NCBI GenBank assembly: GCA_039809865.1
Contig: JBDHVW010000011.1
Location: 31,470 to 95,469 of the forward strand
Length of the DNA stretch: 64,000 bases
Direction: 5' to 3'
Source: Vulcanimicrobiota bacterium
Lineage (GTDB): Bacteria > Vulcanimicrobiota > Xenobia > Xenobiales > QWHO01
The position numbers and the translations under genes are program-made. Below the pieces are notes generated by a model. It made no database searches. It was given only the letters and a program-made list of their open reading frames with translations, and was not told the DNA's origin. Shown piece after piece: positions 1 through 64,000 of the stretch. The stretch's first letter is position 1, and each line of letters begins with the position of its first letter.

Positions 1-41
1 CGGGGCTCAATCGCGACGCCCGCCTTTTCCTGCTCGACGGC

Positions 42-2150
42 GTGGCCAGGACGCGCGAGCAACTGGGCGGCCTGGACGGCTGGACGAAAGCGATGGGCAC
101 CGTGCTGGGGGGAGCCAGGACGAGCCCGGGCGATCTGCTGGACGGCCACCAGAAGCTGCGCTCCGACCTGTCGGGCTACCTGGAGAGAGAGCTCGGCTCC
201 TTGCCCCCCGACCAGCTCGGGGAGCGCCTGAAGAATCCCGCGATTCGCGACTTCCTGCTGCCAGAGGCCGAAGCCGGAATGCTGAGCCGCCTGGCGCTGA
301 AAGGCGGCCTGGACCGCCAGCAGCTGGCGGCCGCCAATCGCCAGCTCGAGAAGGACTTTTCCATCAGCAAGCGACCCACCGTCGAGCGCCGCTTCCGCGA
401 GATGGTGGCCGAGGGCGCGCGCCTGCAGCCCAACGAGCTGGACGCCATCTTCCCGCCCGACAAGCGCACCTTCTCGGATCGAGCGGCCCTGCTGCAGAAG
501 GAAGTCCGCGGCCTGTCGGCGCTGGTCTCGGCCGCCTGGACGCGGCCCGTGGAGGACCAGCTGGCCACGGTGGATTACCTGATGGGTCGCCGCTCCGAGC
601 TGCCCGACTATCTGTCCGGCATGGAAGCCGACCTGGAAGGGAAATCCACCCGGGTCACCCTGACGCCTCTGATGGAGGAGGCGCGAGCCGCGATGCAGCG
701 AGCCGATCTGGGACTGCGCACGCTGGTCGCCGGCAGCTTCCTGGGGGGCCCGAACTCGTTCTTTGCTCGTCCCGAGGGGCGCGCGGAGCTGGTGGAGCAC
801 CTGATGGGCGATGTCCGCCCCGAGCGCCGCGATCTGGCCCGCGAGCTGGCCCATGCCCTGATCGAGGCCCACGGCACCAACGCCGCCGTGGCGGCCGGTT
901 TCGCCCTGGCTCAGCCTCCGGGCGAGAAGGGAAGCGAAGGCGAACTGCTCAGCAACCTGATGGACGCCTACGGGGTGCCGGGGGTCAAGTTCAAGCAATA
1001 CCTTGCGTTTACAAGCCAGATGCAAGAATACAGCCAGGTCTTCGAGGAGGCCCAGGACCACGCGCTACCGCTGAGCTATCTCGAGGGCGTGCGTCTGGCC
1101 GAGCACCACCTGGGCAAAGAGTGGCCCGCGCACTGGAAGCTCGAGGGAATCAAAGGCTCCGGCTCGGTGAACGTGGCGCTGCGCATCCTGGACGAGCGGG
1201 ACGGCAAGCACAAGATCCTGACCCTGCCCCGCGAGAATGTGGACCAGACGGCCGGCTACGACTTCATGCGGCTGCGCAATTTCCTCGAGACGTTGACGAA
1301 GACGCCCGAGAACCGGGAGCGCTATGGCTTCCTGCTCGGGCTGCTGCAAGTGATCGAGCCCTCGGTTGGATTGGAGTTCGACCGCCAGAACGCGGCCGAA
1401 ATGCAGAAAGCGGTCCAGCCGCTCTACAATCGCGAGGTCAACGGCTGGAAGGTGCGCACGGTGAGCGTGCTGGAGCAGCATGGAGACGCCATCCTGATGG
1501 ACGAGGCGCCGGGCAGCACCGCGCGCAAAGTGCTCGAGAGCGATCCGGCGACCTACCGTTCGGCCATGGGCGCCCTGGCCGAGGTCGAGCGGGACGTGCT
1601 GCTCGGCGTGGACCAGAGCGGGAAGGCACGCCCGGTGCCGCTGCACGCCAATCCCGATTTCCACGACGGCCAGGTCCTGATCGACCCGGTTACCAGGACC
1701 GTCACCCTGCTCGATTTCGGGCAGGCCGTGCCGATCTCCAACGAGCGGCGAGATTACGGCGTCGATCTGCTCTCCATCCTGTCGGGCGCCCGCAAACCCG
1801 AGGTGGCGGCCCGCATGCTGTCGGAGCGCTCCGGGGTGGCTATCAGGGCCGAGGAGGTCGCTCCCCTGATCGGTGGCCGGGAGCCGATGGACGGCTTCGT
1901 GCGCCTGCTCGGGATGATGAACGTGAAGGGGGCCCAGGTGCCCCAGGACGTCGTCCACTGGATCCTGGCGGTCAACCGCCAGCGCAAGCTGGGTGCCAAG
2001 ATGGGCCGCCCGGTGGACGGCGAGCTGCGCACCACCATCGTCGGCCGCAAACTGGGGGCCTCGCTCGAGACGACCAATCTCGTGGTACACGCCCAGCGGA
2101 GCCTGACGCAATTGACCCGCAGTCTGACCGGGTGGTGGCCGGACTTCTAG
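42..2150 (+). CDS. ABC1/UbiB-like atypical protein kinase domain protein (C-terminal domain). The N-terminal ~450 aa have no recognised function. The gene probably continues upstream of the window.
   Basis: Long ORF with coherent amino-acid composition. The C-terminal 'LHANPDFHDGQVLID...LLDFGQAVPI' matches the ABC1/AarF/UbiB kinase core (HADPHPGNILV...IDFG). The ORF is open to the window edge, and position 42 is a GTG. Confidence 0.5.
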   Translation: MARTREQLGGLDGWTKAMGTVLGGARTSPGDLLDGHQKLRSDLSGYLERELGSLPPDQLGERLKNPAIRDFLLPEAEAGMLSRLALKGGLDRQQLAAANRQLEKDFSISKRPTVERRFREMVAEGARLQPNELDAIFPPDKRTFSDRAALLQKEVRGLSALVSAAWTRPVEDQLATVDYLMGRRSELPDYLSGMEADLEGKSTRVTLTPLMEEARAAMQRADLGLRTLVAGSFLGGPNSFFARPEGRAELVEHLMGDVRPERRDLARELAHALIEAHGTNAAVAAGFALAQPPGEKGSEGELLSNLMDAYGVPGVKFKQYLAFTSQMQEYSQVFEEAQDHALPLSYLEGVRLAEHHLGKEWPAHWKLEGIKGSGSVNVALRILDERDGKHKILTLPRENVDQTAGYDFMRLRNFLETLTKTPENRERYGFLLGLLQVIEPSVGLEFDRQNAAEMQKAVQPLYNREVNGWKVRTVSVLEQHGDAILMDEAPGSTARKVLESDPATYRSAMGALAEVERDVLLGVDQSGKARPVPLHANPDFHDGQVLIDPVTRTVTLLDFGQAVPISNERRDYGVDLLSILSGARKPEVAARMLSERSGVAIRAEEVAPLIGGREPMDGFVRLLGMMNVKGAQVPQDVVHWILAVNRQRKLGAKMGRPVDGELRTTIVGRKLGASLETTNLVVHAQRSLTQLTRSLTGWWPDF

Positions 2151-2173
2151 CTTCGGTCGCGAACGGGGGGGTT

Positions 2174-3217
2174 ATGCGTCGACATCTCGTTCCCGTGCTC
2201 CTACTGCTCTGCCTGGGCGTGCTGATGAATCAGCCTCCGCGCAAGATCGGCGAAGTGGGAGAAGGCCTCACCCTGGCTTCGGTCTCGCCCGATGGCAAGT
2301 TGTGCGCGGGATTGCGCCAGGATGGCTCGTGGAGCTTCGTGGTCTTCGAAGTCGCCAGCGGTAAAGAGCGTTTCGGACAGAAGCTGCCCGACGGCCCGGC
2401 CTCGTTCAACCCGTTCGCCTGGTCGGCCGACAGCGCCACGCTGGTGGTGGGTACCGGCGAGCAAGTTCTGGTGCTGGACAAAAACTTCCAGCGCGTCCGC
2501 AAGCTCAAAGCCGACTGGATGGTGCGCGACGTGCGCTTCAGCGGCTCGGTCCTGATGGCCCGCTGCGACCACGCGGTGCTGCTTTACGAAATGCCCGGCG
2601 GCAAGATGTTCTATCGCCAGGCCCAGCAGCGGCTGCTGGCCGCGCGGCTGAGCCCCGACGCCCGCTACCTGGCGCTGGCCAGCTACGAGGAGCCGATCTT
2701 CGTCTTCGACGTGAAGGAGAAGCGGGTCGTACAGCAACTGAAAGCGGGTCCCGTGACGATCAACCTGGAGTTCTGCCGGAACTCCGAGTGGCTGGCCTGC
2801 GGCTTCCGCTTCCGCGACCAGCGCGACAAAGATCTGGCCCTGGTCTACGACTGGCGCAACGCCCGAATGGTGGGCGACTTCCTGGGTCAGCGCGGCATCA
2901 TGGGTTTTGCGGTGGCCCAGGACGGCTCACGGCTCCTGGCGCGAGGTCTTCAGGAGACCCGCGTCTGGGACGTGGCCACCAGCAAGCTGCTCTGCCTGCG
3001 CACCGTTGATTCGCAGGTGATGGATGCCCTGTCGGCCGACGGTCGAATGGCCGCCTCCGTGCCCGTTGGCCGGAACCAGGCCGTCGTCTGGCACACGGAC
3101 GACGGTCGGGACGGGTTTACCCTGGAAACCCGCACACCGCCGACCGGCGTCTCGTTCCCGGGCCCCGGCCTGGTGGGCGTGACCGCGGGCTCCCAGTCGG
3201 TCTACCAGCTGCCCTAG
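2174..3217 (+). CDS. Secreted beta-propeller (WD40/TolB-like) repeat protein
   Basis: ATG at 2174 after the stop of the upstream gene. N-terminal hydrophobic signal peptide (VPVLLLLCLGVL). Repeated 'DG-hydrophobic' strand motifs typical of beta-propeller blades. The upstream part of the 698-aa ORF in the track is RG-rich antisense noise. Confidence 0.5.
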   Translation: MRRHLVPVLLLLCLGVLMNQPPRKIGEVGEGLTLASVSPDGKLCAGLRQDGSWSFVVFEVASGKERFGQKLPDGPASFNPFAWSADSATLVVGTGEQVLVLDKNFQRVRKLKADWMVRDVRFSGSVLMARCDHAVLLYEMPGGKMFYRQAQQRLLAARLSPDARYLALASYEEPIFVFDVKEKRVVQQLKAGPVTINLEFCRNSEWLACGFRFRDQRDKDLALVYDWRNARMVGDFLGQRGIMGFAVAQDGSRLLARGLQETRVWDVATSKLLCLRTVDSQVMDALSADGRMAASVPVGRNQAVVWHTDDGRDGFTLETRTPPTGVSFPGPGLVGVTAGSQSVYQLP

Positions 3218-6200
3218 AATCCGCTCCAGGTGCGATTGTCCAGCCACATCTCGGTGATCTCCTCGGCCGGGACGGGCTCGCTGAAGTAGAAGCCCTGGGC
3301 GAGCTCGCAGCCTTTATCCAGGAAGAACGTGGCCTGCTCGGGGGTCTCCACGCCCTCGGCCACGGAGCGCACGCCCAGGTTGGAGCAGATGCCCAGGACG
3401 GCCACGCAGATGCTGGCGCCGTGCCGGCTGCCGACGTCGGAGACGAGCGTGCGGTCGAACTTGAGCATCTTGACCTGCGTCAGGCGCTTGAGCGACGAGA
3501 ACCCGACGCCGAAGTCGTCGATGGCGATCGACGCGCCCGTGCGCGCCAGCTCCTCGAGCGTCAGGTCGGTCCGCTCGGGGTCGACCAGGTTGGAGCCTTC
3601 GTTGATGTCCAGCACGATCGACTTGGGATCGGTGTTGGTGACTTCCAGAGCCTTCAAGAACGTCTTGGCCAGGTCGGCCTGCATGAGCTGGCGCGTGCCC
3701 ACGTTGATGGCCGTGAAGATCTCCAGCCCCTCGTCACGCCAGAGCGCCGCCTGACGGCAGCCCTGCATGATCGCCCAGGTACCGATGGGCACGATCAGGC
3801 CGGTCTCGTCGGCGGTCGGCAGGAAGTCGGCCGGGAGCAGCACCTTGTTCAGCTCGGGATGCCGCCAGCGAATCAGCGCTTCGGCCCCGGCCAGGCGACC
3901 GCTCGAGAGGTGGACGATCGGCTGATAAAGCAGCGTAAACTCGTCGTTCTCCAGCGCCTGCCGCAGCTGGCCGTCGAGCGACAGTTTGCGCTGGCGTCGT
4001 TGCTTGAGGTCGGCCGTGTAGAACTGCAGGTTGTTGCGACCGGCTTCCTTGGCGGCCACCATGGCAGTTTCGGCGTGCTCGATGAACTCCTCGGCGGTCT
4101 CCGCGTCCAGGCTGATGCTGGCTCCGATACTGGCGGTGACGTGCAGCTTCTGGTTTTGCACCGAGTACGGGGGCGCCAGGGCTGAGAGAATGCGGTTGGA
4201 CACCAGGGTGGCCATCTGCTTGCAGGCGTTCATCCAGTCTTCGGGCGTGCGCACCTCGGGCAAATCACCCTTCTCCAGCTCCGAGAGGAGGATGAGAAAC
4301 TCGTCGTCGCCCCGGCGCCCCAGCACGTCGGACTCGCGGGTCAGGGCCTTGAGGCGGTCGGCCACCTGGCGCAGCACCTCGTCGCCCGCGCGGAAGCCGA
4401 GCGTGTCGTTGATGACCTTGAAGCGATCGAGATCGATGCACAGCAAGGCGGCACCGCGCTTGTAACGATGGACCTGCTTGAACGTGTAGTCGATGTACTG
4501 CTGGAGAATGTTGAAGTTGGGCAGATTGGTGAGGCGGTCCTCGAACGCCATCCGCTCGGTCTCGGGATCGAGCTCGGCGCCCTCGCCCGATTTCAGGCGC
4601 TCCTCGGCCTCGTGATACTTGCGTTTGAGGTTGTCGATCTCGCGCTCGAGCTCGACCACCTTCTCCTCGGCCGTGCGCAGGCGCGCGCTGGCCTGCACCA
4701 TGCGCTGCTCGGACTGGAAGAGCCGATCGACCGACTCGCGCGCCTTCTGCTCGGCGGTCTTGGCGCGGGCCTCGGTGTCCTCGAGCTTCTTCTTGAGCTC
4801 GTCGAGCCCGGACTGGTCGGCCACGCTCCGGGCACTTTCCAGCGCCTGACGGGCCTGCTCGAGCTCCTCTTTGAGCTGGATCGTGTTGGCCTCGACCTCG
4901 CTGAACTTCTCCTCGAGCTCGGCGGCCCGCTCGTTCGCCTCGTGAGCTTCTTCCTCGAGCTCGGCCTGCTTGGCCTCCGCCAGCTCGGCGCGCTCCACCG
5001 CTTCCAGCTCGGTGCGCTCGGCGTTCTCCAGCTTCTCGCGCAAGGCCGTCATCTCGGCCGAGCTGGTTGACGGCGCCTCGGTCGGCGCGGCCGCGTCGGC
5101 GGTGGCGGCCGTGCGCCCGGTGGCGACTTCCAGCGAGCGCAGCTTGCGCTCGGCCTCGCGGGCGCGCTTCTCGGCCACATCGGCCCGCTCTTCGGCGGCC
5201 CGGGTGGCTTCGTCGGTCTCTTCGTAGATCTGCTTGATCTGCTCGAGGCGGAACTCGGTCTGCTTGAGCTTTTGCTCGAGCTCCTCGGTGGCCTGCGCGG
5301 CCGCCGTCATCTTCTCCTCGGCCTCCTGGGCCCGGGTCTGGGCCTGCTCGAAAGCGTCCTTCGAGGGCGCCGCGGCCAGCTTGTCCTCGGCCTCGAGCAG
5401 GTTGGCCTCGAGCATCTCGAGCATCTCCCGCAATTCGGCAGCCCGCGTCTCGGCGTCAGAGGAGCCCTTGACCTTCGTCTCCAGCTCGTCGATGCGGCCC
5501 TGGTGCTCGGCGGCCTCGGCCTGAGCCTGCTCCAGCTGAGCCTGCAGCTCTTCTCGCAGCTGCTGGGCCTCGGCGAGCTGGGCGTCAAACTCGGCTCGCG
5601 CCTTATCGACGGCCTCGGTATTGGTTTCCAGGGCTTTCTTCTGACGTTCGGCCTCGGCCAGCTTGTCCTCGGCCTCGAGCAGGCTGGCCTGCGCCGTCTG
5701 CAGCTGCTCCTCCATCTCGCCCAGGCGATTCTCGGCCTCGCGCTGCTTGGCCGTCAGGGTGGCGCTGTTGGCCTCGGCCTCTTTCAGCCGGGCCTCGAGC
5801 TCCTTCTGCTTCTCGTCGAGCTCCTCGCGCCGCGCCTGCTCTTCTCGCAGCTTGCTCTCGGCCTCTTCCAGCCGGGTCAGCTTGGTCTCGAACTCGCGCA
5901 GAGCCGCACCGTGGCTTTCATCGGCGTTGCGCAGGCGCTCCTCGAGCTCTTCGCGGGCGCGCTCGACCTCCGAGAGCTTCTCGGCCATGTCGTCCTCGCC
6001 CGCCAGGCGCTCCTCAAGCTCCTTGCGCGCGCGCTCGGCTTCGGAGAGCTGGTCGGCCATGCGTTGCCGGGCCTTGATCTCCTCCTCGTGCTTGAGGTCG
6101 AGGTCTTCGAGCTTGGTCTCCAGCTCGGAAAGGCTGCTCTTGAGGTCGTTCTTGTCGTCCTCCAGCACCAGGAGCTGTTTCTCCAGCACCTCGACCTGGC

Positions 6201-6585
6201 CGCGGGCCGCGGTATGGAGCTTCTCGAGCTCTTCCACGCGGGCCCGGCCCTCGGCTACGGCTTTTTGCTCGAGAACCAGCTTGTCTTCCAGCTCCTCGAC
6301 CTGGGCGTGGGGAAGCTCCATCGAGTCGCGCAGGCGGCGCGCCTTGATCTCGGTCTCGGCCAGGATGGCCCGCAGGTTGATGGCCATCTCTTCGAGCGAG
6401 GGCTCGGGGGTTTCGTCCTCTTCCTCCTCGGCCTCCGGTTCGGCTTCGGCTTCGGCTTCAGCTTCAGCCTCGAGCTCGGCTTCCTCTTCGGGTTTCTCCT
6501 CGGTCACCACCGGAGGATCGACCGCCGGCACCTTGATGGCCCCCGACTGCTTGTTCTTGCCGCCCTTGAACTTGTTCTTGCCCAT
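3214..6585 (-). CDS. Coiled-coil protein (~700 aa) fused to a degenerate GGDEF domain and an EAL c-di-GMP phosphodiesterase domain
   Basis: AAGGAAG RBS 5 bp upstream of the ATG at 6585. Long E/A/L/K/R heptad-like coiled-coil. GGDEF-fold region 'DLDRFKVINDTLG...RRGDDEFLILL' with signature GDDEF (not GGDEF) and an RESD (RxxD) site upstream. EAL motifs EALIRW, DDFGVGFSSL, EGVET and QGFYFS are present. Confidence 0.85.
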   Translation of the reverse strand: MGKNKFKGGKNKQSGAIKVPAVDPPVVTEEKPEEEAELEAEAEAEAEAEPEAEEEEDETPEPSLEEMAINLRAILAETEIKARRLRDSMELPHAQVEELEDKLVLEQKAVAEGRARVEELEKLHTAARGQVEVLEKQLLVLEDDKNDLKSSLSELETKLEDLDLKHEEEIKARQRMADQLSEAERARKELEERLAGEDDMAEKLSEVERAREELEERLRNADESHGAALREFETKLTRLEEAESKLREEQARREELDEKQKELEARLKEAEANSATLTAKQREAENRLGEMEEQLQTAQASLLEAEDKLAEAERQKKALETNTEAVDKARAEFDAQLAEAQQLREELQAQLEQAQAEAAEHQGRIDELETKVKGSSDAETRAAELREMLEMLEANLLEAEDKLAAAPSKDAFEQAQTRAQEAEEKMTAAAQATEELEQKLKQTEFRLEQIKQIYEETDEATRAAEERADVAEKRAREAERKLRSLEVATGRTAATADAAAPTEAPSTSSAEMTALREKLENAERTELEAVERAELAEAKQAELEEEAHEANERAAELEEKFSEVEANTIQLKEELEQARQALESARSVADQSGLDELKKKLEDTEARAKTAEQKARESVDRLFQSEQRMVQASARLRTAEEKVVELEREIDNLKRKYHEAEERLKSGEGAELDPETERMAFEDRLTNLPNFNILQQYIDYTFKQVHRYKRGAALLCIDLDRFKVINDTLGFRAGDEVLRQVADRLKALTRESDVLGRRGDDEFLILLSELEKGDLPEVRTPEDWMNACKQMATLVSNRILSALAPPYSVQNQKLHVTASIGASISLDAETAEEFIEHAETAMVAAKEAGRNNLQFYTADLKQRRQRKLSLDGQLRQALENDEFTLLYQPIVHLSSGRLAGAEALIRWRHPELNKVLLPADFLPTADETGLIVPIGTWAIMQGCRQAALWRDEGLEIFTAINVGTRQLMQADLAKTFLKALEVTNTDPKSIVLDINEGSNLVDPERTDLTLEELARTGASIAIDDFGVGFSSLKRLTQVKMLKFDRTLVSDVGSRHGASICVAVLGICSNLGVRSVAEGVETPEQATFFLDKGCELAQGFYFSEPVPAEEITEMWLDNRTWSGF

Positions 6586-6695
6586 GTGCTTCCTTACCGA
6601 GATTGCTGAAATTCGGCCGTTCGTTTCGAGCCGAGACCCCGCGCGCACCTGCCTGCGGGAAGGAATCTCCCCCCGTCGTGGGGGACTGCCCAGGG

Positions 6696-7946
6696 ATGGG
6701 CGAGGCTTCCGACGAGATGGACCGGGTTCTGGAGGCGCTGGGGCGCGGCGGCCGACACGAATCGGCCGGGTTCTTCACGATCGACGTGATGAAAGCTTTG
6801 CCCAAGCTGAGCCGGCACCAGCTGCCCATGCCTTCTTTCTATCTCCTCAAGTGGGTGCAGTGGGCGGTTGCCGCGCGGGCCCAGAATATCCGGGTGAAGA
6901 CCGGCTCGGGCAAGGTCAGCCTCGAGCATGACGGCGCGGCGCCCTCGGTGGAGCAAATGCAAGACCTGCTCCAGTTCGTTTTTCGCAGCCAGCGCGAGCC
7001 GCTGCATCATCTGGCGGTGGGTATGGCCACGGCGCTCACGCTCGCCCCGCGCGCCGTGCTGGAATGCTGGGATGGACAGGTGGGCCACCGCTGGATCGTC
7101 GAGCCCGGGGGAGTCCGGCTCGACGGAGCGCCCCGCCCCCGGGAGAAACCCTTCTGCCGCCTGACCTTGCCGCGCCAGCCCGACGTGGAAGAGCAGCTCC
7201 TGCGCAACTTCTGCCCCTTCTGCCCGGCCGCCCTGACGATCAATTCGTCGCGGGTGGACCGGCAGCTCTTCGGGGCGCCGGAGCGTCCCTGGCTGTTCCG
7301 CAACGTGCTGGAGAAGGTCCTGCCCGACAGCGAGGCGTTGGGTCGGCTCTATCGCCAGGCTATGCGCATGCCCGCGTCGTTCAGCGCGGGAGAGGAGCTC
7401 AAATCCAAGCTGCCCTGGTGGTTCCTCATCTTCCACATCGAGGAATACGTGCTGGGCTCGGTGCACCGTCATCACCACCTGCTGGAAGCCCAGTTGGTGC
7501 GTAACCTGCCCACCGATCGCGTGGGAGTGCCCCCCGACAGCCGCGCCAGCCTGCGCTGTCACATCGGCATGGAGGAGAGGGGGGCCGATTGCTGGGCCCT
7601 CATCGCCGTGGAGACCTCGCTGGAGGAGCAGGCCCGCGTTGCCTTCGTGCGCGACGGCGTGCTGATTCCCGCGCAGGCGCCGCCACTCCCTCTGCCGGGG
7701 CTGGTGATGGCCATCTCCAGCTATGGCCTGACGACGGACGCAAGCGAGTTCGCGCTGGTCGAGGATGACGCGCTGCGCACGGTGTGGGAGACCCTTCAGG
7801 AGCGCCTGAGCGAGCTGGCCGAGAAGCTGCTCAAAGCTTGCGAGGACAAGCAGATTCCGCTGGACTGGTATGTCCAGCCACGCTTGCAGAGCCACTATAG
7901 GGAAAACCGTTTGCGGCGCGAACGAGGGCGTTACTTCGGGACCTGA
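6696..7946 (+). CDS. Hypothetical protein. Its N-terminal region is paralogous to the CDS at 59369..60946.
   Basis: ORF with an ATG at 6696 (MGEASDEMDRVLEAL...). Shared motif G-FTID...KL..QL..P..Y.L..V..AV with the 59369 gene. No recognisable catalytic motifs. Confidence 0.5.
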   Translation: MGEASDEMDRVLEALGRGGRHESAGFFTIDVMKALPKLSRHQLPMPSFYLLKWVQWAVAARAQNIRVKTGSGKVSLEHDGAAPSVEQMQDLLQFVFRSQREPLHHLAVGMATALTLAPRAVLECWDGQVGHRWIVEPGGVRLDGAPRPREKPFCRLTLPRQPDVEEQLLRNFCPFCPAALTINSSRVDRQLFGAPERPWLFRNVLEKVLPDSEALGRLYRQAMRMPASFSAGEELKSKLPWWFLIFHIEEYVLGSVHRHHHLLEAQLVRNLPTDRVGVPPDSRASLRCHIGMEERGADCWALIAVETSLEEQARVAFVRDGVLIPAQAPPLPLPGLVMAISSYGLTTDASEFALVEDDALRTVWETLQERLSELAEKLLKACEDKQIPLDWYVQPRLQSHYRENRLRRERGRYFGT

Positions 7947-7977
7947 CGCGAAGGCAGGAGCGGCCGACGGAGGTAAA

Positions 7978-9174
7978 ATGCAGATTCAGGGCAGTGGCAA
8001 GGGCTGGGTGAAGCTCTTGATTCTCGGCGGTGCCGTGGTGATCGGCTTGCCGCTCGTCGTGGGCGGGCTCTACTTCTTGTTCGGCAACAAGGGGGAGAAA
8101 GAGTCGGCTCCCAAGCCCGAGGAGAAGCCGCCGCAAGACCGGCCGAGCCCCGAGAAAGCAATCGCGCAACCGATCGTTCCCCAGCCCGTAGGCACCAATG
8201 GCTCGTCGGCTCCGCCGCCGGTTGCGGAGGCTCCCCCGCCCAAAGAAGAGCCCCAGATGCTGGAAGAGGTCGTGCCGGTGGAGGAGTCGTTCGAGCGCAT
8301 CGAGGAGTCGGTGGAAGAGTCTTACGAGATCCCCGCCAGCCTGGAGACGCTGCCCGTGTCTTCGGAGGAGTCGCCCCGCGTGGTGCCGGCCGAGATCCAG
8401 GAGTTCCGCTCGGCCATGGTGGCCGCCATGCGTCTGCTCGAGGAGAAGGAGCCGCCCAAATGGCTGTCCTCGATGCTGGGCAACGTCAAATCGTTCGGGG
8501 TGGACAGCGAGAAGACGCCCGACCGGCGCCGCAGCATTCGCGTCCACAGCCAGCTGGCGCTCGACTTCAAGCTGGGCGACAAGACCGGTCAGGCGCAGGT
8601 GGTCAACATCGGCCTTGGCGGCCTGCACCTCTATCTCGATATCGAGCCCGAGCGGGGCGATACGATCGTGCTGCTCGACCCGGCCGTGGGCAAAGCCAGG
8701 CCCATCGGCATCAAATACCAGGTGCAGTGGGTGCGCAAGATGCCGCGCAGCACGCGCCTGCTGGTGGGCGTGAACTATGACGAGAAGCCCGAGACGCTGG
8801 CCAGGTCCCGCCTGGCGCAGCTGTTGTCCGAGCTCGGGTTTCTCGAGAAGCTCATCTACCGGCGTCGGCGCAGCCGCCGCGTCAAAGCGCGCATCGAGGT
8901 GGCCGTCAACAAGCAATATGACGGCACCGTGCTGAACATCGGCGTGGGAGGCGTGCTGCTCGAGTGCGCCGAGGAGCTGGCCGAGGGCGCCAACATCTCC
9001 CTCACCGTCGGTCCCCAGGGCCGACTGTACGCTCTGAACACCGCCGGGGAGATCCGCTATCGCCTGAAGACCGAAGAGGGATGGCATTACGGAATCCGAT
9101 TCTTGCACTTGAATCCGGATCAAGTCAAACTTCTGGGCAAATACGTGCTGGAGCAATTGAAGGAAGAGGCTTAG
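7978..9174 (+). CDS. Membrane-anchored tandem PilZ-domain protein (putative c-di-GMP receptor)
   Basis: GGAGG RBS 5 bp upstream of the ATG at 7978. N-terminal TM helix, then a Pro/Glu-rich linker. Two PilZ signatures: RRRSIR...DxxLGGLHL and RRRRSRR...NIGVGGVLL. Confidence 0.75.
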   Translation: MQIQGSGKGWVKLLILGGAVVIGLPLVVGGLYFLFGNKGEKESAPKPEEKPPQDRPSPEKAIAQPIVPQPVGTNGSSAPPPVAEAPPPKEEPQMLEEVVPVEESFERIEESVEESYEIPASLETLPVSSEESPRVVPAEIQEFRSAMVAAMRLLEEKEPPKWLSSMLGNVKSFGVDSEKTPDRRRSIRVHSQLALDFKLGDKTGQAQVVNIGLGGLHLYLDIEPERGDTIVLLDPAVGKARPIGIKYQVQWVRKMPRSTRLLVGVNYDEKPETLARSRLAQLLSELGFLEKLIYRRRRSRRVKARIEVAVNKQYDGTVLNIGVGGVLLECAEELAEGANISLTVGPQGRLYALNTAGEIRYRLKTEEGWHYGIRFLHLNPDQVKLLGKYVLEQLKEEA

Positions 9175-9215
9175 CGACCGGGAAATCCCTCAGGATTGGC
9201 TCGCCGGAGGTGGGG

Positions 9216-10810
<1,595 letters not shown>

Positions 10811-10814
<4 letters not shown>

Positions 10815-12241
10815 AGCGGTTGGGCCTGGTCCTGCTGCTGGGACTCGTCCTGGCAGCCGTCTACTTCTTCGTGCGAGGCGGCAGCGGCGTGGAGGTCACG
10901 ACCGCCGCCGTGGAGCGTGGCTCGGTCAGCGAGAACCTGGACGAGGACGGTATCGTCAAGAGCGATCTGGAAGCCGAGCTGGCCCCCCGCATCCAGGGCC
11001 GTCTGGCCCGGTTGCTGGTCAAAACGGGTCAGCACGTGCGCAAAGGGCAACTGCTGGCCTCGCTCGAGCAGGCCGACCTGGAGGCGGCGGTCGCCGCGGC
11101 CCGGGCCAACGAGCAGGCCGCCGCCGCCACGGTGGAGCAGGCGCGGGCCCAGGCCGAGCTACAGCGAGGCACGGTGGCCGCCGAGCTATCCCAGTCGCAG
11201 GCTGCGCGCGACGTGGCGGCGGCCAACCTCTCCAAGGTCGAGGAGGGGGCGCGTCCTCAGGACCGACTCACGGCGCAGCGCCGTTACGAGGCCGCCCGGG
11301 CCTCCGAGGAGGAGGCGCGAGCCAACTACAAGCGCAACAAGCAGTTGTTCGAACAGGGGTATGTCTCCGCCCAGCAGGTCGAGGCGACCCGCACCGCGCT
11401 CGGCACGGCCACCGCCAACCGCCAGGCGGCCCTGGCCGAGCTGAGCTCGCTGGACGCGCGCCGGCAGGACCTGGCGGCCTCGCGGGGCGAGTTGGAGCGG
11501 GCCGTGGCCTCCGAGCAGGGAGCGGCGGCCCGTCAGGGGCAGGTGACCGTCTCCGAGCGCGAGGTGGCCGCCGCCGAAGCCCGGCTGGAGAGCGCACGGG
11601 CCGGCCGGGAGCAGGCCCAGGCCAATCTGGCCATGGCCGAAATCCGGGCCCCGCGCGACGGGGAGATCGTGCTCGACGAGGTGGAGCCGGGCGAGGTGAT
11701 CGGACCGGCCAACCGCTTCGGCCGTTTGATCGACCCGTCCCACATCTGGGTGGAGATGCTGCTGGACGAGAACGACCGCGGCCGCGTGGAAGAAGGCCAG
11801 AAAGTGGTCATCACCACGGACGCCTACCCGGGCGTCGAGTTCGCCGGCACATTGGAGCGCATCGAATCGCTGGCACAGCTCAAGCGGCAGCTGCGCGGCA
11901 CGCCCACGCAGGATGAGGACCGCGTTTTTCGCAGCCGGGTGCGCCTGACTTCGGTCGAAGCGGACGGCAAACGCCTCTATCCGGGCATGTCGGTCTTCGC
12001 CGAAGTGGTCCTGCGCCAGCTCGAAGGGGTGTTGTTCGTGCCCCGCGAGGCGCTGGTGAGCCGCGAGGGCAAGTGGGTGGTGCTGGTGGTGGACGGCGCG
12101 CGTGTGAGCGAGCGCGTCATCAAGGCAGGCAGCCGCGACGCCAACCGGGTCGAGGTCCTGGAAGGTCTGCGCGAGGGCGATCGGGTGGTGCTCAACCCGG
12201 GCAACCTGCGCGACGGCGCGCGCGTGCGCGCACGGACGTGA
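10811..12241 (+). CDS. HlyD/MacA-family periplasmic adaptor (membrane fusion protein) of a tripartite efflux system
   Basis: TTG start overlapping the upstream stop. N-terminal TM anchor, long A/E/Q-rich coiled-coil hairpin, and a C-terminal beta-barrel region typical of HlyD/MFP proteins. Confidence 0.8.
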
Positions 12242-12930
12242 GCGACGTCGTTCTGGAGCTGCGCGGCGTCGAGCGCACCTTCTCCGGGCACGGGGATGTC
12301 GTGCCGGCGGTCCGCGGGGTGGATCTGAAACTCGAGCGGGGGGAATTCGTCTCGCTGGTCGGCCCCTCGGGCTGCGGCAAATCGACCCTGCTCAACATTC
12401 TCGGATGCCTCGATCGGCCCACGGCCGGTCAGGTCATTTTGAACGGGCGCGACGTGGCGCAATATTCCAGCGACCAGCTGGCGCACGTGCGCAACCGCGA
12501 GATCGGCTTCGTCTTCCAGAGCTACAACTTGCTGCGCCGGATGAGCGCCGTCAAGAATGTGGAGCTCCCGATGGTGTATGGCGGGGTGCCGCGCCCGGAG
12601 CGGATAGCGCGCGCTCGCGAGGGCCTTTCGCGCGTGCACCTGGAGCACCGCTTCGATCACGCTCCCAACCAGATGAGTGGCGGTGAATGCCAGCGGGTGG
12701 CCATCGCTCGCGCCCTGGTGATGCGCCCGGCGCTGATCCTGGCCGATGAGCCGACGGGGAACCTGGACACCCGCACCGGAGCCGAGATCATGGAGATCTT
12801 CCGCCGCCTGCACGGCGAGGGGATCACTTTGCTGATGGTCACCCACTCGCCCGAGATGGCCGAGCAAGCGGAGAGGCAGATTCGGATGCTCGACGGAAAG
12901 ATCGTGGCCAACGTGGGCCGGGCCTCCTGA
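12238..12930 (+). CDS. MacB/LolD-type ABC transporter ATP-binding protein
   Basis: Walker A GPSGCGKST, Q-loop, ABC signature 'MSGGECQRVAIARAL', Walker B 'LILADEPTGNLD' and an H-loop. The GTG start overlaps the adaptor stop codon. Confidence 0.9.
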   Translation: MSDVVLELRGVERTFSGHGDVVPAVRGVDLKLERGEFVSLVGPSGCGKSTLLNILGCLDRPTAGQVILNGRDVAQYSSDQLAHVRNREIGFVFQSYNLLRRMSAVKNVELPMVYGGVPRPERIARAREGLSRVHLEHRFDHAPNQMSGGECQRVAIARALVMRPALILADEPTGNLDTRTGAEIMEIFRRLHGEGITLLMVTHSPEMAEQAERQIRMLDGKIVANVGRAS

Positions 12931-14117
12931 TGGACCTCTGGGAGAGCTTTTCGTCCGCACTGGACTCTCTGCGCGCCAACAAGTTGCGTTCGCTGCTGAC
13001 GATGCTGGGGATCATCATCGGCGTGGGACTGGTGATCACGCTGGTCTCGCTCGGCGAGGCGGCCAAGCTCTACGTCAACCAGGAGGTCGGCGGGATGGGT
13101 TTTGGCTCGAACGCGCTGGTGGTCCACCCGGGCAAGATGGATCCGCCGATCGAGCCCTCGCGCCTCAGCTACGGCGATTCCCGGGAGATCCTGCGGCGCG
13201 TGACGGGCGTAAGCGATGTCGTGCCCGTGCTGATCGGCTCGGCGCAGGCGCGCATGGGCCGCCACGAGGACAAGATCGCGGTCTGGGGCCTGACCGAGAA
13301 CTGGCCGGCCCTGACGAACTACCGGGTGCTACAGGGCCAGTTCCTGACGGCAGCCGACATCGAGAAGCACCGCAAGGTCTGCGTGCTGGGCCCCGAGGTG
13401 GCCGAGAAGTTCTTTCCGGGGTCGTCCCCCGTGGGAGAGACGCTGCGCATCGGCGGCAAACGTTACCACGTCATCGGCGTGATGGAGCCCAAAGGCGAGA
13501 TGCTGGGCATGAACATGGACAACATGGCCATCCTGCCCGTCACCTCGGCTCAGGATCTGCTGGAGACGAGCCGGCTGACCGAGATCATCGTATGGGCCCG
13601 CGACGCCGAGCAGGTGCACGGCGTGCAGGCTCAGATCGAGATGTTCCTGCGCCACCGGCACCTCGACCAGGACGACTTCCACTTTCACACGCAGAGCGAG
13701 ATGCTCTCGATCCTGGGCAACATCACCGGCACTCTGACCCTTTTCGTGGCGGGCATCGCCGGGATCTCGCTGGTGGTCGGCAGCATCGGCATCATGAACA
13801 TCATGCTGGTCTCGGTGATGGAGCGAACCCGCGAGATCGGCATTCGGAAAGCCATCGGCGCGACCGACCGCGACCTGTTCCTGCAGTTCTTCACCGAGGC
13901 GCTGGTAATCAGCCTGGGAGGCGGGTTGCTGGGAATCCTCTCGGGCGCGCTCACGGCCGCCGCCGTCATGGCCATGAGCGGCCTGCCTCTGGGCGTCAGC
14001 AGCTGGGCCGTCCTGGCCGCCATCGCCTCGAGCGGCGTCGTCGGCCTGGCCTCCGGCGTCTACCCGGCGATGCGCGCGGCCCGCCAGGACCCCATCCAGG
14101 CCCTGCGCTACGAGTAG
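12930..14117 (+). CDS. ABC transporter permease, FtsX/MacB-like
   Basis: ATG overlaps the stop codon of the ATPase gene. N-terminal TM helix, a large periplasmic domain, and a C-terminal 3-TM FtsX-type bundle (GIAGISLVVGSIGIMNIMLVSV...). Confidence 0.85.
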   Translation: MDLWESFSSALDSLRANKLRSLLTMLGIIIGVGLVITLVSLGEAAKLYVNQEVGGMGFGSNALVVHPGKMDPPIEPSRLSYGDSREILRRVTGVSDVVPVLIGSAQARMGRHEDKIAVWGLTENWPALTNYRVLQGQFLTAADIEKHRKVCVLGPEVAEKFFPGSSPVGETLRIGGKRYHVIGVMEPKGEMLGMNMDNMAILPVTSAQDLLETSRLTEIIVWARDAEQVHGVQAQIEMFLRHRHLDQDDFHFHTQSEMLSILGNITGTLTLFVAGIAGISLVVGSIGIMNIMLVSVMERTREIGIRKAIGATDRDLFLQFFTEALVISLGGGLLGILSGALTAAAVMAMSGLPLGVSSWAVLAAIASSGVVGLASGVYPAMRAARQDPIQALRYE

Positions 14118-14123
14118 CGCACA

Positions 14124-14152
14124 GTAACGAGTTAAGAGTTAAGAGTTAAGAG
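14124..14152. repeat. Tandem heptamer repeat (GAGTTAA x3, then a degenerate copy) in an AT-rich intergenic island
   Basis: Directly visible: 'gagttaagagttaagagttaagagttcagag'. The local AT-richness contrasts with the ~70% GC background. Confidence 0.7.
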
Positions 14153-14231
14153 TTCAGAGTAGAAAGGAGTAAGGAGTACGGAGTTACGATGGAACTCCCT
14201 ACTCCCGTCTACCGTCTACCGTCTCACGCGT

Positions 14232-14609
14232 CTAGACGCGGGTCACGGTCGTGGTCGAGGTTCGGTCGCGGCCGGCGGCCATGGCGACCAGGCCGAGGAG
14301 CGCGGCGACGCCGATGATGCCGCCCAAAACGTAGGCCGTGGTATTGTCCGCGACCGGGGCCGTCGAGGTGCGGTCGATGACCGTCGTGTCACTCGTGGTG
14401 GTGGAGCTGGTGCTGGTGGCGGCCGGGGCCGGGGCGGTAACGTTCACGTTGACGGGGTCGGGAGCGGCCGGGGCCGTGGTCTCGGTGGTGACGTTGACGT
14501 TGGCCGTCGGGGCCGCGTCGGGCTGGGAGGGCTCCTGGGCGAAACCAACCCCACCCGCTCCAAGCATCAGCATTCCAGTCATCAGCGCGGTTACAATCTG
14601 CTTCTTCAT
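14232..14609 (-). CDS. Small secreted Ser/Thr/Pro-rich protein with a C-terminal hydrophobic anchor
   Basis: ATG at 14609 (MKKQIVTALMTGMLMLGAGGVGFA signal peptide). A T/S/P/A/N-rich middle region. C-terminal hydrophobic stretch 'VLGGIIGVAALLGLVAMAAG' followed by RDR. The upstream part of the 311-aa ORF looks non-coding. Confidence 0.4.
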   Translation of the reverse strand: MKKQIVTALMTGMLMLGAGGVGFAQEPSQPDAAPTANVNVTTETTAPAAPDPVNVNVTAPAPAATSTSSTTTSDTTVIDRTSTAPVADNTTAYVLGGIIGVAALLGLVAMAAGRDRTSTTTVTRV

Positions 14610-14747
14610 TGGTTTGGTCCCTTTCAAAACTGGTCGGAGGGTGAACGCCCTCTCGCTGCCCAGTATGCCGCACGGCCGGGCCCATGCAGAATGGTTTCTG
14701 GTGGGTACCGGACAGGACTTGGATACTCCGACAGACAATACTTTGTG

Positions 14748-15203
14748 ATGCAAAGTTGTCGAGCTTACCTCTCGGTCGTCATCTTCGGCTTGCTCGTGTC
14801 GGGCGTGACGGCCTTTCCGCTGCTCACGGAGGTCACCTGGCTGGCGCGCGTGACGGGCTCGCCCTGGATCGAGTCGGTGCTGGAGGCGCTGCGTTACAAC
14901 GACCAGCACTTTCCGTTCCTGGCCTACGGCACGGACTGGCTGGCCTTCGCCCATCTCGTGCTGGCACTGATGTTCGTCGGCGCGTGGCGAGACCCCGTCC
15001 GCAACGTCTGGATCATCGACGTGGGTTTGATGGCATGCGCGGGGGTCGTTGTGGTGGCGATGGTCTGCGGTCCAATCCGGCACATTCCCTGGCATTGGCG
15101 CTGGATCGACAGCTCCTTTGGCTTGTTCTGTGCCGTCCCGCTCTGGTTGGCGCGGCGAATTGTTCACAAGTCCACGGTAGCCCCGGGAGCCCCGTCCGCC
15201 TAA
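14748..15203 (+). CDS. Hypothetical integral membrane protein
   Basis: ORF with four predicted hydrophobic helices. No recognisable motif. Confidence 0.4.
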   Translation: MQSCRAYLSVVIFGLLVSGVTAFPLLTEVTWLARVTGSPWIESVLEALRYNDQHFPFLAYGTDWLAFAHLVLALMFVGAWRDPVRNVWIIDVGLMACAGVVVVAMVCGPIRHIPWHWRWIDSSFGLFCAVPLWLARRIVHKSTVAPGAPSA

Positions 15204-15243
15204 AGTAAAAAGAAAAAAAGGGTTTCTCTGGAGGATTCACACC

Positions 15244-15639
15244 ATGCAGGCCACTCTCGCCATGCCTTCCTATGCTCCGGCGCGCTCCGTGAGCACCCCC
15301 ACCCCCACCGTCACCCGCCGCTCGCAGGAAGAGCCGATCGACAAAGCGGAGCTGACCGGCAACATTCTGGGCGGCCTGGCTGGCGGCGCCGGCCTCGGCT
15401 ACCTCGGCCTCGAGCTGGGAATGCGCTGGGGGATGGAGTACGGGATGGGGCTGCTGGGCAGCCATCCGTTAGCTCAGGTTCTGGCCCTCTTCACGGTAGG
15501 AATCCAATATGGCGTGCTCGGTGGCATCGCCGCCGGGGCTATCGGCGCCGGTATCGGCGCCGGTCTCGGCTGCTGGCTGGGCGGCATGGCGGGCAAAGCC
15601 ATCGGCGGCCACCAGGAACAGCCGCCCCGGACGGCTTGA
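15244..15639 (+). CDS. Glycine-zipper (GxxxG-rich) small membrane protein
   Basis: GGAGG RBS 8 bp upstream of the ATG. The C-terminal half is dominated by GxxxGxxxG repeats (GGLAGGAGLGYLG...GIAAGAIGAGIGAGLG). Confidence 0.5.
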   Translation: MQATLAMPSYAPARSVSTPTPTVTRRSQEEPIDKAELTGNILGGLAGGAGLGYLGLELGMRWGMEYGMGLLGSHPLAQVLALFTVGIQYGVLGGIAAGAIGAGIGAGLGCWLGGMAGKAIGGHQEQPPRTA

Positions 15640-16121
15640 CCGACGACCTCACCCTGCGCGGCAAGTGGACCCTCCGGGCCCACGGCAAGACGCGCGTGTT
15701 CGTCAAGCGCTCGGTCGAGAGCGGGGCTCACGTCTTGATGAAGGCGCTCCTGTGGGCGCTCTATCTTCCTCAGTACCCGGACGTGGCGGTCGAGATCTCG
15801 ATCGGCCATCGCTATAAGCCCGACCTGATCGCCATGGTCGACGGCCAGCCGTGCTTCTGGGGCGAATGCGGCCATGTCGGGCTGCAAAAGCTGCGCACAC
15901 TCTTGACGAAATTCCGCCGCACCCACTTCGCCTTTGCCCGCTGGGCGACGCCCCTGCGGGCCCACGACGAAATGATCGCGCGGGCGATGGAGGGCGTGCG
16001 GCGCGAGGCACCGGTCGAGCTCTGGCGTTTTCCCGAGGACAGTGCCGAGCGCTTCGTGGATGCCCGAGGAAACATCCGCCTGGATTTCGCCCAGTTGGAA
16101 GGGCGGCGCTACGAGGGATAA
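15636..16121 (+). CDS. Hypothetical protein, possibly a PD-(D/E)XK nuclease-fold protein
   Basis: ORF translationally coupled (TTG) to the upstream gene. 'PDVAVEISIGHRYKPD' resembles the D...E-x-K core of PD-(D/E)XK enzymes. The start codon is uncertain. Confidence 0.35.
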   Translation: MTDDLTLRGKWTLRAHGKTRVFVKRSVESGAHVLMKALLWALYLPQYPDVAVEISIGHRYKPDLIAMVDGQPCFWGECGHVGLQKLRTLLTKFRRTHFAFARWATPLRAHDEMIARAMEGVRREAPVELWRFPEDSAERFVDARGNIRLDFAQLEGRRYEG

Positions 16122-16447
16122 GGCCTCGTCCGTACCTCCAGCTCCGTGAGCCGAACCAGCGCCTCCGCGTCCGTGCTCCCGCACATTTCCCGGGACGGCA
16201 TCAAAGACGAGCAGACCGCCGGCCTCTCGGGCTGGCCGAAAATCTTGCAGCGATTCGCGCTGTCGAGTTGCACGCAGCGCACGCCCGCGGGTTTGCCTTC
16301 GGGCATTCCGGGGATCGCCGAGCTGATCGAGGGGGCGATGCAGCAAGCGCCACAGCCGACACGACATTCCACCTCACCAGGGTAAGCGGTGCGCCCCGAG
16401 AAACGCAAGGCGATGGAGATCGAAGCCGCCCTTCGCCAACACGCCAA
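16109..16447 (-). CDS. YkgJ-family cysteine-cluster (Fe-S/Zn-binding) protein
   Basis: 'CRVGCGACC...C..........C' cysteine pattern characteristic of the YkgJ/UPF0153 family. The start codon is uncertain, and the 5' end overlaps the divergent neighbour. Confidence 0.5.
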   Translation of the reverse strand: MACWRRAASISIALRFSGRTAYPGEVECRVGCGACCIAPSISSAIPGMPEGKPAGVRCVQLDSANRCKIFGQPERPAVCSSLMPSREMCGSTDAEALVRLTELEVRTRPYPS

Positions 16448-17060
16448 TCCCGAGCGCGCGCACGGGATGAAAGCTTACATGCGCGATCAGTTCGAATATC
16501 TCGGCTTGCAGTCCACCGAGCGACGCCGTCTCTCCAGACCCCACCTCCAGGCGCTGCCTCCCGCGCAGCTGAAGAAAGCCATCCACCACCTCTACGCCCT
16601 GCCCGAGCGCGAGTTCCAGTACTTCGCCGTCGAACTGGCCGCGAAGTCCCACAGGCTCTGGGTGCCCGAGCAACTGGCGCTCTGGAAGTGGATGGTCGGG
16701 CACAAATCGTGGTGGGATACGGTCGATTGCCTCTCCACCAAAGTCGTGGGCGTCCACATGAAGAAATTTGGCGGCGACGTCGACAGCTGGATCGATGCGC
16801 CAGACTTCTGGCTGCAGCGCGTGGCCCTGCTCTATCAGCTCGACTACAAGAAGGACACCGACCCGGCCAAACTCTTTCACCACATCGACCGGGTCATCGA
16901 CTCGCAGGAGTTCTTCCTGCGCAAAGCTATCGGGTGGGCTCTGCGCCAGTATGCCCGAATCGCTCCCGACGAGGTCAGGAGGTTCGTGCAATCGCGCCCG
17001 CAGCTCTCCGGGTTGTCACGGAGGGAGGCGCTCAAACACTTGCAGAAGGAGCCGGCATGA
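16413..17060 (+). CDS. DNA alkylation repair enzyme (AlkC/AlkD-like HEAT-repeat glycosylase family)
   Basis: 'ANPERAHGMKAYMRDQFEYLGL', 'WWDTVD' and the helical-repeat composition match the DNA_alkylation (pfam08713) family. Start chosen at the ATG 'MEIEAAL'. A GTG at 16389 is an alternative. Confidence 0.7.
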   Translation: MEIEAALRQHANPERAHGMKAYMRDQFEYLGLQSTERRRLSRPHLQALPPAQLKKAIHHLYALPEREFQYFAVELAAKSHRLWVPEQLALWKWMVGHKSWWDTVDCLSTKVVGVHMKKFGGDVDSWIDAPDFWLQRVALLYQLDYKKDTDPAKLFHHIDRVIDSQEFFLRKAIGWALRQYARIAPDEVRRFVQSRPQLSGLSRREALKHLQKEPA

Positions 17061-18046
17061 GCTATGACGCCCTGCTGCTGGTAAGCTTCGGTGGTCCGGA
17101 AGGCCCCGACGATGTAATGCCCTTCCTCGAGAACGTCTTGCGCGGACGCAACGTCCCGCGCGAACGAATGCTGGAGGTCGCCGAGCACTATCAGCACTTT
17201 GGCGGCGTCAGCCCCATCAACGGGCAAAATCGAGCTCTGCTGGCGGCTCTGCAGGACGAGCTCGAGCGCCACCAGATCCCCCTCCGGCTCTACTGGGGCA
17301 ACCGCAACTGGCATCCTTACCTGCGCGATACGCTGCAGCACATGGCCGAGGACGGCGTGCAGAGAGCCCTGGCTTTCATGACCTCGGCCTACAGCTCTTA
17401 TTCGGGCTGCCGCCAGTACCGCGAGGATGTGGCCCGGGCCCGCGCCGAGGTGGAGGGCGCCCCCGAGGTCGACAAGCTGCGCGTCTTTTACAACCATCCC
17501 GGCTTCATCGGCACCCAGGCCGAGCTCCTGACCCGGACTCTGGCTGGGAATCCCGGTCCGGTGCTGTTCACCGCCCACAGCCTGCCGATGTCCATGGCCA
17601 ACAATTGTCGCTATGTCGAGCAGCTCGAGGAAGCCTGCCGCCTGGTTGCCGCCGAGACCGGCGTAACCGAGTGGAAGCTTTGCTGGCAGAGCCGCAGCGG
17701 TCCTCCCACTCAGCCCTGGCTAGAGCCCGACGTCTGCGACGTGATGCGCACGATGCAGGGAGCCGTGACGCTCTGTCCCATCGGCTTCATCTCGGACCAC
17801 CTCGAGGTGCTCTACGACCTCGATACCGAGGCACGGGAGCTGGCCGTCGAGTTGGGCCTGAAATTTGCTCGCTGCCCGACGGTGGGAACCCATCCCCGTT
17901 TCGTGGCCATGATCCGCGAGCTGATCCAGGAGCGCCTGCGCGGCGACGAGCGTCTGGCCGTGGGGCGCTTCGGCCCCAGCCACGATGTTTGCCCCCAAAG
18001 CTGCTGCCCGGCGGCGACCCGGCCGGTTACGGCTCCAGCATCTTGA
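17057..18046 (+). CDS. hemH: Ferrochelatase
   Basis: 'LLVSFGGPEG', 'SAYSSYSGCRQY', 'LFTAHSLP' and 'HLEVLYDLD' are canonical ferrochelatase motifs. The ATG overlaps the upstream stop. Confidence 0.9.
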   Translation: MSYDALLLVSFGGPEGPDDVMPFLENVLRGRNVPRERMLEVAEHYQHFGGVSPINGQNRALLAALQDELERHQIPLRLYWGNRNWHPYLRDTLQHMAEDGVQRALAFMTSAYSSYSGCRQYREDVARARAEVEGAPEVDKLRVFYNHPGFIGTQAELLTRTLAGNPGPVLFTAHSLPMSMANNCRYVEQLEEACRLVAAETGVTEWKLCWQSRSGPPTQPWLEPDVCDVMRTMQGAVTLCPIGFISDHLEVLYDLDTEARELAVELGLKFARCPTVGTHPRFVAMIRELIQERLRGDERLAVGRFGPSHDVCPQSCCPAATRPVTAPAS

Positions 18047-18638
18047 GGATGGTCTTCATGTTCTGCTCGCCCGGGTCGATCTTGCCATAAGGCTCGGGAT
18101 TGGTGCGGTCGAGCACCTCGGGCACCAGGGCGGTGTCCATCTGCGAGACCTCCTGGTGGGAGTAGACCTTGTCGATCGGAATGCTGAACTGCTCCATCAA
18201 CGAGCGGGTGAGCCAGGCGCACGTCTTGAGGGTCTTGGGACGCCGCGCCAGGTCGGAGGCGTCGGCCGCCACCATCTCGATGTTGATGGCCCGGTGATTG
18301 ATGCCGAAGGCTCCGCGTGAGCGCACGGTGGGCGGAACCAGCTCCCACACCTGGGCACCATCGATCACATAGTGACTCGCCAGGCCCGGCGCCTCCCCGG
18401 CGAAGGTGCCGGTGTTGACGAGGTTCCAGGGAAACGTCGTGCCGGCCGTGTAGTGCAACACGATGCAGGTCGGCTCGAGCTTCCAGGTGTCCTCGCCGTA
18501 GTGCCGCTTGGAATAGGCCTGAATCTGCTTCTTCCAGCTCTCCAGCTTGCGCGCGCGGCTCTTGTCGAGCTTGGGATCGCCCAGCGCCAGGGGAACGAGC
18601 AGCGCCAGCACCAGGGCGAAAAGCCGCTTACTTGCCAT
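18027..18638 (-). CDS. Secreted N-acetylmuramoyl-L-alanine amidase (Amidase_2/PGRP family)
   Basis: Signal peptide. 'IVLHYTAG' and 'GINHRAINIEMV' resemble the Amidase_2 zinc-binding and catalytic segments. Confidence 0.75.
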   Translation of the reverse strand: MASKRLFALVLALLVPLALGDPKLDKSRARKLESWKKQIQAYSKRHYGEDTWKLEPTCIVLHYTAGTTFPWNLVNTGTFAGEAPGLASHYVIDGAQVWELVPPTVRSRGAFGINHRAINIEMVAADASDLARRPKTLKTCAWLTRSLMEQFSIPIDKVYSHQEVSQMDTALVPEVLDRTNPEPYGKIDPGEQNMKTILKMLEP

Positions 18639-19668
18639 CTTCGAAGGGACCGGGGTCGAAGACCGGCTCCTCGATCGGGGGCACCTCGAGATCCTGGTCG
18701 ATGGTCATGCTCGGGGCCGTCGGCATCTCGGGCCGCGGCGGCGGCTGCGGCTTCTCGGGTTTGGGGGGAGGACCGTTGCCGCTGTCGGAGGAGACACGCA
18801 CGCGCGTGCCGTTCTTGTCCAGCACGACCTCCTTGCCGTTGATCGACTGCACGCGGTAGTTGCCGACGCTCTCGCCCTCGCGAACCTCGACGTACTGGCC
18901 GCCCTGGTTGATGATGGCCTTCTTGCCACCGTCGCCGTCCATCACGCCCATCAGGCGGAGATTCCCCGCGGAGCTCTGCTCGGGTTTGGTCCCGGCCGTC
19001 TTGGGCTCGGTTTTGTCCGTCTTGGGCTTCTTGGGGGCAAAGGCCGCCTTGGGAAGGTCGGCGTTGGTAATGGTGCTGGGGTCGCCGTCATCACGCCACT
19101 CTTGAGACGGCTCCTGGGGCGCCGACTGCGTCCGGGGAGTCGGCGTCGAGGCCGGCAGGTCGGCCACGGGGGTCACGGTCTCCTCGACCACGGGCTCGGT
19201 GCTGGCCAGGAAGGCCGGCGCCTGACTGTCCTTGCCCGGGGTCCAGGCTTCCAGCTCCTGGGCCAGCTTGTTATCCGGCACCGCCTGGCCGTTCTCGATG
19301 CGCCAGGCGAGCTCGAGGCTCTGCTGACCGTGTTTGAGCATCAGCTTGACCCGGCTGGAGGACTCCGGCACCCACTCGGGAGCGCTTTTGGCATCCCAGG
19401 AGGCCAGCAGCTCGGCCTTGGCGCCGTTGGAGATGGCTTTGCCCGTGTGAGCCTTCACCACCGGCATCGGATCGAAGGGAGTGGGCTCCCCCGCCGAGGC
19501 GACCGGCATCGGTACGGAGGCCACGGGTTGCGGGGCCTTCTCCGTCTTGGCATTCAAAAGGTAGAACATCCCCAGGCAGCTCAGCACCAGGACGGCGCAA
19601 ACAGCCACAAGAATGAGAACGGCGTTTCCGTGCCGAGAACGTGTCGTCGCTGATGGTGGGACATTCAT
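18628..19668 (-). CDS. Membrane-anchored Pro-rich hypothetical protein
   Basis: N-terminal TM helix (AVLILVAVCAVLVLSCLGMFYLL). Extended P/E/T-rich linker. Small C-terminal beta-rich domain. The 3' end overlaps the amidase start by 11 bp, suggesting an operon. Confidence 0.5.
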   Translation of the reverse strand: MNVPPSATTRSRHGNAVLILVAVCAVLVLSCLGMFYLLNAKTEKAPQPVASVPMPVASAGEPTPFDPMPVVKAHTGKAISNGAKAELLASWDAKSAPEWVPESSSRVKLMLKHGQQSLELAWRIENGQAVPDNKLAQELEAWTPGKDSQAPAFLASTEPVVEETVTPVADLPASTPTPRTQSAPQEPSQEWRDDGDPSTITNADLPKAAFAPKKPKTDKTEPKTAGTKPEQSSAGNLRLMGVMDGDGGKKAIINQGGQYVEVREGESVGNYRVQSINGKEVVLDKNGTRVRVSSDSGNGPPPKPEKPQPPPRPEMPTAPSMTIDQDLEVPPIEEPVFDPGPFEDGK

Positions 19669-19813
19669 GGCGCGCTTAGTTTCCGCAACGAAGCGGATCT
19701 CCCTGCACTCGCCACGACCCTCACCTCGAAGAAAATTCGAAAATCCGTTTGCTCATCAGCAGGCAACCCGGCTGTCTCAGCGAACTCCAAGCCCCTGGAG
19801 GTGCTCTGTTCAT

Positions 19814-20674
19814 ATGGCCACGGCCCCGCGCGCGCTGCAGATCGGTGATACCGTCTACCGGATGGACGAAATCAGCTGGGTCAAGTTTCAGCGCCTGACC
19901 AAATTCGAGCAGATCGCCCGCTGGAGCCTGCTGGCGGCTGGAATTTTGTTCTTCCTCGCGGTGGGCAACGGCAAGAACAACTTCGTCAATATCGAGGGAC
20001 TGATCGGGCTGTTCAGCCTCATCGCCGCCCTGCAGATCGCGGGCAACAACCGCATCGCCTCGAGCGGAGACCTGGAAGAGACCTACCACGACCACCGGAT
20101 TCGCACCACCGACAAGCTCGGGCCGCTGCTCAAAGAGCACAATCCCGACCTGCTCGAGCTGGCCAGCCCCCAGCATGGCTACCATTATTACATCCAGGCC
20201 TCGCGCATCGCGTGGTGCAGTCCCTGGTCCTCGATCAACTGGGGGCCCCTCTGGCTCTTGCTCATTTTCGGACTCTACTACGCCATTCTGAGCCTGCACA
20301 TTCACCTGCCCGACAGCCCGCCGTTCGATAAAGTGGACCTCTTCGTCTTCAAGTCCGGCCTGTCGGGCGTCAAGCTGCTGGCCATCGTGAACATGGTGCT
20401 GGCCCTGGCGGCCATCATCGCGTCGTTCAAGACCGGGCTGCGCCTGGCCGCGGTTGGCGGCGTCAGCGACGGTCTCCCGCTCACCCTGCTCGACCGCCAG
20501 AAGCTGGTGAACTACCTGATCAACTCCGGCGAGGGCAAGCGCGTCGAGGCGGCGCCGGCTGCTGCCGCGGTGGTGGTCAGCCAGCCGTCCGCCCCGCCGG
20601 TCGTCACCGCCCCGGCTCCCCCGCCCGAACCGGCGGCCCCGCCCGCCGAGCCTTCCGAGCCCGCCGCGATTTGA
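19814..20674 (+). CDS. Hypothetical integral membrane protein with a Pro/Ala-rich C-terminus
   Basis: ATG at 19814 (MATAPRAL). Several hydrophobic helices. C-terminal APAPPPEPAAPPAEPSEP tail. Confidence 0.45.
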   Translation: MATAPRALQIGDTVYRMDEISWVKFQRLTKFEQIARWSLLAAGILFFLAVGNGKNNFVNIEGLIGLFSLIAALQIAGNNRIASSGDLEETYHDHRIRTTDKLGPLLKEHNPDLLELASPQHGYHYYIQASRIAWCSPWSSINWGPLWLLLIFGLYYAILSLHIHLPDSPPFDKVDLFVFKSGLSGVKLLAIVNMVLALAAIIASFKTGLRLAAVGGVSDGLPLTLLDRQKLVNYLINSGEGKRVEAAPAAAAVVVSQPSAPPVVTAPAPPPEPAAPPAEPSEPAAI

Positions 20675-21024
20675 ATCGTTTTCCTGCGTAGGAAAGGCTC
20701 GCGCTCCTCAAGAATCTTCGCTCTATGGTACTGGGGTTGGCGATGATCTTCCTGGCAATCTGGGTTCTCGGTTGGCGCCTGGCCGCCACCCGACCCGAAG
20801 TCTGGGGTGAGGTGGGACGTGCCGGTCAGACCCAGGGCGTGCTGCCGCCACCGGCTCTGCCCATCCGCGAGCTTCCCGTTCCGCAGCTCGTCAACACCGG
20901 AGCCGGCCCTCTCTTGACCGGCACGCGCCACAGCGCCGGTTGGCAGGCTCCCGACGGTACGCGCCTCTCGCTGAACTGATCCTTTCAGGATCTTTTCAGG
21001 ATCTCGGGCTATTCTTCGGCCGTC

Positions 21025-21432
21025 ATGCCGCTGTCGGACATCAAGAAGCGGGCTGCTCTGGTGTGCAGCCGTGTTTTGCAGGGGGCGCTGGAGCTGCTGG
21101 CTCAAGATGGTCCGGAGCAAGAGCTTTCCGGAGTGATCCGCGCCCGGCACGCCGAGTTGCACTTCTCACCCAGCCGCATCCACCTGAACCCCTTCGGACC
21201 CCTGGGGAGTCAGCGCGCGCGCGGATTGTTCCACTACCACGCGGATCAGGGCCGCGAGATCCAGGCGCTCTCACGCGACGGTCATCTGGAGACCTACACC
21301 TTTTATCGGCGCTCCGAAGAGCAGGCCTCGTTCGTCTGCTGGTACCAGCAGGTGCGCATCAACCGCCAGACCGGCGAGGTCAGCTACCGCGAGAACGACG
21401 CCTGGTACGAATGGGCGCTCAAAGCCGGGTAA
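21025..21432 (+). CDS. Hypothetical protein
   Basis: ORF with a non-repetitive composition. No motif recognised. Confidence 0.35.
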   Translation: MPLSDIKKRAALVCSRVLQGALELLAQDGPEQELSGVIRARHAELHFSPSRIHLNPFGPLGSQRARGLFHYHADQGREIQALSRDGHLETYTFYRRSEEQASFVCWYQQVRINRQTGEVSYRENDAWYEWALKAG

Positions 21433-21666
21433 AGCGCCAGATCACGCGGGCTCGCATGCCCGACGGCCTGCCCACCAGCGACTCCCCGACCTCTTCGAAG
21501 ACGACGGGCCGCTCGCCCGAGCGCGGACCGAGCCGGTAGACGCCGCGCAGATCGGGGCCCAGACGGATCTCCGGTCCGTCCACCACCTGCAGGATCAAGC
21601 TCGTCCCTTCGAGGCGCGCTTCGGCGAGCTGATCCGGCTCGAAGCGCCAGCGGCCGACGAGCTCCT

Positions 21667-23505
21667 TCACGCCGTCATCTGCGTGGGAGCGGGGGCGTTT
21701 AGCTCGCTCCTGGCCACGAGGTCGCCCTCGGGCTTGGTGCGACACTTGATGCCGCCGAAAAGTCCCAGCGTCTCGGGCGTCAGGTCGCGGCCCATGAAAT
21801 GCACGCGCTGGATGCCGGTAGGCATCTCCAGCATCAGCTTGCGCGCCACGTACACCTCCGAGCGACTGTCCCCTCCCAGGCCCACGAAGAAGCGCTGTCC
21901 GTCGTCGTTCACGCCGTGGCGACCGTTGAGGTAGTTGAACATGTCCTCGCTCGGGCGGTTGGGGTTGACGAACACCCCCGCCAGGCGCAAGACGCTCATT
22001 CCGGCCGCCTGCAGATCGCGCGCCGACAGATCCTCGTAGAGGGCCCGCCGCTCGGCCTCCTGGCGAAGGGCCGCCTCCTGTCGCACCAGCGCCACCTCGC
22101 GGCGACGGTGGAAGAACAGCTTGCGGTGGTAATTCAAGCGCTGCCAGATCGAGCCATCCGGACCTGGATGGCGGGGTAGACTCGCCTGCAGGTCGTCCTT
22201 CAGCCAACCAATCTGCACCTCGGCCGCCGCGCGGGCGTCGTTGAGCACCACCTGGCCCGGGCCGATGCACATCATGCGCATGTCGAGGTGGAACTCGCCC
22301 GGCTGCTCGACCGGGAAGACATGGCTCGGCTTCAGGCCATGATCGCGGGCAATGCTGGCCAGAGCGGCCTTCTCTCCGACTTTCAGCAGGTCGCGGGTCA
22401 CGGCGACGCTGTCGCGTCCCACCAGGCCGTAGCCCTCGCCGTTGGGAAGCGTGCCGAACAGCGCGTTCCCGCCCTCGACGTGGCTCAGGCCCTCGCGCAT
22501 GGACTGTTTGGAAGCCTGCGCCAGCGCCAGCAAACCCCACTGCAGGTTGCCCGCGCTTACGGAGCCCTGGCACGAGAACGCCGCCAGAGGGTAGTCGCTG
22601 GCCGCCAGGCTTTCGTAATCGTCCGAGTCGGGAACGGGCTCGTTGGGATAGAAACGCCGGATGCGATCGCGGTGCACGGCCTGGGGCACCCGCTCGGCAT
22701 CGTCGATGAAGGCCGGCACCACGACCCCACCGGCGAGCGTCCGCTCGCCATAATCCTCGGTCCAGATCTCCCCCGCCATCGACAGCGGCAGCACGGAGAC
22801 GTTCTCGGCGACCTCCTCGAGCACGGTGGGAACCGCCTCCTTGGGAGCTTCGGCCACCACGTGGTAGCCCTCGATCTCGCCGATGAGGCTCATCTGGTTG
22901 ACAAAATCCACCGAGACCGGATCGGAGCCGTCGCAAAACATCGCGTAGCCGGTGGGGTTGAGCGAGGCGTCTTTAGGCACGACCCGGTCGCCGACCTCGC
23001 TCTGGCGGGCTTTGAGGGACGCCTGACGCCTGGCATGCACGCCGTTGACCGTCTTCTTCAGCGATTTGGCGCCGACGTAGCGGTAGCGCCGAGGAGGCTC
23101 CTGGGGGCCATCGCCCTGCTTGCGCAACTGCTCGAAATCGAGCAGGGCCATTTCGTTACCGGTCGTGACGGCGTACGTGTGAATACTCTGGTCGTCGAAC
23201 TCTTGATTGAAGACACGGTCGCCGGTGACCAGAACGCCCTCGACGTCAGGTGACTTGAACTGCTGGACGGGCTCGACCGGGACGGGAACGGGCGGGAGCT
23301 TGCTGCCCACGACCAGCAGGCGCCACAGCGAGCCGACCAGGCCCGCCGTCCATTCGGCGGTCCGCTCGGCGATGCCCTCGGGACGCACACTGGAGGGCGA
23401 GGAGAGCTCCACCGAGTCGGTTGGCTCAGGAGGGCGCGTGGCCACCTGAGGCCGCAGGGCGACAGGGCCGGGCCGCAACGAAACCGACATGGGCTGAACG
23501 TTCAC
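21667..23505 (-). CDS. Large hypothetical protein with a C-terminal guanidino-group-modifying-enzyme (pentein fold: arginine deiminase / amidinotransferase-like) domain
   Basis: The C-terminal region contains 'FHLDMRMMCIGPGQVVLND' (H-L-D motif) and a near-terminal 'GGIKCRTK' (catalytic-Cys-like G-G-x-x-C-x-T). This is the arrangement seen in ADI, DDAH and amidinotransferases. GTG start at 23505; an ATG at 23490 is an alternative. Confidence 0.5.
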   Translation of the reverse strand: MNVQPMSVSLRPGPVALRPQVATRPPEPTDSVELSSPSSVRPEGIAERTAEWTAGLVGSLWRLLVVGSKLPPVPVPVEPVQQFKSPDVEGVLVTGDRVFNQEFDDQSIHTYAVTTGNEMALLDFEQLRKQGDGPQEPPRRYRYVGAKSLKKTVNGVHARRQASLKARQSEVGDRVVPKDASLNPTGYAMFCDGSDPVSVDFVNQMSLIGEIEGYHVVAEAPKEAVPTVLEEVAENVSVLPLSMAGEIWTEDYGERTLAGGVVVPAFIDDAERVPQAVHRDRIRRFYPNEPVPDSDDYESLAASDYPLAAFSCQGSVSAGNLQWGLLALAQASKQSMREGLSHVEGGNALFGTLPNGEGYGLVGRDSVAVTRDLLKVGEKAALASIARDHGLKPSHVFPVEQPGEFHLDMRMMCIGPGQVVLNDARAAAEVQIGWLKDDLQASLPRHPGPDGSIWQRLNYHRKLFFHRRREVALVRQEAALRQEAERRALYEDLSARDLQAAGMSVLRLAGVFVNPNRPSEDMFNYLNGRHGVNDDGQRFFVGLGGDSRSEVYVARKLMLEMPTGIQRVHFMGRDLTPETLGLFGGIKCRTKPEGDLVARSELNAPAPTQMTA

Positions 23506-23539
23506 ATGGTCAGTTTACGCAACGGTAATGAAATCGAGC

Positions 23540-24052
23540 TTAAACGGGGCGCTGATCCATCAGGCCCAGCAGCTGGCGGGCGGCTTCCTCGGCCGGGAGC
23601 AAAAACTCGCGGGCGGCGGAGTTCTCTTCCAGCATGGGCAGCCCGAGATTGAGGTAGCACAGGAGAGCTGTCATCGAGTTGTTCAAATCGTGGGCCCAGC
23701 GCCGGCGAGCCGCAACCTCGGGGGTCACGTCGAGGTGCAGGACCACGACGCCGTCGGGGATGCGCCAGATCGTGGCCAGGAAATGGCGCCGCTCGACCTC
23801 TTCGAAACAACTGTATTCTTGAGTTCCACGTTCGGTGGTGCGGGTGAGCACGCTCTCGAGCAAGCTCGCCAGCGGGCCGCCCTCAGTCGCGACCAGATCG
23901 CGATAGTTCTCGCCCGGCGGCGGTCGCACGCCGAGACCCGCGGAACGTCCCTGGAAGCTTTTCCAGGCCTCGTTGACCGCCAGGATCCGTCCATTGTCGT
24001 CAAGGCAAACCGCTTGCCCCGGCAGTTCCTCCAGGTTCAATCCACCCTCCGG
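23540..24052 (-). CDS. PAS domain + HisKA-like dimerisation/phosphoacceptor segment, with no ATPase domain
   Basis: PAS-like 'LDDNGRILAVNEAWKSFQG...' followed by 'WAHDLNNSMTALLCYLNLG' (H-box-like). The protein ends ~50 aa later with no N/G1/G2 boxes. The start is uncertain (TTG near 24052, or the upstream ATG at 24238). Confidence 0.45.
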   Translation of the reverse strand, partial: PEGGLNLEELPGQAVCLDDNGRILAVNEAWKSFQGRSAGLGVRPPPGENYRDLVATEGGPLASLLESVLTRTTERGTQEYSCFEEVERRHFLATIWRIPDGVVVLHLDVTPEVAARRRWAHDLNNSMTALLCYLNLGLPMLEENSAAREFLLPAEEAARQLLGLMDQRPV

Positions 24053-24119
24053 TCCGTCAAGCTTCGACGAAGCGTTTCTCCGCTCGTTGGTCCGACCCCC
24101 CCAGTCCCGACCAGAAATC

Positions 24120-24470
24120 TCAGGCCACTGCCTTCTGCAACATGAGCTCCGTGTCCACCCAGACGGCGAGCTCCTCGGGGCAAACGGGAGACTCGAGCAC
24201 GATGGAGGCCCTGTCCATTCCCGGCTGTACTCCCTCACTGCCGGCCAGGCAGACCAGCGGCATCCAGGGCGCTACCCAGCTCAGCTCGCTGAGCATATGG
24301 TTGGCGTGGCGGCCCGAGGACACCACCAGCTCGATCGACTCGCGCACGATGAGTTCGGTGGCCGAAGTGATGTCGGCCGCTTCGTGAACCCTGTGGCCGG
24401 CGGCTTTCAGGACGTTGCTCCAGCGCCGGCGGTCCAGCACCGAGCTCTCAACAATCAAAACGTTCGCCAT
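24120..24470 (-). CDS. Pseudo-receiver (REC-like) domain protein
   Basis: REC-like beta-alpha pattern 'ANVLIVESS...' but the acidic pocket and phospho-acceptor Asp are not conserved (ESS, VVSSG). Confidence 0.45.
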   Translation of the reverse strand: MANVLIVESSVLDRRRWSNVLKAAGHRVHEAADITSATELIVRESIELVVSSGRHANHMLSELSWVAPWMPLVCLAGSEGVQPGMDRASIVLESPVCPEELAVWVDTELMLQKAVA

Positions 24471-24497
24471 CGTGTATTCCTCCAGCTGGCTTTTCTG

Positions 24498-24511
24498 CTA
24501 TTAGAATAGCG
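24498..24511. promoter_or_regulatory. Inverted repeat GCTATT-AG-AATAGC in a divergent promoter region, possibly an operator
   Basis: Visible palindrome 'gctattagaatagc' 28 bp upstream of the pseudo-receiver start. A second GCTATT half-site lies at ~24690, inside the start of the NarL-type regulator gene. Confidence 0.35.
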
Positions 24512-24683
24512 AATCCGGCCCGGGGCCCGCATCGGGCGTCTCCCTCTCCCAAGAAGGGGGATCCCCCTGCGCAAAGGTAGGGGAAACCCCCATCGTCAGC
24601 AGTTGCCTGCCAGCTTCCCAGGTGCTAAACTCTGGTTACTGTGAGGGGCGGGTCAGAGCGGTTCCAGCGCTGAGTTTCGGGTT

Positions 24684-25322
24684 TTGAAAGCTATTGCCTT
24701 GACAAAAGTCGCGCTTGTGGACGACCACGATCTTGTCCGGGGGGCATTCCGCTCGATCCTGGCTCAGGAGCCCGATCTCGAGATCGTGGCCGAGCTCAGT
24801 TCGGCCGATCAGCTCGGGCTCTTGGAGACTTCCAAGCCCGACGTCGTCACCCTGGATTTGATGTTGCCCGGGCCACTATCGGGCCGGGACCTGGCGGTTC
24901 GAATCCGCGAAATGTACCCGTCACTCCACATTCTGGTCGTATCGCAGCGAATCGAGTCGGTCGAGTTACAATACCTCGTTCGCGCGGGCGTCAAAGGCTT
25001 CTTGAGCAAACGCAGCGCTTTCGAGGAGTTTAGCCGGGCCATCCGCACCGTGGCGGCGGGACAATTCTACTTCTGCCCGGAGTCCTCCAGCGCGCTCGCC
25101 TCTTCGGTCGGGGTCACGAACGACTCCCCCCTGAGCGACCGCGAGGTGGAGATCCTCTCGCGGGCCGCGCGTGGGGCCACCGTCAAAGAGATCGCCGACG
25201 CCCTGTGCATCTCCCCCAAGACGGTGGAGAAGCACCGGGGGAGTATTCTGCGCAAACTCGAGAGCCGCAATATCCTCGAGGCCCTGCAACGGGCCCGAGA
25301 GCTCAAGCTGCTGTCGGACTAG
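24684..25322 (+). CDS. NarL/FixJ-family response regulator (REC + LuxR-type HTH)
   Basis: 'VALVDDHDLVRG', 'DVVTLDLMLPG' and the conserved K in 'KGFLSK'. C-terminal 'SDREVEILSRAARGATVKEIADALCISPKTVEKHRGSILRKL' is a GerE/LuxR helix-turn-helix. Confidence 0.85.
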   Translation: MKAIALTKVALVDDHDLVRGAFRSILAQEPDLEIVAELSSADQLGLLETSKPDVVTLDLMLPGPLSGRDLAVRIREMYPSLHILVVSQRIESVELQYLVRAGVKGFLSKRSAFEEFSRAIRTVAAGQFYFCPESSSALASSVGVTNDSPLSDREVEILSRAARGATVKEIADALCISPKTVEKHRGSILRKLESRNILEALQRARELKLLSD

Positions 25323-26376
25323 CCTGCGATGGGGCCGCGACGACCCCGAAAGTCAGCCGGATCTCCAGGATGCGCTGGAGGTTGGCCATGAACACCTCCA
25401 CCACCCGGGGATCGAAATGCTTGCCGCTGCTGCGGTTGATCTCGGCTACCGCCTCCTCCACCGGCCAGGCCTTCTTGTAGGGACGCTCCGAGGTGAGCGC
25501 ATCGAAGACGTCGCAAACCGCGACCAGCCGGCCCACTACCGGAATATCCTCCCCGCTGAGACCCTGCGGATAGCCGGAGCCGTCCCACTTCTCGTGGTGC
25601 GTGCGCGCGATGACCTCGGCCATCTGCAGCAGCTCGCTGCGAGCTCCCGACAGGATGCGCGCCCCGATCTCGGCGTGCGATTTCATGACCTCCCATTCCT
25701 CGGGAGTCAGCTTGCCGGGTTTGAGCAAGATGTGGTCCGGAATACCGATCTTTCCCACGTCGTGCATGGCGCTCGCGTGCCGCAGCAGCTCCACCTGACG
25801 CTCCTCCATTCCCCAGGCCTCGCCCAGGACCGAGCAGTATTCGCCGATGCGATGAATATGGTTGCCGGTGTCGTCATCGCGATACTCGGCGGCCAGCAAC
25901 AGCCGGCGCACCACCTCCAGGTGCGCGTCCTCGACCTCGCGCGCGAGGTTGCACCTGGCTTCCAGATTGCGGCGATGAACGACCCGGAGCTCGAGCAGGT
26001 TGGTGAGCTTGATGACGGCCTCCTGGGCCGTGAAGGGCTTCTGCAAGAAGTCCCGGGCGCCCATCCGCAAAGCGCGCAGCCGAACCTCATCGCCCAGGTC
26101 GCCGGTCAGGGCCAGCACGGGAACCCAGCTCTCGTCGCTCTCCACGGCACGCAGCTCCTCGAGGATCTCCCAGCCGCTTTTCCCCGGCAGCTTGAGATCG
26201 AGCACGACGGCGTCGGGCCGGTGCTCCATGTACAGTCGATAAACCTCCTGGGGGTCGGAGGTGGTGATGACTCGGGTGAAGCCCTCTCGCGCCAGAATCT
26301 TCTGCAGCAGCATGAGCACGTGGGGCTCATCGTCCACGATGAGAATGCGAGAGTGTTTCAGGCGCAGGCTGTCCAT
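25303..26376 (-). CDS. Response regulator with an HD-GYP c-di-GMP phosphodiesterase domain (RpfG-like)
   Basis: REC: 'ILIVDDEPHV', 'VVLDLKLPG', 'FLQKP'. HD-GYP: 'HD' in 'AMHDVGKIGIPD', 'HHEKWDGSGYPQGL' (GYP) and 'ERPYK'. Confidence 0.9.
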   Translation of the reverse strand: MDSLRLKHSRILIVDDEPHVLMLLQKILAREGFTRVITTSDPQEVYRLYMEHRPDAVVLDLKLPGKSGWEILEELRAVESDESWVPVLALTGDLGDEVRLRALRMGARDFLQKPFTAQEAVIKLTNLLELRVVHRRNLEARCNLAREVEDAHLEVVRRLLLAAEYRDDDTGNHIHRIGEYCSVLGEAWGMEERQVELLRHASAMHDVGKIGIPDHILLKPGKLTPEEWEVMKSHAEIGARILSGARSELLQMAEVIARTHHEKWDGSGYPQGLSGEDIPVVGRLVAVCDVFDALTSERPYKKAWPVEEAVAEINRSSGKHFDPRVVEVFMANLQRILEIRLTFGVVAAPSQASPTAA

Positions 26377-26491
26377 CGAGTCGTCCTCCGGGGATAATTA
26401 CCTGCTGGCTCTATCGGCGTGAAGGAAAGACTTTGAAGGGGGTTCGCGAAAACGAGGCGCCTGAAATCAGCAATGTCAGGAGCGCCAGCCC

Positions 26492-27400
26492 GTGTTGAAA
26501 TGGCCTGTAATCGTGAATCCGAGCTCGGGCGGCGGCAAGGGAAAAGCTGCCGAGGAAGTCTTGCAGGCATTCTGCGAGGCCCATGACGGCGAGCTCTTCT
26601 ACACCGAGCAAGAGGGACAGGGCACCGAGATCGCGCGCCGGGCCGTCGAGGCCGGCGTGGAGCGCATCGTGGTGGGGGGCGGAGATGACACCGTGCGGGA
26701 GATCCTGGCGGGAATGCTGCACGTCGAGAAGCCTCCCCAGCTCGGAATCTTGCCGCTGGGAACCTACAACAACTTTGCGCGCACGCTGGGTCTGCCCCTC
26801 GACCCGGCCCAGGCCATCGAGGTCGCGGTCAAAGGCCACAAGATGGGGGTCGACCTGGGTCAGGTCAACGGCGAGCGCGTTTTCACCGAGAGCGTGGGCG
26901 TCGGCTTTCAGGCCGACGCCTGGTCCCACAAGCCCGAAGTGGAGCCGGTGGGGATGCGGCGCCTGCTCGCGGGCGCCAGCATCGCGCTCGAGACCCTGGG
27001 CCACTACGAGCCGCACCTGTTCTATCTCACCATCGATGGGGCCGAGCAGGCGATTCGCGCCATGGATATCACCGTGGCCAACACCCCGGAGTTTGCCAAC
27101 GCGGTCACGGCCGCTCCCCTGGCCAGCGTGTCCGACGGCGTTCTCGACGTCTGCACGATCAAAGAGCTCTCCATGTTCGAGTTCCTGGCCGCCGTGCCCC
27201 TGATCTTCTCGGGACTGCATGCCTCCCTGATGTCCTCGGTCGACTACCACACAGGCAAGAAGGTGATCATCCGCGCGCCGGCCGAATCCCACCGCTGCCC
27301 CGTGCGCGTGGACAGCAGCATCGATCTGGCTCTGCCGGTCACCATCGAGGTCCTGCCCAGTCGCATCCAGGTGAGGGTTCCCCAGACGCAGTGGCCTTGA
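26492..27400 (+). CDS. DAGK_cat-family kinase (YegS/BmrU/diacylglycerol-kinase-like; same fold superfamily as NAD kinases)
   Basis: 'VIVNPSSGGGKG', 'VVGGGDDTV' (GGDG-like), 'LGILPLGTYNNFAR' (compare GTGNDFAR) and a C-terminal 'SVSDGVLDV'. GTG start. The stop overlaps the start of the downstream SIR2 gene by 10 bp. Confidence 0.8.
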   Translation: MLKWPVIVNPSSGGGKGKAAEEVLQAFCEAHDGELFYTEQEGQGTEIARRAVEAGVERIVVGGGDDTVREILAGMLHVEKPPQLGILPLGTYNNFARTLGLPLDPAQAIEVAVKGHKMGVDLGQVNGERVFTESVGVGFQADAWSHKPEVEPVGMRRLLAGASIALETLGHYEPHLFYLTIDGAEQAIRAMDITVANTPEFANAVTAAPLASVSDGVLDVCTIKELSMFEFLAAVPLIFSGLHASLMSSVDYHTGKKVIIRAPAESHRCPVRVDSSIDLALPVTIEVLPSRIQVRVPQTQWP

Positions 27401-28986
27401 CGGGGGGTCATCTCTTCATCCTGCGCGGCGACCTGAAGAGGCTGCAGTGCGATGCGTGGCTGCTCCCCGCGGGACGCTCGCTGCGGGTGGAGGACTACTG
27501 GCTGGACGCGCTTCCCTGGGCGGCGCGGGACGAACGCGGCCGGCTGGCGCTCGACAGCGTGCCGACCGCCTGGACCGAAGGTCATCTGCGCACTTTCCCG
27601 GTTGCGCGCGAGCCCCTGCCGGGCGAGGGTTGGCCGTGGCTCACCAATGTAGGCTACCGCGGCGAGCGCCACCGCCACGAAGGGATGACGCAGGGGATGG
27701 TCCAGTGGTTCACCGACGGCTTGCTGGCTTTTGTCAACGGCTGGCTGGCCGCGCCCACGCCACGCCGCACCGACCGCCCTCTGCCGCTCCTGGCCGTGCC
27801 GCTGGTCGGCACGGGACGGGGCGGGGGTCAGGCCTTCGAAGGCACGCTGGTCCACAGTCACGTGGCCGCGCTGCTCGAGCTGGTCCAAAGCCGGCCGGTG
27901 GACGTCGCGCTGGTCACCTACAGCGAGCAGGCCTTCACCGCCGCTCAAGAAGCCCGCAAAACCCTGTTGCGTCGCTCGGGCGATGGCTGGCCGCTGGCGC
28001 CCGACCAGCTTCTGCTGGCCACCGAGCTGGCCGAGAAGGCCATGCGGGGGGACCTGGTGCTGTTCCTGGGCGCCGGCGTCAGTCGCGGGGCCGGTTTGCC
28101 CGATTGGCAGGGTCTCTTGCGCGAGTTGATGGAGCAGGCGGGGATGTCGGCCCACGAGGCCAGTGCCACAGCCGACCTGAGCGTGCTGGACCAGGCGCGC
28201 ATCGTGCAGCGCCGATTGAAACGCCAGGGTCGCGAGCTGGGCTCCGCTCTGGTGGAGCGGTTCGGCGTGGAGCAGTATGGCCTGGTGCACGGCCAGCTGG
28301 CTTCGTTGAGCGTGCGCGAGACGGTGACCACCAATTATGATCCGCTCTTCGAGACGGCTTCGCGGGCCTGCGGCCACGAGGTGGCAGTGCTCCCCTACAG
28401 TCCCGTCTCGGGCTGCACGCGCTGGCTCTTGAAGCTGCACGGCTGCGTGCACCATCCCGAGGATATCGTCCTCACCCGCGAGGACTACCTGCGCTATTCC
28501 AACAACCGCGCGGCCCTGGCCGGGATCGTGCAGACCCTGTTGCTCACCAAGCACATGCTGTTCGTGGGCTTCAGCCTGCAAGACGACAACTTTCTGCGCA
28601 TCGTCGACGACGTCCGCAGGGCGCTGCGGCGGACCCCGACCGAGGAGTCGTTTGGCACCGCGCTGCTGCTGCGTTGCGATCCCATCTTGCGCGAGCTCTG
28701 GGAAGGCGAGTTGGAGCTGGCCAGCCTGGGCGAGTTGGACGAGGAGCACGGCCTGGTGGCGCGCCGCCTGGAGATCTTCCTGGACTTCCTGCTGTCGCAG
28801 GCCACCTCGCACACCGCCTACCTGCTGCGCCCCAACTTCGAGGGCGCCCTGACACCCTCGGAGCAGGCACTGCGCAAAGCCTTGCTGGAGTGGCTCGAGG
28901 AGCTGCCCGAAAAGGCCCGGGAGGCGCCCGCCTTCGAGCAGTTGGAGCGAGCTCTGGAAAGGCTCGGTTATCGTCCCGACAGGTGA
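27391..28986 (+). CDS. Macro-like N-terminal domain fused to a SIR2_2 (defence-type sirtuin-like NADase) domain
   Basis: N-terminus: 'LFILRGDLKRLQCDAWLLPAG' (compare macro GDIT...DAIVNAAN), 'LAVPLVGTGRGGG' (compare IAFPAISTGxxG) and a terminal 'VDVALVTYSE' strand. C-terminal half carries SIR2_2 signatures 'LFLGAGVSRGAGLPDWQGL', 'TTNYDPLFE', 'KLHGCVHHPEDIVLTREDY' and 'LFVGFSLQDDNF'. GTG start, translationally coupled to the upstream kinase. Confidence 0.75.
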   Translation: MALTGGHLFILRGDLKRLQCDAWLLPAGRSLRVEDYWLDALPWAARDERGRLALDSVPTAWTEGHLRTFPVAREPLPGEGWPWLTNVGYRGERHRHEGMTQGMVQWFTDGLLAFVNGWLAAPTPRRTDRPLPLLAVPLVGTGRGGGQAFEGTLVHSHVAALLELVQSRPVDVALVTYSEQAFTAAQEARKTLLRRSGDGWPLAPDQLLLATELAEKAMRGDLVLFLGAGVSRGAGLPDWQGLLRELMEQAGMSAHEASATADLSVLDQARIVQRRLKRQGRELGSALVERFGVEQYGLVHGQLASLSVRETVTTNYDPLFETASRACGHEVAVLPYSPVSGCTRWLLKLHGCVHHPEDIVLTREDYLRYSNNRAALAGIVQTLLLTKHMLFVGFSLQDDNFLRIVDDVRRALRRTPTEESFGTALLLRCDPILRELWEGELELASLGELDEEHGLVARRLEIFLDFLLSQATSHTAYLLRPNFEGALTPSEQALRKALLEWLEELPEKAREAPAFEQLERALERLGYRPDR

Positions 28987-29609
28987 GCGCCGAACCAGTC
29001 CAGAGTTCGCCGCCAGCCGTCTTCCCAGTCTTTGGGGCGCATGAAGTGGTCTGATTTCGGGTACTCTCGATAGGTCTGACCGATGGCGCGAGTAAACTCG
29101 CGGGCCGGACCGGGCGGAACGTTGACGTCCTGACCCGCGTTCCAGGCGAAGAGGGCGACCCCCTGGTAGGCTTCCGGCTCGAGATGGGGGCTGTCATCGG
29201 AGTCCGGCCAGACAGGCGACCCGAGAATCGGCACCACCGCCCGTACCCGGCGGGTGGCCCGAGGCGCCGCGAAGGCGATGTAGCCGCCCATCGAGATGCC
29301 CGTGACCCCGAAAGGCCCGGTATCCTCCATCTGGCTGAGCCGCTCGATGAGCATCGGCAGCTCGGCCACGGTTGGCCGGACCAGCTCCAAGAAGCCCTGA
29401 CCCTCGGTCTTTCTCTCGCCGTGACCATGGGCGTCGACACCGATGGCCAGGAAGCCGCGCTCGGCGATCTGGGTCAGCTCCTTGCGGTGGGTGGACTTGT
29501 CGGCTTTGAGTCCGTGGTAGAGAAGAACCGTGCCGGGATAAGGGCCATGCGGCTGCTCGGCCATGGCCAGCAGCGGGACCGCGTCGAGGAAGAAGCTGCG
29601 TGTGAACAT
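28968..29609 (-). CDS. Alpha/beta hydrolase (dienelactone-hydrolase/carboxylesterase-like)
   Basis: 'VLLYHG', nucleophile elbow 'GISMGG', and later Asp/His-containing segments. Convergent with the SIR2 gene, with 3' ends overlapping. Confidence 0.65.
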   Translation of the reverse strand: MFTRSFFLDAVPLLAMAEQPHGPYPGTVLLYHGLKADKSTHRKELTQIAERGFLAIGVDAHGHGERKTEGQGFLELVRPTVAELPMLIERLSQMEDTGPFGVTGISMGGYIAFAAPRATRRVRAVVPILGSPVWPDSDDSPHLEPEAYQGVALFAWNAGQDVNVPPGPAREFTRAIGQTYREYPKSDHFMRPKDWEDGWRRTLDWFGAHLSGR

Positions 29610-29659
29610 CGGAGCTTACTGTAACAGGGCGTTTACAAATTCCTATCGCCGCAGCGTGT

Positions 29660-30130
29660 ATGAAGGGTTCGATGATCACCAGCGTCGCCACTCCCCGCCT
29701 GGCCTTTCCGCGGCCTCCCGCCACCGTGCTGGTGGAGCCGCCGCCGGATGGCTATACGGGCAGCGTGGACAGCTATCGGGAGATCCGGCAGGCGATGGTG
29801 TTCGCGGCTGGACCCATCGCGGGGCTCATGCTGGGCGCCTACGCGGGCTTTGCCACCGGGGCGGGCGCCGGACTGTGCGGGGCGCTGGCGCTGGGCGCCG
29901 CCGGAGCAGCCGCGGGCTTCATGGCCGGGCAGTACAGCGATTTGCTGAACGGAATGGCCGGCCGCCACACGAACCACTACGCCTACGGGCTCATCGGAGG
30001 CGGCCTGGCGGGGCTGGCCGGCGGAGCCATCCTGGGCGCGTCTCTTTCCAGCCCCTGGCTGGCGGGCGGAATGGCCCTGGCTGGAGCGCTAGGGGGAACC
30101 TACTGGACGATGCTCGCGCTTGGCCACTAG
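29660..30130 (+). CDS. Glycine-zipper-rich membrane protein (similar in character to the CDS at 15244..15639)
   Basis: Long GxxxG/AxxxG-rich hydrophobic C-terminal region. The start is uncertain (ATG at 29660 or 29672). Confidence 0.4.
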   Translation: MKGSMITSVATPRLAFPRPPATVLVEPPPDGYTGSVDSYREIRQAMVFAAGPIAGLMLGAYAGFATGAGAGLCGALALGAAGAAAGFMAGQYSDLLNGMAGRHTNHYAYGLIGGGLAGLAGGAILGASLSSPWLAGGMALAGALGGTYWTMLALGH

Positions 30131-30755
30131 ACTGCTATTGGCTCTCCTGATTCTGTGCCTTCCAGCATTGGCGGGCGATCCGTTCGGCGAGGGTGAGAAT
30201 TTCCCGCAGCCGCCCGCCCCCCGCGAGACTCCTCGGGCCGAACCCAGTTTCAAGACTCGTCTGTTGGAGCGGTCCGCCCGCGACCAGCAGGCTCGCCTGG
30301 AGTGGCTGAAGGATCAGAGCGACGCGGCACTGGGCGAGAAAGTCCAGCAAATCGACCGGGAGAACACCGACTGGCTGCGTACCTGGCTCGACGACGGGCA
30401 CGGCTGGCCCCGCATCTCCGAGATCGGCACGGACGGAGCGCGGGCGGCCTTCCTCATCGTGCAACACTCGCCCGACAAAGCTTTTCAGCGGCGTTGCCTG
30501 GACATGATGACGCCCCTGGTGAAACAGCAAGAAGTCCAGGCGGTCGACTGGGCCTACTTGCTGGATCGCGTGCGACTGGCCGAGGGCCAGAAGCAGGTTT
30601 TCGGGTCTCAGGTCACCATGGGACCCGACGGCAAGCTCCAGATCGCCCCGCTCGAGGATCCAGAACACGTCGATGCCCGTCGTGCCGAGCTTGGAATGCC
30701 ACCCCTGGACGAATATCTCAAGCTCGTAGAAGACATGTACCAGGAGCGACCCTGA
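30120..30755 (+). CDS. Secreted hypothetical protein
   Basis: Signal peptide 'LLLALLILCLPALAG'. Hydrophilic body with no recognised catalytic motif. Confidence 0.45.
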   Translation: MATRLLLALLILCLPALAGDPFGEGENFPQPPAPRETPRAEPSFKTRLLERSARDQQARLEWLKDQSDAALGEKVQQIDRENTDWLRTWLDDGHGWPRISEIGTDGARAAFLIVQHSPDKAFQRRCLDMMTPLVKQQEVQAVDWAYLLDRVRLAEGQKQVFGSQVTMGPDGKLQIAPLEDPEHVDARRAELGMPPLDEYLKLVEDMYQERP

Positions 30756-30976
30756 CCCCCCTTGCCGACTTCTTGACGGAGGAGTATACTCCAGTTCGAG
30801 GTAGTTCGATGTAACCGGCGCCACAAAAGAAAAAGGCGCCCGAGAAACCTCCCGCTCCGAAGTAGACGCACGACCCCGTCAGGAGCGAACGTCGGGCCAA
30901 CATAGCGCCCAGATATTTTTCCGCCGAAGAACCCTCTGGGTGCTCCTTTACCCTTAAGCTTGAAAGGAGTTCTGTC

Positions 30977-33025
30977 ATGGGTCTGGCCGAGTTCTTTATG
31001 CAACACTACTTTGCGATAGGTGTTGTGGTGTTCGGGCTCTGGTTCGTCTTCAACTTTATCATCCGGATCATTCCCAACAACCGGGTAGGACTGGTGGAGC
31101 GTATCTGGAGCACGGGTAACCTGCGGGCCGGTCTCGTAGCCCTCAATGGCGAGGCTGGTTTCCAGCCGGACCTCCTGCGCGGTGGCGTGCACCTCTTGGT
31201 GCCGACCCGCGACCGGGTCCACATCACCACCCTGGTCACCATTCCGTCGGGAAAGATGGGCTACGTTTTCGCCCGTGACGGCCAGCCACTCGAGCCGACC
31301 CAGACTCTGGCCAAGCTCGTGGAGTGCCAACAGTTCGAAGACGTGCGCGCCTTCCTCTCCAATGGGGGCCAGCGCGGTCCGCAGCGCGCCATTCTGCGTG
31401 AAGGAACCTACGCCATCAACCTGGCTCAGTTCGTGGTCATCACCGAAGACACGTTGTACTACCACGCGCTGCGCCGGGAGGAAGAAGAGATCTTCCAGCG
31501 CATGGCGGCTCAAATCTCGGAGCGCAACGGCTTCAAGCCGGTGCTGATTACCGACGACACGCTGGGCGTGGTCACGGTTCACGACGGGCAGTCGCTCGAG
31601 CAGGGCGAGATCATCGCGCCCGACGTGGGCAACAGCCACAACAGCTTCCAGAATCCGGACCTCTTCTTGAAAGCCGGCGGTAAGCGCGGTCGCCAGCTGC
31701 CGGTGCTCACGGAGGGCACCTACTACATCAATCGCTTGTTCTGCACCGTGGAGCCGATTCCGAAGACCGTGGTCGAGGTCGGTACCGTGGGCGTGGTGGT
31801 CTCCTATACCGGTGACAAGGGCGCCGATCGCTCCGGCGAAACCTACCGTCACGGCGAGCTGGTCAACGAAGGCCATCGCGGTGTCTGGGAAAACGTCCTC
31901 AAGCCGGGTAAGTACGCCATCAACCTGTTCGCGATGAAAGTGATCATGGTTCCGACCACCAACTTCATCCTGAAGTGGGTGCGTCGTGAGGCCGGTGCTC
32001 ACAAGTTCGACGAGAACCTGTCCGAGGTCTCCCTCATCACCAAGGACGCGTTCGAGCCCTCGTTGCCTCTGAGCGTGGTGGTCCACATCGACTACCAGAA
32101 GGCTCCCCGAGTCATTCAGCGCTTCGGCGACATCAAGCGGCTGGTCGAGCAGACGCTCGACCCGATGGTCAGCGCCTACTTCAAGAACGTCGGTCAGACC
32201 CGCACTCTGATTCAGCTCTTGCAGCAACGCGCCGACATTCAGCGGATCGCTTCCACCGAGATGAAGGAGAAGTTCGTCCACTACGACCTCGAGTTGGAGG
32301 AGGTGCTCATCGGCACGCCGGCGTCGTCGGAAGGCGACACGCGGATCGAGGACATCCTCACCCAGCTGCGGATGCGGCAGATCGCCGAGGAGCAGATCGT
32401 GACCTACGACCAGCAGGAAAAGGCTGCGGTCAAGGAGCGCGACCTTCGCGAGGCTCAGGCCCGCGCGGTCCAGCAGCAGAAAATTACCGAGTCCGAGCTG
32501 GCCATCCAGGTCCAGACCAACGAAGGTAAGGCGCAGCACCAGCGCGCCCTGCAGCAGGCCGAGCAGATCAAGGCCCTGGCTGAAGCGGAAGCTTCCAAGG
32601 CCCGTTCGCTGGCCCAGGCCCAGGCCGATTCCAACCGGATGCTGGCCGAGGCCGAAGCCGCCCGTATCCGCACGGTCGGTGAGGCCGAGGCCGACAAGGC
32701 GGCCCGCGTAGGCGTGGCCGAGTCCATCGCCATCGAGGAGCAAGTCCGCGCTTACGGTGGCCCGAAGTTCCAGCTGACGCAGCAGGTGATGAACCGGTTT
32801 GCCGAGGCGGTCGAGCGCTCGGGTGTGGACCTGGTGCCCCGCATCGTGATGGGCGGCGACAAAGCCGGAAGCGGCAATGCCATCGAAGCCCTGATGGCGA
32901 TGATGCTCAATGAGCGCTTCGGCGACAGCGAGCTCAGCAAATCAACCGCGCCCCGCGACGCTCGCGTCGAGGCGATGCGGAAAGAGCTGAGCGAGCAAGC
33001 GGCCAACGGCAAGCCGGTCGCGTAG
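30977..33025 (+). CDS. Flotillin-family SPFH (band 7) domain protein
   Basis: AAAGGAG RBS. N-terminal TM helix, SPFH domain, and a long Ala/Glu/Gln-rich 'EA-repeat' coiled-coil (AEAEAARIRTVGEAEADKAARVG...) typical of flotillin/YqiK. Confidence 0.85.
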   Translation: MGLAEFFMQHYFAIGVVVFGLWFVFNFIIRIIPNNRVGLVERIWSTGNLRAGLVALNGEAGFQPDLLRGGVHLLVPTRDRVHITTLVTIPSGKMGYVFARDGQPLEPTQTLAKLVECQQFEDVRAFLSNGGQRGPQRAILREGTYAINLAQFVVITEDTLYYHALRREEEEIFQRMAAQISERNGFKPVLITDDTLGVVTVHDGQSLEQGEIIAPDVGNSHNSFQNPDLFLKAGGKRGRQLPVLTEGTYYINRLFCTVEPIPKTVVEVGTVGVVVSYTGDKGADRSGETYRHGELVNEGHRGVWENVLKPGKYAINLFAMKVIMVPTTNFILKWVRREAGAHKFDENLSEVSLITKDAFEPSLPLSVVVHIDYQKAPRVIQRFGDIKRLVEQTLDPMVSAYFKNVGQTRTLIQLLQQRADIQRIASTEMKEKFVHYDLELEEVLIGTPASSEGDTRIEDILTQLRMRQIAEEQIVTYDQQEKAAVKERDLREAQARAVQQQKITESELAIQVQTNEGKAQHQRALQQAEQIKALAEAEASKARSLAQAQADSNRMLAEAEAARIRTVGEAEADKAARVGVAESIAIEEQVRAYGGPKFQLTQQVMNRFAEAVERSGVDLVPRIVMGGDKAGSGNAIEALMAMMLNERFGDSELSKSTAPRDARVEAMRKELSEQAANGKPVA

Positions 33026-33065
33026 AATCGGGGCCCACCTCCGAGACGGGGGTGGGCCTTCTTCT

Positions 33066-33848
33066 ATGGATGAGACCATTCTCAGACTCACGGGACATAA
33101 AGCCGCCGTCCGGTCGCTGGCGTTCGACGATTCCGGCCGGCTGGTCAGCGGTTGCGAAGGGGGGCGGGTCATCGTGCAGGGCGGCCCCACCTGGGAGTGC
33201 GGCTCCTACATCATGGCCCTGGCCGCCTGCGGGCAGCACCTGGCGATCGGGCTGATGGACGGGCGCGTCGAGTTGAGACGGCAGCTGTCCCCGATCCTGT
33301 CGCTGCGCAACTCGACGGGCTGTATGGCGGTGGCCCTCTCCGAGCGCTGGCTGGCCGCCGGCTTCCAGGACGGCACGGTCGAGATCGTGGCGTTACACAA
33401 CCTCGAGCTCCGGCCCGGGTTTCGTTTGAAAGGCCACGTCACCGGCCTGGCCTTCCTGGCCGACGGCACTCTGGCCGCCTGCTCGCCCGCTCAGGATGGA
33501 GTGCAGCTCTGGCGCCAGGATGAAGAGGAGTGCTGCGGGTATCTCGACCTGGGGCCCCGGCGCTGTCTCGCGCCGCTGCCCGCCGGCGGGCTGGCGGCAT
33601 CCCTCGTCTGCGAAGTCGATTTCTGGCCCGCCGCGCCTCAGAAGATGGCCTCCAGCCCCATCCGGGCGCTGGCCGCCAACCCGCGGTGGGTCGCCGGAGG
33701 CTGTCTGAACGGCACGCTGCAGCTCTGGTCTCCGGAGGGGGATAGGGCTCTGACCGCCCACGGCGCCGAGATTCTCAGCCTCGCCTTCCAGGGCGACAGG
33801 CTGGCCAGCGGCGCTCTGGACGGCAGCCTGCACCTGCAGACCGTGTGA
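33066..33848 (+). CDS. WD40-like beta-propeller repeat protein
   Basis: Repeated 'GH...V.SLAF..DG..LASG..DG.V.LW' units. Confidence 0.6.
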   Translation: MDETILRLTGHKAAVRSLAFDDSGRLVSGCEGGRVIVQGGPTWECGSYIMALAACGQHLAIGLMDGRVELRRQLSPILSLRNSTGCMAVALSERWLAAGFQDGTVEIVALHNLELRPGFRLKGHVTGLAFLADGTLAACSPAQDGVQLWRQDEEECCGYLDLGPRRCLAPLPAGGLAASLVCEVDFWPAAPQKMASSPIRALAANPRWVAGGCLNGTLQLWSPEGDRALTAHGAEILSLAFQGDRLASGALDGSLHLQTV

Positions 33849-33919
33849 GTTTACACTTTCGCAACAAATACCGGGACGAAATTTACCGGCAATTCACTTC
33901 TGAAAGCTAAGCTGGCGTC

Positions 33920-35521
33920 ATGCAAACGAACAGCGTTCTCCTGGCCGCGACGACCCATTCCACGCGCCCGATGGCCAGTGCGGCTCCGGCGGTGCGAGAG
34001 ACGCCCGTCGCCGAGCCCGGCGAGAAGCTCACGCTGGGAGGTACGCCGGCTCCCGTTCCCACGCAGGCGGCCCAGGAGCCCGCGGCGAGGCCGAATTCGC
34101 TCCATGTGGCCATGCAGATCTCTCGGGCCACGCTGCCGACCCTGGCGGGTTGCACGCTCGCGCTCGTGAAGGAGAGCGAGGTCAAAAAGGGACAGTGGGT
34201 CGGCCACACGGCCGTGGCATTTCCGGAAATCAAGCACGCCGACATCGATCCCCTGGGTCGCGGAAAGGTCCTGACCCAGCTTCCCATGACCGATTGGGCC
34301 AAGGACCTCGCTCGCGATCCCTCCCTGACCAGCCACCTGGCCCAGCATCCCGATCAGTTCAACTATCTGACCCATCAGGGGGCCATCACGACCGGCCAGA
34401 CGCTGAGCGAGGCTCTCTCCGTGGTCCGGAAAGACGGGACGACTCCCGCCCAACTCGACCTGGCCATTCAGGTCCCTAGCGGCGTCTCGCTCGACGACCT
34501 GACGCTGGCTTTCATCCCGACCGCCGAGCTCGACGGTCGGGAGTGGCGTCGCGAGCCCGGGACCATCGCAGTGGCCCCCCAGATAAGCGCCTTCGAGACC
34601 AGCGGGTCCGGACTCTACGCGCCCCTGACCGACGCCAGCAACCCGGTGGCGGAACGGGCGAACTTCCAGGAGATCATGCCGAAGGTCATGCTTCACGCGG
34701 ACGCGGAGCAGCAGGCGGAGTGGGTGTTCAAGAACTCCGATGCGGCCGCTTTGCTGACCTCCCGCGGTTTCGACGTGGCCTCGGCCACGCGGGCGTTGCT
34801 CGAGTTTCCCCCTGACCGACGGCAGAAACTCACTCCCGAGCAGGTGGCTGACCCGGCGGTGCGCCAGAAGGCCGGCGCCAGCGAGCTGATTCTGGCCGTT
34901 CTGAGCGAGCACCACGCCGAGAACAAGCTGGGCAAACCGAAGGCCGACCAGGTTCGAGAGCTCCTCTCGAAAGAGGATTACGGGGCGCTGAGTCTCCCCA
35001 ACGGGTCGATCAAGCCCGAGTTGGAGCCGATGAGCCTGGCGGTGCAGTCGCGCCGCAATGCCGAGGCGCTGCTGACGGGCGGTTCCGGACCGGACCTCAA
35101 CCTGGCTTCGGTGGAATGGATGGCGAGCAACTTGCAGCTGCCGCCCGAGGGGTCGGTCGCCGCCAGGCTGGGCCTGAACCAGAGTGGATTCTTCTGGTCC
35201 GGCGATCCCTCTCGAGCGACCCTGGGAGCCACCGCCGAGCGGGTGGATTCGTTAGCTTCCCAGCAGACGGTCCGCAAATGGCGGAACATCGGGCTGAACG
35301 TGGCCGCAGCTGCCCTCGACGTGGCCCTGTGGGCTCATGGGTATCCCGTGGGGGCCATGCTCACTGGACTCGTCCTGAACGGCGCCTTCACCCGCCTGTC
35401 CATCTGGAATCATCAGGACTCGGCGAGGCGTCGGGAGGCCGCCGGGGCCCTGCGCCAGTTGGACGAGGTGGCCAAACAGGGCGACCTGGCCCTGGCGCGC
35501 CACCTGCAGACCGCCAGCTAG
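33920..35521 (+). CDS. Hypothetical protein (533 aa)
   Basis: Long ORF with a coherent, non-repetitive composition. No catalytic motif recognised. Confidence 0.45.
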   Translation: MQTNSVLLAATTHSTRPMASAAPAVRETPVAEPGEKLTLGGTPAPVPTQAAQEPAARPNSLHVAMQISRATLPTLAGCTLALVKESEVKKGQWVGHTAVAFPEIKHADIDPLGRGKVLTQLPMTDWAKDLARDPSLTSHLAQHPDQFNYLTHQGAITTGQTLSEALSVVRKDGTTPAQLDLAIQVPSGVSLDDLTLAFIPTAELDGREWRREPGTIAVAPQISAFETSGSGLYAPLTDASNPVAERANFQEIMPKVMLHADAEQQAEWVFKNSDAAALLTSRGFDVASATRALLEFPPDRRQKLTPEQVADPAVRQKAGASELILAVLSEHHAENKLGKPKADQVRELLSKEDYGALSLPNGSIKPELEPMSLAVQSRRNAEALLTGGSGPDLNLASVEWMASNLQLPPEGSVAARLGLNQSGFFWSGDPSRATLGATAERVDSLASQQTVRKWRNIGLNVAAAALDVALWAHGYPVGAMLTGLVLNGAFTRLSIWNHQDSARRREAAGALRQLDEVAKQGDLALARHLQTAS

Positions 35522-36954
35522 GTCGGCAGCGCGGGCAGCTCCGACTGGCGGACCCACTTGTCGAAGAACGGATTGAGGTCCTGGCCGCTCACCTCGCTGG
35601 CCACGGCGATGAAGTCCTCGGTGGAGGCATTGCCGTTGCGGAAGCGCTCGGTGTAGGTGCGCAGGGTGGTGAAGAACGCCTCGTCGCCCACCGTCTTGCG
35701 CAACGCGTGCATGGTCACGCCGCCGCGGATGTAGACGTTGTGGTCGAACAGGCCGGTGGCGCCGGGGTCGGCGATGGGCGGGGAGCCCTGCTGCCACTCC
35801 AGCGAGCGGTAGGCGCGTTGCACCTGGCGCTCGAGCGCGTCCGAGCCCTGGTTCTTCTCGGTCCAGAGCCACTGGGCGTAAGTCGCAAAGCCCTCGTTGA
35901 GCCAGATGTCCTTCCAGTTCTTGACGCTGACCGAGTCGCCAAACCACTGGTGGGCCAGCTCGTGCACGTAGACCGTCTCGACGCTGCGATCGCCGGTCAC
36001 CATTCCCCGCTCGAAGATGGGCATCGTCTGGGTCTCCAGCGCCGCGCCGCCCACCGAGGCGTCGATCACGGCGGCGCCGTAGCTCGAGAACGGATAGGGG
36101 CCGAACTTCTCCGAGAAGAAATCGATCATCTCGGCTGTGCGGCCGAAGTCGTAGGTGGCGTCGCGGGCCATGTCGACCGGGAAGTAGTTCTTGATCGGGA
36201 CGCCTGACTTGGAGCGGTCCTCGTTGGAGGTCAGCTCGCCGATCGTCACCGTGGCCAGGTAGGGCGCCATCGGCTCTCTGGTCTCGAAATGGAAGGTGCT
36301 CGTCTCCACGCCCTTCTCGGCGTCGAAGCCCGGCTTCGTCTCGACCAGCGTTCCGTTGGCCGCGGCGGTGTACGGCTTGGGCACGGTGATGTTGAAGCTG
36401 TAGGTCGCCTTATCGGTGGGGTGGTCGTTGACCGGAATCCAGCTCGAGGCCCCGTCCGGCTCGCTCAGCACGTAGGTGGAGTCGCCGCGGTGGTTCCAGC
36501 CCAGCGGGATGGGGGCGTGGGGCGAGTGGTAGGGCTTGGGACGGCCGTGGTAGTCGACGCCGACCTCGAACTTGGAGCCCGCGGCCAGGGGCGCCTCGGG
36601 CTGGATGACCAGCTCGCGGCCCTCGCGCTTGAACTTTGCCTGCGCGCCGTTGACCGTCACGTTGGTGATCTCGAAGCCCTGGAAGTCCAGGTTGAAGCTC
36701 GGCAGCTCCTGGGTCGCCACCGCCTCCATCTTGGTCTTCATGTCGATGTTGTTGTCCTGCACGTCCACCTTGGCATCGATGGTGTAGTGCTGGGCGTCGT
36801 AACCCGGATTCCCGAGGCCCGGAAAGTAGGGGTCCCCCACCCCGTCTTCCGCGCGGCCCGGCACGAAGTCCGGCGCGGGCTTCATGCCAGCCAGAGCGCG
36901 CCGGTGGAAGGAGCAGGCGTCTTGAGGCCTGGTTGCCAGGGAGGAGACGTTCAC
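35518..36954 (-). CDS. M1-family zinc aminopeptidase (aminopeptidase N-like)
   Basis: 'VHELAHQWFGD' (HEXXH) with the downstream 'WLNEGFATY' third-ligand Glu motif, and the exopeptidase motif 'GAALET' (GAMEN-like). Confidence 0.85.
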   Translation of the reverse strand: MNVSSLATRPQDACSFHRRALAGMKPAPDFVPGRAEDGVGDPYFPGLGNPGYDAQHYTIDAKVDVQDNNIDMKTKMEAVATQELPSFNLDFQGFEITNVTVNGAQAKFKREGRELVIQPEAPLAAGSKFEVGVDYHGRPKPYHSPHAPIPLGWNHRGDSTYVLSEPDGASSWIPVNDHPTDKATYSFNITVPKPYTAAANGTLVETKPGFDAEKGVETSTFHFETREPMAPYLATVTIGELTSNEDRSKSGVPIKNYFPVDMARDATYDFGRTAEMIDFFSEKFGPYPFSSYGAAVIDASVGGAALETQTMPIFERGMVTGDRSVETVYVHELAHQWFGDSVSVKNWKDIWLNEGFATYAQWLWTEKNQGSDALERQVQRAYRSLEWQQGSPPIADPGATGLFDHNVYIRGGVTMHALRKTVGDEAFFTTLRTYTERFRNGNASTEDFIAVASEVSGQDLNPFFDKWVRQSELPALPT

Positions 36955-37145
36955 GGGGGACCTCCGAGTTGTGATTGCCCGAGAACCTTACCCTGACGCC
37001 TTTGGTCATGGGTTGCCGATTTGTGAACCCGGAGTTAACCGCTCTGAAAGAAGCCTGAAAAGCTGGCGGGCAGGTTCGCCGGTCTTCACGCGCCGAATGG
37101 CCTGGTTTCGGAGACTGGTGGTCATTCTGGGGCTGGTGGGGGAGA

Positions 37146-37982
37146 ATGTCTCGCTTCGACGTTCAAAAGGCAATCGAAAAGCTCGACCCGGTGCGCGATC
37201 ACGAGCGCATCATGCAGCTCTCGACCTGCTACGACTTTCCCTGGGACACCACACGCGCGCTCGAGTTCGCGCTCTTTCGCACGTTTTGCGTCCCCTCGAT
37301 CAGCGAGCTGTTGCACCGGACCGGCGAGTTCACGAATCGCGCGCGGAAACGCTACGACGACACGGACCTGATCATCAGCGAGATGGTCGAGAACGGCTAC
37401 ACCTCGGAACGAGGTAAGCGCGCCCTGCGCCGGATGAACCAGCTGCACGGGCGCTTCGACATCTCCAACGACGACTTTCTCTACGTGCTGAGCACGTTCA
37501 TCTACGAGCCGATCCGCTGGAACGCGCGCTTCGGCTGGCGACCGCTCTCGGCCGTCGAGCGGCGCGCCTACTTCGAGTTCTGGCGCGAGGTCGGACGTCG
37601 GATGGCGATCAAGGACATCCCCGCCGACCCGGACGTTTTCGAGCGCTTCAACCGCGACTACGAGGCCCGGCACTACCGCTACACCGAGGCCAACCACCAG
37701 GTCGGCGTGGCCACCCGCGAGCTGTTCGTCAGCTGGTTTCCCTGGGCTCCGAAGTCGCTGGTGAGGACGTTGATTTACGCCATGATGGACGACCCGCTGC
37801 TCGACGCCTTCGGGTTCCCTCGCCCGCCGACGTGGCTACGCCGCGTCACCGAATTGGCTTTGAGGCTGAGGGGTTTGGCGCTTCGATTCTTCCCGACACG
37901 GAAGACGCCGCGTCGGCGCACGGAAATGCGGCGTCCGACTTACCCCGAGGGCTACGTAGTGGAGTCTTTGGGACCGCCCTGA
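37146..37982 (+). CDS. MpaB/DUF2236-family (ER-bound oxygenase / latex-clearing-protein-like) protein
   Basis: The overall sequence pattern ('LEFALFRTF', 'NQLHGRFDISNDDFLYVLSTFIYEPIRW', 'YFEFWREVGRRM') matches the DUF2236/MpaB family. Confidence 0.65.
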   Translation: MSRFDVQKAIEKLDPVRDHERIMQLSTCYDFPWDTTRALEFALFRTFCVPSISELLHRTGEFTNRARKRYDDTDLIISEMVENGYTSERGKRALRRMNQLHGRFDISNDDFLYVLSTFIYEPIRWNARFGWRPLSAVERRAYFEFWREVGRRMAIKDIPADPDVFERFNRDYEARHYRYTEANHQVGVATRELFVSWFPWAPKSLVRTLIYAMMDDPLLDAFGFPRPPTWLRRVTELALRLRGLALRFFPTRKTPRRRTEMRRPTYPEGYVVESLGPP

Positions 37983-39700
37983 ATCATCTTGAAGGCCAGC
38001 GCAGCCCCCGCCAGATAAGCTTCCTGGAACTCCTCGCCAGCGCGAGGCTTCCCGTGGGCCACCTCCTGACCCACCTCGCTCGCCTGGTACGACTGCGCGA
38101 TCGGCTCTAGCGTGGCGGCCTTCGCGAGTTGCTCATCCGCCGGACGGGCCTTCAGAACGTGCGCCAGCACCACGTCCACGCCTCCTGCCAGGATGCCGCA
38201 CTGCAGCATCTGCTGTGCCGTCTCCAGGCCGGTCTTGGCGGCCGCGGCCGCCCCCATCTGGCGCAACTGGTCCGAAGCTTTCAGCAGCTCGGTGCGGGAC
38301 GACTCCGGAGTTTCGCGGGCCATTTTGAGCGCGTTCTGAAGTTGGGTCTCGGCGCCGGCCAGTTGCGTGAGGTGGCCTTTCTCCAGCTCCGCGTTGACGC
38401 CGCCGAGCTGGTTGGCCACTTGCAGCATCTGATGAACGAGCCTGAAAAGGGTCGGGTCCGTTTCCTTCAGCTTGTCTCCCTGTAGGAAGTAGAAGGCCAT
38501 CCCCTCGGCCAGATATTCGCGCTCGTTGGCCTTGGCGTAATCGGTGATCGTATCGCGCTGACGACCGAGGTGCAAAGCCACTTGCAGCTCGTTCTTCCAG
38601 CCCTTGTACCAATCGGGCACTTTCTGCTCGAGCAAGAAGTCGAGCCCGTGCGCAAACTCATGGATGGCCGTGCGATCGCCATTGAGACAGCGGTCGCGAA
38701 TCAGGATGCGGTTGACGCCACCGTAAGGGAACAGCTCGCCGTTGGCTCCCATCGCATCGGGGTCGGCATGCCGGTCGACCACCTTACCGGTCTCGCCGTG
38801 CCAAATCTGCACCGCGTCGAAGTCGTAGCGGTCGAGCAGCTTGCGATCGCCCGGCTCACCGTAGTAGTAGAGCTCGGGCAAAAGGATGGTGTGCTTGAGC
38901 GGGTCGACCGGGATCTGGTCGGGGTGGGCGCCTTTGTCCGCCAGCAGCTTGTCGCGGTACTCGGGGAACGCCTCCAGGTTGGAGGCGATCTGGCTCATCG
39001 TGTCGGCCTGCGCGGCCTGCACGCGGTCGCCGTTGAGAGCCTGGATGAGCTCGATGAAGGTAGCTTTCTCCTCGGGTGTGCGGGCGCCGCGCGCGATGGC
39101 CATGCCCTCGAGCGTGACGGCATCCTGGTTGAGAAGCGAGTCGACGGGAGCGCCCGGGAACAGGATCTTGTGGGGATCGGGCTGGTAGGTCGACAGGGGC
39201 TTTTCGGTCTGGTGCAAGAGGTTGCTCAAGGCGATGCGGTAGCTCTTGCGGTCGGCCGCCAGCCCTTCGCGGGCCTGCGCCTGGTGCTCGTGCACGGCCG
39301 CGGTCAGCTTGGCCAGCTCGGGAATCTGCTCGCGGAAAGCGTTCAGGTCTTGATTGCGCAAAACCCTGGCGTCGTTGATGTCATCGCCCGGACGCACCAC
39401 CACGAAGAGCAGCCCTTCGTTGACCGCAAAGCGCAGGGCGCCGGTGTCCACGCGGGAGAGGTTGGCCGCCAGCCCGGTGCCCTCGGACTCGCCGATCGGC
39501 AGCTCGCCCGCAAACATCGCCCGGGCGCTCTTCATGCGGCTCAGTCCGACCACATCGTCGGGGACGCTGGCTTTGAACTGATCGGGAGGGCCGTTGAACG
39601 TGCCCTGCATACGGCCGCTCTGGGCCGAGAGAAGGTGGGGGCTACCGAGACTGTTGACAAAATCCACGGTCTGCATGAAATACGACGGGCCGACCGCCAT
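37952..39700 (-). CDS. Zincin-like metalloprotease with an anthrax-toxin-lethal-factor-like (ATLF/M34-like) catalytic domain
   Basis: 'TAIHEFAHGLDF' (HExxH) plus a downstream 'NEREYLAEGMAFYF' (compare LF NEFFAEAF third-ligand segment). No N-terminal signal peptide. Confidence 0.55.
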   Translation of the reverse strand: MAVGPSYFMQTVDFVNSLGSPHLLSAQSGRMQGTFNGPPDQFKASVPDDVVGLSRMKSARAMFAGELPIGESEGTGLAANLSRVDTGALRFAVNEGLLFVVVRPGDDINDARVLRNQDLNAFREQIPELAKLTAAVHEHQAQAREGLAADRKSYRIALSNLLHQTEKPLSTYQPDPHKILFPGAPVDSLLNQDAVTLEGMAIARGARTPEEKATFIELIQALNGDRVQAAQADTMSQIASNLEAFPEYRDKLLADKGAHPDQIPVDPLKHTILLPELYYYGEPGDRKLLDRYDFDAVQIWHGETGKVVDRHADPDAMGANGELFPYGGVNRILIRDRCLNGDRTAIHEFAHGLDFLLEQKVPDWYKGWKNELQVALHLGRQRDTITDYAKANEREYLAEGMAFYFLQGDKLKETDPTLFRLVHQMLQVANQLGGVNAELEKGHLTQLAGAETQLQNALKMARETPESSRTELLKASDQLRQMGAAAAAKTGLETAQQMLQCGILAGGVDVVLAHVLKARPADEQLAKAATLEPIAQSYQASEVGQEVAHGKPRAGEEFQEAYLAGAALAFKMIQGGPKDSTT

Positions 39701-39706
39701 TTCCCC

Positions 39707-40192
39707 CTACTGCGACGAGCGATCCCGGGCCAGGGCGTACTGTTTGGCCAGCCCCTTCAACAGGGTGACCATACCCATCAGGCCCTGGCCCTTACCCATG
39801 CTGAGGTCCTTGCCAAAGAACGTGAAGCAGATATCGGTGGGCACCTTCTCGGCCTCCTCAGGCGAGGCGCCCGATAACGCCTCGTCGAGGATGACGGCCA
39901 TCGCCCTGGCCGAGATCCCCTGGGGATTCTCGACCGCGAAGTGGTATTTCAGCCCCCCGTCGTCCTGCGGCTCGGCCCAGACATAGGCCTCCGACTCGCA
40001 GCGCTGCACCCGGTGCGACTCGGGAAACGGCCGCGTGGCGATGCGCTCCGGCACCTCCCGGAACTGGTCGGCCAGCTCGATGAGCAACTCGGCGCGCTCG
40101 CCCCGGTCCGAGATGCCCGAGAAGACCTCGAGCAGCTCCTCGAGTTTCTCGGTCACGGCTTCTCGATCGGGAGGCCCACGCCGTTGCCCCAC
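39707..40192 (-). CDS. SufE-family sulfur-acceptor protein
   Basis: 'KLEELLEVF' at the N-terminus, a conserved Cys in '[11 protein letters not shown]', and the general SufE pattern. In an operon with the rhodanese gene. Confidence 0.7.
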
Positions 40193-41037
40193 TCGGTCCA
40201 GCTGCCGTCGTAGTTGCGCACGGTGGGGTAGCCCAGCAACTCGGTCAATACGAGCCAGGTCAGGGAGCTGCGCTCGCCGATGCGGCAGTAGACCACCACG
40301 TCGTCGTTCTGGCTCAGGCCCTGCTCCTTCTCGTAAATGTCGCGCAGCTCGGCGGCCGTCTTGAAGGTGCCGTTCTCGGTGTTGACGGCGCGGGCCCAGG
40401 GCACGTTCTTGGCCCCCGGGATGTGGCCGCCGCGCAGGGCGCCTTCGTTGGGGTAGTCTTCCATGTGGAGGCGCTCGCCCGTGAACTCGGGGTTGGAGCG
40501 CACGTCCACCAGCTTCTTGCCGCTCTTGACGTGCTGCAGCACCTGGTCGCGAAAGGCGCGAATCCTGGTGTCATCGCGCCGGGGCACGGGGTAGTCGGCG
40601 GCCTCGTATTTGGGCACCTCGCGGGTCATCTCGCGGCCCTCCTTCTCCCACTTGAGCCGCCCGCCGTCCATCAGCCTGGCGTTCTGGTGGCCAAAGAGGC
40701 GGAAGACCCACAGGGCGTAGGAGGCCCACCAGTTGCTCTTGTCGCCGTAGAAGACCACCGTGGTCTCGGGCGTGATGCCGTTCTTCTGCATCAGGGCCGC
40801 GAACTGCTCACCGTCGATGTAATCGCGGTTGATCGGGTCGTTGAGATCGGCCGTCCAATCGATCTGCACCGCGCCCGGAATATGCCCGGAGGGATACAGC
40901 AGCATGTCCTCGTTGGACTCGACGATCCGGATCTTGGGATCTTTCAGGTGCTCGGCCACCCAGTCGGTGGAGACGAGAATCTCCGCATTCGCATAGCCGC
41001 GATCCTTGATGTCGACAACTGTTCCGGTCTGTGCCAT
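40153..41037 (-). CDS. Thiosulfate/3-mercaptopyruvate sulfurtransferase (tandem rhodanese domains)
   Basis: Two rhodanese modules. Active-site loop 'YCRIGERSS' (CRxGxR). Confidence 0.9.
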
Positions 41038-41142
41038 GGCCTGGTCCCTCCGTTTGTCTATGTCTCAGGCCGCATGTGCGCCGCCGCACCGCCACCATCC
41101 TGCCGGCAGGGGGAAGCCCGATCTGTTCAGAATCCTCAACAA

Positions 41143-41556
41143 ATGGGGGTTTACTCCAAGAAACTTGAATTTGACACAAACCGCAAGGGACTGCACGAGA
41201 TCACCCGTCAGGTACGCGAGGTCGTCTCGTCCAGCCCCGTGGGGGACGGGATGTGCAATGTCTTCATCTGCCACACCTCGGCCAGTCTGTGCATCCAGGA
41301 GAACGCCGATCCGACGGCGCGCCAGGATCTCGAGGCTTTCTTCGAGCGCCTGGTGCCCCCCGATCAACCCTATTTCCGGCACACCGCCGAGGGTCCCGAT
41401 GACATGCCCAGCCACATCAAGAGCGCCCTCACCGAGGTGAGCCTGAACGTCCCGGTGCAGAGCGGCAAGCTGGCCCTGGGCACCTGGCAGGGAATCTACC
41501 TCTTCGAGCACCGTGAGCAGCCGCACCGGCGCAAGCTGGTCGTAAGCGTCTGGTAA
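41143..41556 (+). CDS. YjbQ/UPF0047-family protein (secondary thiamine-phosphate synthase-like)
   Basis: 'HEITRQVREVV', 'GMCNVFICHTSASLCIQENADP' and 'DMPSHIKSALTEVSLNVPV' are hallmark YjbQ segments. Confidence 0.85.
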   Translation: MGVYSKKLEFDTNRKGLHEITRQVREVVSSSPVGDGMCNVFICHTSASLCIQENADPTARQDLEAFFERLVPPDQPYFRHTAEGPDDMPSHIKSALTEVSLNVPVQSGKLALGTWQGIYLFEHREQPHRRKLVVSVW

Positions 41557-42281
41557 TGCTGAGCTGGCTCGGCCTCAAGAAAGGCCCCGGCACGGACGAG
41601 CGGCGACAGATCGTCCGCCGCAAGGTCTATCTCGACGTGGTCTGCCACCTGCCGGTCAAAGACCAGCTCGACCGCGACTTCAAGGCGGTCATCACCGACA
41701 TCGGTCCCGGGGGGCTCAAGCTGCGGAGCTATGAGAACCTGACCAGAGGCGCGAGGTTCTTCGTGGAGTATCCGGGCGAGCTGCCCGGCGTGCCCTGGAT
41801 GCGCGTGAAAGTCGTCGTCATCTGGGCCGTCAAGAGCAAGAAGACCTTCGAGACCACCGTGGGCCTCAACTACGACGAGCCTCCCCAGAACATGGCCAAG
41901 TCGTGGGTCAAATTCGTGCTCGAAGATGCCGGCTTCACCCCTGACAGCCTCAAGGAAAGGCGCCAGAGCATCCGCGTGCAGGTGGCCACGCCCGGCCTTT
42001 TGCTGGCCGAGGACATGCAGGCTTCCGGAAAGGTCGTGGGCGTCTCCATGGGGGGTGCCCAGATCGAGACCGGCGACCCCATCATGAAAGGCCGCGAGAT
42101 CAAGCTGATCTTCCAGGGCGCCGAGTTCAAGGGACTGAGCTTCCAGGGGAAGGTCCTGAGCGTCATACCGGTCGAGAAGCGGTTCTTGCACTCCGTGTCC
42201 TTTTACGCGGTGGCTCCCGATCAGCGCAAAGTGCTGGCCGGCTACCTGCAACGCTATATGCGCGAGGTCGCTCCTAAGTAG
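41556..42281 (+). CDS. Tandem PilZ-domain protein, paralogous to the CDS at 7978..9174 (putative c-di-GMP receptor)
   Basis: 'RRQIVRRKV...DIGPGGLKL' and 'RRQSIRVQV...GVSMGGAQIE'. Shared 'VGLNYDE.P' segment with the 7978 gene. Confidence 0.75.
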   Translation: MLSWLGLKKGPGTDERRQIVRRKVYLDVVCHLPVKDQLDRDFKAVITDIGPGGLKLRSYENLTRGARFFVEYPGELPGVPWMRVKVVVIWAVKSKKTFETTVGLNYDEPPQNMAKSWVKFVLEDAGFTPDSLKERRQSIRVQVATPGLLLAEDMQASGKVVGVSMGGAQIETGDPIMKGREIKLIFQGAEFKGLSFQGKVLSVIPVEKRFLHSVSFYAVAPDQRKVLAGYLQRYMREVAPK

Positions 42282-42656
42282 CCCGGTTGCGGTGCTCCAC
42301 CATCAGGCAGCGGTCCTGGACCACGCCGATGCCGTTTTGCTCGAGCTCGCGCGCGGTCTCGTCGTGGCGTATGCCGGACTGGAGCCAGACGTAGCGGGGG
42401 CGGACCTGCAGCAGCTCGGCCTTGTGCCCGGGCACGTCCTCGCTGCGGCGGAAGACCAGCACCAGGTCCGGTGGGGGCTGCACCTCGCCCAGCGTCGCCA
42501 CCACGCCAGGTTGGCCCTCGAGGCGGGGATTGACGCCCACGAGCTCGTATCCGTGCGATTGCATGTAGGCAGGTACGTAGTGTCCGGCGCGCTCGGGACG
42601 ATCGGAGTAACCGATCACCGCGATACGCCGAGTGTTCTTCAAGATCTCATCGATCA
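42274..42656 (-). CDS. CoA-binding domain protein (YccU/CoA_binding_2 family)
   Basis: 'RRIAVIGYSDRPERAGHYV' (Rossmann GxS), 'ELVGVNP' and 'DLVLVFR'. Only the 3' ~380 bp of the 1063-aa reverse ORF looks coding. Confidence 0.75.
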
Positions 42657-42684
42657 TCCTCCGAGTTGGTTCGGTCCCGCGTGC

Positions 42685-42690
42685 TATAAT
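42685..42690 (+). promoter_or_regulatory. Candidate -10 element TATAAT immediately upstream of the hybrid kinase ATG
   Basis: 'gtgcTATAATccatctATG'. The hexamer ends 6 bp before the ATG, implying a leaderless or very short-leader transcript if it is used. Confidence 0.3.
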
Positions 42691-42696
42691 CCATCT

Positions 42697-45033
42697 ATGC
42701 GCCAATTGCTGCTTGCGATGTTGGAAGCCCATCCCGAGCCCCAGGCCCTGGTCGATCACGAGGGCCACATCCAGGTGGCCAATACGGCCTGGAAGAGCCG
42801 TTTCGGAGAGCGCATCCCACCCACGCCCGGCCTCCAGATGATGGACATGGGCGAAGGCACGCGCCTGGCCATCTGGAAGCCCGAGGTCACCCAGGTGCCA
42901 GGGTTCGTGTTGTCGCTCGACCGCCAGGGCAAGATCTTGTTCTGCAACTTGCTCCTGCCGGGCTATACCCGCGAGCAGGTCCTGGAGCACTCGGTGCTCG
43001 ACTTCGTGGGCGCGGCCTACCACGAGATGTTTCTGGGCAAGCTGGCCCAGGTCTTCGAGCAGTCGGAGTGGGTCTGCTACGAAGCCGAGGGCGTGGGGGC
43101 GCGGGGCTCGACCGCCTGGTATCAGGGCACGATCGGTCCGGTCCTCCGTGACGGCGAGGTCATCATGGCCAACCTGCTGGCCGTGGACGTCACCCACACG
43201 CGGGCCACCGGCGAGCGCCTGACCCTGTTCGAGCAGATCTACCACAACTCCAACGACGCCATCGCGGTGATCGATCTGGAGGGGAAATACCTCATGCAGA
43301 ATCACGCCCACGCGCAGTTGCTCGGCTACTCGGATCGCGAGCTGGACGGGCAAACGCCGTCCATCCACCTGGGCGACGAGGCCTTCGGGCAGATCGGCAG
43401 CGAGCTGGCGGCCCACGGAACCTGCCGCACGACCGCGATGAGCCGGGCCAAGGACGGCACCACTCGGCCGCTGGAGCTGTCCGCCTTCACGGTCTACGAT
43501 GCCGAGTGCAAGCCGGTCTGCTTCGTGGGCATCAAGCGTGACATGACCCAGCGGGAAACCATTCTGGCCGAGCTGTCCCGCGCCCGCGACGCGGCCTTGC
43601 ACTCGGCCCGGCAAAAGTCGGAGTTCCTGCGCAACATGAGTCACGAGATCCGCACCCCGATGAACGGCGTCATCGCCATGACCGAGCTTCTGATGGAGAC
43701 CGAGCTCGACGAGGACCAGCGCCGGCTGGCGGGCACGGTGCACTCCAGCGCCGAGTCGCTGCTGACGATCCTGGACGACATCCTGGACTTCTCCAAGATC
43801 GAGGCCGGATTGTTGAGCTTCCAATCCATCGAGTTCGACCTCGAGCAGACGCTGGAGGCCGTCCTGGCGCTCCTCCAGGGGCAGGCGCTGACCCGCGGGC
43901 TCGAGCTCTCGGGCCGGCTGGCCGAGGACGTTCCGCGGAAGGTGGTGGGCGATCCCGGGCGCCTGCGCCAGGTGTTGACGAACCTCATTGGCAACGCGCT
44001 CAAGTTTACCCGCCAGGGGTGGGTGCGCGTGCTGGTCACGCGCGCCGACGACAAGCTCTGCTTCGAGGTCTCCGACACGGGTCCGGGGATCTCGCGCGAA
44101 GACCAGGGCCAGCTCTTCTCTCCCTTCTTCCAGACCCAGGAGGGTCAGCGGGCCGGCGGCACCGGGCTGGGACTTGCGATCTCCCTGCAACTCGTCCGGC
44201 TGATGGACGGCGACCTCTGGGTCGAAAGCGAGCCGGGCCACGGGGCGACGTTCCGTTTCACGGCCCGCCTGGCTCCCTCGGCCACGACGGCCCCGCAGGC
44301 GGTGGCGCCCATTCTCGTGGTCGAGGACAACCAGGCCCAGCGTGACATCCTGTTGCAGAAGCTGCAGCACCTCGGCTGCGAGGCGGTCGGGACGGGCGAC
44401 CTCGACCCGGCGAGCCTGACCGATGCGGTCGAGCTCGTCTTGCTGGATCGCTCCCTGCCCGAGCGCGATGGGCTCGAGGCCTGTCGCGGCCTGACCGGCC
44501 GCGCCCGCTGGGTCCTGCTCTTGCCGGCCGGGCAAGCGGCCCCGTCCGAGGCCGAGCTGGCCGCGGCCGGGATCGCGGAGTGCCTGAGCAAACCGGTGGA
44601 CGAGACCGCCCTGGCCGCCTGTCTGACGCGGGCCGGGTTGCACCCCGACCAGTTGCCGACCGACCTGCGGGTGCTGGTGGTGGAGGACAACGCCATGAAT
44701 TCGGCGGTGATCCAGCGGCAGCTCGAGCGCCTGGGATTGCATCCGGAGCTGGCGGCCCACGGCGAGGAGGCGCTGGCCAAGGAAGGCCCCTTCGACATCG
44801 TCTTGATGGACTGCGAGATGCCCCAGATGGACGGCTACGAGGCCTCCGCCGAGCTCCGTCGCCGACTCGGCGACCGCGGGCCGGTCATCATCGCCATGAC
44901 CGCTCACTGCCTGCAGGGAGACCGCGAGCGGTGCCTGGAAGCGAGCATGAACGACTACCTGAGCAAGCCGGTGAAGACGGAGCAACTGCGCGAGATGCTC
45001 GAGCGCTGGTCGCGCACGCTGTCGAGGATCTAA
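42697..45033 (+). CDS. Hybrid sensor histidine kinase (multiple PAS - HisKA - HATPase_c - two REC domains), paralogous to the CDS at 9216..10814
   Basis: H-box '[10 protein letters not shown]'. 'LIGNALKFT', 'DTGPGIS', 'GGTGLGL'. Receivers: 'ILVVEDNQAQR...' and 'VLVVEDNAMN...IVLMDCEMPQMDG...YLSKP'. Confidence 0.85.
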   Translation: MRQLLLAMLEAHPEPQALVDHEGHIQVANTAWKSRFGERIPPTPGLQMMDMGEGTRLAIWKPEVTQVPGFVLSLDRQGKILFCNLLLPGYTREQVLEHSVLDFVGAAYHEMFLGKLAQVFEQSEWVCYEAEGVGARGSTAWYQGTIGPVLRDGEVIMANLLAVDVTHTRATGERLTLFEQIYHNSNDAIAVIDLEGKYLMQNHAHAQLLGYSDRELDGQTPSIHLGDEAFGQIGSELAAHGTCRTTAMSRAKDGTTRPLELSAFTVYDAECKPVCFVGIKRDMTQRETILAELSRARDAALHSARQKSEFLRNMSHEIRTPMNGVIAMTELLMETELDEDQRRLAGTVHSSAESLLTILDDILDFSKIEAGLLSFQSIEFDLEQTLEAVLALLQGQALTRGLELSGRLAEDVPRKVVGDPGRLRQVLTNLIGNALKFTRQGWVRVLVTRADDKLCFEVSDTGPGISREDQGQLFSPFFQTQEGQRAGGTGLGLAISLQLVRLMDGDLWVESEPGHGATFRFTARLAPSATTAPQAVAPILVVEDNQAQRDILLQKLQHLGCEAVGTGDLDPASLTDAVELVLLDRSLPERDGLEACRGLTGRARWVLLLPAGQAAPSEAELAAAGIAECLSKPVDETALAACLTRAGLHPDQLPTDLRVLVVEDNAMNSAVIQRQLERLGLHPELAAHGEEALAKEGPFDIVLMDCEMPQMDGYEASAELRRRLGDRGPVIIAMTAHCLQGDRERCLEASMNDYLSKPVKTEQLREMLERWSRTLSRI

Positions 45034-45548
45034 GCCGGCGCCACGCTGGGCTCTTCCAGCGGCATCAGGATGGGGTTCAGAGGAATGTTGAGGTAGCGGA
45101 TGATGCGCACCTCGGCCTGGGACTCGAGCTTCTCGAACTCGCCCCGCATCAGCTCCAGAGCCCGCTCCTCGGTAAAGCCGCCCGCGCCCGAGCCGAGCAC
45201 CGGGAACGCGACGGACTGAAAACCGTGCTGGTCGACCAGGGCCATGGCGTTGTGAATGCTGTCGGTGATGGAGCGCTCGCTGGCACGCCACAAAAGGTTG
45301 ATGCCGGCGACGTGGATGATGCCCCGGTAGGGCAGTTTCCCCGCGCCGGTCAGCACCGCCCCTCCCAGAGGGATGGGTCCGTGTTTGCCTACCTCGCGGA
45401 AGGGCTCGGTGCCCGCCTCGCGCTTGATGGCGCCGGCCACGCCCTGCGGTAACAAGAGCCACCATGGCAGAACATTCCGGTTCCAGGCGTTGACAATCAC
45501 CTCGACCGGCTGGTGAACAAGGTCTCCGTGGACGATCAGCACTTCCAT
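45030..45548 (-). CDS. Stand-alone macro domain protein (ADP-ribose-binding / O-acetyl-ADP-ribose-deacetylase-like)
   Basis: 'LIVHGDLVHQPVEVIVNAWN' (GD-x-x-x-x-D-x-I-V-N-A-x-N), 'GGAVLTGAGKL', 'IIHVAG' and 'VAFPVLGSGAGG' are canonical macro motifs. Confidence 0.8.
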   Translation of the reverse strand: MEVLIVHGDLVHQPVEVIVNAWNRNVLPWWLLLPQGVAGAIKREAGTEPFREVGKHGPIPLGGAVLTGAGKLPYRGIIHVAGINLLWRASERSITDSIHNAMALVDQHGFQSVAFPVLGSGAGGFTEERALELMRGEFEKLESQAEVRIIRYLNIPLNPILMPLEEPSVAPA

Positions 45549-45638
45549 AAGCTTGTTAACAAACATTTCATCTAACCCGCTGGTCCCCCCTCTATCCTCT
45601 GGGCGTACAGAAATACCCAGATTTTGAGGAGTCTCGTC

Positions 45639-46796
45639 GTGAACGTAACCGCCGCCACCCTGCCCGTGGTCCCGCAGGAGAAGAAGAAATGGACCATCCT
45701 GCAGTATTCGGCTGCCGATAACAACCTGCAGAGCTTCATGCTCGACGACATCGACGAGATGGAGAAGGTCGGGTCGGACGAAAACACCAATCTGGTCGTC
45801 CAGGTGGATACCGGCCGGCAAATGCGCCGCATCCTGCTCCAGCCCGACGCCAACAAGGGCATCGCCTCGCCCTCGGTCGAAGAGGGCGGCGAAATCAACA
45901 TGTCCGACCCCAAGACGCTGACCGACTTCATCGAGTGGGGCGTCAAGAACTATCCGGCCGAGCACTACATGCTGGTCATCTCCGACCACGGCGACGGCTA
46001 CAAGGGTGCCTGCCAGGACGTGAGCGCCGGCGGCTGGATGAGCCTCAAGGAGATTCACAAAGGCCTGGCCGACGCCGAAGCCAGGACCGGCGTCAAGCTG
46101 GACATCCTCGGCTTCGACGCCTGCAACATGGCCGGTACCGAAGTGGCCTACGAGCTCAAGGACCGCGCCAACTACCTGATCGCCTCGCAGAAAACCGAGG
46201 GCGGCGCCGGCTGGACCTACGACCAGTGGCTCGGCGGCAAGCATTCCTGGCTCGCCAAGGGCGGCGCGGCCGACGTCCAGAAGCGCCTCAGCCTGCGTGT
46301 CGACTGCTCGCCCGAGGAGTTGGCGCGCGGCATCGTGGCCGGCACGGCCGCCTACGACGACTGCATCCAGACCCTGTCGGCCACCGACCTCACCCGGATG
46401 GGTCAGGTCAAGAACTCGCTCGAGGAGTTCAGCAAGGCCATCCTGGCCACCGACACGTCGGTCTGGAAGCTCAAGAAGGTCACCTGGGGCACCCAGAGCT
46501 TCGAGGGCCACAAAGACGCCTATGACTGGGCGGAGCGCATCGCCGGGCACGAAGGCATTCAGGACCAGCGCCTGAAGTCGGCCGCCACCGGCCTGATGCA
46601 GTCGATCGACGACGCCGTCATCGAGGAGCACCACCACGCGTCGCACACCGGCGCGCACGGCCTGACCCTGGAGATCCCGGCCTTCTGGGCGCCGGGCGGC
46701 GAGTACAAAGAGCTCGCGCTGCAGAAGGACACGCACTGGGCCGACGCCCAGCGTCAGCTCACGCGCTGGTGGACGAAACCCCGCCCTATCGACTAG
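45639..46796 (+). CDS. Peptidase C11 (clostripain-family) cysteine protease
   Basis: GAGGAG RBS before the GTG. Catalytic His '[12 protein letters not shown]' and Cys '[13 protein letters not shown]'. Confidence 0.8.
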
Positions 46797-47274
46797 CCTC
46801 GAACTTCAGGCAGGCCGAGTTGATGCAATAGCGCAGGTTGGTTGGCGCCGGGCCGTCCGGAAAGACGTGCCCCAGGTGCCCGCCGCAGTTGGCGCACAGC
46901 ACCTCCGTGCGGGTCATCCCCCAGCCGGTGTCGGACTCCTCGGCCACGCTGCCGAGGCGGAACGGCTGCCAGAAGCTGGGCCAACCCGTCCCCGAATCGA
47001 ACTTGTGCTGGCTGTCGAACAGCACCTGCCCGCAGGCGACGCACAGGTAGCGACCCTCGTCGTGGTTGTTGTAGTACTTGCCCGTGAAGGCGCGCTCGGT
47101 GCCCCGCTGACGCAGGATGTGGAACTGCTGGGCGGAGAGCTGCTTCTTCCACTCCTCGTCGGACTTCTGGACCGGGAAGGTCGTCGTGCGCTCCTGCGCC
47201 TTGAGGTTGGCGTGGCGCTGCCACAGGAGAAACAGCCCGACGATGGCGATGACGATGCCGATTCTGATAAGCAT
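46786..47274 (-). CDS. msrB: Peptide-methionine (R)-S-oxide reductase with an N-terminal membrane anchor
   Basis: Two CxxC pairs ('CVACGQ' and '[12 protein letters not shown]') and 'GWPSF'. Classic MsrB (SelR) motifs. Confidence 0.9.
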
Positions 47275-47314
47275 GATAACAGCTTAACAGCTCGAAGAGA
47301 CGATTGGTTCCCGC

Positions 47315-50300
47315 CTACTCGGGGGGCTTGGGTCCCTGGCGATCCGGGTCGGCTTTGGTCAAGATCGGGCGGCGCCCCGTGCCGAAAGGCGTGGTGGGCG
47401 CTCCCTTCTGGCCTTCGCCGCTGTCGGGGGCGGGGAACTCGGTGCGCGGAGCGGCCCCGAACTCGGTGCGCGTGGAGCGGGCCGGGGTGGGAGCTTCCTC
47501 CTCGGTGTTGGGCACGCCCACGCCGCCGACCTCGTCCTCGAAGGAAACGGGTGGAGCGTCCTCAACCGGCTCGGAGCTGGGCGGCGGTGCACCCGGAGGC
47601 GTGGAAGCGCCGGTGCCGGGTCGCACGTTGGGCAGGGTGGGAGGCTTGCCGGGCAAGGAGCTCAAGGGCTTGTTGCCGCCGATGGTGGCTGCCGGAGGCT
47701 TGTTGCCGGTGGGCAGCCCGCCCAGCGGCTTGTTGCTAAAAGAGCTCAACGACGACGGCGGCTTGGGGCCACCGGGCGGAGTGCTGCTCAAGGGCTTGTT
47801 GACCGCCGACGTCAGGGGAGACGTCGCGGGAGTCGTGGGCGGCTTGACGGTCGGCGGAGTGACCGGGGCCGTGGGCGGCTTGACCAGCGGAGACGGCAGC
47901 CGGGTGGTCTCCACCAGGCCCGAGCTGGGCGGCTTGACCGAGCCGGACGGCGGCGGCGCGAACGACGGCGTCTTCACCGCCGGACCGACCGACGAGGGCG
48001 GGCCCGCCTCGAACGAGGGGGCGCCGGGGACCTCGATGGACGGCTCCACCGCGTGCTCGGGCATGGCGAACGCCGGGGTCTCGGAGGCGGCGTGCGCCCC
48101 CTCCTCTTCCTCGTGCGCGATGGGACCCTTGATCTGGGAGGTCAGCTCCATCGACGACGTGTCGGGAACCTGACCGCCCCACTGGTTGCGCAGCTTCTTG
48201 GCCAGCGAGGTGACGCGCTCGAGCAGGTTGCGGCCCGCCTCGGCCCGCTCCTCGCCGGGAGCCTCATCCAGCTCGAACGGATCCACGCCCAGGTCCTCGA
48301 GCTTCTTGAAGACCGAGGCCATCTCGGCCTTGGGATCGAGGAAGTAGAGCGAGCCGCGCAGGCGGATGAAACGCCAGCCCATGCGGGTCAGCACCACCTC
48401 GCGGTAAATGTCGGCCGGCAGCTTCTCGGGCGGATACTCGCTCTCGCCGTAGCACTTGATGGCCACGCGGCCACCTTTGCCCTCCACGATGAGATCGAGC
48501 TGGTAGGAGCCGACTGGCTGGTGGATGTTGACCCGATAGCCGGCCTTCCGCAGCCACTCGCCGACCTTCTGATGGAACTCGTAATCGCTCTTGGGACCGC
48601 CCACCACCCGCTCGCGCTCGAGGTCGGGCGAGGGCGGGGCCAGCGTCGACGGGTCCCGGGCGAAGCGGATCAGCATCTCGCGCAGGTCGCCCTGCTTGAG
48701 GTGCTTCATCGGATCGAGCGAGTGGACCACCCACATCTGGTCGCGGGCGCGGCTGGCGGCCACGTTGAAGCGCTTCACGAAGACGTCGGAGCGACGGATG
48801 GCCACGGGGCCCTCGCCCTCGGGCGCGTCCACCATCGACAGGAAGATCACGTCGCGCTCGTCGCCCTGGAACTGGGCGGCGTTACCGCACACGATGCGAC
48901 GCCGGCGATACTCGGTGAGCGGCAGATGCTGCACCAGCAGTCGATCGATCAGTTTGGCCTGGTCGTCGCCCACCAGCGTCACCACGCCCATCGTGCAGTG
49001 GGCATATTCCGGCTGCATGGTGGCCGCCACGAGCAGCGAGGCCACTTCGAGCGCCTCGGGCTCGTTGACTTTGCGGTCGGAGCTGGCTTCTTGCAGGTAA
49101 TGGCTGACCGTGGGCGGCGTGACCTTGACCCCGTAGCCCTCGCGCAGCGGCAACACCTCGTAGTCGTAGCAGAGCGCGTTCGAGAACGCGATGATCTCGG
49201 GCACCGAGCGGAAGTGCTCCAGCAGGCGCAGCGAGCCGCCAAAGGACTGACGCGCCAGGTCGTAGACGCTGGTGGTGCCGTCGTAAAGCTCGCGGTTGGG
49301 GATGTCGGAGAGGAACTCGTCCGACAGCGCCTTGGCGAAGTGTTGGGCCTGCCCCACGCCCTCGGGCGATACCTGCTGGTGGTCGCCCACGACCAGGACC
49401 TGCTTGCCCAGAGCCAGCGCCGTCAAACCGCGCAGGTCGCACTGGGAGGCCTCGTCCAGGATGACCACGTCGAAGGCCGACTGGCCCGGCTGGAAGCTTT
49501 CGGCCACGCGCGAGAGCGGCATGATCCAGACCGGCACCGACTCGCGGCACTCGGCCAGCGACTCGCGGGCGGTCGCGCGCAGCTCGGCGGCGCGCTTGCC
49601 GGTGCCCGCGCCGACTTTGCGCATCAGGTCGAGCCAGCCGACCAGGGCCTGCTGCTGGCGCACGCCGGTGCGTCGCAGCTGGGCGGCCCAGGCCTGGTTC
49701 TCGACGTAGCGCACCGAGGTCTCTTGCAACGCGTCGCGCAGGCGGGTGCACTCCTTGTGCAACTCGTCGAGGTCTTCCTGACCGATCGCTTTGAGGGCGA
49801 GCTCCCAGCTCTTGTGTTTCCAGGCGCGCAGTGGATCGCCCGGAGGCTTGCCCTGGTCGTGCGGCGGGATGCGGGTCTGCAGCGCCGCCGCCCAATCGGG
49901 GGCGGCCACGCGCAGGCGCTCCAAGAGGTCGCGCCGGCGCTCGTACTTCTCGACGTGGCGGGTGAGGTCGGCCACGCGGTTCCAGGCCGCCGAATAGGCC
50001 TGGGCGTCGCGATCGTTGGCCGCCTTCTTGATCTTGTAGCCCAGCGTGGTGGGATTCTGGGTGGACGGATTCTCGTTGAGATAGTCCAGCATCATCTGGA
50101 AGCGCGCAAAGAGCGGACGCCATTCCAGCTGGTCCATGCGGCGGTTGATGCCGGGTTCGACCACCTGCGCCAGCGCGGTTTTGATGCGCAAGAGCTCGCC
50201 GCCCTGCTCGGCGCTGGGCGCCACGGCCTCGAGCACCTTGTCCCAGGCCACCGAGCACTTCTTGAGAGCTTTCTCGATGGGACCGAAGAACTCGACCAGC

Positions 50301-52453
50301 CAGTTCAGCGCCAGGCGAATCTGGCGGGCGTACTGCTGGCACACGGCCTCGGGGTGCTCGCCCAGCTGATCCGACGAAGGCACGCCGCGGCCCGTCATCT
50401 GGCGGTCCCAGCGACGGCGCAGGCCTTCGCGGCGAATGCGCAACTGCAGTAAGGCGTGCAGGGCCTGGAAGTGGTCCAGCGTGCTGGGGCGCGCGCCGTC
50501 CACCCGGGCCGAGTCGAGGAACTTCTTCCAGTTGGGCTTGAGCAGCGTCTGCTGCCACCCGACCGAGCGCCCCGACTCGACCAGCGCGATCAGCGCGGTG
50601 CAAATCTTCTCGGCCTCGGCGTCGGGCATGTCGGTGTTGAGCACCGGCCCGGCCTGGAACACGCGCCGCTCGAGCGAAGCGGTCTCGGCCACGACCTTCT
50701 CGATGTAGTCGGCCAGGTCTTCCCACGACTGGCGGTACTCCTCGCCCACGCGCACCGACCAGGCGCAGTCGAGGAACCACGGCTCGGCGCCCGACAACGA
50801 CTCCAGCGCGGCCCGGGTGACCTTGAGCAGCGACTGCAAATCTTCGGGGTCTTGCTGGTCGTTGGCCCAGATGACGCCCGGATCGCTCGGGTTGGGGCCC
50901 AGGCGACCCTCCAGCTCCAGCATGTGGCGCAGCCGGTTCTCGGAGACGATGCGATCGAGCGGCGGCAGGTTGCCGGCCAGCTCCTTCTCGTCGATGGTGG
51001 TGAACTGGTCGTGGAAGCCGTACAGCTCGGCGATCTCCTCCACGCTGAGCGGAAGCGGCGCGCCGCCTTCGACCGAGCCGGGAATCCAGTCGTGGGCTCC
51101 CCGCCCCTCGGCCACCGCGCGAGCCGCGTTGACCGGGTGGATGGCCTCGCTGCCGAGCAGCCCTGCCGTGCTGTACTCCTGGCGGCACGAGTCGAGCAAG
51201 CGCTGCTCGGCCTGGCGGAGGCGGTCCTTGAGCTCGGTGCGCCGCCGCTCGTAGCTGTCGGCCAGCTTGGTCATCTCCTCGGGGTCGCTGTGGGTGAAGC
51301 GGTCCACGATGCCTTTGACCGAGATCTCCAGCTGCTCGCGGCTCTCCTGGTCGTTGTCGAGCACGCTGACGCAAAGCGGGCGGAGAGCGGGCGAAACCAT
51401 GCCGCGCAGCACGCGCAGGGCCTTGGTCGTGTGCGAGGTGACCAGCACGGTCTTTCCCTCGGCCAGCAGGTGGCCGATCAGGTTGGCGATGGTGTGCGTC
51501 TTGCCGGTTCCGGGCGGTCCCTGGACCAGCACGCAACCCATCTTGTCCAGACGTTCGCCGACGCGCTCTTGCTCGGGGTTGGATGGCAGCGTGTAGAGCA
51601 GCTCGAAGGGCCGGTCGGTCTGGCGACCCGGAGCCCGGTCCTCGATGCCGACGATCCGCACCAGAGCGGGCGGGAGCTCTTTCAGGTTGGGCAGGATCTC
51701 GAGGAAGCCCTCGATGGCTTGCGTCAGGCCCAGATGGCGCTGCCCCAGGTAAACCACGGCCTCGGACGCCAGCCAGGGGCGACCCTGGGGAGGCGTGGCC
51801 AGACCGCCAGGGCCGACGTAGTTGATGCCCAGGATCTTGGCGAGCCCCTCGAGCAGCACCTGAGAGCCCGCCTCGTAGGTGTGCGCCTCGAGGAAGCGTC
51901 GGCAGCTGCCGATGCGATTGCCGTCGACGCCGGACCAGTGCAGCACGGCGCTGTATAGCTCGGCGCCCCGGTCGGCCTCGCGCAGAGTGAACTCGGGGAT
52001 CTCGGGGTTGAAGTCGATCGACAGGCTCCAGACCGCGAGGGGATGGTAAACGGTTCCTTTGCCCGAGGTCCAGGCGAGCACGGCCTGGCCGAACATCAGC
52101 TCATAACGATCCGATTCGCGCTCGAGCAGGCGCCAGACTTCGAGCAGCCGGTCGAAGAGCTGACGGGCGCCGCGATCAGCCGGAGTGGCCGCTTCGGGCC
52201 GGGCCGGGGGAGTGGGACGGCGGACCTTGAGAACAAAATCGCTGGAAGGATCGTCTATACCCGGTGTGGGGACCGGGATGCGGCCGACCACGAGACAGGG
52301 GTGCTTGGGCAAGTCGGAAATGCGCAGCCCCCACGGGTGATCCTTGAGGTGGATCCTCGGTGGATGAGCTGCCTGCTGCAATCCGGACAAAAAGCGGAAT
52401 AGCCGGAAGATCCGGTCCCGCGCCAGGGCCTGTTCTTCGTGCGAGAGTGCCAT
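47315..52453 (-). CDS. Giant DUF4011-type protein: an Upf1-like superfamily-1 helicase (AAA_11/AAA_12) fused to a DUF559 (Vsr/PD-(D/E)XK-like) endonuclease domain, with a ~280-aa Pro/Thr-rich C-terminal tail
   Basis: Walker A 'VQGPPGTGKTHTI'. Helicase motifs 'VVILDEASQ', 'VVGDHQQVSP' and 'RIVCGNAAQFQGDERDVIFLSMV'. C-terminal 'VNIHQPVGSYQLDLIVE...VAIKCYGESEYP' is DUF559-like. A low-complexity KPP/TPP tail follows. Confidence 0.85.
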   Translation of the reverse strand: MALSHEEQALARDRIFRLFRFLSGLQQAAHPPRIHLKDHPWGLRISDLPKHPCLVVGRIPVPTPGIDDPSSDFVLKVRRPTPPARPEAATPADRGARQLFDRLLEVWRLLERESDRYELMFGQAVLAWTSGKGTVYHPLAVWSLSIDFNPEIPEFTLREADRGAELYSAVLHWSGVDGNRIGSCRRFLEAHTYEAGSQVLLEGLAKILGINYVGPGGLATPPQGRPWLASEAVVYLGQRHLGLTQAIEGFLEILPNLKELPPALVRIVGIEDRAPGRQTDRPFELLYTLPSNPEQERVGERLDKMGCVLVQGPPGTGKTHTIANLIGHLLAEGKTVLVTSHTTKALRVLRGMVSPALRPLCVSVLDNDQESREQLEISVKGIVDRFTHSDPEEMTKLADSYERRRTELKDRLRQAEQRLLDSCRQEYSTAGLLGSEAIHPVNAARAVAEGRGAHDWIPGSVEGGAPLPLSVEEIAELYGFHDQFTTIDEKELAGNLPPLDRIVSENRLRHMLELEGRLGPNPSDPGVIWANDQQDPEDLQSLLKVTRAALESLSGAEPWFLDCAWSVRVGEEYRQSWEDLADYIEKVVAETASLERRVFQAGPVLNTDMPDAEAEKICTALIALVESGRSVGWQQTLLKPNWKKFLDSARVDGARPSTLDHFQALHALLQLRIRREGLRRRWDRQMTGRGVPSSDQLGEHPEAVCQQYARQIRLALNWLVEFFGPIEKALKKCSVAWDKVLEAVAPSAEQGGELLRIKTALAQVVEPGINRRMDQLEWRPLFARFQMMLDYLNENPSTQNPTTLGYKIKKAANDRDAQAYSAAWNRVADLTRHVEKYERRRDLLERLRVAAPDWAAALQTRIPPHDQGKPPGDPLRAWKHKSWELALKAIGQEDLDELHKECTRLRDALQETSVRYVENQAWAAQLRRTGVRQQQALVGWLDLMRKVGAGTGKRAAELRATARESLAECRESVPVWIMPLSRVAESFQPGQSAFDVVILDEASQCDLRGLTALALGKQVLVVGDHQQVSPEGVGQAQHFAKALSDEFLSDIPNRELYDGTTSVYDLARQSFGGSLRLLEHFRSVPEIIAFSNALCYDYEVLPLREGYGVKVTPPTVSHYLQEASSDRKVNEPEALEVASLLVAATMQPEYAHCTMGVVTLVGDDQAKLIDRLLVQHLPLTEYRRRRIVCGNAAQFQGDERDVIFLSMVDAPEGEGPVAIRRSDVFVKRFNVAASRARDQMWVVHSLDPMKHLKQGDLREMLIRFARDPSTLAPPSPDLERERVVGGPKSDYEFHQKVGEWLRKAGYRVNIHQPVGSYQLDLIVEGKGGRVAIKCYGESEYPPEKLPADIYREVVLTRMGWRFIRLRGSLYFLDPKAEMASVFKKLEDLGVDPFELDEAPGEERAEAGRNLLERVTSLAKKLRNQWGGQVPDTSSMELTSQIKGPIAHEEEEGAHAASETPAFAMPEHAVEPSIEVPGAPSFEAGPPSSVGPAVKTPSFAPPPSGSVKPPSSGLVETTRLPSPLVKPPTAPVTPPTVKPPTTPATSPLTSAVNKPLSSTPPGGPKPPSSLSSFSNKPLGGLPTGNKPPAATIGGNKPLSSLPGKPPTLPNVRPGTGASTPPGAPPPSSEPVEDAPPVSFEDEVGGVGVPNTEEEAPTPARSTRTEFGAAPRTEFPAPDSGEGQKGAPTTPFGTGRRPILTKADPDRQGPKPPE

Positions 52454-52563
52454 CGGCTAGCAGTGAATATTCTTCGTTTGTTGCAGGTACACCTTTGCCC
52501 TATCGCCAGTTCGGCGATTCTTACCCGGTAACCTGCGAGGACAAACAAGAATTGTCACGCCAT

Positions 52564-54810
52564 TCACGCACTCGCAGGCGATGGAGAGGTCCGTGGATAG
52601 TCTCGTCCTGATCCAAGAAAGCCCTTATTGATCGCATCCACGCGGTTTCGGGGCTCGTAGCGCACCCCGTGGATCGAATCCAGCAGGCGCACCTGCGTGC
52701 CCGGATTCTCGCGAAAAAACCGCGCCAGGTCGCCGCGGGTGATCTGGTAGAGCTGACAGCTCTCCTCGGCTCGCGCTCCGAACTGGTGCCGCTCGACTTT
52801 CAGGAAGCGATCGGGCTCTCCGACCAGGCCGCCCCGCCCCACCAGCATGGAGTGCCCGTCGGGCGACAGTAAGCGCACGTGGCCCTGATCGACCAGAAAG
52901 TAGCGCGTCACGGGGTCGCCCGGCTTGAAAAGCCAGGCGCCGGCGGCGGCCTCGTCGTGGTTGAGCAAGATCGTGAGCTGGTTCTTCTGCAGAGCGGTCA
53001 TCTGGCGCAGCACGCGGTTGGCGTCGAACAGCTGCCAGGAGCCCAGCACGCGGTTATCCGCCAGGCGCCGGAAAAGGTCGGGAATCTTGGTGTCGCGGAT
53101 GAAGCCCAGGAAATCGCGCCGGTCCATCCAGAGAAGCTCCACGTCGGTGCGCGCCACCAGGTCGGCGGCGCGGGGCTCCTGGAGAATGAGAGCCCGCTCA
53201 CCGAAGTAGTCGTAACGACCAAAAATGTAGCGGTGCTCTGAATCGGGGGTGATCTCCACCTCGCCCGACATCACCATGTAGAAACGATCGCCTCGCTCCC
53301 CTTTGCGAAAGAGCACGTCGCCCGCATCCAGCTCCTGGTAGTGCGTCACCTGCAGGAACTCGTGGGCGCGCTCGAGCGGCATGCTGCGGAACATGTCGAT
53401 GTGCGCCAGCACGTCCAGCATCTTCTGAGCCAGGCTGGTCTGGGGAGGCTCCACCGGGATCTCGATGGTGCGCTCGGGCCCGGGCGGAGCCAGGCGCAGG
53501 CCCTGGTCGGTGGGGATGGCCGACTCGGAGACGTGCATCAGGTAGAGCCGCGCCTTGACCTCCTCGGGCAGCGCCGCCAGGACTTCGATGGGCGTGTGGA
53601 TGGGCGGGACGCCGGCTTCGTGGAACAGCACGTCCAGGTGCCAGGGGAAATCGAGCAGAGCCTGCTTGCGCTCCTGGCTGAGATAGCCCTGGGTGTGCAG
53701 GTCGCCCAGGCGCACCGGGTCATAGAGCGTGTCGCAGCTGTAGGCGAAGCCCTTGCCCTGGTACTCCACATGGAATCCCAGCGTGGGGATGGGATGGAAC
53801 GTGTAGTGGAACGTGAACATCGCGCCGCCGATGCGCAGCGGTTGCCCGATGATCACCGGCCGGAAAGCAAAAAGGCTGCGCAACTCGGCCCGGGTAAAAT
53901 CGGTCAGAGCGGAATACTTGGTGAGGAAGCTCTGCATCACGGTCTCGGTCGTGTGCAGCCGCACGCGCCCTTCTTCCAGGAGCTTCTGCATCGTGCCGGA
54001 GTCGTGGTCGGCGTGGCAGTGGGTCAGCACCACGTCCTGGATAAGCCGATTGTTGATTCCATTGGCTTTCAGCCAGGCCGTGGCGTTGACCGGAGGGTCC
54101 ACCATGACCCCCTTCTGGTCTACCCACAGGATGAAGCCCGAGGTGGAGGTGGCGGCGTCGAAGCCGTGGCCGCTGCCGATCACGGTGATGCCGAACACGG
54201 GCGGCATCCAGAGCGGGTGGGCACATTCCTCCTCCGCGCGTGGCCGGGCGGAGCGGTAGCCGAACACCACCTCCTGGGTTTGCTCCCCCGACTGCACGCG
54301 GTAGGAGCTGGCCGCGACGCGCTCGATGACGTGCCCGTCGACCGCGATCCGGTCGTTCTCGTCGAACGTCTGGACCTTCAGGAAATGCTTCAGGCGCAGC
54401 TTGCCGAGCACCGGATCCTTCTTGAAGAACGACATCTCGCGCTCGAGGTCGGGAAATCCGGCCGATTGGCGGCCGTCGGGGAACTCGCGCTCGAGCTCGA
54501 GGCGGCGGGGTCCGAACAGTGCCTCGCAAAGCACCCTCAGAATGCGGCGCACCTGGCCCTTGCGGCACAACAGGCGCAACTTGCGGCGCTGCACGTAAAA
54601 GTTGTAGTAGAGCGGAAACTCGAGCTCGGCGGCACTGACCCCGGCCTCGGTGTCGAAGAGCAGATCGGGCAGCAGATACAGGTCTGGCACGCCCTCGGCC
54701 AGCTGCATGGTGTCCTTGATGGTCTCCGGATAGGCCCCCACCTGCATCCTGAGCCCTGGACCCGTAACCAGCAATCCTCCCCGGGGCAGCTCCTCGAGCT
54801 TAAGGAACAT
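52564..54810 (-). CDS. MBL-fold metallo-hydrolase fused to two cyclic-nucleotide-binding (cNMP/CAP-like) domains
   Basis: 'LTHCHADHDSG' (HxHxDH). Two cNMP-binding-like segments near the C-terminus: 'GDVLFRKGERGDRFYMVMSGEV' and 'GAWLFKPGDPVTRYFLVDQGHV'. Confidence 0.75.
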   Translation of the reverse strand: MFLKLEELPRGGLLVTGPGLRMQVGAYPETIKDTMQLAEGVPDLYLLPDLLFDTEAGVSAAELEFPLYYNFYVQRRKLRLLCRKGQVRRILRVLCEALFGPRRLELEREFPDGRQSAGFPDLEREMSFFKKDPVLGKLRLKHFLKVQTFDENDRIAVDGHVIERVAASSYRVQSGEQTQEVVFGYRSARPRAEEECAHPLWMPPVFGITVIGSGHGFDAATSTSGFILWVDQKGVMVDPPVNATAWLKANGINNRLIQDVVLTHCHADHDSGTMQKLLEEGRVRLHTTETVMQSFLTKYSALTDFTRAELRSLFAFRPVIIGQPLRIGGAMFTFHYTFHPIPTLGFHVEYQGKGFAYSCDTLYDPVRLGDLHTQGYLSQERKQALLDFPWHLDVLFHEAGVPPIHTPIEVLAALPEEVKARLYLMHVSESAIPTDQGLRLAPPGPERTIEIPVEPPQTSLAQKMLDVLAHIDMFRSMPLERAHEFLQVTHYQELDAGDVLFRKGERGDRFYMVMSGEVEITPDSEHRYIFGRYDYFGERALILQEPRAADLVARTDVELLWMDRRDFLGFIRDTKIPDLFRRLADNRVLGSWQLFDANRVLRQMTALQKNQLTILLNHDEAAAGAWLFKPGDPVTRYFLVDQGHVRLLSPDGHSMLVGRGGLVGEPDRFLKVERHQFGARAEESCQLYQITRGDLARFFRENPGTQVRLLDSIHGVRYEPRNRVDAINKGFLGSGRDYPRTSPSPASA

Positions 54811-55711
54811 TGCCCGCTACCTTCTGGGTGGACAAAAGGAGTTCCCCCACCCGTCGCACGGCCTGTTGAAGGCGTTGCTCGAAGTCTCCCCGGATGAGAG
54901 CGGGCCGCCGGGAAGCATACTCGGCCTGGAACAGCGCCAGGAACTCCTCACGCCGATGAGGCTGGTCGCGCTGCGGATCGGGCACCCAGGGCACGTCCAC
55001 ATCGCAAAGCAGCGTCAGGGCATAGTTTTGCTCGGGCAGCTCGGGTGCCTGGCCGAAGAAATGGCGACTCCAGATGCGTGTCGTCGTCAGATCGCTATCG
55101 CAGAAGAGAAGGCGGTTGGCCTGGCCGGCCAGGGCCTCCTCGCTGGCCCGCTGACCGAGAGCGATGAGCGGGATGTCCTCGACCAGGCAAATCGCACTGT
55201 TCTCGCGCCGAGCGTTCCGCCAGTCCAGAAAGCCGCGGGCATATTCAGGCACCCACAGGGTTTCGAAATGCTCGGCCAGCTGGCGCGCCAGCGTGGTCTT
55301 GCCGGTCGACTCCGGACCCACGATCGCCACGCGCAGGCAGTAGTGCCGGCGCACGCAAGGCGGCAGGAATTGCCAGTGACCGTAAGGGTCGTCGCGGACG
55401 GCCGTGCCCGAGACGGCGAAACGCTCGCGGCCCGGATCGACCGGGACGTGCCTCGCCCCCAGGCGGCGGGCGAGCTCCTCGCCGTAATCCTCCGAGGTAA
55501 AGACCAGGTCGAGCGGCTCGGGCACCAGGCGTCGGAGGCTGGCCTGCCAGAGCTCCCAGAAATCGGGGTGCTCGTGGGGGTAGCTGGGGTTCTCCTCGGT
55601 GTGGTGGCGCACATCGGCGTAGGGAGCCAGCTCGCGAACCCAGGCGTGGCGAAGGTCGCCGGTGAGGGGCTCGCCCGGCAGGCTGGCCACCACGACGATC
55701 AGCTCGTCCAC
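54800..55711 (-). CDS. NadR-like protein: a degenerate nucleotidyltransferase N-domain plus a P-loop nicotinamide-riboside-kinase-like C-domain
   Basis: P-loop 'IVGPESTGKTTLARQLAEHF' (compare NadR GGESSGKST). An upstream 'VSGTAVRDD' resembles the ISSTxIR motif, but no HxGH is present. Confidence 0.55.
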   Translation of the reverse strand: MDELIVVVASLPGEPLTGDLRHAWVRELAPYADVRHHTEENPSYPHEHPDFWELWQASLRRLVPEPLDLVFTSEDYGEELARRLGARHVPVDPGRERFAVSGTAVRDDPYGHWQFLPPCVRRHYCLRVAIVGPESTGKTTLARQLAEHFETLWVPEYARGFLDWRNARRENSAICLVEDIPLIALGQRASEEALAGQANRLLFCDSDLTTTRIWSRHFFGQAPELPEQNYALTLLCDVDVPWVPDPQRDQPHRREEFLALFQAEYASRRPALIRGDFEQRLQQAVRRVGELLLSTQKVAGNVP

Positions 55712-55876
55712 GCCCGCCCGTGCGAACTGCAGCAGGTAGTCGTGCCCCAGATGGGGGGGCAGGAATTTCCCCAGAATGAGGCCGCGCGTGCGGGCTGGCG
55801 GCGAAAGGCTGGGTGGGAACAGACGGCCTCCTCGATGGATGGTCAGGCTTTCGTCTGGCAGGGCCGGGAACCTTCG

Positions 55877-56732
55877 GGTGGAATGGGCCGCGCTGATGGA
55901 ACGCTTTGCGCTCTTCCACTTACTGCGGTTTCCGCCCGTGTTGCGGCGTTTGTGGTTGCCACTGGTGGGTCTGGGCCTCTATACCGCCCTCACGCTTTAC
56001 ATCGAGCAGCACCTGCTCAGACACGACATCGAGTTTCCTACCGGAGTCCACGCCCTGATCGGGGTCGTGCTGGGGTTTCTGCTGGTGTTCCGCACGAACA
56101 CCTCTTACGAGCGGTGGTGGGAGGCTCGCAAGCTCTGGGGCCAGCTGATGAACGACTCGCGCACCCTGGCGCTCCGCGTGCACCAGCTCGCGCCGCCCGG
56201 GGAGGGACCCGTCATCGGGGTCTATCTGGCCGCGTTTGCCGCGGCCCTGCGCGACCACCTGCGCGGCGAAGCGAGCGTGGACAAGCTCCCGATTCCCGCC
56301 CCGGCCACCCCGGTGACGCACGTGCCGCTCTACGTGGCCAACCTCATCTACACGCGCATTCAGAGCTGGAAGCTCGAAACTACCGCCTGGCTCTTCCTCG
56401 ACCGGTCGCTGGCCGCGCTGATGGACGTGCTGGGTGGGTGCGAGCGCATCCGCAACACCCCGGTCACCCGCTCGCACGAAACGTTCATCCGAAGCTGTAT
56501 CCTGTTCTACCTGCTGGTGCTGCCCATCGGGCTCGATTACGGCCCCTGGATCTTCCCGGCGGTGCTGATCGTCGGCTATTTCTTGCTGGGCATCGAGCAG
56601 GTGGCCGAGGACATCCAGGAGCCGTTCGGCAAGGAGCCGGACGACCTGCCGCTGGATCGCATTTGTCAGACTCTGGCCGACTCGATGAAGGCCGTATTAC
56701 CAAAGGAGGCCGAAAATGCAGAAGTTCGTTGA
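55877..56732 (+). CDS. Bestrophin/UPF0187-family ion channel
   Basis: 'FRTNTSYERWWEARKLWGQL' and the flanking TM topology are characteristic of bacterial bestrophin homologues (YneE). Confidence 0.75.
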
Positions 56733-57399
56733 GGGAGTTCGCAAGTTCCAGAACGAGATCTGGCCGTCGCAGCGCCAATACCTCGAGGGGCTGGCCTCCG
56801 GTCAGCATCCCCAGGCGCTGTTCATCACCTGCTCCGATTCGCGCGTGAGCCCCGACATGATGACCCAGGTGCTGCCGGGCGAGCTGTTCGTGGTGCGCAA
56901 CGCGGGCAACCTGGTGCCGCCCCACGGAGCCGCCGGAGGCGGGGTGGGGGCCAGCGTGGAGTATGCCGTGGCGGCCCTGAAAGTGCCCCACATCATCGTC
57001 TGCGGCCACTCCGATTGCGGCGTGATGAAGGCCACCCTCCAGCCCGAGAACGTCAAAGCCTTGCCGGCGGTGGCCCAGTGGCTCGAGGTCACCGACCCGA
57101 CCCACCGGATCCTGCGCGACAACTTTCCCGATCTCAAAGGCCAGGAGCTGCTGGACAAAGCGGTCGAGAACAACGTGCTGATGCAGATCCAGAATCTGCA
57201 GACCCATCCGTCGGTCGCCTCGGCCTTGATCGCCGGCACGGTGCAGCTGCACGCCTGGAATTACCGAGTGGAGAGCGGTCGCGTGCTGGCCTTCGACTCC
57301 AAGAGCCGCAAGTTCATTCCGCTCGAGGAGCTGTGGGCCGAGACCGCTGGCGCCGCCAGCGAGGTGGGTCGCAGCGGCGTCTTCAAGCGTCCTTCTTGA
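56716..57399 (+). CDS. Beta-class carbonic anhydrase
   Basis: AAGGAGG RBS. Zinc ligands in 'CSDSRV' and 'HSDCG'. Overall CynT/Can-family pattern. Confidence 0.9.
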   Translation: MQKFVEGVRKFQNEIWPSQRQYLEGLASGQHPQALFITCSDSRVSPDMMTQVLPGELFVVRNAGNLVPPHGAAGGGVGASVEYAVAALKVPHIIVCGHSDCGVMKATLQPENVKALPAVAQWLEVTDPTHRILRDNFPDLKGQELLDKAVENNVLMQIQNLQTHPSVASALIAGTVQLHAWNYRVESGRVLAFDSKSRKFIPLEELWAETAGAASEVGRSGVFKRPS

Positions 57400-58240
57400 G
57401 GGTCCGGGCATTCAGCAGACCCAACCAGGCGAAGCCCAGGGCGTTCAGCGTGCTGTGATAGCGTAGCATGGGCGCTAAATCACCGTGGCCCAGGTATTCC
57501 GCTCGAGCGTAGACCACGGCCAGGGCCATCCCGCCGAGCAAACACAGGCTCGAGAGGACGCCTGACGGTCGCCCCTCGCGGAGCTGCAGCAGCGCCACGC
57601 TGACGGCGGCGGCGGCCATGAACCAGGCACCCAGCCATTCCAACAGCGGCGAGAAGGTGATGCCGGCCGCCACCAGGGGCATACCGGCCAGCACGGCCAG
57701 GGCGGCGGCGCGCGTGGCCCGGGTCGGGCGTCGCTCGGCCAGCTTTCCGGCGATGGTCGAGAGCGCCCAACCTGCGTAGTGAAAGTGGGCGGCGGTCAGC
57801 ACCACGATGATCCCGGCGAAGCCGAACAGGGGATAGCCGCCTCGCCAGGCCGTGAGCCAGAGCGCTCCGACGGCCAGGTAGACGGGCGCCGCCGTGGCGC
57901 TGAGCTTCTCGGCCGGCCAGAGCTCACGGCGCAGGAGCGTTTCCAGTGCCAGGGCGGCGCAAAACACCAGCCAGATCGCGGCCAGACCCGCGGCGAGCGG
58001 GCCCTGGTAGGCATACAGGCTGAGCCCGACGGCCAGTGCCGCCAGCGGCTGGAGCCGCTTCATTCGGGATGTCCCGGGCATTCCCAGCGGCACCAGCACC
58101 TGGGCTGCGAACCAGACCAGCGCCGCCGGCCAATCGGGCCGCAGCCAGAGTATCCCGACCAGCCACAGCACGGCCATTCTCACGCGCCTGACTTCGCTTC
58201 TCCAGGCATTTTCTCCGGCCAGGGCGAATCGGCCGCGCAT
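57383..58240 (-). CDS. Hypothetical polytopic membrane protein
   Basis: Multiple hydrophobic helices. The start is uncertain. The ATG at 58240 overlaps the divergent lipoprotein start, so an internal start (MAVLWLV, ~58170) is plausible. Confidence 0.45.
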   Translation of the reverse strand: MRGRFALAGENAWRSEVRRVRMAVLWLVGILWLRPDWPAALVWFAAQVLVPLGMPGTSRMKRLQPLAALAVGLSLYAYQGPLAAGLAAIWLVFCAALALETLLRRELWPAEKLSATAAPVYLAVGALWLTAWRGGYPLFGFAGIIVVLTAAHFHYAGWALSTIAGKLAERRPTRATRAAALAVLAGMPLVAAGITFSPLLEWLGAWFMAAAAVSVALLQLREGRPSGVLSSLCLLGGMALAVVYARAEYLGHGDLAPMLRYHSTLNALGFAWLGLLNARTLKKDA

Positions 58241-58928
58241 GAAGACGCCTTTTCTGGTCCTCCTGGCGCTTGCCAGCCTCGCGAGCGGCTGCGGCGCCCC
58301 TCCCGCGACCCCCACCTCTCCCTCGCCCCTCGCCAGTGCGACGCAAGCAATCCAGCCCGGCGGCCTGGTGGGACGGTGGGAGCATGCGGGCGGTGTCCCC
58401 CGCGGATACCTCGAGCTCACCACCAACGGCAACGTTGGCTTCTACACCGACCAGGACGGAAAACCAGCCTTCCGGGGAGGGACGTGGAGCGAGCCCAAGC
58501 CCGGCAAGCTGGAGTTGACCTACCCCGCCGGCAAAGGGAAAAAGGAAACCCAGTCCTTGGCCTACGAGATCACGGCCAAAGACGAGCTCGTCTTGCGCGA
58601 GAAGAACGAGCCCGAGCGGAAGTTCACGCGGATGGGCCCGTCCGGGTCGGGCATGCTTGGCCTCATCGGCGTTTGGGACGTGACCGATACCAGGGAGCCG
58701 AAGGTCATGTTCGAGTTCACCGACCGCGGCACGATTTACTGGTTCTCGCAATCCAAAGATGGAACCAGCGCCGCCATGCTGGCCACCTACACGGCGACCC
58801 CGGACGAGCTGGTCATGATGGCCCCGGGCCAGCCGCCCGCGCCCGCTAAACTCGAGTTGGAGGGCGACAAGCTAACCCTCTCCGGTGGTAAAGCCAATCA
58901 GGTCATCCACCTGGCTCGGCGTAAGTAG
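58239..58928 (+). CDS. Lipoprotein, hypothetical
   Basis: 'MKTPFLVLLALASLASGCG' has a lipobox (LASGC). Confidence 0.6.
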   Translation: MKTPFLVLLALASLASGCGAPPATPTSPSPLASATQAIQPGGLVGRWEHAGGVPRGYLELTTNGNVGFYTDQDGKPAFRGGTWSEPKPGKLELTYPAGKGKKETQSLAYEITAKDELVLREKNEPERKFTRMGPSGSGMLGLIGVWDVTDTREPKVMFEFTDRGTIYWFSQSKDGTSAAMLATYTATPDELVMMAPGQPPAPAKLELEGDKLTLSGGKANQVIHLARRK

Positions 58929-58960
58929 GCTTCGGCGGCGGGCTCAGCGAAGCTCCCGGC

Positions 58961-59350
58961 ATGGCCGGAGACTCTCCCTACTTTTTGTTGAGCCACCTGA
59001 TCGCGCGCTTTCGCAGCGGCGACGTGCCGCTGGAAGATTTCGAGCTCCGGCTGGATGAATGCGAGAGCAAGCTCGAAGACTGGTTCGAGGACCTCGAGGC
59101 CAACCCGCCCCCGTGGGATTTCCCCGAGGGCAAGGAGCTGGTCGAGGTGACCCAGATGGGGCTCTACCTCTTCTTGCAGTCCATCGAGGCCCTGCGCGAG
59201 TTCGCCAAGGGTGGCTCGGACGAGCTGATCGCCAACTCGCTGCAGCTCGCCCTGGCCGCCCACGAGCGTATCGTGGCGATGCACGAGGCCAGCAACGACT
59301 ATCTCGAGCAACTGGCCGAGATCGAAGAAGAAGAGGCTCTGCCGGACTAG
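58961..59350 (+). CDS. Hypothetical acidic protein
   Basis: ORF with an acidic C-terminus (EIEEEEALPD). No motif. Confidence 0.4.
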   Translation: MAGDSPYFLLSHLIARFRSGDVPLEDFELRLDECESKLEDWFEDLEANPPPWDFPEGKELVEVTQMGLYLFLQSIEALREFAKGGSDELIANSLQLALAAHERIVAMHEASNDYLEQLAEIEEEEALPD

Positions 59351-59368
59351 AGACCGAACTTTTCCGGA

Positions 59369-60946
59369 ATGGCTCGCCCCCATCCGGAGCTCGAAAATTT
59401 GCTCGAAGGCCTGCGGGCCGAGGGCACTTTTGTCTCCCAGGGGAACTTCACCATCGACCTCGTGCAGGCGCGCGAGAAGCTCAAGAAGTTCCAACTGCTC
59501 GACCCCTACCATTACGTGTTGCCGCTGGTGAGCGCGGCCGTCCTGGGGGGCGGGAGCCGTATGCTCTGCCGGGTCGAGCCGGCGCGATTCTCGATGGAGT
59601 TCGATGGTCTCGCTTTCACCCCCGAGGAGCTCGAGGGCATGTTCAGCGCGCTCCTGATCTCGTCCACGGTCCTGGGCCGCCGTCGCGTGGCCGAGCTGGC
59701 GGTGGGGATCAACGCCGCCCTGGCGCTCTCGCCCCGCGAGATCAAGCTGGACAGCCATGATGGCGAGCGCCGCGTGCTGGCTCTCTTTACCGCCCGCAAG
59801 CAGAAGGTCGAGGTCAGCGACCCGCCCGAGAGCACCCAGCCCTGGACCACCATCACCGTGCAGCACGCCCCCATGCGAGCGCTCTGGCGCAAGACCCAGC
59901 GCGATGCGCCCGAGGTGCAGGCCCTGCACGCGCGCTGTCGCCTGGCCCATCTGGAGCTTTCCATCAACGATACCCCGTTGCCGCGCACGATCGGCTGGGA
60001 GACCTCCCGTTGCCTGGTGGCCAGCTACCTGAAAGCGGGGGAGCCTCGCGCCGGTTGCGAGATCACCCTGGGCAAACTGCGGTCGCGCTTGTCACGCCTG
60101 GGGGATACGCGCGGCCCGTATGCGGCCGTGGTGTCGTTGGGCGGTGACGCCGCGCAAGAGGTGGTCTTCGTGCACCACGGATTGCTTTTCCGCCGGCCCG
60201 ATCTCAGTCTGGGCCCGGGGGCTCGCGCGGTCGTGTGGGCCCCCGAGCTCAAGCGCGACCTCTCGCAGAGCGGCGTCATCGAGGACGAAACGTTCCACTT
60301 GCTGCTCGAGCAACTGCAGCTCGAGGTCTTCGCCATGCTCAACCTGCTCGAGGGCAAGCTGGGCCAGCTCTCCGAGTGGTCCGACGCCGAGCGCCGCGAG
60401 GCCCTCGATCAACTCGAGCGCCTGGTCGGCTTCCGGGTGCGCCACGGCGACCATCCCGGCGCCCTCAAGCTCGCCCGCCGCCTGGTGGATGCGCGCGACC
60501 CCGACACGCTGGGCTACCAGTTCGGCGACTACATCCAGGCACTGCTCGAGGCGCGCGACCCGCGCAATTCTCCGGACGCCATCTCCCGGCGCTTCAGCGA
60601 GGTCCTGGGACCTCTGGCCAAGACCCACGGCGTGGAGGTGCGCCGGAACGTCATCGGCGCCCGCGACGACTCGGTCGTCTCCCAGTTCGCCTTCAAAGGC
60701 GCCTTCGCCCGGTGCGAAACCCTGCTGAACCGGCTTCTGGCCGTCGAAGAGCAGCTCTTCGGGCGACAGGACCCGCTGGTTCTGAGCCGGATGCAAAAGA
60801 TGGCCGAAGACTTCAAATTCAAGCGCCCCGCCCGGGCGCGCGAGTTGAACGAGGCGCTCGTACAGGCTCAAAAGCCGATGGAGATCGCTCTCGCCGAGCA
60901 GGCGCGCTATGTCGGCAAGCAGGTCAGCAAGGTCTCGCTGCGCTAG
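59369..60946 (+). CDS. Hypothetical protein whose N-terminal region is paralogous to the CDS at 6696..7946
   Basis: 'GNFTIDLVQAREKLKKFQLLDPYHYVLPLVSAAV' aligns with 'GFFTIDVMKALPKLSRHQLPMPSFYLLKWVQWAV'. Confidence 0.5.
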   Translation: MARPHPELENLLEGLRAEGTFVSQGNFTIDLVQAREKLKKFQLLDPYHYVLPLVSAAVLGGGSRMLCRVEPARFSMEFDGLAFTPEELEGMFSALLISSTVLGRRRVAELAVGINAALALSPREIKLDSHDGERRVLALFTARKQKVEVSDPPESTQPWTTITVQHAPMRALWRKTQRDAPEVQALHARCRLAHLELSINDTPLPRTIGWETSRCLVASYLKAGEPRAGCEITLGKLRSRLSRLGDTRGPYAAVVSLGGDAAQEVVFVHHGLLFRRPDLSLGPGARAVVWAPELKRDLSQSGVIEDETFHLLLEQLQLEVFAMLNLLEGKLGQLSEWSDAERREALDQLERLVGFRVRHGDHPGALKLARRLVDARDPDTLGYQFGDYIQALLEARDPRNSPDAISRRFSEVLGPLAKTHGVEVRRNVIGARDDSVVSQFAFKGAFARCETLLNRLLAVEEQLFGRQDPLVLSRMQKMAEDFKFKRPARARELNEALVQAQKPMEIALAEQARYVGKQVSKVSLR

Positions 60947-61563
60947 GCGCGCGAGACCAGCAGGGCGATGAGCACGAACCAGGCGAACAACGACAGCGTC
61001 CAGGCCACGTAGACCCGCTCCCCCAGGGGGGTCTGGCCGGTCCCGGCAGGCTCCTGGAATTCGCAGCCGATCCGCTCCGCCAGCTGGAGCGCCTTCACCC
61101 GCGCCAGTCCGTCTTTCAGGCTGAAGTCACCCACGCGCAAAACCTGTCCCGCGCGGGTCAGCAGGCACGGAGCCGACAGGCGGCCGGTCGTCAAGAGCGA
61201 CGCGGCCACGATCTCCTCGAACGGAAACGGCTGCTCGCGCCGCACCGTAAAAAACCGCGAGCAATAGAGCAGGCGTCGCTGACCCAGGTCCAGCACGTAA
61301 AGCTCGCTCAGGCCCCAGGCCAGCAAGCTCAACGACAGGGCCAGGCCCGCCGTGGCCGCCAGCGCGCCACCCAGCGCCAGGCGAGGAAACGCGCCCCACA
61401 CCGCGGCCATGACCAGCAGGGCCGCCCAGCCGAGCCGCGCCATGGCCCTTAACAGCAGCTCGGAACGGGTGTCCAGCTCCAGCTCGATGCGCTCGCTCAC
61501 AGGCCGGGCACGGACGAGTTGGAGGGTCCGCCTTCCTCCAGGATGCCGCTGGTCAGGCGCCAC
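60943..61563 (-). CDS. Hypothetical membrane protein
   Basis: Several TM helices. No motif. Confidence 0.4.
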   Translation of the reverse strand: MAPDQRHPGGRRTLQLVRARPVSERIELELDTRSELLLRAMARLGWAALLVMAAVWGAFPRLALGGALAATAGLALSLSLLAWGLSELYVLDLGQRRLLYCSRFFTVRREQPFPFEEIVAASLLTTGRLSAPCLLTRAGQVLRVGDFSLKDGLARVKALQLAERIGCEFQEPAGTGQTPLGERVYVAWTLSLFAWFVLIALLVSRA

Positions 61564-62390
61564 TCGATGGGATGGTACTGCAACTCATAGGTGCCCGAGA
61601 AGCGGCGCGGACGCGCCTCCTCGTCGGCCTCGATGATGACATGCTGGCGAATCGTCAGGGGCGACATCACCTCGGTCTCGCCCATCTGAACGTCCAGGCT
61701 GCGAACCTGTTTGAACCCTTTTTGGAAGTCGGTGAAGGACAGCTCCGCTTTCCACTCGTCCGAGAGCCGCGCGTAAGCGGCGGCGTAATTGTGGCTCTTG
61801 ACCTCCTCGTAGAAGTCGGTGAGCGTCTGGCGGCCCTCCTCGGGGGTCGGCTTCTCGGCGAAGGACGGCTCTTCGTAGACCAGATTCTTCTTCTCGACCC
61901 AGCCCTCGCGACCGCCATACAGCTTGATGCGGGTCCAGTTCTGGTAATCCTCGGCCCAGAGCAGCCGCGTGCCGGCATTCAGGGTGGCCACCACCGGCGC
62001 GTTCAGCCCGTGCTTGCTAAAGACCTGAACTTTGTCGCCCCGGGTCCAGGCGGTCGCGGCTTCGACAGGCGCGGCGCTGGGGCTGGTATCGGGCCGCGGG
62101 GTGGGCCCGTCGGGGCTGGGGGTGCGCTGCACCACGGCCAGCGGCTTGGCCGGGGCCACGAACCCCAGCGGATCGTTGCTCTCGGGCACGTCGCCTTGAA
62201 TGGAGGGGCGCGCGCTGGGCGCCGAGGCCAGCGGGGTGCCGGCGGGCTTGGGCTTCTTCGTGGGCCAGAGCGCGATGATGAAAACCAGCAGAATGAAGAA
62301 CACCACGCCCCCGACCGCTGCGAACAGCTTGAGACGCTTCGCGTCGACGACCTCACCCGGATCGTCGGTCGGGAGGACGATGGTGGACAT
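61497..62390 (-). CDS. Membrane-anchored protein with a bacterial SH3 (SH3_3) domain
   Basis: ATG at 62390 (MSTIVL). TM helix 'FAAVGGVVFFILLVFIIAL'. Pro-rich linker. SH3-like 'GDKVQVFSKHGLNAPVVATLNAGTRLLWAEDYQNWTRIKLYGGREGWV'. Confidence 0.5.
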   Translation of the reverse strand: MSTIVLPTDDPGEVVDAKRLKLFAAVGGVVFFILLVFIIALWPTKKPKPAGTPLASAPSARPSIQGDVPESNDPLGFVAPAKPLAVVQRTPSPDGPTPRPDTSPSAAPVEAATAWTRGDKVQVFSKHGLNAPVVATLNAGTRLLWAEDYQNWTRIKLYGGREGWVEKKNLVYEEPSFAEKPTPEEGRQTLTDFYEEVKSHNYAAAYARLSDEWKAELSFTDFQKGFKQVRSLDVQMGETEVMSPLTIRQHVIIEADEEARPRRFSGTYELQYHPIEWRLTSGILEEGGPSNSSVPGL

Positions 62391-62395
62391 CTTCG

Positions 62396-62740
62396 TCACA
62401 GGCGTTCCCACTCCGGCCTGGACAGCAGGAAGCGCGTGGGACTGCCCTCCACGCCGGCGCTGATGGGGCCTTTGGGATCGACCACGGGCATGTCGTCGCG
62501 GCTGATCACCACGCCCGTGACCCGGACGCGGGTGCCGGCGGGCCAGTCGGAGGGCCACCCCTCCAGGCCGTCCACGAAGATGGTCAGGTTCTTGAGCTGG
62601 ACCATCGCGCCCAGCTTGGCGTTGACGGCGGTGCCGTCAACCGTGATGCGCTCGCCCAGGAAGGGGGTCCAGTGTTGCTGGGAGAGCGCGGGGAGCAGCA
62701 AACACAACGCCAGGCTTAGAGTGCAGAGAGCCATACGCAT
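62396..62740 (-). CDS. Small secreted hypothetical protein
   Basis: Signal peptide 'MRMALCTLSLALCLLLPALS'. Tightly spaced with the downstream gene. Confidence 0.4.
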   Translation of the reverse strand: MRMALCTLSLALCLLLPALSQQHWTPFLGERITVDGTAVNAKLGAMVQLKNLTIFVDGLEGWPSDWPAGTRVRVTGVVISRDDMPVVDPKGPISAGVEGSPTRFLLSRPEWERL

Positions 62741-62832
62741 GCGAAGACGTTCGCTACGGTCGCCTTCGGCTCCCTGCGCGCTCCGCTTGCCCTTTGCAGG
62801 TTCGCCTTCCCACGCCTGCGAAGCCGTGCTGC

Positions 62833-64000
62833 ATGGCCACTTTGCTCATTCACAACGCCGCCACCCTGGCGACCTTCGACGACGCCTATTCACGGCTCCA
62901 GAACGCCAGCATCCTCGTGCGCGACAACCGCATCGAGTGGATCGGCCCGGCCGCGGACGCCCCCCGAGACGCCGACCGCACCGTCGACGCCACCGGAATG
63001 CTGGTGATGCCAGGCATGGTGAACTGCCATCACCACATGTACCAGACTCTGACGCGCAATATCCCGCGCGTCCAGGAGGCGGAGCTCTTTCCCTGGCTGG
63101 TCTACCTCTACGAGATCTGGCGTGAGCTCACCCCCGAGGCGCTCTACTACGGCACGCTGGTCGGGCTGGGCGAGCTGCTGCTGACCGGTTGCACGACCAC
63201 CACGGACCATTTCTACGTTTTCCCCAAAGGCTGCCCCGAGAATCTCTTCGACGAGCAGATCCGGGCCGCGCGCGAGGTGGGCATCCGCTTTCAGCCGACC
63301 CGCGGCTCGATGTCGCGCGGCAAGTCCCACGGCGGGCTCCCGCCCGACGAGGTGGTGCAGACCGAAGAGCAAATCCTGAAGGATTCCGAGCGGGTGATCC
63401 ACACCTTCCATGACAAGGACCCGCTGGGGATGATCAAGATCGCGCTCGCCCCCTGCTCGCCCTTCTCGGTTACCCCCGAGATTCTACGCGACACCGCCGT
63501 GCTGGCGCGCCAGTATGGCGTGCGCTGCCACACCCACCTGGCCGAGACGAAGGACGAGGACGCCTACTGCCTGGATATCTACGGCCAGCGCCCCTACGAC
63601 CTGATGGAGAGCCTGGGGTGGGTGGGCGACGACATCTGGTATGCCCACTGTGTCTACCTCAACCAGAACGAGATCGAGCGCGCCGCGCAGACGCAGACCG
63701 GCGTGGCCCATTGCCCGGCGTCCAACATGCGGCTGGGCTCGGGCACCGCGCCCATCCCCGAGATGGTGCAGGCTGGAGTGCCGGTGGGCCTGGGCGTGGA
63801 CGGCTCGGCCTCCAACGATTCCTCCGACATGCTCGGCGAGGTGCGCAATTGCATGCTGGTCCACCGCCTGCGCACGGGCGTGGCCAGCATGACGGCCGAG
63901 CGCGCGCTGATGCTGGCGACCCGGGGCGGCGCGCGGGTGCTGGGCTACTCGGATCTGGGTCAACTCTCCGTCGGCAAGGGCGCGGACCTGATCGGCATCT
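62833..64000 (+). CDS. Amidohydrolase-superfamily deaminase (8-oxoguanine / SAH-MTA / guanine deaminase-like). 3' end runs past the window edge.
   Basis: 'MPGMVNCHHHMYQT' (HxH metal site), 'CHTHLAET', 'AHCVYL' and 'GLGVDGSASNDS' (metal-binding Asp). The ORF is open to the end of the window. Confidence 0.85.
   Translation, partial: MATLLIHNAATLATFDDAYSRLQNASILVRDNRIEWIGPAADAPRDADRTVDATGMLVMPGMVNCHHHMYQTLTRNIPRVQEAELFPWLVYLYEIWRELTPEALYYGTLVGLGELLLTGCTTTTDHFYVFPKGCPENLFDEQIRAAREVGIRFQPTRGSMSRGKSHGGLPPDEVVQTEEQILKDSERVIHTFHDKDPLGMIKIALAPCSPFSVTPEILRDTAVLARQYGVRCHTHLAETKDEDAYCLDIYGQRPYDLMESLGWVGDDIWYAHCVYLNQNEIERAAQTQTGVAHCPASNMRLGSGTAPIPEMVQAGVPVGLGVDGSASNDSSDMLGEVRNCMLVHRLRTGVASMTAERALMLATRGGARVLGYSDLGQLSVGKGADLIGI

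Follow-up and report, generated by a model that had tools for sequence, protein, structure and literature searches.

A putative nuclease-dead member of an Upf1-like helicase-nuclease family in Vulcanimicrobiota

The window analysed here is a 64,000-nucleotide stretch of a contig from a Vulcanimicrobiota bacterium (GCA_039809865.1, JBDHVW010000011.1). On its minus strand, at 47315-52453, it carries a single, uninterrupted open reading frame with an ATG start that encodes 1712 amino acids, as seen in the ORF list and translation and as an earlier sequence-only reading had described it. More than 100 homologues are collinear with the product from residue 1 to about residue 1430, so both the start codon and the single-ORF interpretation are sound. 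The gene, its domains and its context are as follows:

46786..47274, minus strand: MsrB (SelR) gene, context, 40 bp downstream (Pfam SelR, E=2.9e-50)
47315..52453, minus strand: the whole ORF, 1712 aa, with its stop codon at 47315-47317 (ORF list, translation and collinear homologues)
51605..52453, minus strand: N-terminal family-specific alpha/beta domain, aa 1-283
51359..51604, minus strand: beginning of helicase domain 1A, containing Walker A and motif Ia, aa 284-365 (Pfam AAA_11, AAA_30, AAA_19)
51497-51520, minus strand: the Walker A motif itself, GPPGTGKT, aa 312-319 (its columns do not vary in alignment A1)
49544..51358, minus strand: all-alpha insert, aa 366-970, some 605 aa long, separating helicase motif Ia from motif II
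48659..49543, minus strand: remaining helicase core, aa 971-1265, with motifs II, III, V and VI (Pfam AAA_12; motifs invariant in A1)
48284..48577, minus strand: Vsr/DUF559-fold nuclease-like domain REase_MTES_1575, aa 1293-1390 (PF18741; the family profile matches PDB 3HRL)
48434..48496, minus strand: degenerate catalytic motif, aa 1320-1340, with D1320 retained and K1333, Y1335 and Y1340 (comparison with relatives)
47318..48163, minus strand: Pro/Ser/Thr/Gly-rich low-complexity tail, aa 1431-1712 (composition and alignment occupancy)
52564-54810, minus strand: upstream gene for a metallo-beta-lactamase protein with two cNMP-binding domains, context (Pfam)
54800-55711, minus strand: upstream AAA_28 ATPase gene overlapping the previous one, context (Pfam)

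Around the gene we found no promoter-like site and no minus-strand terminator, and searches for Rfam families and tRNAs across the window returned none. The tail is 22% proline with repeated KPP and NKPL, and no DNA tandem repeats of note lie beneath it.

The helicase is complete. Motifs I (GPPGTGKT, aa 312), Ia (TSHT, 339), II (DEASQ, 1000), III (VGDHQQ, 1022), V (QFQGDERD, 1194) and VI (FNVAASRAR, 1229) are all intact in the window protein and correspond to invariant columns of the alignment; GPPGTGKT, DEASQ and VGDHQQ are the three that had been quoted before. Pfam matches to AAA_11 (aa 297-417, 62 bits) and AAA_12 (aa 1122-1243, 40 bits) bear out the proposed helicase type, and since the nearest solved structures by sequence are Sen1, Upf1/Nam7, IGHMBP2 and DNA2, the label of Upf1-like SF1 helicase holds. 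Upf1, Sen1 and IGHMBP2 carry an accessory insertion between motifs Ia and II. The window protein has the same motif set as these enzymes, but its insert is about 600 aa long, its N-terminal domain is unrelated to theirs, and a nuclease-fold domain is appended. Both the N-terminal domain (about 290 aa) and the insert are conserved and have a confident fold in structure prediction. No solved structural analogue was found for the N-terminal domain, and for the all-alpha insert the search gave only generic coiled-coil matches.

The N-terminus had been described as DUF4011-like, an assignment that we rejected: PF13195 is absent, with no Pfam match to DUF4011 in the whole protein at E<=0.01 or in aa 1-295 at E<=10, and the Hhe model discussed below misses the N-terminal 970 aa. 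A Pfam search of the whole protein for DUF3320, suggested as a check, likewise gave no PF11784 match; this domain is present in a Sphingobium plasmid relative.

The product of the window gene belongs, over its full length, to a large stand-alone family that has no name. At E<=1e-10, a profile search with the N-terminal domain retrieved 1787 clusters made at 50% identity; the domain lies at or near the N-terminus in the 150 matches listed. Members share this domain and the 600-aa all-alpha insert in the helicase, and the window protein is collinear with them over its full length, N-terminal domain and insert included; in an alignment of 35 sequences, occupancy does not fall below 0.94 over aa 1-1280, or below 0.88 as far as aa 1430. 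The family is spread over more than 10 phyla, and its distribution is patchy, not universal even across bacteria. Some relatives are on plasmids, and several family or superfamily members of other phyla adjoin BREX, restriction-modification or Abi genes, an association that is a plain count of loci without a matched background. A phage origin was considered and rejected, only two weak partial matches having been found in 50,697 phage records.

Of special interest is the C-terminal domain. It had been read as a DUF559-type nuclease, and as far as the Vsr/DUF559 fold is concerned this stands: a profile of canonical family nuclease domains matches the DUF559-type structure 3HRL (E=9.5e-6), and the alignment includes the D...ExDG..H pattern. 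The Pfam family, however, is REase_MTES_1575 (PF18741), which the window protein matches with 64.1-68.7 bits against a gathering threshold of 38.2, whereas DUF559 stays below threshold (14.3 bits vs 20.6; E=0.039). The family consensus at the nuclease motif reads IDLVVEG...AIECDGDRYHP. Relative to it, and to 3HRL, the window protein has lost E, D and H, replaced by K1333, Y1335 and Y1340, with D1320 unchanged, and it fails the D...E-x-D-G...H active-site pattern; two more polar residues that are invariant in the family are also altered (Q to E and E to T). The endonuclease motif quoted previously, 'DLIVE...VAIKCYGESEYP', turns out to be exactly the stretch from which the catalytic residues are missing.

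These replacements are peculiar to the window lineage. The E-D-H combination is found in 57 of 71 species-level relatives, and such members of other phyla keep D...ExD...H. In the set of the 120 best homologues, 114 of 118 sequences have D or E at the second acidic position. K-x-Y...Y is shared by the window protein and the three orthologues closest to it, and among the 71 species-level relatives K-Y-Y is limited to this orthologue group (P0001-P0003, L009). Both the E and the H position vary within the 45%-identity tier, the former being T, Q, R or K, and these two positions may therefore be less important to the chemistry of the family than in DUF559.

The domain has nonetheless been retained. 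Its identity to the orthologues is 95-98% (P0001, P0002) and 84% (P0003), similar to that of the helicase, and the structured domains, the nuclease-like one included, are 80-100% identical in orthologues that are 79-92% identical overall. Its conservation thus matches that of the helicase; going by these comparisons, the domain is kept under purifying selection but has probably ceased to be catalytic and no longer cuts. The earlier description as a helicase-nuclease is correct for the architecture, an Upf1-like helicase with a nuclease-fold module in one polypeptide, but with three conserved nuclease residues missing it probably misdescribes the activity of the window protein. In some PD-(D/E)XK enzymes the catalytic residues are relocated. 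Because D1320 and the conserved E1324 are left and K1333 faces the former active site, an altered nuclease site is still conceivable.

Loss of catalytic residues could also mark a decaying relic, that is, a defence gene turning into a pseudogene after nuclease inactivation, and the fast evolution of the tail (alignment occupancy 20-50%, identity to orthologues 49-76%) would fit such decay. Yet the 5.1-kb ORF has neither frameshift nor internal stop, the structured domains are conserved among orthologues to the extent given above, and the helicase motifs are all invariant. We consider a relic highly improbable, and with an intact ORF and conservation in every domain we rejected the pseudogene reading.

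Searches with defence models place the window protein near several named systems. Its PADLOC matches are PDC-S37 (160 bits), MkoC (104), Hhe (98) and MkoA (82), and its NCBIfam matches ProA (190.7 bits) and Hhe (139.2 bits); at the top among named families stand the anti-phage ProA and Hhe together with the candidate PDC-S37, rather than Mokosh. ProA (NF058533, 'anti-phage protein ProA') scores best: of its 1903 model positions, 914-1731 align with window aa 572-1422, a stretch that runs from within the helical insert (its second half) through helicase and nuclease, and plasmid relatives of the query align to it from Walker A onwards. The N-terminal region of ProA is unlike that of the window protein, whose score is far under the NCBIfam equivalog cut-off of 1500 bits; five other family and superfamily members reach 178-278 bits. 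Our literature search found no source paper for ProA. Hhe, a single-gene anti-phage system, reportedly consists of an Upf1-like helicase fused to a Vsr-type nuclease. Its entries are NCBIfam NF042953 ('DUF4011 domain-containing anti-phage protein Hhe') and PADLOC PDLC02194. In the window protein, too, a single large polypeptide carries an SF1 Upf1-like helicase and, C-terminal to it, a Vsr/MTES_1575-type nuclease, and the second helicase half and the nuclease align (window aa 972-1403 to model 1260-1698), a likeness at fold level only, the window nuclease being without catalytic residues. It differs from Hhe in having no N-terminal DUF4011, with about 970 N-terminal aa unaligned, and in the replacement of the C-terminal DUF3320 (wHTH) of many Hhe-like proteins by the Pro-rich tail; the match, confined to aa 972-1403, is far under the equivalog cut-off of 2000 bits. 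PDC-S37, the best PADLOC match (E=1.7e-47), aligns over the C-terminal half of the helicase and the nuclease (window aa 967-1404 to model 911-1356 of 1550), but the match is confined to this C-terminal core and PDC systems are candidates; we found no paper on PDC-S37 in the literature.

Mokosh is defined by a C-terminal PLD-family nuclease, and the window protein had been proposed as Mokosh-like with a swapped nuclease. Type II Mokosh (MkoC) does combine an Upf1-like (COG1112) helicase and a nuclease in one protein, and the MkoC model matches aa 830-1269. The Mokosh matches are restricted to the helicase, however, whereas the ProA model spans the same helicase-plus-nuclease core; the C-terminal domain is REase_MTES_1575, and Pfam detected no PLD family in the window protein at E<=0.01. 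An Upf1-like helicase joined to a Vsr-type nuclease, reportedly the make-up of Hhe, is no novel departure from Mokosh. Judged from these alignments, the family belongs to the same superfamily as Hhe, ProA and PDC-S37, characterized by an Upf1-like SF1B helicase with a C-terminal Vsr/DUF559-fold nuclease.

Canonical members of the family in other phyla are probably single-protein helicase-nucleases in defence, and the proposed relation to defence holds to the extent that the relatives include defence proteins (PADLOC, NCBIfam) and that members elsewhere lie beside BREX, restriction-modification or Abi genes. Could the window protein itself be a working anti-phage helicase-nuclease like Hhe, ProA or type II Mokosh, its helicase loading on the nucleic acid of a phage for cleavage by the C-terminal domain? 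The defence-model matches, the relatives in defence islands and on plasmids, and the scattering over more than 10 phyla would agree with this, as would the lack of a conserved partner gene, typical of single-gene systems: when about 470 neighbours from 80 loci were clustered, no neighbour family occurred in more than five loci. We regard it as quite unlikely, given K1333, Y1335 and Y1340 in place of the conserved E, D and H, ProA and Hhe scores 8-13 times under the curated cut-offs, the absence of PLD and DUF4011, and a position that is fixed in the lineage with no defence genes nearby.

That position was examined in the orthologues. Among the ten nearest genes of the window gene, neither Pfam nor PADLOC gave a defence-system match, PADLOC yielding only weak cNMP-binding-domain matches on the upstream genes. 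The MsrB neighbour is also present at the orthologue locus, and the upstream gene order is the same in three orthologue loci (L001, L002, L009). Such synteny among close orthologues is weak by itself because the proteins concerned are 86-92% identical. At least two paralogues are present in one genome, the second with its own conserved locus, and Vulcanimicrobiota (Eremiobacterota) relatives that are 49% identical to each other both lie after a Peptidase_M3 gene; this is the only deep linkage, and it belongs to a sister clade, not to the window gene. Uniformly conserved, non-defence contexts had been named in advance as counter-evidence to a defence role. With no defence match among the ten nearest genes, kept neighbours and the Peptidase_M3 position, such contexts are what we see in the window lineage, but not in other phyla. 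A fixed chromosomal position within a lineage is compatible with a role in defence.

The stable syntenic position, the ordinary neighbours (MsrB, signalling proteins) and the presence of at least two paralogues in one genome invite another explanation, namely a domesticated housekeeping helicase. This would be a bacterial counterpart of Upf1, Sen1 or IGHMBP2 acting in RNA quality control, in the resolution of R-loops or transcription-replication conflicts, or in repair, with no remaining role against mobile elements. An intact helicase beside an eroded nuclease site and the gain of a lineage-specific, Pro-rich disordered tail would also fit. In the loci examined, however, genes for replication, repair, transcription or RNA decay were not seen alongside, and the family distribution is patchy, so that we hold this explanation to be unlikely.

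We favour, with a probability of roughly 55%, the reading that the window gene encodes a helicase-nuclease of a known type whose nuclease is dead. Given the lost nuclease catalytic residues and the ordinary chromosomal neighbours, the protein is probably a motor or sensor rather than a cutter. It would be a translocase or helicase that is powered by ATP and moves 5'->3' along single-stranded nucleic acid, with the helical insert located at the place of the regulatory 1C 'prong' of Upf1 and Sen1. RecBCD provides a precedent, the nuclease-like domain of RecC being inactivated, and the nuclease-like domain of the window protein may in the same way now serve as a nucleic-acid-binding or structural module. 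The gene would have become a stable chromosomal paralogue in the Vulcanimicrobiota (Eremiobacterota) lineage, and the cleavage step may have been lost or may be provided by another protein.

A more far-reaching version, which we put forward as speculative, is that in Vulcanimicrobiota (Eremiobacterota/Xenobia) a defence-type helicase-nuclease was turned into stably inherited, nuclease-eroded paralogues, at least two per genome, acting either as cellular motors for nucleic-acid surveillance in the manner of Upf1/Sen1 or as sensor subunits which do not cut but pass substrates to another effector. If true, this would be a bacterial example of an immune helicase-nuclease co-opted after nuclease loss. 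As to the paralogue clades, one is fixed behind pepF, and the window clade has the Pro-rich disordered tail.

For annotation, the names DUF4011, Hhe and Mokosh are unsuitable for the window protein, and an active endonuclease should not be presumed despite the JGI name of many relatives, 'very-short-patch-repair endonuclease'. Large helicase-nuclease fusions are recurrent bacterial immune proteins, and this family offers two regions with a confidently predicted fold and no solved analogue. Members with an intact active site beside BREX or restriction-modification genes are good test candidates. The window copy, for its part, appears to be a natural 'nuclease-dead' allele still under selection; its comparison with canonical members could separate the contribution of the helicase or sensor from that of the nuclease, and could also reveal how immune proteins get repurposed.

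The minus-strand ORF at 47315-52453 begins with ATG and encodes a single protein of 1712 aa, as the sequence-only reading had held; GC around the gene is 0.68-0.69, against 0.62-0.69 over the window. The helicase motifs named in that reading are present (GPPGTGKT at residue 312, DEASQ at 1000, VGDHQQ at 1022), as are motif V (QFQGDERD, 1194) and motif VI (FNVAASRAR, 1229), and Pfam places AAA_11 at aa 297-417 and AAA_12 at aa 1122-1243. Because these motifs are present and, by sequence, the closest proteins of solved structure are Sen1, Upf1/Nam7, IGHMBP2 and DNA2, the label of Upf1-like SF1 helicase stands. Pfam DUF4011, proposed for the N-terminus, matches neither the whole protein nor, even at E<=10, its first 295 residues taken alone, and DUF3320, which the same reading had named, is likewise unmatched in the protein. 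The supposed DUF559-type endonuclease was right as to fold (Vsr/DUF559) but not as to family: the DUF559 model stays below threshold (14.3 bits vs 20.6), and the clear match is REase_MTES_1575 (PF18741) at aa 1293-1385, with 64 bits (cut-off 38). Anantharaman et al. (2013; PMC3710099) described MTES_1575_REase, which has the Vsr REase fold and occurs in fusion with an SF1 helicase, as a "Novel Vsr-REase".

The protein is collinear with 34 homologues from residue 1 to about 1430, and this alignment delimits the regions listed here.

Regions of the 1712-aa helicase protein
aa 1-283: N-terminal domain
aa 284-365: helicase 1A with Walker A and motif Ia
aa 366-970: insert between motifs Ia and II
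aa 971-1265: remaining helicase
between helicase and nuclease-fold domain: variable linker
aa 1293-1390: nuclease-fold domain
aa 1431-1712 (nt 47318-48163, minus strand): tail of 282 aa, 22% Pro, rich in Ser, Thr and Gly, with KPP and NKPL repeated

The length of the insert is tightly conserved (632-642 aa in homologues), and it occupies the place where the 1C "prong" of Upf1 and Sen1 sits, between motifs Ia and II. We modelled the N-terminal domain and the insert with AlphaFold2 from family alignments: the former is an alpha/beta domain with long beta-hairpins (pLDDT 83), the latter nearly all helical (pLDDT 85), and no solved analogue was found for either. The tail is missing in most relatives and specific to the window orthologue group, where it evolves fast (49-76% identity among orthologues); no DNA tandem repeat matching its KPP/NKPL peptides was found at nt 47318-48163.

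A word-indexed search with the protein returned 6720 proteins at E<=1e-5, and nearly all of the best 120 are 1500-1750 aa long with the same Pfam set. A profile built on the N-terminal domain alone matched 2588 clusters (50%-identity representatives) at E<=0.001; stricter thresholds left 1787 (E<=1e-10) and 646 (E<=1e-30). Among the top 150 matches listed, this domain sits at the N-terminus or close to it, for the most part in proteins of about 1500-1800 aa; from this placement and the cluster counts, we therefore regard these proteins as a coherent family. Members occur in Acidobacteriota, Planctomycetota, Bacillota, Chloroflexota, Myxococcota, Actinomycetota, Pseudomonadota, Gemmatimonadota, Saccharibacteria and others (scan of one genome per species), and the family is essentially absent from the phage genomes searched. 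One relative, P0053, has 2926 aa and extra recorded Pfam matches (TerB, DUF533, sigma-70 region 4, RNA polymerase alpha CTD), and represents either a fusion of far greater size or gene calls run together.

Relatives of the helicase-nuclease core are found on 191 plasmid records. The two that we compared, a 1576-aa protein of A. baumannii p3ABAYE and a 1937-aa DUF3320 protein of Sphingobium pMSHV, align to residues 284-1393 of the query at 27-30% identity, the whole helical insert included, and their N-termini are unrelated to its own. Judged by these alignments, the superfamily consists of a common core, namely a helicase with a big helical insert plus the MTES_1575 nuclease, and exchangeable N-termini.

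Among named anti-phage families, the best-scoring were ProA (191 bits, cut-off 1500) and Hhe (139 bits, cut-off 2000); PDC-S37, a PADLOC candidate defence family, scored 160 bits, and the Mokosh proteins MkoC and MkoA 104 and 82. Since the scores fall under the ProA and Hhe cut-offs, which five other relatives also miss, the family is related to ProA, Hhe, PDC-S37, MkoC and MkoA but is none of them. The description of the protein as a Mokosh with a different nuclease does not hold up: Mokosh is defined by a PLD nuclease, whereas the module here has the Vsr/DUF559 fold, and the ProA model aligns over the same helicase and nuclease core. A helicase joined to a Vsr-type nuclease is the architecture of Hhe.

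At the nuclease site, the canonical reading in the family is YRIDLVVEG..RLAIECDGDRYHP, and the canonical-domain profile aligns to the DUF559-type structure 3HRL, with a D...ExDG..H pattern in both. The canonical residues, E-D-H, are found in 57 of 71 scoreable species-level relatives from GTDB genomes, and of the best 120 homologues, 114 of 118 have D or E at the second acidic position. The window protein reads YQLDLIVEGKGGRVAIKCYGESEYP: D1320 is retained, E is replaced by K1333, D by Y1335 and H by Y1340, and two further canonical-invariant residues are altered (Q to E, E to T). This K-Y-Y combination occurs only in the window orthologue group (the homologues P0001-P0003 and the locus L009, 79-92% identity). 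Partial erosion is seen in the tier at 42-46% identity, where T, Q, R or K takes the place of E, and Y, Q or others the place of H; where source names are available, these are Xenobia, Eremiobacterota, Vulcanimicrobiota and Armatimonadota. The nuclease-fold domain is 95%, 98% and 84% identical to that of P0001, P0002 and P0003, the helicase 92-99%, the linker 42-81% and the tail 49-76%. On these identities the domain is not drifting; its fold is retained and still under selection, and its catalytic centre is probably lost, or at least very different.

The surroundings of the gene in the window are as follows, all on the same strand.

Neighbours of the helicase gene
40 bp downstream: msrB
neighbour: gene of a Macro-domain protein
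neighbour: gene of a protein ending in a CoA-binding domain
directly upstream, within 52564-55711, minus strand: metallo-beta-lactamase protein with two cNMP-binding domains (MBL-cNMP), 748 aa, overlapping an AAA_28 ATPase gene by 11 nt
neighbour: gene of a YndJ-like protein

Two minus-strand ORFs at 42274-46736 overlap by 436 nt; the sole Pfam match of the 1063-aa one is a C-terminal CoA_binding_2, the 568-aa one has a C-terminal Macro domain, and both have long N-terminal regions lacking Pfam matches. The start codon of one or both is probably over-extended. At 15851-18046 (plus strand), a 731-aa ORF has its ferrochelatase domain confined to aa 406-695, so that either its start is over-extended or the protein carries about 400 unusual additional residues at its N-terminus. 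No Pfam match was obtained for several large ORFs (e.g., 42-2150, 21667-23505, 27244-28812, 33920-35521, 59369-60946), part of which may be spurious opposite-strand ORFs in high-GC DNA. Other large genes of the window are signalling or metabolic (GGDEF-EAL, hybrid histidine kinase, ferrochelatase, SPFH), and neither tRNA genes nor Rfam families at gathering score were found in the 64 kb.

The order YndJ, AAA_28, MBL-cNMP, helicase, MsrB is preserved in orthologue loci, and an 86% orthologue has the same neighbours in GCA_013328915.1 and GCA_013328955.1. The MBL-cNMP protein may act on cyclic nucleotides as a phosphodiesterase, or sense them; a Pfam Anti-Pycsar_Apyc1 match is on record for the product of its orthologue. 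As the genomes sharing this synteny are closely related, its putative functional link with the helicase is unproven. The locus L009 (CAYYHB010000100.1), which holds an 86%-identical orthologue with K-Y-Y and the AAA_28 and MBL-cNMP neighbours, is labelled "uncultured Burkholderiales bacterium", unlike the other close relatives, which bear the names Eremiobacterota or Xenobia; a wrong label or contamination of the bin is probable.

Going by the names given to its closest proteins, the window most likely comes from a member of Vulcanimicrobiota (Eremiobacterota), of class Xenobia or a relative. Several paralogous clades of the family are present in this lineage. Alongside the orthologue, GCA_013328915.1 carries a paralogue of 45% identity, placed at another locus that is conserved in a Candidatus Xenobia assembly (L003, L004); this synteny is shallow, as the two proteins are 93-100% identical. 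In another clade, P0013, P0030 and P0024 are 77-81% identical mutually and P0045 only 49% identical to them, and all four genes directly follow a Peptidase_M3 (pepF-like) gene; Hpt and YceI genes usually lie downstream (L005, L006, L091-L093). This is a deeper signal, and it speaks for vertical inheritance at a fixed position in that lineage.

The ten nearest genes in the window gave only weak PADLOC matches, to cNMP-binding domains (those of Pycsar proteins, for the MBL-cNMP protein), but other members have BREX, restriction-modification and Abi neighbours. Across 80 loci, none of the neighbour families is shared by more than 5. Among the 131 genes lying one or two places from the helicase gene, the commonest Pfam family is Mrr_cat (4), followed by ResIII (3), N6_Mtase/HsdM, PglZ and GmrSD_N (2 each) and BrxL (1), together with ordinary families (HAD-type hydrolases, 3) and transposases; PADLOC names among them are DrmD, PglZ, type I methyltransferase, BrxH and DrmA. 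PglX-PglZ adjoins the gene in Virgibacillus litoralis (L055), with a SNF2 helicase too, and in Exiguobacterium abrahamii (L059), and on p3ABAYE (L090) pglZ-brxL precedes the relative. These three independent cases suggest a recurrent BREX accessory or neighbour relationship. On pMSHV the order is methyltransferase, restriction endonuclease, relative, AbiEi, AbiEii, and a 2-Mb contig with a relative carries PemK, HNH, methyltransferase, PIN, AbiE and transposases. The E-D-H motif is intact in these defence-adjacent members, and the enrichment of defence genes near canonical members, unquantified against background, is suggestive.

We propose that the window protein would act as an ATP-driven 5'->3' SF1B translocase or helicase, whose N-terminal domain and helical insert may regulate loading or sense substrate, and whose nuclease-like domain may bind or guide nucleic acid without cutting it. 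A precedent for such a role is found in RecBCD, whose RecC subunit has an inactivated nuclease-like domain. In canonical members the same machine would most likely end in DNA cleavage and serve defence. Overall, what the sequence-only reading observed is confirmed in part, and its interpretation is supported in part. What is new is a distinct, sizeable family having its own N-terminal domain and, in this lineage, a nuclease-eroded, syntenic and tailed variant, which may either serve defence via another effector or have a cellular role.
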